The translations under genes were made by a program, and so were the position numbers. From Zygnema circumcarinatum SAG 698-1b (lineage: Eukaryota; Plantae; Zygnematophyceae): 64,000 bases of DNA. Positions 1 through 64,000 of this stretch are shown piece by piece (positions within the stretch are counted from its first letter, which is position 1; each line of letters starts with the position of its first letter). Location of the stretch: positions 2,108,001-2,172,000 of the forward strand of contig CM074815.1 of the NCBI GenBank assembly GCA_037447605.1, written 5' to 3'. The notes beneath the pieces are model-generated. The model worked only from the letters and a program-made list of their open reading frames with translations. It was not told the origin of the DNA and did not search any database.

Positions 1-3000
1 GGGAGGTAGTGATTTGGAGCTTAACCCATTCTCCTCCTTCTGCTGAGGAGCCGATGCCTCCCATCTACTAGTAACGCGCTCTACATTTTTTCCGGCTTCA
101 TATCTCCGAGACTGCTTTTGGCGTGTTGGTAAGCTCGTTCCTTGAGAGAGGCCCTGTGGAGGGGAGATAGCATCCACATGATTACTATCCTTGGGAGCCT
201 GCGGAGCATCTTCAGCCTCAACTTCAGCAACCGAAGTTTGAATCCTCATTCCTGAATGGGTATGAGATATCCTCAGCCCAGCACTCAGCCCGTTCTCTAA
301 ATTTCGGGTTTCTTCCTCACCATTCCTGCCAACCCCAAGAGGTCCTCGCTCTGGAAACTCTCTGCTCTGCTGTACTTTTCCCCATTTCTGATGGTTCTGC
401 CTCCCAATGCGCCTCTCTCTCCCACCAGGATATCCGTTTTGAAACTCCGACGGCTTCTTCACACCTTCACTTCTTAATCTTCGTGCATCAGTAGCTCCCA
501 CTCCTGTTTTCTCTCCCTTCTCGCCGATCAAGCGCCCAGGCTTACCTACTCCCTCATAATTACTCCTCTGGCCAGAGAATCCATCGTCATCCCCCTCCAT
601 GCGTTCCCTTATTCTGTTTCTCCGCTGCCTTTCATCGAACATGTTCGAAGCTTGCATGTCAAATGGACCTCGACTATGTACTGGAGGTCTCACACGATGA
701 TCCACCTCTCCCACACCGTTCGTAACAAGCGACCGCTCCTCGGGAGGCGTAGCACTCTCACTGCTCTCTCCATGGTGTTGCTCACCATTAGCCTCATCCC
801 TCTCTTCGCTAATCTCTCTCGTACTGGTCTCCACACCCTCAGGAAATAAACCACCATTCACACTAATGGGAATTGCGTTTTCTGAATCCCTGCCAGCTTC
901 ATCACACTCTCCCTCCTTCGCATCCTCCATGAGTGAGAGCTCAGTGTACCTCCCTGAAGGCGCTTCTTCCCCTTCTCCACTCGCGTCCTCCGCTTGGCTT
1001 GTTTCCTCATCTCCCAGCCCCTCTCCCTCTGCACCTACGGCTCTACCTTCGAAAGAGGTTGAAGAGACCTGTTCATCCCACCTTCCCTCAAGCTCTGTTC
1101 CTTCCACAGCCTTTCCACTCACCGTCACGCCATTTTTTGTTTTCACATCCTTGCTGCCTCGTTGCCGCTGCTTCTTTTGACGTTTCTTCTCCAGAAGCTT
1201 TGCTCTCCTGAGCACCACATGCAAAATACAGAACTTTGTATCAGCAACATACAAAGAGCGTTACATCGATTCACCTCCCATTAGTTTCTACGGATACAGG
1301 GAAAGGCGGAGCAAGCATATACTTTTCCTGTGCTGCTTCCTCCTCCTCTACCAAAGCTTGCTGCCGTCGTAGCGCCTCTGCGTCCTTGTCAGCCATCCAT
1401 CGCTGTATCTGCATAATATAAAAATACCTCAAATCGAATCAATCTCTTAGGAATCCCACAGAAAAAAAAAGTGACCTTTTTGCTTTTTAAGGGTACGACT
1501 GAATACTCACGAGTACACACCAGCTTTTTTTGCTGTCAAGCTTCACACAAAAAGCATGTCTCTTTCAACTCCAAAACCAAGGATGAAGCATACCAGTTTG
1601 AACTCCAGGAGGAAGGCAACTGAAGCCACAATGTTGTTGTGCTCCAAGCCGAATTGAGCAGCATGGCTCTGGAAAATGTAACGCTGCACTGCCACTGAAG
1701 TACCCCCTCGAAGGAACGTCTTCTCACTGGCTAAGTCCAGAATCTCGAACACTCGGTCAACTGATACAGGTGAAAGAAGGACCTCGCTCTGAGCCATCTC
1801 CTGAAGCAGCCAAAGAACGTACCACCCAAGATGTTCGGGCAAATGAATCACAGTTTAGGTTCGCATTCAACTCATCCCCAAACTTGCCGTGTACGGATCC
1901 TAGCATAGCAAAATGTACCAGTTATTACAAGTTTGTACTATATCAGCTATGCACGCTAATAAGTAAAGGGTTTACTCTAACCTATATCATAGGAGCTTCC
2001 TGCCTAGTCAATGTAAAACCCTCGCTATGCATGAAGCCTTCCAACCCTGGCTCACAATATGAATGGGGAAACGCCGCACTTCAAATTCTGTGTCTCCTAA
2101 CGAGAGAGTGATTCCTTACCAGGAGAGCAGAGCCCGCTTTGATTCGATCCTGGTAGGCTTGACTGTATCCATTCACGCACACGAATGAGACATGGAGCTC
2201 CAGCTTCAGATGCTCCAATAGCTTATCCAAGCTCGCTATTGCTTCTTTTCCAGCAAGGCCCTGCAGTCAGCAAAAAGCCTCAGTGGTATGCATAAAGCGT
2301 GACAGATTGTCTTTTTAAGAGGTCTGTCAGTTTGATTGAAGTAGACCAATGACATTGACCGATATATCTCCAACATCCAACTATGCTGCTACTCCATAAC
2401 CAGGGCATTGACTTTTACCTCAATCTGTACATCTCCAAGTGAAAGAAGATCGGCCAACTCCTCTGGCTCCAACTGTAACCGCCATCATAAACCATCCAAG
2501 GAAGTCAGTTTACCGGCCTAACAATAGATGAATTCTCCTAACAAACATCCGTATTTCACGTCAAACCTCAAACATGTAAACCTCTTTATCTTTCCTTGCA
2601 TTCATTTATGTGCAGGAGGAAGAAAGAGAAGGTGGCCGCATTCAGTGCACTTGAACAACCTAAATCTCCTCAATCCAGCCGAAGTCAAACCTTCACATCC
2701 ATTTTATGCATACCTTGTTCATAAATTCCGACAGGTTGGGCCTCAATTCTGCATAGTCTTCTTTCCCCCTTTCTGCATTCAATTGCTTCTTATGCATCCT
2801 GATATGCCGCCTGTGATTTAAAGATGACAAAAACGAGCAGTCACACTTTTCACAGTGTTCAAAGCGCACTTGGCGGGGCAGCACTCGGCCCTGTAAAGGC
2901 CATCCAACAACATGATCTGCAACCAACAAACAACCACAAAAAACCATGAGGAAAACTCTTAAGGAAACCCTAAAGGAAATCCCTAATGAGAACACAGAAG

Positions 3001-4568
3001 GTTTGAAAAATCGCACAAACTCCTGCAGCTAAGGCCTAGAGAAACTCCATTATCCTATGATATTTGTTGACCTTCTTTTTACTCTCCTCTTCTGCGTAAA
3101 TCACCTCTGTAATCTTACCGGCCAGGGCCGTGAGAATTATTTAAATGCTGAAGCTATTTGGTTACCATCACTTAGGCATGCATCTGCTGAGCTGGTGGAT
3201 GTTGAGCACAACTGAACTCAATCGTTTGAAACAAACGCACGCATTCTGAAGATCGACTGGGGTAGATTGTAAAGAAAACAATGTTACAGAAGATTTGTAA
3301 GATCAGTCTGTACCGTTTGCTTTGGAAGCAGCCGGTGAGAGAGCAACAACTGCTGCCCTTGAGTGTGAGGGACTCCGATTTCCGAAACCCAAACTCCCGA
3401 AAGCCCCTCCTTCAATAGTAGGCCTGCTTGGCGGGAGCCCTAAAAACGAGTGTAACCCAAACTCATTAATATCTAGCATTTCAATTTCATCCTCATCACG
3501 ACCAAGATTCGGAATAGGTCGCCGAAGCCGCGGGAAAATATGCCTTCCAAGAGAGCTGTATGACTCTAGTGGCTCTGAGATTCCTGCATAGGATGTCTCT
3601 TCTGCCACAGCTGTAAACTGTCCCAGCTTACTCTCAGCCTCCCAATTCTTACTTTGAGAAATCATCTGCTCCACCGGCTCATCCAACTTTCCAGAATTGG
3701 ACCGACTTTTCCCCGTGTCTCTCTTTGATTTTCTTGAATTTACCTCTCCACCTCTCACTTCCGCCGGAGCCGCCTGCCTGCTTTGAAACTCCTTCAATGA
3801 ACCTGCAGCAGCCTTTCCCCCCCCAACATCACCAGTATGTCCACATTCACTACTACTTTGAGCACTCTGCACCATGTTATGTTTCCGTCGCTCAGCTTCT
3901 TCCTCTTCCTGCATAATTAGCTCAGCCTTCCGAGCCTGCTCTTCCGGCGAGTCTACTTCAATCTTCTGCTGAATCCCACCTTCCATCTCTTCCCCACTTC
4001 CATTTTCATGCGAGCCCTCCCTACAGTCATACATTTTTCCTTCAGAAAACATGACCCACCCGACTTTAGGTCTCAGCTTCCAGCTTTCTTCAGAAACCTC
4101 CCCATTACCTGCATTCTTTCGATGTCTTAGATGACTACCACTACTGCCGCCATCTCCCTCTTCACTCTCTCCTCTTTCCCCCTCTCTACTCTTCGCCCTC
4201 TGTGCTTTATTCACACGTAACAGTCCTGCTGTCAAATCCTTTCCAGAACTAGTTCTCGCGTCTGTTTCGCTGCTTATTCGATCCCACCTGTCTTCCCCGC
4301 CCCACTTAATATCCAATACTCGCTGCTCTGACAAACCCGCATACTCTGAAAATCCATTACTTTCTTCAATTATGTTAACTGTGCGCCCGGAATATGAACT
4401 ATCTGCATCTATATCTCGTCTAGTTCCACCCGAGTCCTCGATGCGTGAAAAAGTATCCTGCTCACTTTCTTCCTGCAAACAACCAGCAAAGGCTTCTGTG
4501 AATCGCGAGAGCGAGTGAGAGAGAGAGAGATACATATATATATATAGAGAAAGATGCAGACTCTTCAT
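1..4568 (-). CDS. Plant C2H2-like zinc-finger protein (At4g25610-like family), multi-exon, 3' end beyond left edge
   Basis: Exon ~2925-2705 encodes VVGWPL...CEKCDCSFLSSLNHRRHIRMH (C2H2 finger). Exon ~1410-1305 encodes IQRWMADKDAEALRRQQALVEEEEAAQ. The exon from ~1208 encodes RAKLLEKKRQKKQRQ plus an acidic tail (traced open to ~780, presumably to the edge). Probable start ATG 4568 (ATGAAGA|GT, intron 4561-4496), then a large low-complexity exon 4495-~3314. Family recognised from memory; internal exons are approximate. Confidence 0.75.
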
Positions 4569-6327
4569 TCCCTGTCGGAGGCGCTTTAAAAATGAAAAAT
4601 AACTATCTCAAAGTCAATCTCCATGAAGCAGTTACTGAACCTGCAGATTATCGTGGCTCAATCTGTTCTGTGATGCTGTACAATTACAAAGACAATTGCA
4701 CGAACTCTCCTCTCCATCACTATGCCTCAACTTATATAATCATACCGTTAAAGCTGTTTGAACCCCCTCCTCCTTCCTCCCTCCCCACAATCCCTCTATC
4801 TTGCTAACTCAATCGACCACATCTCCTTCCAAACTTCGCCTCTCTTCAAAGAACACTTGACCTATTGAGGGATTAATGATTAAGCAGAAAAGGGATAAAA
4901 GAGGGGCACATCACACATGAAATCACCTCGCTCAGTTCTCCCATGAAAACCCCTCCTCTGTTATCCAGGGTACTCTCCCTCGAGTCAACATCGCGCTCCT
5001 GCTCCTTCATTGGAAAAGTCTCTCCCTCACAAAGTCTACCTTTCCCTCTCTCTCCCTCACTCCCTCTCACATACACACTACCCTAAAAAATGAATAAATC
5101 TGGTACGCCTATTCGCGGTTTAGCTGTCGTTTTGCCTAAGTAGTGCCCTTCAAAAAACTCTGTTTCATAGCTCCCGGGAACTTGAATTCTAGCCCACTGC
5201 GAACGCTGCGTCCACGCACGCTCTGATCCTTCGATTTGTACTAACCCTGCGTCCTTGTTTCTTCTCCTTTCCTGCAATCTGGTTCAGAAGACATGCACGC
5301 ACGCGCACATTCAGGCTTCCCCCCCAGTCGACTGCAGGAAGAGGCTTTCCGATAGGGCCCAACATTCAAAGAATAAGGAATATGAGAGCCTCTGCTTGCT
5401 TCAATTCATCAAATTACTCGTATATTTCATTTTGTACGTTTAAATAATTCACAAGATTCAACTATGCAGAATATCTGATGTGCGGCATGCCATGTCATGG
5501 GTTTATCACATGCATGAAGACAGGCAGACACATGCATCGAACATGAAAATGACGTTGCACATGTCTGTCAATATGTGAAATGGAAAGGCTCTCCAATTAT
5601 TAAGAGGTTTCAGTACAACTATCACATTTGTTCATAGAAATTGCAGATGCAGATACAGAGAGCTGCAGTTATGAGTGAGTTGTACGCTTTTTCGGAGCTT
5701 AAACTCACGAATATTACGGTCACTTGCTGATAAGATGATGCATGCAGGAAGAGAACGTTCCTTACACGGCTAAAATATATAATATCAACATCATCAACTG
5801 ATGAAAGCTGATTGAATGAAATGCTCTTCCTGCAGAAATAGCACTCGCGCTTTCTTCTCTGCCTTCAAATCAAGAGGAAAAATGCTTCGGCTAGTGATAA
5901 GAGCACGTCATGAGTACCTGCAAAGGACGAGCCGATGGCGTCTGCTTCTCCCTGATCAGAATAGGAGGCGGCAGACGATTCCTCTCAACGGGGATGAGAG
6001 AGGGAGAAGGAGGCGAGAGACAGGGAGAGAAAGGAGAACGACAGAGAGTGGAGGGAAAGAAAGAGAGAGAGAGATAGAGGCAAAGGCTGGAAGGAAGAGA
6101 GGAAGCAGCCCCTGGTGCCTTCCGTCCGCACAAACCGAATTCCAAATTCCGCCAAAAAAAATAGAACAGGACAATGATCAAGCTCTGAAAGTGAAGTCGA
6201 GCGGCGAGGTGGAAGGAGTCTGTGACTCGACCCTCAACATCAACAAGAGACTCTGCGGAGAAATATTCAAGGTAGATAGAGCGTCTGTCCGGGTCTTGCG
6301 TGCGAGAGAGAGGGAGAGAGGCGCGGT

Positions 6328-6361
<34 letters not shown>

Positions 6362-6800
6362 TAGAGGGAGAGAGATGCGAGGGAGAAGAAACTATGGACG
6401 ACTAGGCACAAAAATCTAAGTTCCAAAAATCAGCCTAGGCCCTAGGCCCCTATGACCAAGGGCCTAGGCCTACATGGAGCCTTCCTCGCCCGTGCGAGTC
6501 GATTCTTCCAGACGGCCCTCAACCCGTCCGTACAGTGCGAGGACCGTACCGACAGTTTCGTACACTTTTAAAAGGTACAGTACGGACAAGGAGTGGGTTC
6601 ATGGCCGGCGACCGGGCGAGGGTTTAAAAGGCGAAGCTTCGCGGAAGGGTGTATCGATATGGGCACACACGTGACTTTGTGGAGCGTCGTCGGGGGTACT
6701 TTATGCGCAGAGGGGGAGGGGGTCGATAAAGTCAACGTGGTGTGTTCAAACCAATAGGGCGGCAACCACGAGTCAGTGACGAGTGGCCACAGTAATTGTC

Positions 6801-6969
6801 TGGCAATGGTTGGCTGGGTTCTCCAAACACTGGATGCAACCGTTGGCAATGGCTGGCTGCGCTCGATCAATAGTAACACTGTTGACAATGGTCGGATGAG
6901 TTCTCCAACCAATGGCAGCAACCGTTGGCAATGGTTGGCTGGGTTCTCCAATGGAAGCAACCGTTGGCA
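6801..6969. repeat. Degenerate tandem repeat with GCAACCGTTGGCA x3 and an exact 25-nt duplicate
   Basis: GCAACCGTTGGCA at ~6836, ~6918 and ~6957; TGGCAATGGTTGGCTGGGTTCTCCA at 6801-6825 and 6926-6950. Confidence 0.8.
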
Positions 6970-7626
6970 GTGTTGTCACCCATTGCCGGAAAACCGGTTG
7001 GTCTTTTTATCACCCGCTTGGTGGTCTGCCCATGGCTACTGCGACCACGCCTCTCCTCTCTGGGGAGCGTCAAGATGCTCCTCCTCGGCATGCACTAGTG
7101 GGAGGAGAGAGAGAGAGAAAGAGAGAAAGAGAGAAGGGAGGAAAGGAAAGGGAGTCGACAACGACGATGATGAAAAGATGGAATTTTCAAACAGCTATTA
7201 CAAGCCATTATCATGGCAATCTCTCAAAACCTCTCCTCTAAGGAGAAAAAAAAAAAACGGGGGGGGGGGGGGNNNNNNNNNNGGGGTGGTGGGGGGAGAC
7301 ACCATATTAGCTGAGAAATGCCTGAAACGCTTCCTCTGCTTGCTGCTATTTCTGCTCCCCCAATTCCTCCGCACCCATGTAAACCTTTACACGTGTAATT
7401 CTTTTCAGAAGCAAAATTTAATGTCATTCTAAAGCATCTAACCCTAACATTCTATGTCCGGCCTATTCCCAAATAACAACTGCGAGTCCAAATACAAATT
7501 TATGAGTTCCGATTCACCAAATTACAACGACATCCATTGCCTTTGTCTGTACTTCAATAAAAATCCTTCGGACCAAGGCATGCAGGCTTGCAGTGACCTG
7601 GTCACCTCCCATTACTTTTTACAGGC

Positions 7627-9729
7627 TTACTCCGAATGAGGCTTTGGCAAAAGTGTCTCCAATGATCGCCCATAGCATCGCCCCCAGATCTTCCAAGCCT
7701 GATACATTAGTAGCAGAAGAGTTGCTAGGAGGCCGAAAAGAAGCAGGTCTACATCTAAACCACGTTTAACCATCCAATGCATGCGATCCCCTGGCAAGAT
7801 GAGAAAGTCGCTCCCAACCTCCATGACCTGCTCCACCATGTCTGCAGCTTTTCTAACTCCCCCTTGATACCGCATAAATCTCGACAGCTTCTCTGCCATT
7901 CTCCTGTAAGGACCGCCTTCTCGCTGTGCTCCATTGTTACCATTCAAATCCGCATTTTCACACTCTGCACTTATTCCTCCGTTTACTCTACAGCTTTCGT
8001 TTAGAGAAGGGGGAGAGAGCAGGTTCAGTGCATGTTGGAGGTCTTTCCAAGTGAAGCTCTGCGGATTCAGACTAAGTCCAGCGCCTGAATCGCGCAAGCG
8101 AGCTGCAACTCCGGGCTGGTCTGTTGCAAAAGGGAGGCAAAGTACAGGCATTGCATGATAGAGAGCTTCTTGAAGCCCCCCCACCCCGCAGTGGCCTACA
8201 AAGACATGCACTGAAGGATGTGACAAAATGGTCCGCTGTGGGATCCATGACTCTAGCCGCATTTTTGCGCTTTCATGTACACTATTCTCGTCGATGAAGC
8301 AGCCCTCATGCTCTACAAACTGCCTATTGCTTTCACGGAGAGCCCACAAAACTGGGAAATTAGAAGCCCTGAGACCTTTACAGAGCTCTTTCCCTTGGCG
8401 ATCAGTCAAGTGAACATGAGTTCCCATACTCACAACTACAACATTTCTGTGAGGCCAGCTATCAAGCCACTCCTTCAACCCTGAATGTGCACTCCAAGGA
8501 TCATTACGACGGTCATGACTGTCAGTGCTCTTTCTTTGCGAGCGATCTTGTATCGAAGGTGGAGGCGGATAAATCAGAGGTCCGGTATATACCACGAGTG
8601 GCCCAGTGGGTACCGGGTAGTCGAGACCAAGCACAAGATTGCGAAGTTGAAGTCTTGTAACTCCAGGCGGGTGAAGTAGTCGCGCTTTCACATTTAGCTG
8701 TTTCCCTAAACCTGCATTAAGATCTCTACAAACGAGCCGCTCAATGATAGAATACACATCTAAAACTGACCAGAGCCGGGCCATGCAACGGTCTGCCAAT
8801 GACATTTCAAAAAGACTAACTTTTGTTCCAGTGATTGGATAAGGGAAGGGCGGCAAAGTTTCCTTGACAAAGGACGGAATATTGTACAGAAGGGGAACCT
8901 TAACAAGGTCTGCGAAATATTCAGCCGTCTGCTTCGTGAGAATGCTGTCACCAACGATTACGTCCGGCTTCATTATCCGCCTCTTTGCGGAATTTAGGGT
9001 TACTTGAGCTTTTAAAACATCTAAAACTGTGTCCTCCCCTAACAAATTTTCAGCGGTTAAGTCGGAAGTGTCGTCATCCATGTCCAGAAACTCCAAAGTA
9101 TCTGATAAGGTTTTCAGCATGCAGAGATCCATACCCATCACGTATCGCAAGCCCCTGTATCGCAGCAAAGCAATGTTCGATGTCTGCTTATTTCTCTCAA
9201 GAAGCGCTTTTGAGATGTTCTCTTCGTCCTCTTGCATATTGCCTGCCCTGATGTATACGAGCCCTGTCCCTTCCAACAGCTTGCTAGGCATTTTTTCACT
9301 TACAAAGGGAGAGGCAAGGTACACATGAAATCCACGGTCTCGCAGCTCCTGCCCCAAAGATATGAGCGGAATCAAATGTCCAGAAAATGGCCCTTCGAGA
9401 AGAAGGGCTACCGGAGGCCTCTCCCTTCCTCCTCCCCCATTCTCCTTCTTCCCCTCTGAAAACCGCAGTACATCCTCTCCATGATGAATTTCCTGGGCCC
9501 TACAAGAGAGGCCATTGCTGGCAAGCAGCAGAACAGCCAAGAACCCCAACACTCTAAGCTGGAACGTCGAAGAAATACGGTGAAAGCAGGCCTTGGCGCC
9601 GAGTTTAGAGTTGAGGATGGAGTTGCGCTTCAGATTAGGATGAGAGATGAGGTTGATGCTGCCCTGCGAGTAAGGTTTAGGGTTAGGTCTGGGGAGAGGG
9701 CGTCGGAAGGGGGGCAGAAAGGAGGGCAT
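7627..9729 (-). CDS. UDP-glycosyltransferase (GT1), intronless, with N-terminal hydrophobic segment and C-terminal transmembrane anchor
   Basis: 700-aa ORF. N-terminal catalytic His motif GPFSGHLIPLISLGQELRDRG; UGT signature WIPQRTILSHPSVHVFVGHCGVGGLQEALYHAMPVLCLPFATDQ; hydrophobic segments VLGFLAVLLLAS and LLLFGLLATLLLLM. Confidence 0.93.
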   Translation of the reverse strand: MPSFLPPFRRPLPRPNPKPYSQGSINLISHPNLKRNSILNSKLGAKACFHRISSTFQLRVLGFLAVLLLASNGLSCRAQEIHHGEDVLRFSEGKKENGGGGRERPPVALLLEGPFSGHLIPLISLGQELRDRGFHVYLASPFVSEKMPSKLLEGTGLVYIRAGNMQEDEENISKALLERNKQTSNIALLRYRGLRYVMGMDLCMLKTLSDTLEFLDMDDDTSDLTAENLLGEDTVLDVLKAQVTLNSAKRRIMKPDVIVGDSILTKQTAEYFADLVKVPLLYNIPSFVKETLPPFPYPITGTKVSLFEMSLADRCMARLWSVLDVYSIIERLVCRDLNAGLGKQLNVKARLLHPPGVTRLQLRNLVLGLDYPVPTGPLVVYTGPLIYPPPPSIQDRSQRKSTDSHDRRNDPWSAHSGLKEWLDSWPHRNVVVVSMGTHVHLTDRQGKELCKGLRASNFPVLWALRESNRQFVEHEGCFIDENSVHESAKMRLESWIPQRTILSHPSVHVFVGHCGVGGLQEALYHAMPVLCLPFATDQPGVAARLRDSGAGLSLNPQSFTWKDLQHALNLLSPPSLNESCRVNGGISAECENADLNGNNGAQREGGPYRRMAEKLSRFMRYQGGVRKAADMVEQVMEVGSDFLILPGDRMHWMVKRGLDVDLLLFGLLATLLLLMYQAWKIWGRCYGRSLETLLPKPHSE

Positions 9730-10700
9730 GGCTGCGCAGCGCCCCTCCGTCCCCCCCTTGCGAAGCGCCTGCTGTACGGCGCAGTGCCCTCCTCACAGCT
9801 TTATTTTTGGTTCAATCTAAAATCGAATGCTGTTGAATATGAGTTTTTGGAGTGATCTTAGGAGTTGAATACATGAACTGTTTTTTCGTAGTGCTTTAAA
9901 AACATTCCAATTCAATCAATGGTCCGACAGACTGCACTGAATGTACGCAGTTTCAGTCGTTGGATAGAAGAGTTGGCCAGGTGGTAATTTGTCGTTGTTG
10001 TTGTTGTTGTTGTTGATGGAGAGGGAGAGGGAGAGGGAGAGGGAGAGGGAGAGGGGACATATTCTTCTTTTGTTTCGATGTTTTGATGGTGTTACCCACC
10101 GGCTAAAAAGTCCAGACCAGGCTGCAATAATATACCAATCAGTGTGGCATTTGCTCGCGGCTCGAGCATCACTCTCTTACCAACCAACCAATTCCCAGAC
10201 AGACGAAGGAATGTCGAAGGAGTCAAGGACTACAGAAGTGCGAAATTGACTGCAGTAATGCAGTTGTAAAATCAAAGCCACGCATACGAAACCGGGCGAG
10301 AACAAGACATTAGTGCTTAGAAAGTTCCCAGAAAACGAACAAAACAAACCAGCGGTCAACAGAGAACGCTCAGTTCACCTTATTTCCTACAAAAACGAAA
10401 GGGGGTTAAGCATGACCTGAATTGGCCCCATTCTGCTACACATTTTCCGCAACGGTTCATCTATTCTGCCGCAGCCCGGGAAGGAAAAAACTATTTCTCG
10501 AAAATCATTCTTAAAAAAGAGACAGATTGCCTTGTCTGAACGAGTTCATACAATCCTCACCAAGGTCTCGGACTCGGAGCTCGTTCCAACCTGAACCCAA
10601 AAACCCATCCAATAAAGAGACAGATAAGCAGAGCCCATATTTCCGCAGTGTCAAATTCTGCCTCACAGAACAATAAAACATACTTGACCTAATATCTTAC

Positions 10701-13340
10701 TCATATCGAAGTTACAGCCAGGAGAAACATGGGGTCAATTGTCAGCACCTTTCCAATAAGAGCTGCGTGGGAGTACCCCCTCCTCCGCAGCTCCTCTAAG
10801 CAGTTCTGCGCTGCACTTGCCGGAACTGAAGCAAGGAGTCCTCCGGAGGTCTGCGGGTCGAATAGGAGAGGGTACTTCTCAGATTGCGAGACCTGCATTC
10901 CCACTCCATGAACAGACTTCAGCTTCAATCTAGTTCAGTTTCAGTTAGTTTCGTTCACTTTGAGCGTTTCATAGGACAGCTTTCCATAGACATATATAAC
11001 ATATAACATATATATATAGAGAGACAGAGAAATATATATATATATATATATATAACATAGAGTTGGGCATGATCTAGGAGCCCACCTGTTCCAGATTAGC
11101 TATCGCACGATTAAGACGAACATTATTGGGCTGCATGGAGCTGAAAATCTTCTCCTTCACACATTGCAGGGCGCCTTCCTGCCAAGAATCATTTGGGCCC
11201 CTCAAAAACTATGAATTACTTCCAATGTGATGAAGCCTCTATCCTTCTCCACCTCCCTCTCACTCTCCCTCTCCCTCTTCCTCTCCCTCTCCCTCTCGCG
11301 TCCATAGGGCTTGTGGGGCTCACGAGTAAAGGGACACTCTGCAGGTCGAGCTCAACCTCTCGCTCTGAAGCTTTTGCCATTTCCGCCAAATGACCTGCCC
11401 AGGAATGTTGAACTTCTCTCACTGTGAGTTGACCTAACCAGACTCCTTCAATCAGACTTCACCCCGATTTCTCTCAAATGCGCACACTTTTTGATGAAGA
11501 TTTCCGTGTTAATCAGGTTATATTCATAGAATTCCTGCCGGTTAAAAGCAGATCTGACTTTACGTTTGGCCAGAAAAGAGAGAGAAAACAGAAAGGCTCT
11601 TCGTCGCTGGTTCCGAAATGGTCAAATGAAAGCCCATCAATAAACCCATGAATAGAGTATAAGTATAAGGACAAAGATAAAGGGGAGAAGGGAATGGGTG
11701 GGAGAGGAAACGAAGAGTACTTAAAAATTCCAATAGTAAACCTCACCCAAAAGGCCGAATCCGGTAACATCTGTACAGGCTCTAGCGCCATATTCTTGTA
11801 AAATTTCCGCTCCCATCTGAGACCCAAACAACTCAAATGTCCCAGCATCAATAAATCCTTCGTCTCCCCTCCTTTCTCTTTCTCTGTCTCTCTCACTTCC
11901 CTCTCTCTCCCTACCCTTCCCTAATCCAGCCTCACCTCTTCCCTATCTCCTTCACCCTCTCCTTCTCCATGCGAACCCTCGCGCCTTCCTTCTCCCTCGT
12001 CCTCTCCCTCTCTTGGGGCCGCCCTTCTGACCTGCCTCCTGTTGTCTCTATACTTCTGTACATGCACTTCCTTTCCCCACCTACTCTTCCTTTAACTTTC
12101 CCTCTCTCCCGCCTCTCTCCATTTCATACTTCACTTGCTCCCACCCATCATCACCCACTCTCAACTTCTCCCTTTGCGCCCTCTCCAGCGCCATAGCCAT
12201 AAGAATTTCTGCCCATCGTACAAAGAGGGTACTCCTGGGAAGTGAAAAACAGAAAAAAGAAGAAACAAAATGCAAGGACTATCTCTATCTCTCTCCCCCT
12301 TTCCCTCCCTGTACTCTAAACCATGAAGTTCCTTACTTTTATTTTTACCGCAAAAAACTATGGCCAAAAGAAAGCTTCACCTTGTTCGACTGCAACATCG
12401 ATTCAATCGCTCCGTCTACCCAACGCCCCTGCATAGAACCGCCCCCCCTCCGTAAGTTCCGTAATGAAGAATTCAAACAGGGAAACGGCTCCTTTTCCTC
12501 TCTCACTCTCACAGGAAGTACTTTTAGAGATTCCAGCATGGTGAGTTCAAGATCAAAGGAAAAAAAAAAGAAAAAAAAAAAGAAAAAAAGAAGAAAAAAA
12601 AAAACGAAGAAAAGATCCACAACCAAGATCAACTTGCCACAGGGAGTAAACTTCTTCCTACCTTAGCTTTTCCGCGCATATCGGCAGCAAATAGCGTGCC
12701 TGTTCCTATAGCCTTTGTGACAAGCAGCAAATCCCCCTCCTGCATACCTCCCTGCTCCGGTTCCACCTCCCCACTCACTCTCTCCTTCTTTTACTTTCTC
12801 CAGAAGTTGGATCAGGTTTTGTTGTTTTCTAGGGCTTGTCGGTCTTCTGTATGTGGGTCGGTTTGGTTTTTGTTTGGAGGATTCCACTGAGAATAACACA
12901 ATGAATCATATTGCCAATAATTTTCCTACTTGCTCCCAGCTAACTCTTTAGCTGAGGTGGTCTTCGGGGTGGCCAGATGAGAAGAGAGAGGGAGGAGGGG
13001 AGAAGAAGGGACACAAGTGAGGGAGAGGAAGCGAGAGTGAGAGGGAGAGAGAACTAATCCAAAAGCCACCTTTCTTAAGAGATTTTCCTCTCTCACAGCC
13101 CCATTGACTGCGAAGCCGAGAGCGAGCTCCCCTCCTTCGCTGCTGTGGCCGCCAATGAGAGCGCAGTCGGCCTCTCTCAGAACCTCAGCAGCTCCGGCCA
13201 TCAGCTGGAAGAGCTCGTCTTCTGTCTGGAAGCAGAGAGAGAGAGAGAGAGGGGGGGGGGACGAGAGAGAGAGAGAGAGGGAGAGAGGGGGAGCGAGAGA
13301 GAGGGGGGGAGAGAGAGAGAGAGAGCGAGAGGGAGGGAGA

Positions 13341-13405
<65 letters not shown>

Positions 13406-13970
13406 GGAGAGAGAGAGGGAGCGGGGGTGGGGGCAGTTTGGGGAGGGAAGGGGAGCAAGGTAGAGATTTTAAGTTTCCAGTTTTTTGGAGTATCCAAGCA
13501 TCAGGGGTAAAGAACGAAACACCGCCTCTCCTTTTCGCCTCTCTCCACAGAACCATGCGTTGAAAATTTAGGAATGCTCTCAATACCCCAAACAAATAAA
13601 CTCGAGGAAAATCTAAAACTCTAAGCCAATTCGATGGAAGATCTCGTGATCCTAAGAAAGAAAAAGTGAAAGTTTCCACCTTTGCCTCTATGCCATAGGG
13701 CACTACCGCGAGGGCGAGCGCGCTGATTGGCTGAGCGCCCATCGCATAGCAGTCGCTCAGCGCGTGATTGGCGGAAATTTTGCCAAACAAGAACACATCG
13801 TCGAGAAAACTGCGAAAAAAGTCGACAGTGTGAACGCCGACCTGTTCCATGAAAGGCACGCAGTGGTTTCAGTACAGCTGTTGGGGAGAGCTGTTAAAGA
13901 GAACCATGGGAGCAACTTGATGGGCTAGGAAGGAGGCGTTTCGAGAACATTTGGCTTTCGCTCCCTCCCC

Positions 13971-14062
<92 letters not shown>

Positions 14063-17060
14063 ATCCCAGTCCTTCGATGTGAAGAAGTGGATTAAGGAAA
14101 TGGAAGTTCACCGTTCCGGGAGGTAAGCGTACGACAGCAGCATCATCTGCTGACGTCAGTCCCAGCACCACCTGTACAGACGTTGGAGAGAATGTAAGAT
14201 AGACTTCCATCGACAACAACGGAAGACGAGGGAGAGGAGAGGGCGAGAGAGAAGAAAATGGGGAGAGGAACGTAGAAGGGGGTGAAGACAGAGAGGCGAG
14301 AGAGGGGGAGAGAGCCAAGATTGAGGATACGAAAGATAAGGCAGATGGATAGACAGACAGACAGAGAGTGAAATAAAGAGGCAGTGGATAAGAAGGAGAA
14401 GCAAAGAGGGAGGGCAGAATAGCGAGAGTGCAGGAGAGAGTGTGAGAGTGAGAAAGGACATGTACTTCTGGTCTTGTCGGTGCATCGAGCCGTCTGAGCA
14501 CGCGGGAGAGGACAGATGAAGCCACCTGCAACATTCGGAATTTGATGAAAAAGGAAATGAAATGAACCAAGAAACAAGGGAGAATGAAAAAGAGATTACT
14601 AATCTTGAAACCAAACCATCGCCCACTTTCCTCCCCTCCTGCATCCACTCTCCTCCATCCTCTATCCCATCTCTCCTCTTCCTCCGCTTCATCCGTTCTC
14701 CTCTACGTTTGCTCTCTCACTCCCACTCCCGTGCTCTCGCATTCTCTCCTCACTCCTTCTCCTCTCTCCCTCTCCTCTCCCCTCTCCCTCGAGTTCCCAT
14801 TCTCCAAAACCTCCGCTCTCTCACCTTATCCCCCTCTCATTCTCACTACACACCTTTGCTCCACATCCTCCACACCGCATAGGCACGGCCGCTAGGGCTG
14901 ACAAAACTTCTGATCCGGCTGCCCGAGCTACGGGACTGTCCATCGCTCCGCTTGTCTTCATTTCGGGCAGCTCTGAAAACTTTCTCATAAATGACCGGTC
15001 GATGTGGTCCTGTATTCCCGCCCCACTCCCCTCATCGCTTAGCTCCATCATCGTCACAATTGACTTAAGATCTCAACACATGAGGTCCCTTCAATTCAAT
15101 TTGTAATAACTTCGAATAAAGTCGACAATTGTTTGAATTTCACCTAGGAAAAGGGCGTCTTTTTTTTTCTTTCTAGAAATTTCAGATAAATTAGGAAGAG
15201 ATTTAACTTGGAGGAAAAAATTCAAACGAGTAAAAAAAAAAAAAGGGTCAAAAAAGTCAAGAAAGTCACCTTAAGTCCCCATAAGTAAGCTCCCTCCAGC
15301 ACTAGCCCTCCTCGAGAAGCAATGGCGTAGTGATTTCCGGTACTGTACTAACCCCCCCCCCCTTCCTTCCCCCCAACTTCTCCCTCACAAACTTTCTCTA
15401 ATCCAATAAAATCCATCAAGCACAGAGGATAAACTTGAAAACCAAAAACTGAACAAACTGATTGGGTTCCTGATGATTCGGCTCAAACCTAATAAGACTG
15501 AGCCATTTCTTTTGGGGTACAAATCGCTTCAAGGGTTTTCCAAGCACAGCTCGACGAAGATTATCTGCTAGTGGAGGGCCCTGCAGCCCCAAATTGCAGA
15601 AAATAAGGGTGAAACCTCCCCATTCGTCTGTCTCCGTCTACCCCTTCCTACCACACATCCCTCCTTCTCCCACACACACACTCCTACTCCTCGTCTCCTC
15701 TCTCTCCCCTTTTCCCCTCCTCAATATCTCCTAGCCTCCCCCCAGCTTCACACTCACTCCGTCACTCCCTTTCTCTCCCCCCGTCCTTCTCTCTCTCTCC
15801 ACCCCCCCTCCACTCGCGCCCTCTCTCTCCCTCTCTCCCCATCCCCTCCCCAGCTCCCTGCCTCTCCTCTTCTACCTTCCTGCTCTCCCCACCCCCCTCC
15901 CCTCCCCCCTTCTCTGTTTTTCTCTAATGCTAGAGCATAGAGAGCCTACACACCACAAAAACTTACTTGGCGCACAGCAATCACGCCAGCCCTTTCTCGC
16001 GGATGTGAAATAGAGCTGTGGATGTCGCCAACTGCGAACACGTGGCGAGCGCTGATTGACTGGAGCGTTTCATCGACCAATATGAATCCAGCAGAATCAA
16101 GGGCTAAGCCAGTCTCTTGCAGCCACCTAGCAGCCCCTCCCTGGCCTTCCAAAACAGTCAGCAATTCCATTTCCATGTTATAATTCTTGGTTTCTTTGCA
16201 AACTGAAAGTTACTTTTCAGGGAGTAAGATTTGTTTACTCTACCAATATCTCTCCCTCCTTTCCCAGCCTTAACCATCCCTTCTCTCATATTGTTCCTCT
16301 TTTTTCCTTCCCTTCTCGGTCCATGCCCAGCTCGTTCCCTTTCCCACCTCTTCCCATCTTCTCTCTCTCTCCCTCTCTCTCTCTCTCCCTCTCTCTCTCT
16401 CTCGCTCTCTCTCTCCCTCTCCCTCCCTCTCCCACTCTCTCTCTCTTTCCACTTCTCCCTCCGTTACAAGCTGACAGACGAGGGAAAGCTTCCAACCTGA
16501 GTACACCACACACACTCGTCGAAGGCTCGTTCAGACCCGTCCTCCAATATGAGTGCGTTTTCCTTCACCTCTCGCACTGCTCCGTTAGCTACCACTTCCA
16601 CACCTGCCTCCCACACACCCCCCCTCCCCCCTCCTCCGTTCTTCCTTCCTTTACACTCTCATTCCAAAGTATCTACCACCTCACAATTTCAAAACACCCA
16701 AGCTTTTCATTAATACTAAGCCCCCCACTAGATTCTAGCCCTTAATCACAATAGCCAGAATGAAGGGAAACCAAAAAGTAAAATTCAGAAGGTCGAACAA
16801 TACCTCTTTCCTTGCAAATCCGTGAAAATATCTTTCCCACTTTTGGAGCATGTGTTGGCAGCAGCCCGCCCCTTGTGTGCAAATGGAATGAAATTTTTTT
16901 CGGGTCCTGCCCAGCGGCCTGTCCCCTCTCCCCCTCTCTCCCCCTCTCTCCACCTCGTTAGGTTTTGCATGTGACTTTAGCTTGATCCCTCCAACTTTCG
17001 GCTTTCTACAGTTACACAAGATTGACAAAAGTGGCGTCTGGAAGGAGCATGCAGAAATGT

Positions 17061-17130
<70 letters not shown>

Positions 17131-20053
17131 TAGAGAGAGAGAGAGAGAGAAAGAGAAGAGAGAGGGGAGAAGGAGGTACACCTTCAAGTCGTTTTGTAAG
17201 CGATGCTGCATGGCCAGCAATAGCTCCACTCCACCAGCTCCACCACCGACCAACGCCAATCTCATTGGCTGTGCTTAGGGGAAGGGAGGAAAGGAGGGAG
17301 GGAGGGAGAGGGAGAAAGAGAGGGAGAGCGAGAGAGTGAAGGAGAAGGGGGGCCAGAGAGATAAGGAAAACGAAGCGAGGCGTGAAAAACATTGTGAATG
17401 GGAAGGAGAGAAGCAAGAAAGGGTTCAGAGAGGAGGAAAGGGGAGAAAAAAACAGAAGGGCGACTACAACCTGAAGGAGGGAGAGTAAAGACAGAGGGAA
17501 GAGAGACGATGAATAAAAAACATACGAAAGCGCAAGGAATTGTCACAGACGAAAGGGGAGAACGATATGTGAAGGAGGCGAATGAGGGAGAGACAGAGAT
17601 CCACAATAAGGAAAAGAGAGAGTGATGGGGAGGTCGACTGGGAGAGAGAGAGACGGAGGGAACAGCATGGCTGAGAGAGAGGAGAGAGTGAGAAAGAAGC
17701 AGAATATAGAAAGAGAGAGAGAGAACAAGTTCTCCCACCCTCTCTGATGCGAGCAGCCGCTCTCTAATCTGCTTCCAGCGCTGTGTGAAGGTGTCTATGG
17801 GTTTCACGGGAACAGAGAATTCTGTCGCTCCCGCCGCTGCTTGCTGTACGCTCAATTAGTAAAAAAGAGAAAAGAAAAAGAGGGGATGTATATTAAAGTT
17901 TGAATGTAAATGTTCGCACATTTAAGAGTTCCTAGGAGATTCAGGGTGTCAGTATTTCAGGGTAAGCGATATTTAGGGTCTAAATGATTATAGAAAATCG
18001 CGGCAGATCGTGTCTTTGGAGTGTATTAGTGAAATAAGCATCATCTCAGTGAAGTGGGCATCCATTCTGATAAAAAGGATGACGAAATATGTACCTTCTT
18101 GGGTTAAACAATTACAATGGCAAACAAAAAGTACCCAGAAGAACATGGAAAAAGTGATGGCCTACCAATGGGGTAACCCCAATGTCGATGGAGAGAACAT
18201 CGTACGGAACAGAGGGGCGGCCTTGGAGGTGCACCTTCTTCTCCTGCATGGCCACTTTTATGGTTTCAGGTTTTAAGGTTTTTTGGTTTCCAGCATCATC
18301 TCTAGTTTAGCTGCCAGTTTCATGCACTCCTTACGTGTTTTTTTGCAGTGAGCACCGCCACACAGAGCCACTATAATCAGGGAATGGATTCCAGCACGAC
18401 CAAGGAAAAGAAAGCAATGCGAAGAGCAGAGAGAGAGAGAGAGGCAGGAGGAGAAAGGCATAGTGAGAGAGGAAAGTTTGTGCGGAAAGGCCCGACGTTG
18501 CAGCTTCGACGAGAAACCGGAAACCAAACTGTAGATGCTTTAGTCTAATCAAAATGTAAGAGTGAGATAAAGTGAGACACACGGAGAAGGGAGAAAGGAA
18601 GGAAGAGATTTTACAGAAGAGAGTTCACCTTTAAGTCGATTCCGGTGGCGGAGCAATGAATAAAACGAGCGTTGGCAAAGCGTGCTAAGGGGCGAAGGTC
18701 AATATGACACTCATCGTAGCTGTAATGCCCTGCCCCTTCCCATGGTTTTTCTGAGATATTCCGCGTTTATAAAGAGAAACTGTTGAAATCGCAAAAAAAA
18801 TACTCGTATAAGATGAATGTTAGGACCCAGATATTGCGAAGATAATAGTTTAGTTCTGCTAACAATCAACTGAAACTTATAGGATGTGGACATCCACTAA
18901 AGGACGTGGTCCTCGAAATGCAAGTCTGCGTCCTTGACCACCCTTTACATGAATGTTGAAAGCCAGAGCATAGAAGGCTAAGGCGCAAGTAGCACAAGTC
19001 AATAGGTGAATGTTTTTGTTCAGCGTGTTCGTGAGACGGCCTCTTGCCTTGTAAAGCGGGGGGAAAGGTATGAAGGGCTGAAGGACTTCTTAAAGGTTTA
19101 ATGTTTTGGAGGTTTTTGAGGTTTCTGAGATTCCAAGAATTCAAAAACAACTAAAGAGAAGAAAAGTTAATTATGTGTTCACCTGCGACGTATCCCGGCA
19201 GCATTCCACTGTAGGGGGTTTGCACATCTCTTGCAATAAGCGTAATGCGAACGCCCGGAACTGGATACATGCCGAAATTCTTAAGAACAATCGTATGGCT
19301 AAAATACGTGCAAGGCAGACAAATCGAAGGGGAGAGAGAGAGAGAGAAAGAGCTTAGTCTTGAGCGTTCGCAGAATAAACAGCAGATCTTTAGAAATCGT
19401 GACAGCTGCCCATGCCCTGTTTTTTGCCTTTTCCTTTTGCCATGTTTTGCATTTCCTTTTTTTTTTTTTTTTTTAAATCAATTAGTTGTTTCTGTCGCAT
19501 CCGAACTCGTGTCTGAAGCCAAATTTCTGTTGGCAGCAAATGATTTCTCTTACTCTCTCTCTTTCCCACTCTCTCACACTCTCCCGCTCCTTCTCCCTCT
19601 CTCCCCCACCGTCTCCCTCTCCCTCTCTCGCGCGCTCTCTCTCTCTCTCTCTCCCTCTCTCTCTCGCACTCTCCGACAACCAAGAGTGTCTGCCTCATAT
19701 CAACCATTCTCCCATCTCTTGAACAAATCTGCAGATAAAGCTGAAGGCGGGATGCACCTATGGCCTCCACCAACAAGAACGATGTCCTTCACTGTGACGT
19801 CACCAGCTCCAGGGCCCATGGCTGCCAAGAGTCGCCCGGATGCTTTCAAAGTCGTCCTTTTCCTGTTGGATAGTAAGGTCCAGAGTACTGTTCCTTCAGC
19901 ATGCAGCTCGGGATCTGCTGACCAGAATGTGGAGTTAAAAGCGCAGTTAAACTGCGGAACAAGTGCTTGACGCTTGTCCGGATATTCCTTTCTGTAAAGG
20001 ATGGCATGGGCGCTTGCAGCGACTGGTTTGAAGGCTAATGCGAGTGAGGTCAT
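10701..20053 (-). CDS. selD: Selenide,water dikinase (selenophosphate synthetase) fused to an N-terminal FAD/NADH-dehydrogenase-like domain, ~22 exons
   Basis: Spliced exons give [12 protein letters not shown] (donor 19757), [46 protein letters not shown] and VFAVGD (oxidoreductase part). These are followed by [10 protein letters not shown] (14880-14854), [62 protein letters not shown] and [12 protein letters not shown] (SelD motifs); stop at 10701. Confidence 0.93.
13228..14060. repeat. Long (GA)n and (CT)n microsatellites in SelD introns (representative of many in the window)
   Basis: (GA)n ~13228-13430 and (CT)n ~13975-14060; similar tracts at ~17060-17160, ~42630-42850 and ~51160-51350. 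Confidence 0.9.
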
Positions 20054-20507
20054 AGGTATAAATTACGACTGAAATTTTAGTGACATTAGGTGAAGTCAAG
20101 ATTGAAGCCACATTCCCTTTGTTTGTTTATCAGTGCCAGCCTCTGCTCTGTGCTGAGGGTGCGCTGCGCGGCGGTCCCGCTCCCACGCTCGTGCGCAAAT
20201 CATGAAGCTCCTGGGACGGGAGGAAGTGACGTCACAAAGTGCGCGTGGTTGGGCTTCTGCATCACGGTAACCGTAAGCACATGCGAAAAGGAATATACGA
20301 ATCGATACGAGTACTGTACAGGAATCTGCGAACCAAATCCACTTTCCATTTTCCACGGATCGAGAAACTTGTTCAGCAATAGCTGCTCGTGTTCATGCCC
20401 TTTTCAAGCATCTCAGAAGGGTCCCATTCCATGAAAAGGAAAAGAAAAGCGAAAGGAAAAGTGAGAGATGAGAAAGCATTCCTCTCATGTGGTGATCGGA
20501 AGGATGT

Positions 20508-20650
20508 GCCATTGATCTCAAGATGGCGATGACGCCATCAAATGTAACATGGACAACATCAGCATGGGGAAGGAACCACGAGGATCTGGTCACAAAGAAA
20601 CTAAGGAGAAAAGGAAAAAGCTAGGAGCGGAAAGATACGCCTCGGCTCAA
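20508..20650 (+). repeat. Dispersed repeat family, copy A
   Basis: GCCATTGATCTCAAGATGGCGATGACGCCATCAAATGTAACATGGACAACATCAGCATGGGG...AAGCTAGGAGCGGAAA matches 32797-32990 and 43720-43815. Confidence 0.85.
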
Positions 20651-21672
20651 CAACGCTTCAAGGCCTCCCCTAGGCAACCGGGTGATCACTTTTTAAAGTG
20701 CCTCCGCTTAACCATGTTGAGCTTCAGCTTACATAAGGCAGCATGCCCGTACCCAACAGGGGGTTCCAATCTTAGATTTTGAGATACATATTCGATATCA
20801 GAACCCATATTGTTTCTGCCTTTGATGTCCAGTGAAAAAGTATGACCTTCGATGTCCATTCTACGGGCTTCTTCTCAGATTGAGACCTCCTAACGAAGCC
20901 TTTTTACGTAACATCATTTGGTTTTTATATGTCTACTACTCGGTCAGCCACGCAGCGCCTCGCCTAAATGATTTTGAAAGAGAATTGCATTTGAAGGCCA
21001 TAGAAGTATTTGTTGATCAAGCATGGATTAGGGTTAATATTCATTCACAAACGAGTCGAGCAAGGTGTCATTTACCATTGCAGCAACACAGTCTGAACAA
21101 AAGCGAATCTGTACATCTATACAAGATTCGAAGAAATTGGAACACGAGCATCCATATGAACAGGTTCTAAAGTGTTTCAACTACTCCCCTGTGCGAAATC
21201 AGCTACTCTATTCACTAAACGAGCTCTTCAATTGCTCCATGGCAGAGGCATGATGAGGACTGAACCTAGCCAAGAGCTCTTATCCCAATCTCCCGCCACC
21301 CCCTTTTCCATCCTTGTTACTATCCTCCATAAAGACCATCAACCCCTCCAGCTTACTGCACAGTACCCATACAATCATCTGCAATGAAAACTTACACGGC
21401 ATTCCAGCCTTGACACCACCCACTTCCAACAACATTGAGGACCCATCGTGCTCGCCAAACCCAGCATCCACAGGGAACTTCCTGATCGAACGGAACCATC
21501 ATCCGCTGCAAGAAATCACATCCACCACAAATATACCTGCACAATTGATTTCGATCACCGTTTGAAGCTCTTGCAAGTACTTCTTCATCAAAGTGTTGCC
21601 GACTCCTTGCAGCTACAAAGGTGCATGAAAGACAACCCGCTCATCCAAAAAAGGGAGCAAGCTTGAATAAAC

Positions 21673-23244
21673 TCAGTGATGGTGGCTCGCTGGACTTCCT
21701 CCTCCACCATTCTGCTCTCGATTTAATCTCCGTCGAATGGCTTCCCGCTGCTCAAAAATCTCTGAAACCATCCTCTGCCGCTGCTGTTCCATTGGATCTG
21801 CCTGCCGCCCACCTCTAGTGAGAAACTCAGGATGCCTCCCCTGGGACCCCGGAATATCCCCCCATCGGCTGCGAGGCCGGATTGGGTTATCTGTCGGATC
21901 CCCTGAAGGCATTGCTCCCCCCAGAGGAACAGGTGGCAGCACAGGAAAGACCGGCGGGGAACGCTGGCTCGAGTTTGAGTTTGAATTAGGATTCGGGGGA
22001 AGCCGGCCACTCCTTATAGCAAAGGCTCCTCTCCTTCTGGTAGGAGGGCCTATGCCCAACCCCCAACTGATTCCCCGGCGCTGATGGCTCGGGCCTGACG
22101 CCAGCTGGCTCATGATTTCCATAATTGGAAACAAAAAATCCAAGTCTGTCACTGCATGTAATCCCTCGCTGTCGCTGCCATCCATAGCTTCTGCGTCATC
22201 ATCGTTGTTATCTTCAATCATATAGTCACCCAGAATTCTTGCGCCTGGCATCGCTGCTTGAATACTTGACAACACATCATCGGTGTCTTGTTGCCTCTGC
22301 AACCTCTGCCACTCTTCGACTCGTTCCGGATTCGCCTCCTGCGGGCGGGCTGAGGGGTGCACGTCGCGAGCATGGCTCCGCAGCATCCCATATGCGCCGG
22401 AAAAGTTGCAAGTCTCCTGCGAACAAGACCGAATTTTCAAGTCCAGATACGCGCGGACATCCTTCACTACCCTCCACCCGAAGACTGCGCTTCGGCAAAG
22501 GGGGCAGAGGAGCCCGCACTCTGCCTGCACAACTGCTTCACCTTTCGCCTTAAACGCCGCCAAAAGAGCCTTTCCATTTGCATCTTCATCAGCTTCTCCC
22601 TGCTCTTTTTGGCTCAAATCTTCTCCTCCTTCTCCTTCGACTCGCTCAGGGTTAGAGGGGACAGCGAGCACGCGGCCTCCGTTTCCGGCTTCGTTATTCC
22701 CCGGCCGCCATGGAAACCTTTCTTCACCTCCAGTTCCGTTCTGTGTTGTAGACGACACATGTATTCCCACTCCTCTTCGCATATGTGCCAAGGGAAGCAG
22801 TCCTATCGCGTTAACTTCCCTATGGCTACCTTCACTCGTGAGCACAAGCACTCGTCGCCGAGCACCGCCACCATCTCCTCCAGAATTAGGGTTAGAAACT
22901 TGGTTGCCTGCTGCTGTTGCAGGAGTCGGAGTTGCAGACGGCCACCGTCGTGTCCTGCGGAACTGATCAAGGCAATTCGAGTGGCGATGACTGGTGTCGC
23001 ACATGAAGGGCTGACACCCTTTCTCGTGCTGACTGCATATCAATAGCACGGCGTTGTGAGGAAATTCCATGCAAATAGGGCAGTTTATCTCATCCCACTG
23101 CTTTTGCAAGGAATTCTGAGGACTGCGCAACCGTTTTCGGCTTTGCTGCGACCTCTGAGACTGTTTGCTTTCATGTGATCTGCTCTCCGAGCCACCGCGC
23201 CGATTCAAAACACTAGGGTTTGCCTTCCTGTCTTCCTTCGCCAT
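21673..23244 (-). CDS. DUF1644-family protein (plant Cys/His-rich, RING-like N-terminus)
   Basis: 523-aa single-exon ORF with WDEINCPICMEFPHNAVLLICSQHEKGCQPFMCDTSHRHSNCLDQF, LLCPLCRSAVFGW, RSCSQETCNFSGAYGMLRSHARDVHP and DVLSSIQAAMPGARILGDY, the conserved DUF1644 blocks. Confidence 0.9.
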   Translation of the reverse strand: MAKEDRKANPSVLNRRGGSESRSHESKQSQRSQQSRKRLRSPQNSLQKQWDEINCPICMEFPHNAVLLICSQHEKGCQPFMCDTSHRHSNCLDQFRRTRRWPSATPTPATAAGNQVSNPNSGGDGGGARRRVLVLTSEGSHREVNAIGLLPLAHMRRGVGIHVSSTTQNGTGGEERFPWRPGNNEAGNGGRVLAVPSNPERVEGEGGEDLSQKEQGEADEDANGKALLAAFKAKGEAVVQAECGLLCPLCRSAVFGWRVVKDVRAYLDLKIRSCSQETCNFSGAYGMLRSHARDVHPSARPQEANPERVEEWQRLQRQQDTDDVLSSIQAAMPGARILGDYMIEDNNDDDAEAMDGSDSEGLHAVTDLDFLFPIMEIMSQLASGPSHQRRGISWGLGIGPPTRRRGAFAIRSGRLPPNPNSNSNSSQRSPPVFPVLPPVPLGGAMPSGDPTDNPIRPRSRWGDIPGSQGRHPEFLTRGGRQADPMEQQRQRMVSEIFEQREAIRRRLNREQNGGGGSPASHHH

Positions 23245-24343
23245 TCTGATGCCTCAGTCGGCCCTTCAAAATAAACGATTCAAAAAAAAAAAAACAGGGG
23301 AACAAGAAAAAGCGCACGGAACTTGATATGTATTGTATTCACAGAATATGTCCTTCAAAAAAATATCTGCGTCAATCCTGCACTTGTATAGACGTGTCGC
23401 CTGCTGCAAGTATGCAGACCCTGGGACGCTGCTTCCAGCAAGACAGCCAGCCTGAAGGTGCGGCCCAGAGCGGCCCTGGAGCAGGTGGGCCCAGGAGCCA
23501 GCCGGTCCCAGTGTGAAGGACTGGTCTTCTACAGAGGTCGTCGTTGTAATATGAACAGGACGACTGCCTGAACCAGATCATGACAATTCCAGTGACGTTT
23601 TCACAGTGTGAACGCGGCAACGACGTGATTTCCTTTGTGTGAATGGCAAGTTTGATTCGACGGTGAATAAACGTTCTATGCTGAACTGTTGCAAACTGGC
23701 TACGGAACGGTAGCGAAGATGGAATGGGTAGCAACTTAACCATGAAAACAAAATGCGTGACTAACTAATCTGCGCAAGAGATGCCTAACTTCTTGTACCT
23801 AGCTAGCTACTCTTGGCGAGATCTTAGTCATTAATTGTTGTTAATCATGATGACTAAACTAGCCATCGTGGCAAAGTACAACCATTTGACTTTTGCCAAC
23901 GAGCTTTGCACATTTCCGACCGGTTACTACGTCAGACCGGTTGTCCATGACATCACTTTCCGTACTGTAGCTTGGATCGAGCGGGACGCTTGTCGAGCTC
24001 CAGACCGTCCGATTGGATCGCGTTTCCAAAGGACGGTCAGGATCGTTGGCTTCTCCGGTCAGTGCTGTGGCGTCGGTCGGTTCTGGTCGCGGTCGACGTC
24101 GCTCCCGAGGGTTCGTCCTAAAATATAAATGTGTAGAAAACTTGCAACCGTCCAATCGTCCGCCAATAACCGGCCTCAAACGCGGCCTCTCATTGGCTGT
24201 AATCCTTTCTTTTCCTGCCCGAATTCCCTTTCCCAGACATGTCCCCGGCAAAAAGAATTTCCCCGTCTGGAATTTGGATAAAGCGCGTTTCCGGGCGGGC
24301 CCTGTCGTCCCGCCCCGGCCCGCCCTCGCAGGCGCTGGTGCGT

Positions 24344-24357
24344 GCGCCACGTGGCGC
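24344..24357. promoter_or_regulatory. G-box/ABRE inside a perfect 14-bp palindrome in the DUF1644/TPS divergent intergenic region
   Basis: GCGCCACGTGGCGC (CACGTG at 24348-24353), ~410 bp upstream of the TPS ATG; TATA-like ATATAAAT near 24122. Function is inferred. Confidence 0.45.
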
Positions 24358-24761
24358 GCACGCCCGCGCCGGGCTGCCGCGCTGGCCGCCCGGCCCTGCC
24401 CGGCCCGGCCCTGATCCGCGCCGCGCTCACCGCCAATCGTGCCCGCCCCTCGCACGTGCGAGGCCTCAAGCATCTGCTCTCCCTCCCTCTCCTTGCAGCA
24501 GCTCCCTCTCCCTCTCTCTCTTCCTCCTTCCGCTCGTGCAGCAGCTGCCTCTCCCTCTCCCTCTCCTTCGTCCTCTCTTGCAGCAGCTGCCCCTTCGTCC
24601 TCTCTTGCAGCAGCTCCCCCTCCTTCCTCTCTCGCAGCAGCTCCCTCTCCCTCTCCCTCTCCTTCTCCCCATCCCCACTCCCTCTGACGCGCATGCCCTG
24701 CTAGAGCGGGCGGGCGGCCCTGAGCGAGCGAGCTGAGCGGGGAAGGGAGGGAGGGGGCGCC

Positions 24762-27700
24762 ATGTCGCGGTCGTACGCGAACCTGCTGGACCTGTCGGGG
24801 GACGTGCCCATGTTCACGAAGCCGGTGGCGAGGAGGGCCATGCCGCGCTCCATGACCGTGTCGTCGCTCTTCTCGGAAGCGCGGGAGAGGGAGAGGGAGA
24901 GGGAGAGGGAGGGCGAGGCGGCGGACAGCGTTACGTCGGAGGCGCCGTCGTCGCTCTCGCAGGAGCGGCTCATCCTAGTGGCCAACATGCTGCCGCTGCA
25001 CGCGGAGAGGGCGGAGGAGACCTCGGTAGGGAGGGAGGGAAGGACAGAGGGAGGGAGGGAGGGAGAGAGGGAGGGAGGGGGGGAGAGGTGAGAGGGAGGA
25101 GAGGTGGGGGACAAAGAAAAGGGACGGGTTGAGGGAGAGGTAGCAGGAGCGGCAGAGGGAGAGGAAGAGGAAAGATGGAGAAAGAGGGTGGGATTGGTCC
25201 ATATGCTGCTTGACGAGGACCGTTTTTCAGGGGATAAACGTGTGTGTGTTCACGTCATTTGGAGTATTCACTGAGAAGGAGAAAAAAGAGAGAGGGGGAG
25301 AGAGTGTGAGGGTGTGAGAGAAAAAAGAGAGAGAGTGAGGAGAGGAAAGAGAGTGAAAACAAGTTTAAGTTATTGTATCTGTCAAGGGCTGGAGCACGCG
25401 AGGCATCTGCAGAACATATTTTGCATTTTCTCCGCGATGAATTTGATTTGATTTGCTTTTTTTTTATGCACTTTCTGTTTTCCATTTTTTTTTTTTATGC
25501 AACAAACTTGAAGAGATCACATGAGCATATTATTGTCTCACTGACACTGCTTGGTCTTTGATTCAGAGCTGGACGTTCCGATGGAACGAAGATTCCCTGT
25601 TACTTCAAATGAAGCAGGGCTTACAAATGAAGGATGGTGAAGAAATGGACATTCTTTATGTCGGCTCCCTTCCAGTAAGTATGTATATCTTATAGAGAAA
25701 GCTGTCTCTCATTCACAGTTTAAAGCAGTTGTATTACAATGTTAGGACGACGTGTCTGTTTATCTGTTTTTTGTTGTGTCGATTCTGTTTGTGACGTATA
25801 TTTCTGTATCTCTGTAGCATATGTTTTCCCTACTGTGTGGGAGAACTACCGGAGGTGAGAGAGAAAAGACTAGTTAGGCAAAGACAGGGAGAGTGCATAC
25901 GAGAGAACAGGAAACGGGGGGGAGGTAGCATCGAAATGTGCAGATCAGAGCAACTTCAATAAAGTTGCTGGGTACAAAACTGTAAATGTCAAACACGCTA
26001 CCTTTTAGTTTAAAGTATTTCAATTGCACCCCTTTTTTATTGGATCAGGCTGATGTTGCTCCAAGTGAGCAAGACGAAGTGGCGTCAATTTTGCTCGAGA
26101 AGTTCAATTGCGTGCCGACATTTCTCAGCCAAGAGTTGAAAGCAAGGTAAGTTCGAAGGTACCGGTTCACTGGATGCAGGCGATATCCACACCGTTGCAT
26201 CCGTCAAGTTTCTGTCCACAACATTGCATATCTGTTATTAGGAAGTTTTCTGGAACCTTGACACTTTTCAGGAGTCAGCCTGCAGATTTTGTGAGCTTGA
26301 TTTCAACCGCTAGAGAAAACCTTCTTGTTCTCCTCATTCCTATTCCATTTTCTCCTTCTCCTACTCCTCCAACCACTTTCAGAAATCCATTTCTTTTGAC
26401 TGTTACAGGTTTTATCACGGGTTCTGCAAGCAGCAACTTTGGCCTCTTTTCCACTACATGCTTCCTCTGAGTCCGGACCATGGGGGCAGGTTCGATAGAG
26501 GTTTATGGCAGGCCTACGTTTCAGCTAACAAGATTTTTGCAGATAAAGTTATGGAAATTATAAGTCCGGATGACGACTATGTGTGGATCCATGACTACCA
26601 CCTGATGGTCCTTCCAACTTTCCTAAGGAAAAAGTTCCATAAAGTGAGGCTCGGGTTTTTCTTGCACAGGTGAGCATATTGACTTCATAACTTGACGCTT
26701 TCTTCCAAGTCCATGTTCGTAAAATATAATGCATTGGACCGTACATTTACCCCACTTAACTCATTCACACAAACCGCTAAAGATGTTGCTAGTATATTTA
26801 CAGGTGTTTTCGTATTATTCATACTAGCTAATGTGCTTGATGCAGCCCTTTTCCTTCCTCTGAAATCTATCGAACTCTGCCAGTTAGGGACGAGATTTTG
26901 CGAGCGTTACTGAATGCGGATCTCATAGGTTTCCATACGTTTGATTATGCGAGACACTTTCTCTCATGTTGTAGCCGCATGTTGGGGCTAGAATATGAGT
27001 CGAAGCGGGGCTACATAGGGTTAGAGTATTATGGCCGAACCGTGGGAATCAAGATCATGCCAGTCGGGGTACATATGGGACAGCTGGCAGCTGGATTGAA
27101 GCTCGCTGATACTGAGTGGAGAGTGGGAGAGCTTAAGGCTCAGTTTGAAGGGAAGACGATCCTTTTAGGAGTGGACGATATGGACATATTCAAAGGACTA
27201 GGTATGATGCTGAGCTTTGGTTGAAAACCTCCACGTGTTATACACATTCTTTCGAATCACGAAACTCAAGGAACTAAAGCTCCTGACAGCCCTCACCGAC
27301 TTAAGTTCAGCATTCAGTACTGCTGCAGTATTTAAGACTCATGGAAAAATGCTGCACCTTACTGAAAGGAGGGGGAAGAGGGTGGGAAGGAAGAGATCCA
27401 GAATGAGCACTATTCATTTCTATTATAGTCATATCATTCCTCTTCTTATCGTAGGCTGCTTGATTATCTTAATCAGTACCGTTGGGATAATCATTTATCG
27501 GTCATCTAGCAGTAATCTGGTATGGAGCCATTCTGCTTTACCCTCTTGGATTCTCTTGAGCTTGAGATCAGAATACCGTGTTTTCATGCAGGATTGAAAC
27601 TGTTGGCTATGGAGACGATGCTGAGACAAAATCCGGAGTGGGTCGGAAAGGCTGTATTAGTCCAAATAGCCAATCCTGCGCGAGGCCGAGGAAGGGACGT

Positions 27701-30700
27701 GACAGAAGTGCAGGAGGAAGCACACGAAATCACTCGGTAAGAGTCTGACCCGAGAGAGGGGGGGGAGGGCGAGAGTGAGAGAGACAGAGAGAGACAGAGA
27801 GAGTAAGAGCAGAAGAACGAGAGAGTGTTGCGCCACTACGAAAAATAAGAGGTTTCACGTTGGTGTGGGCTAATTGCATTCATGTATAGTTCATGAAGGT
27901 AAGTTTTGCAATTAGCATGGTTCAGGGACGATCTATTGTTTAGTATAAAATGAAAGTCAAAGGGAGAATTTAAGAGTCATGGGTTTTGTACGTGGCCTAT
28001 TAGAATCAGATCTTAAACTGGGATAGGAAAATTAGAGAGGACAGGCCTCTTCAGTTTTGAGCTGCATCAACAATGGTAGAAGACCAGATTTCCATATTAC
28101 ATATGTTCTATATGTCTTGCGTCCATTTATCCGCAGCTGTCATCCACATGTTCCCCTCTCACTCTCCATGCATGATAGTGCAACACATTCAGAATGTGTG
28201 TGTGTGTGTGTTCTCTATACACACACAACCACACAGTTGACATCCATTCTCTATCTTATTCTAACACATTTTCATATGACAGACGAATAAATGAAGAATT
28301 TGGGCGTGAAGGCTATCAGCCCGTGGTGCTTTTGGAACGACATGTACCACTCTATGAGAGAATTGCTTTTTATACTCTAGCAGAGGTCTGTGTTGTAACT
28401 GCTGTACGCGATGGAATGAACCTAATTCCGTACGAGTACATTGTTTGCCGACAAGGAGGGGACCCACAAGCAAGATCAGGAAGCGCTTCACTCTTATCCA
28501 GATCATCAAGCACCTACGGAAGAAGCCCACCAGGATTTGGACTTCTGAAGCAGGAAGACAGAAAGAAGAGCATGTTGGTGGTGTCAGAATTCATCGGTTG
28601 CTCTCCTTCCCTTAGCGGAGCCATTCGAGTGAATCCGTGGAACATTGAGGCTCTAGCAGATGCTCTCAATTCAGCCATCACAATGCCTGATTCTGAACAG
28701 CATCTTCGACATGAGAAGCATTACCGTTACGTCAGTACACATGATGTGGCGTACTGGGCACAGAGCTTCATGAGCGATTTCGAACGCACTTGCAGGTATG
28801 TTAAATTGAAAAACATGTCATCCACAATGTCGACTTCGTCTTCAAATATGAATAGCCCCGAATGAGGAATTGAGCCTCGTTATGATAAAACCTAGCACAT
28901 GCAATCAGTAGTTTTTGCATGCTTTACATGTGCCCCCAATTTCTCCTCACAATACTTTGGTTCATTGTATGCAGAGAACATAGTCGTCTGCGTTGTTATG
29001 GGATAGGTTTCGGCCTCGGGTTTCGAACTGTGGCTCTAGATCCGAATTTCAGGAAGCTGCAAACGGAACACATTGTGAGAGCATATAGACGGAGCAAAAG
29101 CCGAGCCATATTGCTGGATTATGATGGTACTATGATGCCACAGGTAATACTCTTCTCAAGCCTTAGACTCGATAGTTGCATTCATACACATGCATATGTG
29201 CATGCTTTGTTGGTTGAAGCCCATATTGTTTCTTCAGCACTAATTCTGGGAATCGTGATCCATTATCCCATACACAGGCTTCGATCAATAAGACTCCGAG
29301 CGCTGATGTCATCTCGCTTATAAACACGCTCTGCAGCGACCCAAATAATGTTGTCTTCATTGTGAGTGGGAGGGGCCGTGGAACATTGAGCGAGTGGTTC
29401 GGGCAATGCGAGAAACTGGGTTTAGCTGCGGAACATGGCTACTTTTTCAGGTCAGTTTGGTTACTCGATGTATTTAGTCAAACAAAGATTTGGTCGATCC
29501 ATGGCCTCATGTCTATTGCAGAATCGCTTAAAGTTAATGCCGAAAGACTCTGTTAAGAAGTGTCAATGTACTCGATTGATGCGTTTCAGGGTGTTAGCTG
29601 AGCATGAATCGTTTCAGAACAAAAAGCTAAGGGGGGGGGAAAGGAAAGAGGTAACAAAGGAAGATTAACTGAGTAGAATGTGACTCTATCTTATGTTGTA
29701 GGTGGGACGGAAAGTCCGACTGGGAAACAAGTGTTCCGCAAATAGACACTGCATGGAAGGATGCAGCCCTGCCAGTAATGGAGCTATACACAGAGAGTAC
29801 GGACGGGTCGTATATTGAAGCTAAGGAGAGTGCTCTTGTTTGGCATCATCGAGATGCCGATCCTGACTTTGGATCCTGGCAAGCCAAAGAGCTGCTTGAC
29901 CATTTGGAGAGTGTTCTTGCAAGTGAACCTGTGACTGTGAAAAGTGGGCATCATATCGTTGAAGTGAAGCCTCAGGTAAGCCCGAGGGAGGGGAGAAAGG
30001 GAGGAGGGATAATAGTGAATTGGGATGGAGGGGGGGGGCGAGTCCGGCTGGTTGTGGGAGGTAAACAGAGAGAGAGAGGGACGGAGAGATTGAGGACGAT
30101 GGAGAGAGTTTAGAGGTTGAGTGGGAGAGGCGAGGGAGTGGGGGGAGGAGGAGAAGGATAGGGATAGGGATAAGGGATGTTGATGATGGGAAAGAAGACA
30201 GAGGACGAGGGGCAGAACACAAGGTAGGAAGAGGAAGTGGGATGTTTGAAAGAGGCAGAGAGGGAGTGGCGAGGCGTAGTGAGAGAGTGGGCACTTAGTC
30301 AAGTATGAAAGGAATGGGAGGGAGAGGGATGCTGTTTTTAAATCTTCGTTTTGGTGTCCTTCTCCTTGCAGGGTGTAAGCAAAGGCGTAATTGTGGAGCA
30401 GCTCCTATCCAACATGGTTCAGAGTCCCCGAAAGGCGCCCGACATGGTTCTATGTGTAGGGGATGACCGGTCCGATGAAGACATGTTCGAACGCATAGAA
30501 GCCATCATGGCAGCTCCCCCCCAATCGCTTGTTGCCGAGGTTTATGCCTGTACGGTGAGTGCAAAGTACAAGACTTTTGTTTTGCACTTCTGCTCACTAT
30601 GCTCATGGTTGTGTAGCCTTTCTTCAGTTCAACCATTCTTAGCATTCTTAGTATAAGAATGGGTGAAGGCAAGATATAGCTGTCGGTGTTATCTCTCCCG

Positions 30701-31046
30701 TACAAGTTCTCTGGAAGATGTAACAAAAGCAGGTGAAGCACATTGTACGGTTGAAAGTCTCCTCCTTTTTGGCCCTAAAAATTGCGGAAAATTCCAAATT
30801 CGAAACATAAGGTCTCTGGGCTTTGAATAGTAACTTGCGGTTTTGGGCTGTCCTTCGAGTGAGCAGGTGGGCCAGAAACCGAGCAAAGCGAAGTACTATT
30901 TGGATGATACTGTGGAGGTTATGAAGATGATTCAAGGCCTGGCCAATGCAACTGTTGTCGAAAAGATAAGCGGAGCTCAGTCGATAGAGTCAGAGGAGTC
31001 GATCTCAGCCGTGGATGACGGAATGGAATCAGACTTAGCATCTTGA
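24762..31046 (+). CDS. TPS: Class II trehalose-6-phosphate synthase/phosphatase (TPS5-11-like), 12 exons
   Basis: Exons 24762-25025, 25567-~25674, 26049-26146, 26409-26669, 26846-27201, 27592-27736, 28283-28795, 28975-29143, 29278-29450, 29702-29975, 30372-30554 and 30867-31046, all GT-AG. Class II N-terminus MSRSYANLLDL; FYHGFCKQQLWPLFHY; WIHDYHLMVLPTFLR; VSEFIGCSPSLSGAIRVNPWN; HAD motifs LDYDGT and GDDRSDEDMF. Confidence 0.96.
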
Positions 31047-32796
31047 GATGAGAGGGAGAGGTGAGAGAGTTTTGTCAGCTGGATGCCTCCTCTCAGCTCC
31101 TCCTCTCCTCTCAACGTGTATTTTTCCTCTTTGTCTCTCAAGATAGGATGGAGGATGCCTTGGAAGTTTCTCAATTCATGAAGGCGCGGTATTCTCTGGA
31201 CGGGTGAAATTTGATGCCCTTCGTGGAAAACTGCTGAATTAGGGGTTCAAGGTTTGGCAAGTTTCTGAATCTGCGTATAGCTGTTTCCTGTTGTATCCTT
31301 ACCTCGTTTTGGGGTTACTTTTGAACTCCTCACTTTGTGTGTCATAACGCAGATATCCTGTCGACATTAGATCTTAATTAGGTCAAAGAAACTACATATG
31401 TACGAGAAGTGTGCGTGGGGGAGAGGGAGGGGGGGTAGAGGTGAGGGGTGGGTGAGGCACTGGGAGTGATGGCCGCTCCTGTAAGTAGGGAAGTCGAAGT
31501 TTTGTCTGCTCTGGAAATTGGGTTACGAATGTCAGAGACAGGCGCTGGGAGAGGATCACAAGATCATTCTCATGTACGGTTTGCTGAGTGGCGGCGCACC
31601 CTTCTCAACCGCCTCTGATGTAAGACCCCATCCTCGCCCCACACTCCTGCCGAGCTTCTTTATCTCCCACTCTTACCTCCCACCCCCTCCCCCCCCCTCC
31701 CCCCCCCTCTCTCTCTCTCCCTCTCTCTCTTTCTCACTCCCTCCCCCTCCCTCTCTCCCCATCTCCCTCGTTTTGAGCTTCACGTTTGCATTTCGAGTGA
31801 CTCTCCTCCTTGCGTTTTGTCTCTACTTGTTTGGAATCACCACTCGCCCAAAAAACCGTAATTCTGTCACTGGAGGGACCTTTAGGCAGATGAGACGTCC
31901 TTACCACTTAGGCATCCCAAGTGGCTTGAAAGGAACTGCTATGCCTGGTGTTTCCACAACTTAAACTCTTCTCAGGCGTCCGCCTAAAGTGAAACATTGC
32001 CCTCGAGTGTTCATATCAGAACTGGTTCTGATGGTGCTGTGGCAGGGATTTTCAGTCAACTAGGTCTTCAATTCTCCCCCCCCTTCCTCCCCCAACTTCG
32101 CCTCGGATCCATCCATGGCTGCCGCCTCTGTATGAAACCCTCTGTGGCAAGGTCCGATCTGCAAGGCAATTTCAGAGGCTACAATTTGGATTTTTTCTGA
32201 GAGTAAAATGCGCAGATTTTCCTGAGAGTAACTTCATTTTCTTTTCTTGAAGAATCCAGTAGAGTTGGTTTGTTGGTTCTGAGTGTACCATTGTTTGCGT
32301 GTGCTTCCGCGAGGGAGCTGTGAAGCTTGTTTGGCATACATGTCTATCTCCTTCGTATCGGTCCTCCCCAATGTCAACTGCAAACACGTATATCGTGGAA
32401 AGGGGCTGATAGGATCCCCAGTTGTTCACGTGGTGCTCACGTGTCCCTTTGTGCGAATCATCTGTTGTCACGTGTCAGTAGTGGGCACTTTGAGCACGGG
32501 CAGCGACACGTGGTGCGAACATTCGGACGGTGTCGCTGTTGGTATAGCGTTGGCGGTTTAAATGAGCATTTTTATGCGTGTTGAGTACTGTGTCAGCCGT
32601 TGGCCTCAAGTGCAAACCTTTTCGCACAAGGGTACAAGGGGTGGATGCCGTCGGCCAAATGGAGTAAGAGTCGAGGTAATTGTGGTATTCTGTGAAGATT
32701 TTTTTTCATTCCTTTTTGGTCCTATTTCGTACAGGTGCTCTACACCTGTCAGCAATATAATCAAATAAAAAACTATCTTGAATGGGAGGAGAAAAT

Positions 32797-32990
32797 GGCA
32801 TAGATCTCACGATGGCGAGGCCATCGACTGTACATTGATCTCACGATGGCGAGGCCATCGACTGTACATTGATCTCACGATGGCTAGGCCATCGAATGTA
32901 CATGGACAAAAACAGCATGGGGAACCACGAGGGACTGGTCGCAAAGGACCTAAGCACAAAAGAAAGAAGCTAAGAGCGGAAAACTACACC
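32797..32990 (+). repeat. Dispersed repeat family, copy B, with a triplicated 34-bp hairpin unit
   Basis: GATCTCACGATGGCGAGGCCATCGACTGTACATT starts at 32803, 32837 and 32871 (third copy has 3 substitutions), followed by the shared tail GGACAAAAACAGCATGGGGAACCACG...GCAAAGGACCT. Confidence 0.9.
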
Positions 32991-33260
32991 TAAGCGCAAC
33001 AACTATCTGAACTGATTTTTATTTTGTTCAATGAGAATCACTCGACCACCAATACTACTTTACCCTTCACAGTCTATCCTCGCATTGCAAACGAGTCCAA
33101 GACCTGGTTGACTGCTCTATTCGCAGCACAGCACACAATGACACAAATCTCACTTAACCCTAAAAATCCAAACCCTAAAACCTTGAACCTTCAGAACCTC
33201 CACAAAGCGCATAGCACGCATAGCATCCCATGCTTGCGGGACATGCCATCAATCCACCCA

Positions 33261-34597
33261 TCATATCTTCGATGTGGGGGGGATGCCAATGTGAAAGTCG
33301 ACAAACGCAGAGCTCTCTACGATGGGGTAGACCGTCTCCTTCATGACCCTCATATGGTCAGGATGCGTGGCATATACTTTCAAGTCCTCTAATGTTTTAT
33401 GAGTAGAAAGGAATCCCCAATTATGCCCCTTTGATCTTGCAGGGGCAAAGTTGGGCCCTACAGTGACTTGAGATACTCCCGGAATGCCCCCCTCGTGCCC
33501 TCTCAGCCCCTCCACCATGGCCCTAATGGCGCCCTCCTCGGTGCCCTCCTTGATCTTCATCATCGCTGAGTGGATCACCTCCACGCCCGGGTCCACCGTG
33601 GGAGAGGTCAATTCCACCTCCCAATCCACTGCCATCAGGTCTTCCATGATGGGTTTACACAGTTCCACCACAACAGTAACATGCTCCTTGGAGTCGGAGT
33701 ATTGCTTGAGAGCTTCCTGACTCGCGTAACGGCCGTAAAGCGCATGGGTCCACCCTCCGTTGTCTACGCCTGGAACGGGAATGTGTTGGCCCACATGGAG
33801 CTGCATAACGCTATCGAGCGATTCAAGAGAACGGAGTCCTGATACGAAGGCGGCGACTTTCTCAGGAGGAGTGTCCGCCTTCACCTGCAGAACTTGTTCA
33901 ATCACATGAAATCAGAGCCCCAATGAAGCTTCTCAGAAGCTGTAATTACTCAAGGAATCAAAGCCACATAGAAAGATAATCCTATAAAACTTCCATTGTT
34001 CGAATTTCACATTCTGGTATATGGGAACTCTAAAGACACACCTTCTCCCTTCTCCTCTCCCTCTCCCTCTCCCTCTCCACCTCCCCTCCCTTTTCCCAAC
34101 TCTGCTCTCCTCTCTCGCCCTCTCAACACCTTCTACTTCACCCTTCCCATTTCCCCGTCCTAATCCTGCCCCTGTTGAATGTGCTTGAGGATCTAATGGT
34201 TGATGGAATTTCCGATCCATAAAATTAGTTTTAGGGTTTTCAGCTGACCCATCTGTCTTTATACCGAATGCAGGCTCATGCTAATTTACTCTATTTGTAG
34301 GTTAAAAGAGCCTTGGAATAAATTTACCTTAAAATACACGATGTGTTCAACAACCTTGGTCGCCATACTCTCTCCTGCTGCTGCTCTCACAATAAGAGAG
34401 CGCTGCTCCTGACTGCTATTCGTAACAGCTCCGTAAATTTTTCGCGCAGGAAATGATGAAAACTTCAGGTGCCCTAAGCGGCTGCTGGCAGCAAAAAAAA
34501 GTGCTGTCGCAGACAACAAATAAAAGTAGCGGTTGTTGCAAACTTCACACTTCAACTCGGGTTTTCCGCGGATATTGAGAGTAAGTCCTGCAAGCAT
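33261..34597 (-). CDS. Stress-responsive alpha/beta barrel (Dabb) protein with two barrel repeats, ~297 aa
   Basis: Exons 34597-34328 and 33884-33261 (GT-AG, phase 0). Barrel 1: VVEHIVYFKVK...WTHALYGRYASQEALKQYSDSKEH. Barrel 2: VIHSAMMKIK...GPNFAPARSKGHNWGFLSTHKTLEDLKVYATHPDH. C-terminus is SKI. Confidence 0.9.
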
Positions 34598-36834
34598 TTC
34601 TAAAAGATGTTATTCTAAACGGTCTTTAGGAGCAGTGAAAGAGAATATAAGTCATTATCAGGAAGAAAATCAAACATTGGGTGGGCGTTACTAACGAATA
34701 TTACAGCCGGTTTGGACTTCAAAGGAAAGCAAACAACTCAGAAAGACTATGCAACCACGTTTCTTTTATCTTTATGATGACCTTCATGTTTTCTACATCT
34801 CTTTTCTTCATCGATTTACTTCACCATTTATCTTCATTTGTTCTCGCCATTGGCACCGCGAGTCAAGCCGATCACAAGTCCATCAAGAAAGAAAGCCTCA
34901 AGTACATTCTCTGGAGAGAAAAATGGTTTCCAAAAGGCAAATACTGCAAGAGACAAAGCGAGAGAGCGAACAAGAAGCCCCATTCATATTCTGTTCTTTG
35001 TAAAATCAATTCGAGCTCTCTTAAGAAAGACAGATCTGAACCCCAAATACCCAAACCCCAAAAGCCAAAAAACCAATACTCAAAAGCCCAACCCGAGACC
35101 CTAAAAGCGGCGCAGGAGCTGACCCCGCCGAGCGAGCGAAGAAGAGGGAAGGGCCGCCACTGAGGGGGCGAGGGCGGCGATGGGCATCCTCCGCCTCAGT
35201 GCGCGCGGGCGGAGAGAGAGGGCGAGGGAGAGGGAGCGGGAGAGGGGGGGGGGGGAGGGGGAGAGGGACTGTGAGAGAAGGAAGAGGAAGCGGGAGGGAG
35301 TGGGAGAGAGAGAGATAGGTGAGATTCCGAGAAGCAAGTACCGTTCGACGCTCTGCGTCCCTTGCATTTGTGGCCTGCGGGAGGCAACGCGCTGATGTAC
35401 TGAACTGAACTGCGTGCGAGGGAATTTCCCACATTGACTTCTACAGAGAACGCAGTGCGTGTGGGGTGGAAGAGTTTGGGTGACCTCGTTTTGTTCGTTC
35501 TGAGAGGGCTTTTGGGTTGCGATGGGACTTGGGAGTTGGGAGCGTCTCGCTGCCATGAAGTGTGGTGGTAAGTAAGGCTGCTCAATGTCTAAGCAATACC
35601 ACAAAAGAAAAAGGAACAATGGGAGCATCAGTGAATCCCTTATAGAGTGCAACAAACATTTGCCTGAATTATAATGCTCACAAAACAACCAAGGTCCAAG
35701 AGCCTTTGAAGCACCCCAACACGCGCAATGCGGCATGCATGCATGAGACCACATTGCAACATTGCACCAACTATGCACAAAATTTGGCGCGTCAACGACC
35801 ATGAGATGGTACGAAAGTCTTCCCAACAAGGAGACCTCCATTTTTCAACAAAAACATGGCACAAAAGACAAAGTAAACGATTCAGACACCTTAGATTCTT
35901 ATTTTAAAAGTTTTCTAACTCTCAACTCTTACAGTGGCCGTATTTTACTCGTGGTTTCCCAGACGCGCTCCTCCGTGGGAGGGAAAACAGTGAGCGGGCG
36001 GACTCGGCGTGCGATCTATGGAGGCCCCCGTCCAATGGCGACACGCCACGTCATAAACTAGTACACGTGACCACCTTCCATTGGATAAAATGACGAATTT
36101 CGTACGCCACGTCAGCAAACTGATCGTGGACAGTAGCGGGTAACCGTAACAGCCGTAACGGGGAGATTAAAAACTGGAACTGACATTGCGCCATAGAGCA
36201 TGGAACATGGAGCGGCCTCCCTAGTGGTTTCGCCTTGCTGCCCTTTAAAGGAAGAAGGTTTGGCTTCCCCTTGTTCAGCGTAGTCATAATTAGTTTCCTT
36301 TTGCTGAATTGAGTGTAGTTTTACTTTGGCTGCCTGCAGTTTGTTTCCTCAATCTTTTTTTTCTATTTTCAATTGAGTCGATTTGCAGGGTCCCGTTGCC
36401 ATGTGAAGGTGGGCGTCTTGTGCCCCGTTAGCACCATGATCAGGTGTGAATCCAATGGCCCGATCTCGTCCACGTGTAATGAATCGGACGGCTGATAGGT
36501 GTTTCCCGATACGATACGATACGATACGTACACAGCAGTGAAGTGCAACAGTAGGCCTCAATGCTCCTCCCTCGTCTCTCTCAATGCAACTAAAACTCAA
36601 TCGGAAGTTCCATGCTCCAAACATGACATTGTACACAAGCCTTAGACAAATTAGGGCCAACGACTTCCACAACAACATGAATCACGAGGTCGAGTAAACC
36701 ATTGATTGTAAGAATCAATCTTCTTTCAGTTCTTCCAGGGGACTAGCCAAGCCACATGCACCCACCCACCCACCCACCCATCCGGGCAGGCCCCTCCCTC
36801 CCTCCCTCCCTCCCTCCCTCGCAGGGCCCCTCCC

Positions 36835-37684
36835 TCACCTTCTCCTCCTGTTGGCCAATCGGCTCTGCTCGTTCCTCCATTGAAAGTAAAGGATGCCGAC
36901 TTGCCATAGAACGCCGTTAGCCACAGCTGGGACTAGAACGCGCAGCCAACTGACATAGAACGGCGCCGGGAGTTTCACAAGGGTGAACAAAATGGCGATG
37001 ACCCCGAGCTGCATGGGAGAGGGGGAGGCCGCCTGCGCAGGGAGGAAGGGACAGGGGACGAATAGATTCAACTTTTTATTACCTATTTTTTGAATCTTGC
37101 CTCGGTCGTCAACGTGCTCAGACACACATAGATCAATGAAATAATACCTAGTGAAGAAATTGCAAAAAAAAGAGTTCAATAGATGAACAATATACAAATG
37201 AACAACTACAAGTCCTCACCTTCGCCTGCCACCCCCTCGCCAGGCCCAGCCCCCCCACAAGCCCCGCGAGAACAAGCGCCATCTGCCCGTCGCGCCACGC
37301 AAACCCTAATTCTGCCACTGTTACGGCGAACAGAAACGGAACTAAAACCCACTTCGAGCCTTCCCATGTGAGCTGCAACAGCCTTTCTGCGAAACGACCA
37401 AAAAATTGGCTCCATGGAAACAGTTTAACGGAAACCGGTGCCCTTTCCCATGCAGTCTCTCCCCATCCTGGCTCCGACGCGGAGCTCACGGAGCCGGAAA
37501 GCTCTCTCTCTCCCTCTCCCCCCCTCTCTCTCCCCGCTCTTTCTCCTCCCTCCTCCCTCTCCTCTGCCGCTTCACTGAAGCTGGAGGAGGAAGCCGCTCG
37601 CACTGTCAGCCATGGCTGCCGGCAGCACCTCGACGAGAGGACGAAGTTTCTGGGAAGCTGCGGCACGCTCCTCCTGCTTGACAC
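36835..37684 (-). CDS. Probable plastid-targeted membrane protein (~220 aa), possibly EMB1273-like
   Basis: Exons 37684-37220 and 37032-36835 join in frame (AAG|GTGAGG ... CAG|GCG). Ser/Arg-rich transit-like N-terminus ending VRAASS; 3-4 hydrophobic segments; LVKLPAPFYVSW...ANG block. Family call is from memory and tentative. Confidence 0.6.
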
Positions 37685-38061
37685 CTGGCATCATTCAGCT
37701 CTATGTAAGAATCTAAAACAAATTTTGAACTGTCAGCGTATCGGAAGTGCACGGAATTCGGTCGAGGTTCAAAACCCTAATTAAACAACAAAACCTCCAA
37801 AAACCCATCTCTAACAAACCTAAAAAATCCCTACAAAAACCTTAGAAAATGCAAAAGCTCCTCGAGACGAAACCCAGCATCCCAAAACCTTCAACCCTAA
37901 AAAACTCAAATTCTGAAGCCGAGGGCTTCCAGGGTCTTTTAAGGCTTCAGTTCTGGGGTTAGCGGCCAATCCAGACCCGGCACCTGGCAGCAGAGAGATG
38001 GCGAGCTCCGCTGCACCATGGCGGCTGTCATGTCCGCGACGCGAGCTGCAGCCATGGCTGC

Positions 38062-38854
38062 CACGTGGCGCCCTCAGAAGGCCCCTCTACGCCACGTGGC
38101 TCACAGCTTTCGACCGCCGCACTGGACTCTGTCGACTAAGCACGGTTCTGTCACGTCACGTTTTATGAATAAATTCGCGTCCTGTTCTGAAAGAAGCGTC
38201 ACAGGCAACAAATTCGGCGCTTCACAGAGTGCATGGAATTTGCATGAAACGGCGCCTTTGACCGTACCTCTGGCTGACGTGGCACGATTCTGGTCCTGTC
38301 GTACGTCACAGCTGTACGTTTATCGAATCTTTGGGATGTGCGTCAATTCCATATTTTCCACGTGGCAAGATATTATTTGATAGAGGCTGTAAGTCATAGT
38401 GTCCGTACCGCATGCTTCCACGTGTGCACACCTTTGACGTTCGACAAGTGGAGCCTTCCAAAGCTGCCACGTGGCAGGCAATGGCTGCTGCAACTGGCCT
38501 TATGCTGTACGGTCAGCTGTCCCTGGCGTCTACGTGACACCCACTGTAAATTGAGTGGTCGAGGCTTCGTGGCTAACTATTCGCACGCGGCAGTGACTTT
38601 GACTAAAGCCGCCCCTGGCGAACTGTACGACCGTACGACCATACGCTCTGACCCGTACTGTAACGGCGCAGTTGACGCGCTCGCACGTCCGTATTGGTCA
38701 ACGCGCTCTAGATCCGTACAGTTCGCGCGCTCGCCCGACCTGACCAACTTCGACCTGTCCGAGTGGAGCTGGCGGGCGCTTGGAAGCTGCCATGTGGCAG
38801 TACGGCCACTCTGCAACCGCCACGTGGTGGTCTCGATTCGGACGCTTCCACGTG
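38062..38854. promoter_or_regulatory. Cluster of G-box/ABRE elements in the divergent region upstream of the NRPS
   Basis: CACGTG at 38062, 38093, 38359, 38419, 38468, 38821 and 38849; TGACGTGGC at 38275; near-palindromes CTGCCACGTGGCAG (~38464) and CTGCCATGTGGCAG (~38787). Confidence 0.55.
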
Positions 38855-39059
38855 TCACCTGCCTGTGAAGTGAGACGTGGTCCTGAACCGGTTGTCAGTC
38901 CTTATGGCGGTTGGCGCCGCAAGTAAGCACTTTCAGGTTCAAATTTCTTCGCCTTATCAGCAAAAAAAATTCGAAAACATCAAGAACCCAATTCAGAAAA
39001 TCGTCCGCTTATTAAACCTCACGTCTTATATTTTTTAATCATTCAGTAATAAGTAAGAA

Positions 39060-41743
39060 ATGGTGCAGCTAGAAACCCCCCCTCGGGGAGGTCCCAGGTC
39101 TCTTCGCCTGCTGGAAAAGGTCGATTTGGAGTGCGAGAGCGTGTTAGAATTTAGTTTGAACTCTTCTCTTATTGAAGGTTTAGCAAGGAACTTGAAGTTT
39201 GAAGGGGCAATTCAGCTGCCTGAGACCCTGCTGCTTGCCGCTTATTATACTCTTCTATGTCGATACCACCCGTTCATGAATTCAGTCACAGTGGCAGTGT
39301 TTCCGAGGTCATTTTTGTTAAGAAAATTCGAGTCTTCTACGGAGGATAAATTCTCAGAAGAAAGAAAGAAGACGTGGAGGGAAGTGCCGGTGAAGGTTAA
39401 GCTTCAAGAGGAGGAGGAGGAAGACTTGGAAAAGGTAAAAAAAATAAAAGTATTAACAATTCGGGACATTGTCGGTCAAGTCAGACAAGCCATGGCTGCC
39501 GAAGGAAGCGGCGAAAATTTCAATTCTGTCAGTGAAGAAGGAAAGGAAAAAGTAGGTGAAGAAAATGCTCTTGGGGCAGCTTTTGAAATTTATTTGGAGC
39601 ACCAAAAAATCCTCAGCTCCACGAGCGGAAATTTTTCAATTCTTCTGCGGCTGTCCAAGAATGGGAGTGGTTCAATTTGTGGGAATTTTTTTTACGATAA
39701 AAGATTTTACGACGCGGCATCGGTAGCCCGATTAGCGAGTAACTACATTTGCCTTCTGGATGGAATTTCGAGGAATACTGAATATTTGCATACTCCGTTA
39801 TATGAGTTACCGGTTCTCTCCGACATAGAACGGCATTTGGTGCTGGATGTGTTCAGCAAACGGAGCCTTCAGAGAGCTCTCCATTCGGAGCACGCCGAAG
39901 ATATTTCGCTTGTTGATATTATTAGAAGACAGTTTCAAAATCTATCCGGTAAAATTGCAGTAGTTGATAAAAGGGGCTTTATAACATATGGAGACCTTTA
40001 TATGCGAGCGAGACAGCTGGCATTGTGGCTGTTGAGGAGGGCAGAGAGGGGAGGGAGGGGGGAAGGAGAGAGGGAGGAAGAAAAGGGAGAGGAGACCGAG
40101 AGGGAGATGACTAGGGACAGGGTGGAGGGAGGAGAATGGGAGGGAGAGGGGAGAGCGCCGACAGTCGTGGGCCTCGGAATGCACCGAGGAACGGAATGGG
40201 TTGTTTCTATGTTGGGAGTTCTGTTGGCCGGCATGGCGTACTGTCCGTTGGACCCAACGTATCCGACGGCTCGTCTTGAAAAACTGATAACTGGAACGGA
40301 AGCGAAAGTGGTACTGGTAACGGAAGAATGTAAAGAGATTTTTGAGCATGTGAAGGGGGAGGGTCGAGCGGAGGTAGAGGTTGTGGTAGTGGGAGGGTGG
40401 AGAGGAGGGGCTAAGAATGAAAAGGGATGTGAATTTAACGACGAATCTAAATGGGGATATGGATATGAATGTAAGTGTGAGAACAGCTGTGAAGGGTTGT
40501 TAGAGAGGGCGCGACCGAACGGAGAATCGGTGTGCTATGTGCTGTTTACTAGCGGGTCAACCGGTGAGCCAAAGTAAGTTCTTTTACTTTCTTCGGTTTG
40601 AAGAGAAGAAGAGGAGGGTTCTCTTTGAGCTTCTTTTGCTGCATTGCGATTTTGGGTTTTTTTGGGGTTCTGGGTTTCTTGAAGGCTCGTAATTAAACCT
40701 TAATGTATGCTCTTCCCCCAACCCCCCCCCCCCCCCTCCCCCCCGCCCCCCAAAAGAGTGAAAACGAACTCGAATTTCAATTTCACTTGTACTTTCAGTT
40801 GAAACAAAAGATTCTGTAGAGCAGCAATTCTGTCCATGTGAGTATTTTGCCAGGTATGCTAATTTCAATTTTAATTTTCCATGTCTTTCAGTTCAGTGCT
40901 CTTCCTCGAATGTGAACTGATTTTTTATGTGTGCTTCCCCCCCTTTTTTTTTTTTTTTTCTTTTTTCTTGAACGATCTTGCAGAGGAGTGGTGGTTCAGC
41001 ACAAAGGCGTGCTCAACATGGTGCGTGCATTCCGCCACGTGTTGCCACGTGGCACTCCCTCCGACACCCGCGGCCAGCTGTCCGCCATGACCTTTGACCT
41101 CCACGCGATGGACGTGTTCTGTGCGTTCGACGTCGGCGGAACTGTAACTGTGTGCGACAAGGAAACGCTGTTGTCGGATCTCAGCGGGTTCATCGAACGG
41201 AACGGAGTGCATGGAACTGTGATTACGCCGACAGTGGCGGCGCTGCTTGAACCCGAAAATGTGCCCTCCCTGCAATGGCTCGCTTTTGGGGGGGAGGCAG
41301 TCCCTAGGGCACTAATAAACAAGTGGATTTCAGCAGGTAAATTTTAAATTTAATTTTTAAATTTTAAAAAATAATAATAATAATCGAGTTGGTTGGCTTA
41401 GATTAGAGGGGTTATATTTAAGTAAAATTTAGCTGTTATTTTTTTTTTAACTTCAATTTGCAGCTTTTTGCAGGACGAACCGTGATAGACCATTATGGCC
41501 CGACGGAGTGCTCTGTGGCTGCGGCTTGCCACGTGTGGAGGCCTGGTGATGACGTGGCAGATCACATCGGTAGACCGCTGGACGGTGCACATGTGAGAAC
41601 ATGCGACGCAGTTTTCAGTTCGTTGAAACTGAACGCATTTGTTGTTTCTTTAATTCAGTTTCTTTTTCGTGTGCGACGATGTTATTAACAAGGAGTGGAG
41701 GGGAAACTTTGAAGGAAGAGAGAAAAGCAGAAGCAGAGAGGAG

Positions 41744-41787
<44 letters not shown>

Positions 41788-42787
41788 CCGTTACATGCTC
41801 GTCAGATTAACCGTATCGCACAACGGAACTGCGCAGATCTATGTGCTGGGCCCCAACTTGGAGCTTCTTCCGATCGGAGTTCCCGGAGAGCTCTGCATTG
41901 CAGGTGTCCACGTGTCACTCGGCTATTTGAAGAGGAAAGATCTGACCAATCGCGTGTTCCAACGGAATCCGTATTCCGTTGGGCGCCACGACCGCGTTCT
42001 TTACAGAACTGGCGACAGGGGGCGGTGGCTCCATGAAGGGACAGTTCAGTTTTTGGGCCGAATCGACTTCCAGGTAAACAGTTACATGAAAATTCCCTTC
42101 TACCTTTTCTTTCAAATTTTACCATTTTCACTTCAATTTTTTTCTTTTTTTGTTGTGGGCTTCTTGTCGTCCTTGCAGCGATCTTCTTCACTCGTTGTCC
42201 ATTACTAAAGAATGTTTAAAATTTTTAAAATATCCCTATTATTTTTTTTTGCCTTCATTTCAGGTGAAAATAAACGGCAACCGAGTGGAGCCGGGCGAGG
42301 TGGAGGAGTGCGTGAGCCGCGTGACAGGTGTCGCGCGCTGCGCGGTCGCCCTCAGGACGGACGAGCGCGCCGGACCGTACCTGGCGGCGTACCTCGTGAT
42401 GGAGAGAGAGAGAGGGAGAGAGAGGGAGGGGGAGGGGGGAGGGAGGGAGGGGGAGGGGAGGGAGGGGGAGGGGAGAGGGAGGGAGCAGGAGAGGGAGAGA
42501 GAGAGGGAGAGGGAGAGGGAGATGAGGGCGAGGGTGAAGGCGGCCCTCTCTGCTGAGCTCCCCTCCTACATGGTGCCGACCGCTTATGTTATTCTCGACG
42601 AGTTTCCGCAGACTACGTAAGGCACTCGCTTGCCTTACTCTCTCTTTCTCTCTCTCTCTCTCTCTTCCTCTCTCTCTCTCTCTCTCTCTCTCCGTCTGTT
42701 CCTCTTTCCGTCCCTCGTTCTCACTCTCGCTCCCCCTCCGCTCTTCTAATTTGTCCTTGTCCTGCTGTTCCCTTCCATCTTTTCTAT

Positions 42788-42836
<49 letters not shown>

Positions 42837-45661
42837 CTCTCTCTCTCTCTAAATCTGCGTTCCACGTATCGACAGGTCCGGCAAAGTCGACCGGAAGCAG
42901 CTTCCCCAGCCCTTGCCCGAAGCATTTGTGGTGCGGGAGGAGGGAGAGGATGGGGGAGAGAGGGAGGGAGAGAGGGAGGGAGAGGAGGGAGAGAGAGCGC
43001 AAACCTCCTTTGAAAGCGAGGAGGAGCGCACAGTGGCTCGAGTCTTCAACGAGATTTTGGGGCTAAAATTGCAAAAAGTTTCCCGAACTTCCAATTTTTT
43101 CTCTCTTGGGGGAAACTCCTTTCTTGCCTCTCAAGTGGTAGCTCAACTCCGCCACGTGTTCGGTCTACCGCCGCCCTCTCTCACAGTGAGAGACTTGTTC
43201 CACTCTCCCATAGTAAAAGATCTCACTCAACTTCTAATAGAGAATGGAGGGAAGGAGGGGATGGGGGAGCAAAGGGACGGCGGTAGAAACGAGGTCAACG
43301 GAGTCAATGAAGTCAAAGTAGTTGACGGATTCAACAGAGTCAGTAACGTTGACTTTGCGTCGATAGTAAGAGAACTCTTTGGGATGAGGAAGAAGGGAAA
43401 GGAACGGTCGAACAAACTGCAGGGAAAGCGACGGTCACTGTTTAACGGAATTGCCAACGGAACGGAGGACGGTGGGAAGCATGGAACGAGGGTTCCGCTG
43501 TCGTATGCGCAGGACATGATATGGCTCGTGCTGCAGATTCTGCCTGAACCGGAAGTGCTGAACATCACCGATGTGTGGAAGGTGGAGGTGAGCTTGTAAA
43601 CAATGATTAGAAAAAAAAATAAAAATAAAAAATAGATAGTACATAAAATATATATATTTATAAATAAAAAACCAAAAAAAAAAAAAAATAGAAGTAATTA
43701 AAAAGTTAGTTAAAGGAGATGGCATTGACCTCACGATGGCGATGATGCCATCAAATGTACATGGACAAAATCAGCATCATGGGGAACCACGGGGAACTGG
43801 GCGCAAAGGACCTGAAGAAGTTAGTTAATTAATCAGACAAGAGAAAGTATACCCACTTTAAAGAACAAAAGCAAAAAGAAAAAAAAACGAGGAAAAAGGG
43901 ATTCATTAAGGGAGGGAGGGAATTAATGGTTTTTTGCTTTTCTTTTTTTGATTCCAGGGAGCATTAGACGAGCAGCGACTCGAAAGGAGTATCGCGCGGC
44001 TCCTCCGCCGCCACCAGGCGCTCCGTATCCGTTTCGTTTCCGGAAGGTCCCCCGCCGCCCGCCCGGTCAACGCGATTCTTCGGAGGTGGGGCCCACACGG
44101 AAGCGTGGCGCACGGAGACAGTGCCACGTGTGCCTCCAAAATCTCATCCGCGCTGGCCTACGCCTTCGGCCCCACCTTTCTGCGACACATGCACCAAATT
44201 GTCGGTCAATGCGTTGACCAGGTTGACCAGGACCCGGAAATTGTCCCCTTCCAGCTGAACAAAATCGATATTTCGCAAATTTTGGACCCCGAAAAGAAGG
44301 CGAAGGCGGAGAGGGAGGCCCTCGAGGAGGCGAGGAGGCCCCTCCGTTGGGGGGAACGGGGACTGCTGTTCCGTGTCACAGTTATACGGATTACGGGAAA
44401 CTCGGAACGGCTCGTGTTCGTCTTTTGTCACATGATTTTCGACGGAATTTCGGCGGGAGTTTTTTACAAAGAACTGGAAAGGATTTTTGAGAATGAGGAG
44501 GAGGAGTTGGAGGAGGTGGAAAGGTACGGACAGTTTGTGGAGTGGGAGGAGAAGTGGCTGAAAGGGGGGGCGGAAAAGAGGGAGCTCCAATACTGGAAGA
44601 AGCTTCTGGGAAGGGACCCGGAGCCTCTCCGATTACCCCTAAAATCTTCGGCAAAGAAAGTAATTTCCGCTCTGCCCTGCAGAGGGGAGTGGGTGGAGAT
44701 CTATGTGGACGCAGTTACGACATCCGTAGTACAAAATTTTGTACGGAGCATGGGAGCCACTCTCAATATGGGCCTCCTGGCAGCCTTCCACTGCGTGCTG
44801 TTCCTTTTTTGCCGCCAAAAAAAGGTCATAGTGGCAACGCTTGTGGGGAGGAGAGTGCTGGCGTCACACCAGGGAGTGTTGGGGCACATTGCTGACGTCA
44901 TGCCCATAGTCGCCGATTTCGGCTTTTTGGGGGGGAAGGAGGAGGTAGGGAGACAGGTGGGTGAGAGTTTGGGAGAGGAGGTGGGAGAGAGAGTGGGAGA
45001 GGGGGTGGGAGAGAGAGTGGGCGAGGGGGTGGGGGAGAGTGTGGGAGAGGGGGTGGGAGAGAGAGTGGGAGAGGGGGTGGGAGAGAGAGTGGGAGGGGGG
45101 GTGGGAGAGAGAGTGGGAGAGCGGGTGGGAGAGGGAGTGGGAGAGGGAGTGGGAGAGAGAGTGGGAGAGGGGGTGGGAGAGAATGTCCAAAAGCAGAAGC
45201 TTGTGGAGGTGGGTGAGGGGGTGGGAGACAAGCGAGAGAGAGTGGGAGAGCTTTTTAAGGAGGTAGTAGTGCAGGTGAGAGAGAGGACCCTGGAGGCTAT
45301 GGAGAACCAATCGGTGGTGTTCCGCTGCATAGCGAGTGAGGTCCTCTCCCACCCCGATCTGGCGAAGGCCCCTCTCATTCAAGCCATCTTCAACTTCTTG
45401 CAACCGGGTGGAAACTTTAGCCCCCATGGTTTAAAATTGGGGTCCGCAAAAGCGGAATATGATCTCGCGGCTTCGTGGGAGAGAGAGGGAGAGGCTGCTC
45501 TCACTCCTCTCTGTTTAAATGTGAGAGAGCAGAGAGATGGGAGTCTGAGGGCGAGGCTCGTCTTTCAGGCGGATGTGTATGGGAGGGAGATGGTGGAGGC
45601 CATGGCGGCGGAGTATAAGGCCATATTGGGGGCCATAGGTGCGGGGGGTCTAGAGAGTTAG
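39060..45661 (+). CDS. Single-module non-ribosomal peptide synthetase (half-C / A / T / C), 7 exons, ~1663 aa
   Basis: Exons 39060-40573, 40984-41336, 41474-41592, 41837-42073, 42264-42616, 42876-43587 and 43958-45661 sum to 4992 nt in frame. A-domain motifs [72 protein letters not shown] domain FFSLGGNS (Ser ~43117). C domain LSYAQ...RHQALR...CHMIFDG (44426-44446). Confidence 0.93.
43720..43815 (+). repeat. Dispersed repeat family, copy C (truncated), inside NRPS intron 6
   Basis: GGCATTGACCTCACGATGGCGATGATGCCATCAAATGTACATGGACAAAATCAGCAT...GGGGAACCACGGGGAACTGGGCGCAAAGGACCT aligns to copies A and B. Confidence 0.85.
44945..45185 (+). repeat. Coding tandem repeat (12/24-nt unit, VGERVGEG) within the NRPS terminal C domain
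   Basis: GTGGGAGAG(AGA/GGG) units repeated in frame in the last NRPS exon. Confidence 0.9.
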
Positions 45662-46711
45662 GATTTTAGGCTTGTTGAGAGAGGCTTTAGGGTCTTGAAA
45701 CTGTTATAAAGATTTTATTGGCTAATAAGAATATGCGGTTGACTAAAGAAGGGAATGGCTTTGGGAAAGTGCGGATATGTTGGGTGTGCCTCCTTGCGTC
45801 TCCCTTGGAGAGAGAGAGAGAGAGAGAGAGAGACCTCCCCTCCCTCTCTCTCCATTTACCAGGAACTCTCCTCTCTCTTGTCGTTCCTTTCCCTCTCCTC
45901 TCCTAGTTCTCCTTCCCTCCCTCGCTCCCCACAAGTATTGTACCTCTCCCATCCAGGCCCCTTCCTCTCCTCTCCCAGATTTGAGTTTTCGGATTTCGGT
46001 TTTATTTTATTGGTTCATCCATTAGTTCTAATATCGGCACAAATAGATATCGAGGAAACTGCGAAGGGTTCATGTTGCACATAATAGCAGCTTTTTCACA
46101 TTTCAAACTTCCTGTTTCCGTTTGAATTTCAGTTATAGAAACGAAATGAATGTGACAGGTCTAATTATATGAACATAGTCGCGCTTGTCAGTTTAACAAC
46201 TGAAACTGAGAACGCACGTGCCCTACTTCTACCAATCTATCAAGCGTACACCCTCCTCCTGGAGCCCAAAATCTGCAACTGTATGCTTATTCCAATTATG
46301 AACTATGTCTCTCGCTCTCTCTCTCGTACTGCAATGTCCCACTACCATCCCTTTCTCTCTCCCTATCTCTCCTTACCACCCTTTCCTCCACTCCTCCCGC
46401 TACGATCTACCCTCTCGTCTTCTCCCTCCCTCTCCACCCCTTACCCCCTCCCTCCCTCCCTCCCTCCCTCCCTCCCTCCCTTCTCCCTCCCTCCCTCTCC
46501 CCCTCCTTCCCTCTTTCCCCCCATCCCTCCCGCCCCTTCCCCTTCCCTCCCTCCCTTTCTCTCCCTCTAGCCTTCCCCTCCCGCTTCCCCTCCCAACCTC
46601 TCTCCCTCTAGGCCATCTCCTCCCTCCCTCCCTCCCTCCCNNNNNNNNNNCTCCCTCCCTTCCCTCCCTCCCTCCCTTCCCTCCCTTCCCTCCCTCCCTC
46701 CCTCCCTCCCT

Positions 46712-47876
46712 CTAGGCCGCCCCCTCCGGTGCGACCTCCGCCTCCGCATAGTCCTGCGCGCAGAGCATGAAGGCGAGGTAGGCGGGGAAGAGGCAGTACG
46801 TGAAGTTGAGTCCCACGAGCTGCGACCCGACGATGATGAGCGCCATGCCCCCCCACGACTGCGCGAGGTTCTGGAGGGCCACGTGGCACACAAACACGAC
46901 CGCCCCAACCGCCGCAACCGTGACGCCCGTCGACCGAGTCCGCGGGACGGCCCCGACCGCCACCAGCACGAGGTAGAGGCCGTACAGGACTTCGAGCACA
47001 CCCAAAGCGATCGTGATCTCGGGGTAGAAGACCATGTAAGGTGGGGCCACAACGGGGCTCATAAAGCGGCCGCTGCCGAGGCCCTCGCGGAGGATGGCGC
47101 CACAGGCGAGCTGGGTGCCTCCGCCAATGAGGACGAAGGCGGTGAAGGTAACGAGGCGGGAGCGGTGGTACTCGCCGTTGTAGATGGCTCCCTGGCCCGT
47201 TTGGAGCTTGTGGAGCTTGAAGGCGACGAAGAACTGGCTGCCTTGAAGACAGAAGCACACGGCAATGGAGCCCAAGATGCCCATGGCGGTAATGGCACGT
47301 GTTTGGTCGAGAGAGAGACCCATGATGGCGGTGTCGTTGCGGGCCTGAGTGAAGCCCGGGGCCGCCATAGTGTAGACGACGAAGGTGAACCAGCCCAGGC
47401 ATTGGCACAGGATGGTGCCCATAGTGGCCATGGGTGAGCCGATATTGAGGATGCATTGGGCCAGGCCGACGGCGAGGCCGGATAAGCCGAAAAGGACTTC
47501 AACCACTGCGCGAAAAAGAGAGAGACAGGAAATGAGAGGAGAATGGGTCGTCGAATAGGAGCGAAACTTGAACTGAACGAACGGCAGATTAATAATATTA
47601 GTAATATTAGTGGAAGGAGGGAGGGAGAGAAGGAGAGGGAGGGAGGGAGGGGGAGGGAGGGAGGGAGGGAGGGAGGGAGGTACCTCCGCCAATAAGAAGC
47701 ACGACGGGCGGGAAGGTGTGGTAGTTTCCGCCCCACTTGTCGGACGGCGTGTTGATGACGTTATCCGTACGGACGACGCCCTCCACGAGGATGAAGGCGG
47801 AGATGACCGCGAGCAGGCCCGAGGTGCGGACCACCTCCGCGAGGGAGGGCGCGGAGGGCTTCATGGCGGACCCCAT
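46712..47876 (-). CDS. Uncharacterised multi-pass membrane protein (~328 aa) with an internal repeat
   Basis: Exons 47876-47684 and 47505-46712 join in frame (GGA G|GTACCT ... CGCAG|TG). About 8-10 hydrophobic helices; strong GC3 codon bias; no family recognised. Confidence 0.8.
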
Positions 47877-48179
47877 GGAGGGAGACAGAGGGAGAGGGGG
47901 AGAGAGAGAGAGAGAGAGATCGGAACGGAGGGGGGGAAGAGAGAGACGAGAGAGACCGAGAGAGGAAGTGAGGGAGTTGCAGGGAGAAAGGGATGAGCGA
48001 TGTCGAGTGGGAGGGTGCTGCCGGCGGTTTTTGTACCCGGGTCGTCACGTCACGGTCCTGAAGGTACGGTACGGCGTACGGAAGGAGATCTTACTTTCGT
48101 GGGAAGCTTCCTCAGCAAGCGCCGGCTTGTACGATCCGCTAACGGTCGGTAGGTCGACACGGGAGTCCAGTCAGTAATG

Positions 48180-48370
48180 ATGGCGTCATATAACGTCACT
48201 CTCCATGCCTCGTCAGTCAACCAAAATGCAAATTTTATCCACGTCAGCAGAAAACGGATCGATGACGTCCAATAACGTTAATGGTCCTTGCCTCGTCAGC
48301 CGATTAAGAGACAAACTGCGTACACGTCAGCAAAAAACTGGTCTATGGCGTCATCGTCTTATCCCAGTTG
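48180..48370. repeat. Diverged ~83-bp tandem repeat rich in CGTCA (TGACG) motifs
   Basis: TGCCTCGTCAG...CACGTCAGCA.AAA...ATG.CGTC occurs from ~48206 and ~48289; about 8 CGTCA within 48180-48410. Confidence 0.7.
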
Positions 48371-48879
48371 GCCGGTCCTTTGGAGAATAAAGAGCGTGTA
48401 CGAACGTCAAATCTTAAGGTGCGCTTTTGAGGGCTTAGTAATTCAATGGACCAATGAACGATCGCCATGTGTACTTTGAGTTCACGTGGCTATTTCTGAT
48501 TGGACATTGATGTTCAATGAGAGGCAAATGAGGTTTCAGTTGACCAGTCATGCGGACGCTTCAGGGGAAATTCACGTCGTAGTAGGCCGTACGGCCTACG
48601 AAATTGCACTTTTGCTTTGTCGGTTTTGGTCGTACAAGGAAGTTTCGTACGAAGGTCTCTCCAGGAAGGAAGCTTCGATAGAAGGTTCCAGGGTAGCATC
48701 TTCCCACGAATCGGCAACAACTCTCACACATGCGGAATCTTGGCACGAGCCCATTTCCATGCGCCACCTGCCTTGTCTCGCAGTTTTACTGGACTGTCAG
48801 AATCTCTGTGGAAAGCCTACTTGTAGGTTCCACCACGTGGCGTCGTCCCATTGCCCAAAATGCTAAATGTCACCACGCT

Positions 48880-48972
48880 TCGTGACGTGACGTGTGTGAC
48901 AGCCTCGAGAGATCGGTGTGACGTGACGTTACATGACTTGATATTACGTGACGTGACGTGACATGACGTGGC
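48880..48972. repeat. (GTGAC)n-like array of TGACG/ACGT cores upstream of the glutaredoxin gene
   Basis: CGTGACGTGACGTGTGTGAC...GTGACGTGACGTTACATGAC...ACGTGACGTGACGTGACATGACGTGG. Confidence 0.7.
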
Positions 48973-49145
48973 GAGCGAGTCCCCTTTATTAGCGCAGCGG
49001 GCAGCACGCCGTCCGCCGCGGGCGACCTTTCTCTCTCCCCCTCGCACTTTTCGCGCCATTTCTCGTGCTGCAGCGCAGCGCTTCGTTCCCCCCGGAGGTC
49101 CTTTCCTTCGTGCGAGAGAGCGGGCAGGGAGACGAAGGAGACGAC

Positions 49146-51165
49146 ATGGCGGTGGAGAACGTGGAAGAGTCCAAGGGGCGGGTCACAGTTTTTTCAATTT
49201 CGGGCTGCCCGCATTGCAAGGCTGCCAAGACCCTTCTAAAGAAGAAGGTTCTCCCTCCCTCTCTCTGTATCTCCTTTTCTCGCTATCCCTCTCACTCTCT
49301 CCATCTGGCGAAAGCGTATTTCTCTCTCTCCGTCCACCCCACTCTCACACCCTCTCTCTGTCACACACCCTCTCTCTCTCTACCCTTCTCCTTCTCACAC
49401 TCTGACATGAAATTTTTACCTGCATTCCACTCCATCATTGATCTACTGTACATACCTCTCCCCTACTACTTCTCGCTCCCTTACTCCCTCTCCTCCCTCT
49501 CTACCCTCTTCTCCCCCTTCTCCCTCTCCTCCCTTTCCTCCCTCTCCTCCCTCTCCTCCCTCTCCTCCCTCTCCTCCCTCTCCTCCCTCTCCTCCCTCTC
49601 CTCCCTCTCCTCCCTCTCCTCCCTCTCCTCCCACTCCTCCCTCTCCTCCCTCTCCTCCCTCTCCTCCCTCTCCTCCCTCTCCTCCCTCTCCTCCCTCTCC
49701 TCCCTCTCCTCCCTCTCCTCCCTCTCCTCCCTCTCCTCCCTCTTCTCCCTCTTCTCCCTCTTCTCCCTCTTCTCCCTCTCCGCCCTCTCCTCCCCTTCCT
49801 GCCGCTCCTCCCTCTCCCTCTCCTCCCTCTCCACCCTCTCCTCGCGCTTCTCCCTCTCCTCCCTCTCCTCCCTTCCTCTCCTCCCTCTCCTTCCTTACTC
49901 CCGCTCCCCTTTATTTTTTCCTTTCCTCTTTTCAGGGCGCTCACTACGTGGAGATCAACCTCGACGTGTACCCCGAGAGGCGCGCAGAAGTGCAGGAGCG
50001 GAGCAAAAAGACCTCCGCCCCTCAAATCTTCTTCAACGACGAATATGTCGGAGGAAACGATGCGCTCCAAGCGCTTGAAGCCGCCGGAACACTCGATGCC
50101 AAATTAAAGGTAAAAACATAAGCCCTACTAAAAGGCGCAAATTCGAGGTAGAAAACAAACGTTTCTGCGAGGAGGCTCGTCGTTTTGTGACGTCAGCAAA
50201 CTAAAACCAGACCGGTTTATGATGTCAGTATTGGTTGGTTTTTGGGTTCAGTGGGTTTCTGAGACGCCCGCGCCGCCGTCTGCTCCGGCGCCGCCGGCTG
50301 CCAAAGAGGGGGCGGGGGAGGGGGAGGTTCAGACTTTGGAAAAGCGAGATGAGTATGCGGATTTGATGGGGCGGTTGAAACAAGCAGTGAAGGTTTCCGA
50401 TCATTTCGTGTTCCCCCAGATTCACAAAAACTGTTTCAAGGGCGCCGAAGCAATTACTTTTCTTGCGACTGATCAGAAAATTAGTCAGACTGAGGTGAGC
50501 TTCCTGCTGGAAATTCAGTCTCAATGCTGTCGTTTGGGTGGGTACGGCGAAGGAGGATGGGGAAGGGGTTGAATGTTGTGATTGTGGAGGACAAATACCT
50601 TTGAATTTAGGAGACAATGCCTCCAATTGTAGGGGAAATTCCTTCCATTCTACGCTTGATTCGAGGGAGGAATCCTTCAATTTTAGTAATAAAATCTCCT
50701 TCTCTCCCTCCCACATTTCTTGCTCATGCAGGCAGCCACCTTGGCCCAGAAGCTTCTCGATAAGCACTTCTTTCGCAGTGTGACTGGGTACGGCCCTTCT
50801 CCTCCCCTCTTACCCCCTCCCTCCATGCCTTACCTTTTCTAACCATACGTCTCCTGCCTTGACCCATCTTGACCCATCTTGACCCATCTTGACCCATCTT
50901 GACCCCATATCCTATCTTGCAGGGATTCGAGCAAGGTGGAAGGTTCGGGCCTTTACCGCTTCCTGGAGGACCGCATGGCTCTCATGAAGCACCGCTGCCT
51001 CAACTTCACCGGAAAAATCGACGCCGTTGAGCCGCCCCCCGCGACGGAGGTCGCCGATCAGCTCCGCCGCCTCATTCTCGCCATCTACGACGAGTTCCTC
51101 TCCGACGACGGGAGAGGAGTCGACTACAAAGGCATCGCCACAGCCGAGTCGTTCCGGAGGTGCTC

Positions 51166-51226
<61 letters not shown>

Positions 51227-51242
51227 TTCTCTCTCTCTCTTT

Positions 51243-51284
<42 letters not shown>

Positions 51285-52333
51285 CTCTCTCACTCTCTCC
51301 CTCTCCCTCTGTCGCCCCCCTCTCTTTCACTCCCTCTCTCTCTCTCTCTCTTTCGCTTCCTTCTTATATTTGTCAAGTTTAACAAATCTTGCTTTAATTT
51401 AGCCTACCGGCCTGACCAATGTTTGTGGGACCATTGATTATTAACCAGGTATAAGGTGAAGGCGGAGACACTCCAGCGTGTGAATCTCACGTCTTTGAGT
51501 CGCGAGGAGAAGCTCGCATTCTTCATTAACATTTACAACGCGCTGGTCATTCATGCCACCGTCGATGCGGGAAGCGGTCCCGAGAGTGCTCTTCAGCGCA
51601 AAGTTTTCTTCACCGACTACACCTACCTCATCGGAGGTCTCACATTTTCACTCTCAGAAATGGAAAATGGCGTTCTGCGAGCGAATCGCCGCCCTCCCTA
51701 TGCCCTCAGTAAGCCATTTGGGGCAAATGATGAGCGCGCGAAGGTACCCCACTTAGCTCCAAAACCCATCCAACCCTTTCCTTTTCCTTTCCCTCAAAAA
51801 CTTCGAGTCGAGAACAACGTCCCTTTGCTTCCTTCCCTTCCCTTAACCTTCAAACCGAAAGCCAACTGCGAAGATGCCTTGACCGATCCTTCCCTCCTTT
51901 CCCTTTTTTTTCTCCTTTTTTTTTTTTTTTTTCTCTTTGTCTCTCTTTTTTTTTTTTTTTCTCCTTTTCATTGCAGGTGGCCCTTAAGGAGCACGAGCCG
52001 CTTATTCACTTCGCACTCGTATGCGGCGCAAAGTCGTGCCCTCCCATTAAGACGTACAAGCCGGAGGGGGTCGACGAGGCCCTCAGAACGGCGGCTCGTT
52101 CCTTCTTTGAAGCGGGAGGTATTGTGGTCGACGTAGAGGCGAAGAGCGTCACTCTGAGCAAGATTCTGTATTGGTATCATGGCGACTTTGGCAGCTCAGA
52201 TGAGGAGATGCTGAAGTGGATCAGTGAGGTGATGGAGGAGGGAGAGAAGGCAAAGCTTTTGGACCTCCTTGCGAAGGGCAGTGTGAAGGTGGCGTACATG
52301 CCTTATGATTGGTCGGCAAATAGCAAACATTGA
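49146..52333 (+). CDS. Glutaredoxin-DEP-DUF547 protein, 7 exons, ~487 aa
   Basis: Exons 49146-49247, 49936-50109, 50252-50494, 50732-50787, 50923-51159, 51449-51743 and 51977-52333 (1464 nt, in frame). Grx active site GCPHC plus SAPQIFFNDEYVGG; DEP-like NCFKGAEAITFL...KHFFR; DUF547 EKLAFFINIYNALVIH, ENGVLRANR, EPLIHFALVCGAKSCPP, YDWSAN. Confidence 0.93.
49490..49870 (+). repeat. Intronic (CTCTCCTCC)n 9-mer polypyrimidine minisatellite
   Basis: Long near-perfect array inside Grx intron 1 (49248-49935); it explains the spurious (SSL)n/(EER)n/(RRG)n ORFs. Confidence 0.9.
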
Positions 52334-53856
52334 GGAGGGATGTGGAGGGGACAGAATAAAGGAGGAGAGGGGAGAGAGAGAGAGGGAGAGAGAGAGAGGG
52401 GAGAGGAGAGGAGAGGAGAGGTGGAGAGGGGGGTAAAGTGTTTTCTGGGGGTGGTAGTTAGGATTGGGAGATTAAGTCTTAGTTAAGGGATGACCTTGGT
52501 TGTGTGGTCTTTGGTTGGAGACGTAAATAGGCAGCATAGGTGGTGAGGGCATGTGAATAGTTCAAACTTTTTGTTACGGATGGTTCTATGTAAATGCTTT
52601 TATGCGGATCGTGTAGGAGGGATACCCGCCAATGGCACCTGTCAATATTTGAATCTGTTGAAATATGAAGGAAGTAAAACCTCTTTGAGAGAGAGGCAAA
52701 CTCTGCGCTAAAAGGAGCGTTCAGATCATGCCGGCGGCGAGGGTTGAGATCAAGTATCGAATGATCACAAAACCAAGCACCGACTCTCATTGCCTTAATA
52801 TGATTTAAACAGAAGTTCAAAAGAAAAGAGAGGGAGACCAGAGAGAGAGAGAGAGGGAGGGAGAGAGGGAGAGAGAGAGAGAGAGACAGGGACCGTGGTG
52901 GGGTTAACCATGACTCTGTTGGTCGACACTATCCATGAACAACTCATGAAATAAGAAAGAAAGGTTCGCTTTCAGAATTCTTTCTCCAGTTCGTATCGCC
53001 TTCGCTCGCGCGGGCGTTCACATTCAACAGTCGTACGGAAATTCTAAAAGTGTTCTAAAACTTTAAAACTTCTGGATATTAGAACGTTCGAATACTAAAA
53101 TCTGAAACTCTAAAAAGTCCCTTGTACAGACTTTTTGCCGTCCCTAACAGGGAGCAACCGAGACTGTACGATGAGTCGACGACAAGCCGAGATTAACCCG
53201 AACCTTACAGATTCAAACCGAGACCGTACGAGCGGCAACCGATTCAGATCTTGCTCGAGCCATGTTCGGGCCGAGCCATGTTTGGCGCCGCGAGGCCGTT
53301 CTATGGCGGGCCCGCTCACGGGCTGTTGGCGTCGGGCTGGAACTGCGACATGGAGCCGCAACCGGATAGGCTGCAAACCCTGAATTGCGAACGCATGCAT
53401 GGAACCGAGCGCGAGGACGAAATTTTGGACCTCAGCGGCCCTCCCTCGTCCACTCCCACTCCCACTTCCTCTCCGTACCCCCTCCCTCTCGCTCCCTCTC
53501 CCTATCCCTCTCCCCCTCCCTCTCCCCCTCCCTCTCCCTCTCCCCCTTCCTCTCCTTCTTATCCCTCTTCCACTCCCTCTCCCCTCTCCCTCTCCCCCTC
53601 ACGAAGTCTTTCTCTCTCTCCTTCACTTTCTTTCAATCCATTCTCTCTCTCCCTTTTCATCCCTCTCCTCTCTCGCGCCTCTTTCCCTTCGCACAGATTT
53701 TCTCCTTCAAGTACGACAGTTTTCATTTCATCATAACCGCCAAATGTTTTACATCACCATCCAGCATCACTTCCGACGCTCTGTACATTAAATTGCACCC
53801 TGAAAGCATCACATTTCCACCCTCCCTTCCCAATTCCTTTCCCTCCCCACTCAGAC

Positions 53857-56800
53857 ATGGCTGCGATCCTCTCCACTCCTCCTCTCGAATCCTCCCTCTC
53901 CGCCTCTCCCAATGTCTCTCTGCCCACGTCTCTCTCTCATCTCTCCCGCCCCGATTCTCGCCATCACCATCCTAATCCTAACCCTAAAATCCCTAACCCT
54001 AGCACTACTCCAAACCCTAACCCTAATCTTAGTTCTAACCCTAACTCTACTTCCGCCCTTCTCTCCTATCTATCTCTCCTCCCTCTCCACACTCCCTCTC
54101 CCTCTCCCTCTCCCTCCCTCTCCCGCCCCCCTCGCCGCCCCTCCCCCTCCCCCTCCGCTACCACCACCCAGCCCTCCGCCCCCGGCAGCCGCGACCGCTC
54201 CCCTCTCTCCCTCTCCTCTCTCTCTGCCTCCCTCCCTTCTCTCGCCATCGCCCTCTTCTTCGGCGGCATCGGAGCCCTCGTGCAGTCCCTCTGCTCCGCT
54301 CTCCCTCCCGATTTCTGGCGCCGTTGGAAGCGCCTCTTTACTGAGCACGCCCCCATGGATCCCTCCATGCCCTTAGAGACGCGGCCCCCCACCACGATCT
54401 ACGACTGCCATGGAACCGTAATTGCCACCATTGGCCCCGGCGGGTTCAGTTCGCAGAAAGACCCGTCAAAGCCCGGGGCTCCGTTGCGGGCAACGGACAT
54501 TCCGGCGTACATGTGGCAGGCTGTGATTGCTTCGGAGGATCGGAGGTTTTTTGATCATCAGGGGTTCGACCCCAAGGGACTTACCAGGGCAGTGCTTTCG
54601 CTCGCCAGGACGGGGGGAGGGAGTACCATCACGCAACAGGTAGGGATTAGGGTTCAGGATTTAGGGGTCAGGGTTTAGGGTTGAGGGAGGGTTTTGGGTT
54701 CTGGGTCAAGGTTGTGGGGTTTGAGTGAAGGAAGGGTTTTGTGGAGGAAGGGGTAGGGGGTGGAGGAGGGAGAAGGAGGGGAGGGCCGGGAGGGGGGGGT
54801 GGGGGAGGGAGGGAGGGAGGGAGGGAGGGAGGGACTAGGTCTCTAGAGGGTTTAGTCTTATTATTGGTTTCGGGGTTTGGGGTTTGGGGCGTAGGGTTGA
54901 AGGTCTGACTCACGTTTTGCATGTGCAGTTGGTAAAGAATGTGTTTCTTAACAACGAGAGGAAATGGGCTCGGAAGCTGGCGGAGATTCTGCTGGCGATT
55001 TGGCTCGAGACGAAAATGTCGAAATGGGACATTTTACACCTTTACCTTAATAAGGTTGGTGCACTGTGGCATTTTTAGCATCATGTAATGTGTGTACATT
55101 AGCACTCGATTATTTGATCCTATGATGTGATTTCAGTTTTCAGTTCCGTAATCCTACGTAGTTTCATGATCAGTATAGGTTGGCTAGAATTATATTACTG
55201 GCCTTCTCTCTCTCTCTCACGCTCCCCCACTTCCTTTCTGTCTTCCTTAGCCATGTCAGCAAACAACACATAGAATTTCGTTTAGCGAACTCGCTTGGTC
55301 AGCCGCCCTTCACTTTACGATGACAAATGCAAGTAACCGCTGTTTCAGTTTAGTTAACGGAACTGGTATCCATGGAACCGCATTCTGCAGATTTATTGGG
55401 GCCATGGAGTTCACGGAATTGAGGCCGCCTCCTCTTTGTATTTTGGAAAACATCCGTCCGCTCTCACTCTCAGTGAATGCGCCATGCTGGCAGGAATCAT
55501 TCCTGCGCCGGAACTTCTCTCTCCTTACAGAGATCCTAGCAGGTTTCTCCCTCGTCCACCTCTCTCTCCTTCTCCCTTCTTCTCCCTCTCTCCCTCTCCC
55601 TTCTCCCACCCTCACCAGTCCCTCCGTTTCCCTCTCCCTTCTCTCTCTCTTCCACTTCTCCATCCATGCTCTCTCCCTCTCCCGTCTATCTCGCTCTTCC
55701 CCTTCTCCCTCCTCCTTCCTCTCTCCCTCTCTCTCCCTTTCCCCATCTGGCTTCTATCGCTCCACACACAAGGAAGCTTTCTCCTCCCATACTCCCCCAC
55801 CTCTCTAAGCAGCTACACCATAAACGGTTACGTTAAAAACAAATTTCCTCTGAATTCTACTTTGCTGCTGCCGAATTCGTCACTATAACCTAGTTTATGA
55901 TATACTTTTGATACTTGTTTTGTGATTCACAGGGGTCGTAAGCCGCAGGCCCGGGCCCTCCGCAGAATGGTCGAGGCGGGATTTTTGGATATGAAGACGG
56001 CGAAGGCGGCGATGCAGGAGCCTCTCGTCTTTGGCTCGGAGGGGAAGTCAGGGGCTTCGGGGCCGTGGAGGGCTCCGTACTTTGTCAGTGAGGTGAGGGC
56101 AGAGACAAGGAGTGGGAGCGGGAGTGGGAGAGGGCGAGGGAGAGGGAGAGGGAGAGGGAAAGGGAGAGGGTGAGGGAGAGGGAGGGGGAGAGGGAGAGGG
56201 AGAGGGAGATGGACTAGGAGAGGGAGTGAGCGAGGGAGGGAGCAAGGGAATAGGGGAGGAGGGGAGGAGGGAGGGAGGGAGGGAGGGAAGGGGAGGGGGA
56301 GAGGAGGGAGGGAGGGAGGGAGAGAGAGGAAATCTCATTAGGTTCCAGTTCAAATGTTCGTTACATTTTCGCTGCTGGTAAATGCTGTCTGACGCTCCAT
56401 CCTTTCGTTCATTTTTTGCGAAATCTTCGTGTTTGAACTTTCTCTTGCACGACTCATTTCTTGCTCAATGTGAAGATAATACTGTTTTCGATGGTCTTGT
56501 TGACGCAGGTGCTCTACGAGCTGAGCCAAAAGTACGGAAGAGAGGAGGTCCTTAGAGGAGGCTACCAGGTACCTTCCTTTTTCCAATAACTGCATTCGCT
56601 CTACCTTATTCCTTCTCTCTAATTTTAAAAGCCCCCCGAGCCCTGCTGCTGTTTATTTGTCCATCTCACTCGAAAGAATGCGCAGTGAAAGAGAAAGAGA
56701 AACGAGAGAGAATTGGGAAGAAACTCCAGTCGAGAACCCTTCAAGTCCCTGAAATCTCACAAGCTTTGGAAACCCCAAACCCTAGAACCCCTGAAGCCTT

Positions 56801-59800
56801 CCTCCTAATACCCTTCCCTTCTTTCTCTCCTCTTTCTTCTTCTCCCTTTCCCCCGGCCTATCCCTTCCCCTTCCGCTCTCTCTTTTTCTCCCTCTCCCCT
56901 CCCTCTTTCCCTCTCTCTCCCGCCTCGCTCGCTCCCTTCTCTCCTCCACTCTCCCTCCTTCTCCCCCCTGTTACTCCCATTCTTCCCCCTCTCCCTCACT
57001 GTCTGTTTCTCCTCCCCTGTCCCTCCCTCCCTCCCCCCCTCTCTTCCCCCCTTTGTCTCTCTCCCCCTTTCTCTACCCCTTTTTTTCTCTGCTCTTCTCC
57101 CCACCTCCCCCTTTCTCCCTCCGCCCTTCCTCCGCCCTCCCTCCCCTGCCTCTCCCTCCCCCTTTTTCCCTCGCCCTCCCTCCTCCCTCCCTCTCCCTCC
57201 CCCTCCCTCCCGCTTCTTCCCTCCGCCCTCCTTCCTCCGCCCTCTCTCCCCCTCTCCCCCACTCCCTCCGNNNNNNNNNNTCCCTCCCCCCCTGCAGGTC
57301 CACACCAGCCTCGACCTCCGCATGCAGGACGCCGCCGAGGCCGCCGTCCGCGAGCGCGCCCTCCTGTACGACCGCGAGCGGCGCGCGGCGGCGCAGCGCG
57401 GGGCGGAGGCCGCGGCCACGCGGCGGCAGGAGGTGGACCGCGACCAGAGGGAGAGCATCGCCGCCGCGCTGCAGGCCGCCGCGCTAAAACGGTCACTCAC
57501 TCGCTTTGACCCTGCTTGACCCTGCTTGACCCTCGTTGACCCTGGTTGACCCTGGTTCAGTTCGGTTCGGTTCGGTTCAGTAAGGTTCGGTTCGGTTCAG
57601 TAAGGCTCGGCTCGGTTTTGTTGTTCGGTTGGGTACGGTTCGGTTGCCGTTCAGTTTCGGTTGCGTCCCCCGTTCAGTGGTGCAGGTGAGTTGAGTTTTC
57701 ATCTCAGACCGTTTCTCTTTCTGTCGCACTCTCGCTTTCACTCACTCTCTTCCTTGTGCGGTGCAGGAGCGAAGAGTTGAGCAAACTTCTCGGAAGCGTG
57801 GACGTCTCCACGGATGCTTTTTATCCGAGGTATGTCCCCCATGGCTGAGAGGCCTCCTCTACCATCTCCCTCCCTCCGTCCTTCCCTTCCTCCCTCTCTT
57901 CCAATCTCCCTTCTGCCTTTATCTCTGTGCCCTCCCTTCCCCTTAGTCCCTCTCTCTCCGAAGTCAGCCTTGAAAACCATAATAGTCTCATAACCCCGAA
58001 ATCCCCGACAGCTGTATCGAAAACCGAAGAACTCAGGACCCCTCGAAATGCGCTTTTGGCATCACTCCGACGTAGTGTTTGTTTCTGAGAGAATCTATGA
58101 ATGAGATTTCATTAATATCTACTTTTTTGTATTGACAGTGTGGTGGAGGCGGCAGCCATGGTGGCCTATCAGGAGGACAACAAACTCATCCAAACTGTAG
58201 CGCAGAAATTCGCGAAGCAGTAATCCCGCACTCTCTCTCCTTCTCTCTCTTTTTTTCACAATCTCTCCCTCTTTCTCTTCCCCCTTCAAAGTGTTCAAAC
58301 TTCCAAACCTTGAAGCTTACATCCCTGACCTCTATACCTCGCAAACAGGGAGTTTCAGACCCTAAGCTAATGAAATCCGGAAGCCTTTCTTCAACTTTAA
58401 AATGTTACGACTTCCAAAAAACTCCGCATCTGAATCTCCTTGGACCCTGCAACCCTCAACCACACCCCCCTAGCCCCTTAACCCTAAACTCTATCCTAAA
58501 CCCTAATTTTGAGGACCTGCATGTAAAGTGAGAACGGAGGCTGAGGAGGGAGCAGGGCCAAGCACTGGGAGGAGGCGGAGCTCTCGTATCAGAAGGAGCT
58601 GCAGCAGTCCAAGCACGCCAGGTAGCTCTCTCTCTCTCTCTCTCCCTCTCCCTCCCTCTCCTTTCCTCTCCCGCCCTCTCTCCCTCTCTCCCCCCATTCC
58701 GCGAGTAACGACATCGTTTCCTATGACAAAGTTAACAAGCTGACCTACTGGAAAAGCGCATTCATTGATAAGTTTTGTTTCCTAAGCCCTAATGGTATCA
58801 TATTATTATTACACTATCAACATATTGTTATTAGCCTGTTACTGTAATGTAGATGCGATCATAATATCTTCTGAACGCTATTTTATGGAGCAGGCTGGAG
58901 GGTGCTCTGGTGGCTATGGACCCTCTCACGGGGGATGTGAGAGCGTTGGTGGGAGGGCGAGATTACTACGAAAGTAATTTCAACCGTGCCACGCAGGTCC
59001 GCACTGCTCCATGCAAAACCCTAAAACCCTAAAACCCTAAAGACTAATCCCGAAATCCTGCAGAGCTGCTTTCCCAGTGCGGGTTTTGATTAGGTCTAAA
59101 TGCAGGTTACAATCCCGGTTTCTGTTTAAGAATTCATTTTTTGTGGTAATTTAAGTTAGAGCTTCAATTTAGGATGCAGTAAATCGAGTTAAGCTAAGCA
59201 GTCAAATCTTAGTTAAATTTTTAGTTTTTGAGTGCAGGCGCTGCGGCCGCCCGGGTCAACGTTTAAGCCGGTCGTCTACTTGGCAGCTCTCGCAGCCGGA
59301 ATGTGCGTGTGGTGGAAGATGGGTCAGCGAGGGAGAGAGAGGGTGGGGAGGGGAAGGACGAGAGGAGAGAGAGAGAGGCGGGGAGAGAGGTCGAGAGGGA
59401 AGGAGAGGGGGGGAAGGAGGCGGGGACCGAGAGGGAGAGAGAGGTAGAGGGGGCGGAGAGGGAGTGGAGAGGAGGAGAGGGGGAGAGAGAAGAGGAGAGA
59501 GAAAGACGTAGGAGGGAGAGGGAATGGTTTCACGAATATTCTTCAGCTATTTTTGTCATCTCTTTCTCACCCTTTCTCTCGCCCTCTCCCTCTCCCTCTC
59601 TCTCTGTATACAGAGACAAGGACTACGTCCTACTGGACGAGCCCTACCAAGTCGACGAGTTTGTTCCTGAAAACTACGATCGCAAGTTTCGTGGGCAGGT
59701 GGGTGCCTCTCTATGTTGCCGTTCCGTCGGCTTCTTGCAGGTTTTTGAGTTTCGAGTTTTGAGATTTACACCTGCAATAAATGTGATTTTTGAGAGTTTT

Positions 59801-60082
59801 TTGATTCTTACAAACTTGAGAGTTTTTTTTTTCCTCTCCGAGGGCTATTTTGCTACCTTTGCAGGTGACTCTGGAGGAGTCTCTTGTGCGCTCTCTCAAC
59901 GTGCCCACTGTGAGGCTCTGTGCGGAGGTCGGGGTTGACAACGTGAGTCTTCTCTCTCCTCTCCCGCTCCCTCACTCTAACTCTCTCTCCCCACCGTCTT
60001 TGTCTCCCCTTCCCTTCTCGTCTCCACATTTCTTGTGTTGTAGGTAGTAAGCAGGCGCACTTCCTCCTCTGCCCAATCTTCT

Positions 60083-60164
<82 letters not shown>

Positions 60165-60240
60165 TGTGACTCTCGTTCCACGGGTCCCACAGGTATGCAG
60201 AATGGCCCGCGCCCTTGGCATCAAGACCGCTCTCCCACAC

Positions 60241-60323
<83 letters not shown>

Positions 60324-63300
60324 TGTGACTCTCGTTCCACGGGTCCCACAGGTATGCAGAATGGCCCGCGCCCTTGGCATCAAGACCGCTCTCCCACACG
60401 AACTCGCGCTCTCCCTCGGGGGCTGTGAGGTGAGCGCTTCCACTGCTACTCCTTGTGCAGGCTCCCCCACCCTCTCCCACTCTCTCTATCTCTCAACTCC
60501 CTCTCTCCTTCCCTGTGGTTTTTTCTCACTTCTTCGCACCTTAGCCCCCCTCAACTTCTAGTCAGTCTCCTGTTTGTTCCTCTTCCTTTCTCTCTCTCTC
60601 CATGTCCTTCTCCCACTTTCTCATCCCTTATCTCTTTTTTGTCGCTCGCCCGCCCTCTCTCCAAATCGCAAACCAACAAAGACACCAAACTGACAAACTC
60701 TAAGACCCCTCAATCCTAATCCTAAACCCCTTTCTTCCCCTCTCCTGCGCCCTCCTCTCCCTCCCTCCCTCCCTCCCCCCCCCCCCAGATGACCCCCCTG
60801 CAGCTCTCCACCGTGTACTCCACCATCGCCTCCGGCGGAGTGTACCATCCCCCTCGCCTCATCACGCGAGTCATCGCGCACGACGGGACGCCTCGCGACG
60901 ACTTCGAGGTACAACTCCAAGAACACAAGGGAAAAGAAAACCGCAAAACCCTAAACCCTCAACCTTAAACCCCAAACCCTAATTCCTATCAACCCCCCTT
61001 CTTTCGGGCAGACGCCGGCGGAGCGGCGCGGGACTCTGATCGACGAGTACGCCGTCTCTGAACTGCGCAAGCTGCTGCAGGTCCGCCCTCCCTCCCTCCC
61101 TCCCTCCCTCCATCCCTCGCCCGGCCGGCCCTGAACCCTGAACCCTGCAGCCTCCCTCCCTCCCTCCCTCTCTCCCTCCCTCCCTCNNNNNNNNNNGAGG
61201 GGAGAGAGGGGAGGGGGGAAGGGAGGGAGGGAGGAAGGCGAGTAGGGGGGGAGGGAGAGGGGGAAGGGGGGGAGGGAGGGGGGAGGGGAGGGGGGGAAGG
61301 GGAGGCGGGAGAGGGTTTGGTTTCATGATTGTCACTCGATTCTGTTGTACAGCTGGTCTCTGTCCTCTGTGAAGTGTCCAATATGTCCCCATCCCTGAAT
61401 GCCTAACGTGATCTCTCTCCCTCTCCTTCTCCCCCTCTCTCTCTCCCTTTCTCTCCCCTCTCCCCCTCCATCTCTCTCCCCATCTCTCTGTTCGCCCCTC
61501 TCCCTTTCTCTCTCAGGTGTGGTTCGGATACGACGACAACGAGCCGGTTGGAGGAATGCATCCCGGTCCGTCACCTCTCATTTTTTTATTTTCCCATCCT
61601 TATTTGTACATACATAAATGCACTAGACCCCATTACCCCCTCCAAAACCCTAAATTTTATTTTTGCTTCCCCTTTGTTTATCCTTCTTTTTTTGAGGGTT
61701 CAGGAACGGGATCCTCCCACGCCGCCCCCGTCTGGAAGGAGTTTATGAGCGCCGTCCACGAGGTCAGAAAATTTGTTTAAAAAAAAAAACAAAAATATCT
61801 TGCAAATAAGCATATTTGGTTTCTCAGGCTTTTAAAAAAAACAAAAGATGGTTAATACAGATTTAGGTCTCAGGAGAAGGTTTGAATTTTCTGTAGGATC
61901 TGGCCCTTTTTTGACGACTTATAATTTTTTTGGGTCAATTTAGAAGGCAAACGTGATAGTCTTAGCCGAGAGACGAAGGATGTGTGGGAGCGGGTTCGAA
62001 CAGAAGCGAAAAACTTTTCCATCTGTGGGCTATGTTTTTTTTTTTATGTGCTTTTTTTTTTCAAATTTTCAGGGGCTGCCCGTTCTTAAATTCCACGACG
62101 TGGGAACGGACAAGTACGGGAGCAGAGCCTCGGGACGTGAATTTGAGAAAAGATCGAGAAGACCCCATAAAGCATTCCTTCGTGTACGGACTCTCTCTTT
62201 CCTGCCTCTCTCTCCATCTCTCTCCATCTCTCAGTCCTTCACTTTCTCTCCCTCTCACAGTCCTTCTCCCTCATTCCTTCTCTCTCATTCCCACTTTCTT
62301 CCACTCTCATTCCCTCTCTCGCATTTCCCTTCACTCTCTCTACCCCACTTTCATACTTTCCCTCATGCCCCCTCCCCCTCTTCGCATTCCACACTCATTC
62401 CGTCCATCTCTCCCTCTCTCGCTCCCTCTCTCCCTCTCTCCCGCACCCCTTCCCCAACCCATTGAGACATTCATTCATTCATTCGTTCAATTCATCCAAC
62501 TCAAATGCGAATTCAAATCCAACATGTTAAAAGGAATCTGAAATTATATCTGTAGTATACTCATATCTGTAGTCATGATGAAGTGATAATGTGAAGTATC
62601 TATCATGTATGGAGTTGCAGGGTCTTGAGAGGCAGAAGGAGAGCGGGAAGGGAGAGCGGCGGCAGGAGTGGAAGGATGTGTGGGAGTGGGAGAAGGCGAG
62701 CAGCGCTCATGAAGAGCGAGAAAAAATGGAGGCATGGATCGCTGCCCGGAAAAAAAAACACGAAGAAAACCGAGCCATGCGAGCTTTATGGGGGAAGTCG
62801 GATCAAAAAATTTCCGTTCAACCGGGAGAGCAGGAGGACAACATTTGGGAGGAGATGGATGACGTGGCATGGGGGGAAGGAAAGGTTCCGGAGGAAGAAT
62901 CAGTACCTACCAAATCGACAGTTTTCGATTTGCAGGCAAGTGAAGCAGCGGCTGCTGCAAAGTGGGGACCTTCAAAGGAGGGAAATTTTGCTTGGAAGAT
63001 TATAAAGGGGTTGTTTGGTGGAGAGAGGAGGGAGGAAGAAGGGAAGGGAGAGGGAGAGGGGGAGAGGAATACTACAGGGCTGCATCCCTTAGAACTGGAA
63101 GTGAAGGAATACTGCCATGAAAATGGCATAGCTAGGCCTCCCCCTGGAGATGCAAAAGAGGATTTTTGTGAACTTGCGAGGTTGATAGAGGAGGAGCAGG
63201 TGGGAGAGGGGAGTAGGGAGAGAGGAGCTTCTGCTGCAGTGGTAGTGGAAGTAGCGAGCGAAGAGAGGGAGCTGAGAGCGGAAGGTGGGAGAGACAAAGT

Positions 63301-64000
63301 GAAGGATGCAGAGAGAGAGAGGCTTGCAGCGATGGATGTTTCGGAGAGTCCGGCTATGGACGAAGAGGGCGCAGACGGGGAGCGGTGGGAGGAGGGAGAT
63401 GGAGGGAGAGATATGGAGGGAGAGGCGGTGAGTTTGTTTACTAGAGGGAAGGTTCTCCCTTCCGAGGTTCTCCCTTTTGGAGTAGAGAAACCGGAGGGTT
63501 TGAGAGTGGCGAGAAGGAGAGCGGGAGCAGGATGGGCTGAGAAGGAGATGAGAGAGCTTGATGCGAGACATGGAGCACAAGCTTTTAGAAATGCGCTCGC
63601 TACCCAGGAGAGGAATAAGAAGGTGTCGGAGATAGTGGGAGAAGAGGGAGAGGGAGAGGGAGAGGGAGGGGGAGAGGGAGAAGGTGAGGGAGAGAGCAGC
63701 GGCGTTGTAAAGGTGCGTGAGACAGTGGTGGTATTGGCAGAGCAAGAGGCTGTTACACAGGAGGACGGAGTGAGAGTGACGAGTTTGGTTGCAGTGAGTG
63801 AGAATGAGGGAGAGAGAGAAGAGAAGGTAATGGTAGCGCATGAAGTATCACTGGAGGAGAAGGTGGTTGCAGGGGAGGGAGTGAGTAAGGGAGCCATGGC
63901 CGGCATTCAAGCTGTGTGGGAAAGATGGGTGAATGGAGAGAACTCTCCCTCTGAAGCTACAACTCCTCCTCCTTTAGAGAGTAAGAGGCAGCTGAAATCT
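53857..64000 (+). CDS. Pbp: Bifunctional class A penicillin-binding protein (transglycosylase + transpeptidase), plastid peptidoglycan type; continues past right edge
   Basis: Ser/Pro-rich transit-like N-terminus and a TM segment. Transglycosylase motifs SEDRRFFDHQG, GGSTITQQ|LVKN, RKLAE, YLNK|IYWG. Transpeptidase SxxK (PGSTFK, ~59255-59267), SxN (RSLNVP) and VWFGYD. At least 20 GT-AG exons traced, from 53857-54639 to the last exon starting at 62621. The KTG exon was not found (N-gap 61187-61196). Confidence 0.92.
59015..59040. repeat. Interstitial telomere-like repeat (AAAACCCT)x3 in a PBP intron
   Basis: Three perfect AAAACCCT copies (reverse TTTTAGGG). Degenerate TTTAGGG/CCCTAAA runs also occur at ~54646-54725, ~58487-58507 and ~60945-60980. 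Confidence 0.7.
60086..60429 (+). repeat. 159-bp tandem duplication of (CT)n + 3' splice site + exon start in the PBP gene
   Basis: CTGCTGTGACTCTCGTTCCACGGGTCCCACAG|GTATGCAGAATGGCCCGCG...CACACGAACTC occurs twice; exon starts at 60193 and 60352. Confidence 0.88.

Follow-up and report, generated by a model that had tools for sequence, protein, structure and literature searches.

The window, a stretch of 64,000 nucleotides from the genome of Zygnema circumcarinatum SAG 698-1b, carries on its + strand (positions 39060-45661) a gene that is, judged by its sequence, a one-module nonribosomal peptide synthetase (NRPS) of bacterial type, with the layout half condensation domain (half-C), adenylation domain (A), carrier domain (T) and condensation domain (C). 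To our knowledge, the plant lineage is regarded as lacking modular NRPSs, and our literature search produced no paper on an NRPS from zygnematophytes or any other streptophyte alga. The rebuilt gene model agrees with the original prediction: the joined exons form one frame of 1663 aa with no internal stop (CDS of 4992 nt), across six introns of 137-410 nt each, all of which read GT...AG. The gene and its neighbors comprise these features:

21673-23244, strand not given: DUF1644 gene (E 4e-59)
28194-28865, strand not given: GT20/TPS gene (E 3e-52)
39060..40573, +: exon 1, with the start codon, the half condensation domain (aa 1-~280) and the start of the A domain up to motif A3
39060..39899, +: half-C remnant, the C-terminal lobe of a condensation domain (profile against PDB, Foldseek)
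39906..42897, +: adenylation domain (aa ~283-866), cut by introns 1-5 (Pfam, TIGR01733, alignment to GrsA 1AMU)
40984..41336, +: exon 2, A4 region and substrate pocket
41474..41592, +: exon 3, A5 motif, HYGPTE
41837..42073, +: exon 4, A6-A8
42264..42616, +: exon 5, A8-A10, containing a GA-rich coding low-complexity insert at 42402-42522
42876..43587, +: exon 6, A10 lysine, carrier (T) domain, linker and C1 motif of the terminal C domain
43030..43236, +: carrier domain (PF00550 PP-binding, exon 6, E 9e-10)
43477..45658, +: terminal condensation domain (aa ~1060-1663; PF00668, exon 7, E 4e-40), broken by intron 6
43958..45661, +: exon 7, stop codon included
44956..45182, +: in-frame 24-nt minisatellite, 9.5 copies, encoding a VGEGVGER repeat, in a C-domain loop that varies across the family
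49065-50078, strand not given: weak glutaredoxin match (E 2e-4)
51456-52136, strand not given: DUF547 neighbor gene

The DUF1644, GT20/TPS and DUF547 genes are among the neighbors named in the earlier description; the glutaredoxin that it included scores just under the Pfam cut-off (22.0 versus 22.9 bits). No run of N occurs from 7283 to 46640, a stretch that holds plant-type genes (DUF1644, GT20/TPS and Dabb) as well as the NRPS gene. A 10-N gap lies at 46641-46650, ~1 kb downstream of the NRPS gene.

The original prediction described an A-T-C enzyme. The A, T and C domains are all present, but the layout was incomplete, as aa 1-280 correspond to half of a second C domain. Per-exon Pfam searches find AMP-binding from exon 1 (aa 368 on) through exon 4 and AMP-binding_C in exon 5, and the NCBIfam model TIGR01733 (amino-acid adenylation domain) matches exons 1-5; the adenylation core proposed earlier is thus recovered over exons 1-5 by PF00501, PF13193 and TIGR01733. 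Motifs A2-A10, the carrier serine and C1-C3 are readable in the family alignment; A1 and C4-C7 were matched by eye only. The predicted phosphopantetheine site, LGGNS, falls within the PF00550 match and has its serine codon at 43117-43119; its GGNS (43108-43119) is kept in five of five family members.

The terminal C domain, also as predicted, carries the motif CHMIFDG at 44426-44446. Its second His, Asp and Gly agree with HHxxxDG; the first His is replaced by Cys in the Zygnema gene and by Asn or Ser in its relatives. Fungal CT domains read SHxxxDx (PMC10510592) and share with the algal domain (C/N/S-HxxxDG) the loss of the first His, a likeness that is probably convergent. In a PDB profile search, the closest solved chains are the C domains of Txo2, Txo1 and TycC. 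Between motifs C2 and C3, the algal domain has a stretch ~60 aa longer than that of Txo2. The protein also holds long low-complexity inserts, and at the position of the VGEGVGER repeat the inserts of its relatives are unrelated or missing. The one-module NRPS shows no docking domains.

The N-terminal region has no Pfam match at E 0.01. Its profile, however, matches residues 381-455 of the Txo2 C domain in PDB (E 5e-5), and also McyB, DhbF and TycC. An AF2 model of the region is weak (pLDDT 53) and was used for fold class only; 49 of its 50 listed Foldseek matches belong to the NRPS condensation superfamily (C, starter C, X and Cy), and the first 12 have E < 0.001. A second model, of the terminal C domain from a relative (pLDDT 48), is too weak to be read in structural terms. 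Ahead of the A domain only the C-terminal lobe of a C domain aligns, and the lobe with HHxxxDG is absent. Without its active-site lobe, the half-C is probably retained only to support the A-domain core structurally. Two codons before the Zygnema ATG stands an in-frame TAA, and the N-terminus MV(Q/L)LE is common to the gene and its relatives. Because transcript L001 (P0030), from a relative, also has an in-frame stop, three codons ahead of its ATG, the short N-terminus is real.

GC content is 38% in the introns versus 55% in the exons. When the spliced gene is aligned to the intronless transcripts P0030 and P0028 of its relatives, all six junctions are crossed without gaps. Three of the six junctions cut through core motifs of the NRPS (TGEPK|G, DFQ|VKI and QTT|SGKVDRK), which is not expected by chance. 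In six runs, the share of sampled words of the gene region that is present ranges from 0.69 to 0.73, where arithmetic from the exon coordinates gives 0.728 for exon-only content. Homology and these word shares support transcription and splicing of the gene in Zygnema.

Whole-protein searches used the algal relative P0030 as query in place of the Zygnema protein. The only eukaryotic relatives that bear organism names are those of Mesotaenium endlicherianum (P0153, 48% identity) and Spirogloea muscicola (P0154, 37%), together with the P0110 cluster, and the transcripts P0028 and P0030, from two transcriptomes, also carry the family. Spirogloea has two paralogue sets. For the exon 7 region, a word-index search returns nothing and a profile search recovers the Spirogloea cluster. 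The family is already in the public annotations of Mesotaenium and Spirogloea, where it has no name. Among the 120 best matches there is no embryophyte, fungal, chlorophyte or animal protein, so that this set gives no sign of an orthologue with known function widespread in green plants. All non-algal matches that bear organism names are bacterial, at 25-35% identity; those that follow directly on the algal proteins are bacterial NRPSs at ~30%. Scans with family-specific patterns turned up no close relative in either GTDB genomes or JGI metagenomes; the best match, in GTDB, is 37% identical.

The A- and C-domain phylogenies proposed for this gene are concordant. In the A-domain tree, the one-module proteins form a clade with support 100/99. 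Together with the five A domains of P0002, a Mesotaenium protein of 6035 aa (ME000131S00500), they form a single clade (100/100) on a stem of 1.18 relative to 55 bacterial A domains. The one-module terminal C domains lie on their own long branch (1.05). Both trees are unrooted and have the algal clade on a long stem, with its bacterial sister group not placed; we therefore infer the direction and date of transfer from distribution alone.

The family combines restricted eukaryotic distribution with bacterial nearest relatives, a pattern expected of horizontal transfer. Bacterial ancestry, and with it the horizontal acquisition raised earlier as a possibility, fits the bacterial origin of all named non-algal matches and the existence of colinear C-A-T-C proteins in cyanobacteria. 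Two bacterial stand-alone proteins of this layout, P0219 of Fortiea sp. (cyanobacterial, 1558 aa) and P0217, are colinear over 98% of P0030. They match the algal family in domain order and in having a terminal C domain in place of a thioesterase. However, they are only 26-27% identical to P0030, their genes lack introns, and their first C domain is complete, where the algal family retains just the C-terminal lobe.

Alignment to GrsA (1AMU, HMMER) places a D at the position of Asp235 in GrsA numbering, and Lys517 is present as the Lys of SGKVDRK. The same alignment gives the specificity code DLMVAGHVAK for the Zygnema gene, which is also the code of the Spirogloea gene; DLMVAGH(V/I)AK is fixed throughout the one-module clade. 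Both residues mark α-amino-acid activation; from their presence and from the fixed code of the clade, the A domain is predicted to activate one α-amino acid. The code matches the textbook proline code at only 4 of 10 positions, although the remaining six differ conservatively.

These features make it reasonably probable that the gene encodes a native one-module NRPS whose terminal C domain passes one α-amino acid to a free acceptor. The A domain would form the adenylate of the amino acid, which would then be loaded onto the pantetheine arm at the GGNS serine. With no downstream carrier, the terminal C domain would move the aminoacyl group to a free amine or hydroxyl acceptor, and release would yield an aminoacyl amide or ester. 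As the original prediction suggested, we infer that the product is an amino-acid conjugate. On this reading, a zygnematophyte ancestor would have received the family from a bacterium; introns and coding microsatellites would have followed, as would, in Mesotaenium, growth by module duplication into a five-module enzyme.

Enzymes with related tasks are found in other organisms. In fungi, the fumiquinazoline and tryptoquialanine pathways include one-module A-T-C NRPSs that hand a single amino acid to a small, free acceptor molecule. The algal gene shares their A-T-C order, although the 120 best matches include no fungal protein. Among eukaryotes, the insect β-alanyl-amine synthase Ebony likewise has one NRPS-like module and couples one amino acid to free amines, but it is not known to release through a condensation domain. 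Kj12C of the rhabdopeptide synthetases (PMC6195595) and VibH of vibriobactin synthesis (PMC10510592) are C domains that move a carrier-bound acyl or peptidyl group to a small-molecule amine. Such transfer to an amine is the mechanism proposed for the algal enzyme; Kj12C and VibH, in contrast, are free-standing C domains, and neither is among the close relatives of the algal terminal C domain in the PDB profile search.

It is unlikely, but worth serious consideration, that the protein is one subunit of a multi-protein assembly, with its terminal C domain condensing the amino acid with one carried on the T domain of another NRPS of the same genome to make a peptide. Single-module subunits in series are known from rhabdopeptide synthetases (PMC6195595), Spirogloea has two paralogue sets, and the five-module Mesotaenium relative shows that such C domains can work between carriers. 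However, the terminal C domains of the one-module proteins have their own long branch and conserve the ~60-aa longer stretch that is absent from the C domains of the five-module protein, which suggests a changed acceptor side. The lack of visible docking domains and of linked partner genes within the window also argues against an assembly.

An improbable alternative is iterative or paired self-use, in which the terminal C domain would make a homodipeptide or diketopiperazine from two loaded copies. The enzyme's own carrier is the sole one in cis, and fungal terminal C domains can catalyze release or cyclization (PMC10510592). Nevertheless, the C-domain sequence is closest to bacterial elongation-type C domains (Txo1/2, TycC), the terminal C domain of fungal TqaA is absent from its PDB matches at E 1e-5, and there is no sign of dimer-specific features.

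It seems quite improbable that an old transfer has left only a relic here, decaying or neutral and without a product. Half of the first C domain is gone, the C motif has another residue in place of its first His, and several long inserts are derived from microsatellites. Yet the frame of 1663 aa is open despite slippage-prone GA and 24-nt repeats, and the inserts sit where the relatives vary too. A pseudogene was rejected on the basis of this open frame through the repeats, the kept and readable core motifs, the pocket code invariant between Zygnema and Spirogloea, and the transcription of the relatives.

Although NRPSs are typical of bacteria and fungi and a 10-N gap lies nearby, contaminant DNA or an assembly chimera is extremely unlikely and was rejected, as in the original prediction, given the six GT-AG introns with AT-rich interiors, the GC contrast with the exons, the unbroken sequence from 7283 to 46640 with its plant-type genes, the relatives in independent zygnematophyte genomes and transcriptomes, and a best match of only 37% identity in GTDB genomes and JGI metagenomes. 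At the level of sequence, the introns, the gap-free context and these relatives show that the NRPS gene is native to the nucleus of a streptophyte alga grouping with Zygnematophyceae.

An NRPS that is intact, spliced and conserved, with a code fixed across Zygnematophyceae, which among algae stand closest to land plants, would add a class of chemistry to streptophyte specialized metabolism. It would also add a clear case of bacterial gene uptake around the time of plants' move to land. The one-module enzyme is small enough to express and assay.

More tentatively, a fuller history can be proposed, which we regard as plausible although somewhat doubtful as a whole. The genes may form a private, vertically inherited zygnematophyte NRPS family that came from bacteria before the crown radiation and was remodelled by introns, half-C loss, a ~60-aa insertion in the C domain and, in Mesotaenium, duplication to five modules. 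Its one-module members would produce a conserved conjugate in which the amino acid is perhaps a proline-like imino acid. If this is true, land plants' sister lineage would have its first pathway to an NRPS-derived metabolite.

In Mesotaenium, module duplication would have produced the five-module enzyme P0002, which shares a clade with the one-module gene for both A and C domains. Like the one-module gene, P0002 starts with a half-C (at 242-507) and ends with a terminal C domain; it differs in having five A-T-C units from internal duplication. P0002 shows that a eukaryotic alga can extend an assembly line by duplicating modules. Its C domains are without the extra ~60-aa stretch, and its pocket codes (DQHQEGSVT, DLQQEGGVT and DVQVDGGVT) are unlike that of the one-module clade.

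The gene under study is a real, native one-module nonribosomal peptide synthetase (NRPS) of bacterial type, an enzyme class that is itself already known. ORF reading gives seven open segments on the + strand at window positions 39060-45661. Once six GT...AG introns (137-410 nt) are removed, a 4992-nt CDS encodes 1663 amino acids with zero internal stops, identical to the continuous frame of the original prediction. Three splice junctions fall within core motifs (A3 TGEPK/G, A8 DFQ/VKI and A10 QTT/SGKVDRK, slashes marking the junctions). All six are gap-free in alignment to relatives' proteins, two of which are transcript assemblies, and the 5380-nt transcript contig L001, which encodes the intronless relative P0030, carries one unbroken 1485-codon frame. 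GC content is 55% in exons versus 38% in introns. In six sequencing runs from three studies, the share of sampled 31-mers of the NRPS span that is present is 0.69-0.73. By our own arithmetic, exons alone would account for (4992 - 210) / (6602 - 30) = 0.728 of all words. The observed shares, an indirect measure, thus fit spliced mRNA.

Domain scans were run exon by exon with Pfam and the NCBIfam model TIGR01733.

Domains of the NRPS (all + strand)
Exon 1 (from amino acid 368) to exon 4: AMP-binding (Pfam)
Exon 5: AMP-binding_C (Pfam)
Exon 6: PP-binding (Pfam)
Exon 7: Condensation (Pfam)
Exons 1-5: TIGR01733, the NRPS-specific adenylation model

These scans recover the adenylation (A), carrier (T) and terminal condensation (C) domains originally predicted, and the carrier motif GGNS, proposed as the phosphopantetheine site, is kept across the family alignment. 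That layout omitted an N-terminal element. A profile of the first ~280 amino acids aligns with solved C domains over their C-terminal lobe and C-A linker (best Txo2 381-455, E 5e-5; also McyB, DhbF and TycC), so the layout is half-C/A/T/C. A weak AF2 model of this region (pLDDT 53) gives Foldseek matches that are nearly all NRPS condensation-superfamily domains. The short N-terminus is genuine, because an in-frame TAA lies two codons upstream of the ATG, the L001 frame is likewise closed by a stop three codons ahead of its own ATG, and all family proteins reaching that end begin with MV(Q/L)LE or MALL. The half-C has no active-site lobe. In solved modules, C and A-core domains together build a stable platform (PMC10510592), so the remnant probably persists as a structural partner of the A domain.

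By eye, the terminal C domain retains motifs C1-C7, with CHMIFDG at the active site in Zygnema and NHLIxDG or SHLICDG in relatives. Its C2-C3 stretch is ~60 amino acids longer than that of Txo2. This extension is conserved inside the one-module clade and, by HMM coordinates, is missing from every C domain of P0002, a 6035-aa five-module NRPS of Mesotaenium endlicherianum (ME000131S00500). The Zygnema enzyme is apparently functional.

The terminal C domain, searched against 1.84 billion representatives, gave three single-stretch matches at 43-48% identity (a Spirogloea muscicola cluster, a EukProt Trinity transcript and a Logan transcript contig) amid giant bacterial NRPSs. The Zygnema protein itself has no entry in the databases searched, and full-length P0030 served as a proxy query. 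Its top matches are M. endlicherianum ME000153S01465, the Trinity transcript and Spirogloea SM000001S04630, followed, at 25-35% identity, by NRPSs of bacteria such as Archangium, Nostoc and Brasilonema. The 120 best matches include no protein from plants, fungi or chlorophytes, which argues against orthologues widespread in green plants. Cyanobacterial proteins of ~1560 amino acids are colinear over 98% of P0030, but have a full C-A-T-C layout. The Zygnema NRPS is 44-48% identical to the Mesotaenium and transcript relatives and 37% to that of Spirogloea; when JGI metagenomes and GTDB genomes were scanned with family-specific patterns, no match exceeded 37% identity. The family is small and thus far known only from zygnematophyte-type algae. 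A literature search directed at it turned up no paper describing an NRPS from a zygnematophyte or any other streptophyte alga. Spirogloea muscicola has two paralogue sets of three copies each (P0154 versus P0110/P0151/P0152); the second is annotated as C-domain fragments only (433-501 aa), which are probably truncated gene models.

Domain-wise scoring places the five A domains of P0002 far nearer the family than any bacterial A domain, and its layout is the same (half-C at 242-507, five A-T-C units, terminal C). A careful tree of A domains recovers the one-module clade (support 100/99, Spirogloea branching first) as sister to a clade of the five P0002 modules (96/92), so these modules multiplied within the algal lineage. 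The two clades join at 100/100 on a stem of 1.18 changes/site, apart from 55 bacterial A domains. The C-domain tree has the same bipartition (support 99), with the one-module terminal C domains on their own long branch. The possible horizontal acquisition proposed originally agrees with the distribution, from which we infer transfer from bacteria; no donor is assigned because both trees are unrooted and neither resolves a bacterial sister.

The gene is native to the alga. The only N runs in the window are 10-nt ones at 7273, 46641, 57271 and 61187, leaving 7283-46640, with the NRPS gene, uninterrupted.

Neighbouring features
Inside 7283-46640: DUF1644 gene (E 4e-59)
Inside 7283-46640: GT20/TPS exon (E 3e-52)
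33261-33905, - strand: one ORF with two Dabb stretches (stress-responsive A/B-barrel, PF07876), 5 kb upstream of the NRPS gene
7627-9729, - strand: intronless 700-aa ORF with a UDP-glycosyltransferase domain (PF00201, E 9e-25)
46712-47692, - strand: 326-aa ORF directly past the 10-N gap 3' of the NRPS, hydrophobic-rich in appearance, with no Pfam match
53857-54678, + strand, past the 46641 gap: PBP-type transglycosylase ORF (PF00912, E 1e-15) in eukaryotic context, which may be a plastid peptidoglycan gene

Of the predicted streptophyte neighbours, DUF1644, GT20/TPS and, past the 46641 gap, DUF547 were matched, and the glutaredoxin there is a weak match just below the Pfam cut-off.

Pocket positions 235-301 were set by alignment to GrsA (1AMU) and the others by YGPTE and GKVDRK anchors. 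The resulting code, DLMVAGHVAK, is identical in four members; Spirogloea has Ile at 330, and position 517 lies outside the envelope in two rows. It occurs in 0 of 55 bacterial relatives, and the P0002 codes are unlike it. The presence of Asp235 and Lys517 suggests that the substrate is an alpha-amino or imino acid. The nearest textbook code is presumably that of proline (4/10 identical, the rest conservative), a weak lead to the substrate. No carrier domain follows the terminal C domain in the 1663-aa protein, and C domains such as Kj12C (PMC6195595) and VibH (PMC10510592) pass a carrier-bound group to a free amine. We therefore propose that the terminal C domain releases the aminoacyl group by transfer to a free nucleophile. 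The algal lineage, the conserved private pocket code and the remodelled ends are grounds for experiment.

A 24-nt minisatellite (9.5 copies, 44956-45182) and GA-rich tracts in the exons are translated in frame, and the inserts coincide with sites of variable inserts in relatives. We read them as probable tolerated loop expansions and not as signs of decay. Introns 5 and 3 contain long (CT)n and (AG)n microsatellites (42638-42850 and 41735-41787, respectively), and their GA/CT motif continues into the coding segments 42402-42522 and 42935-42997.
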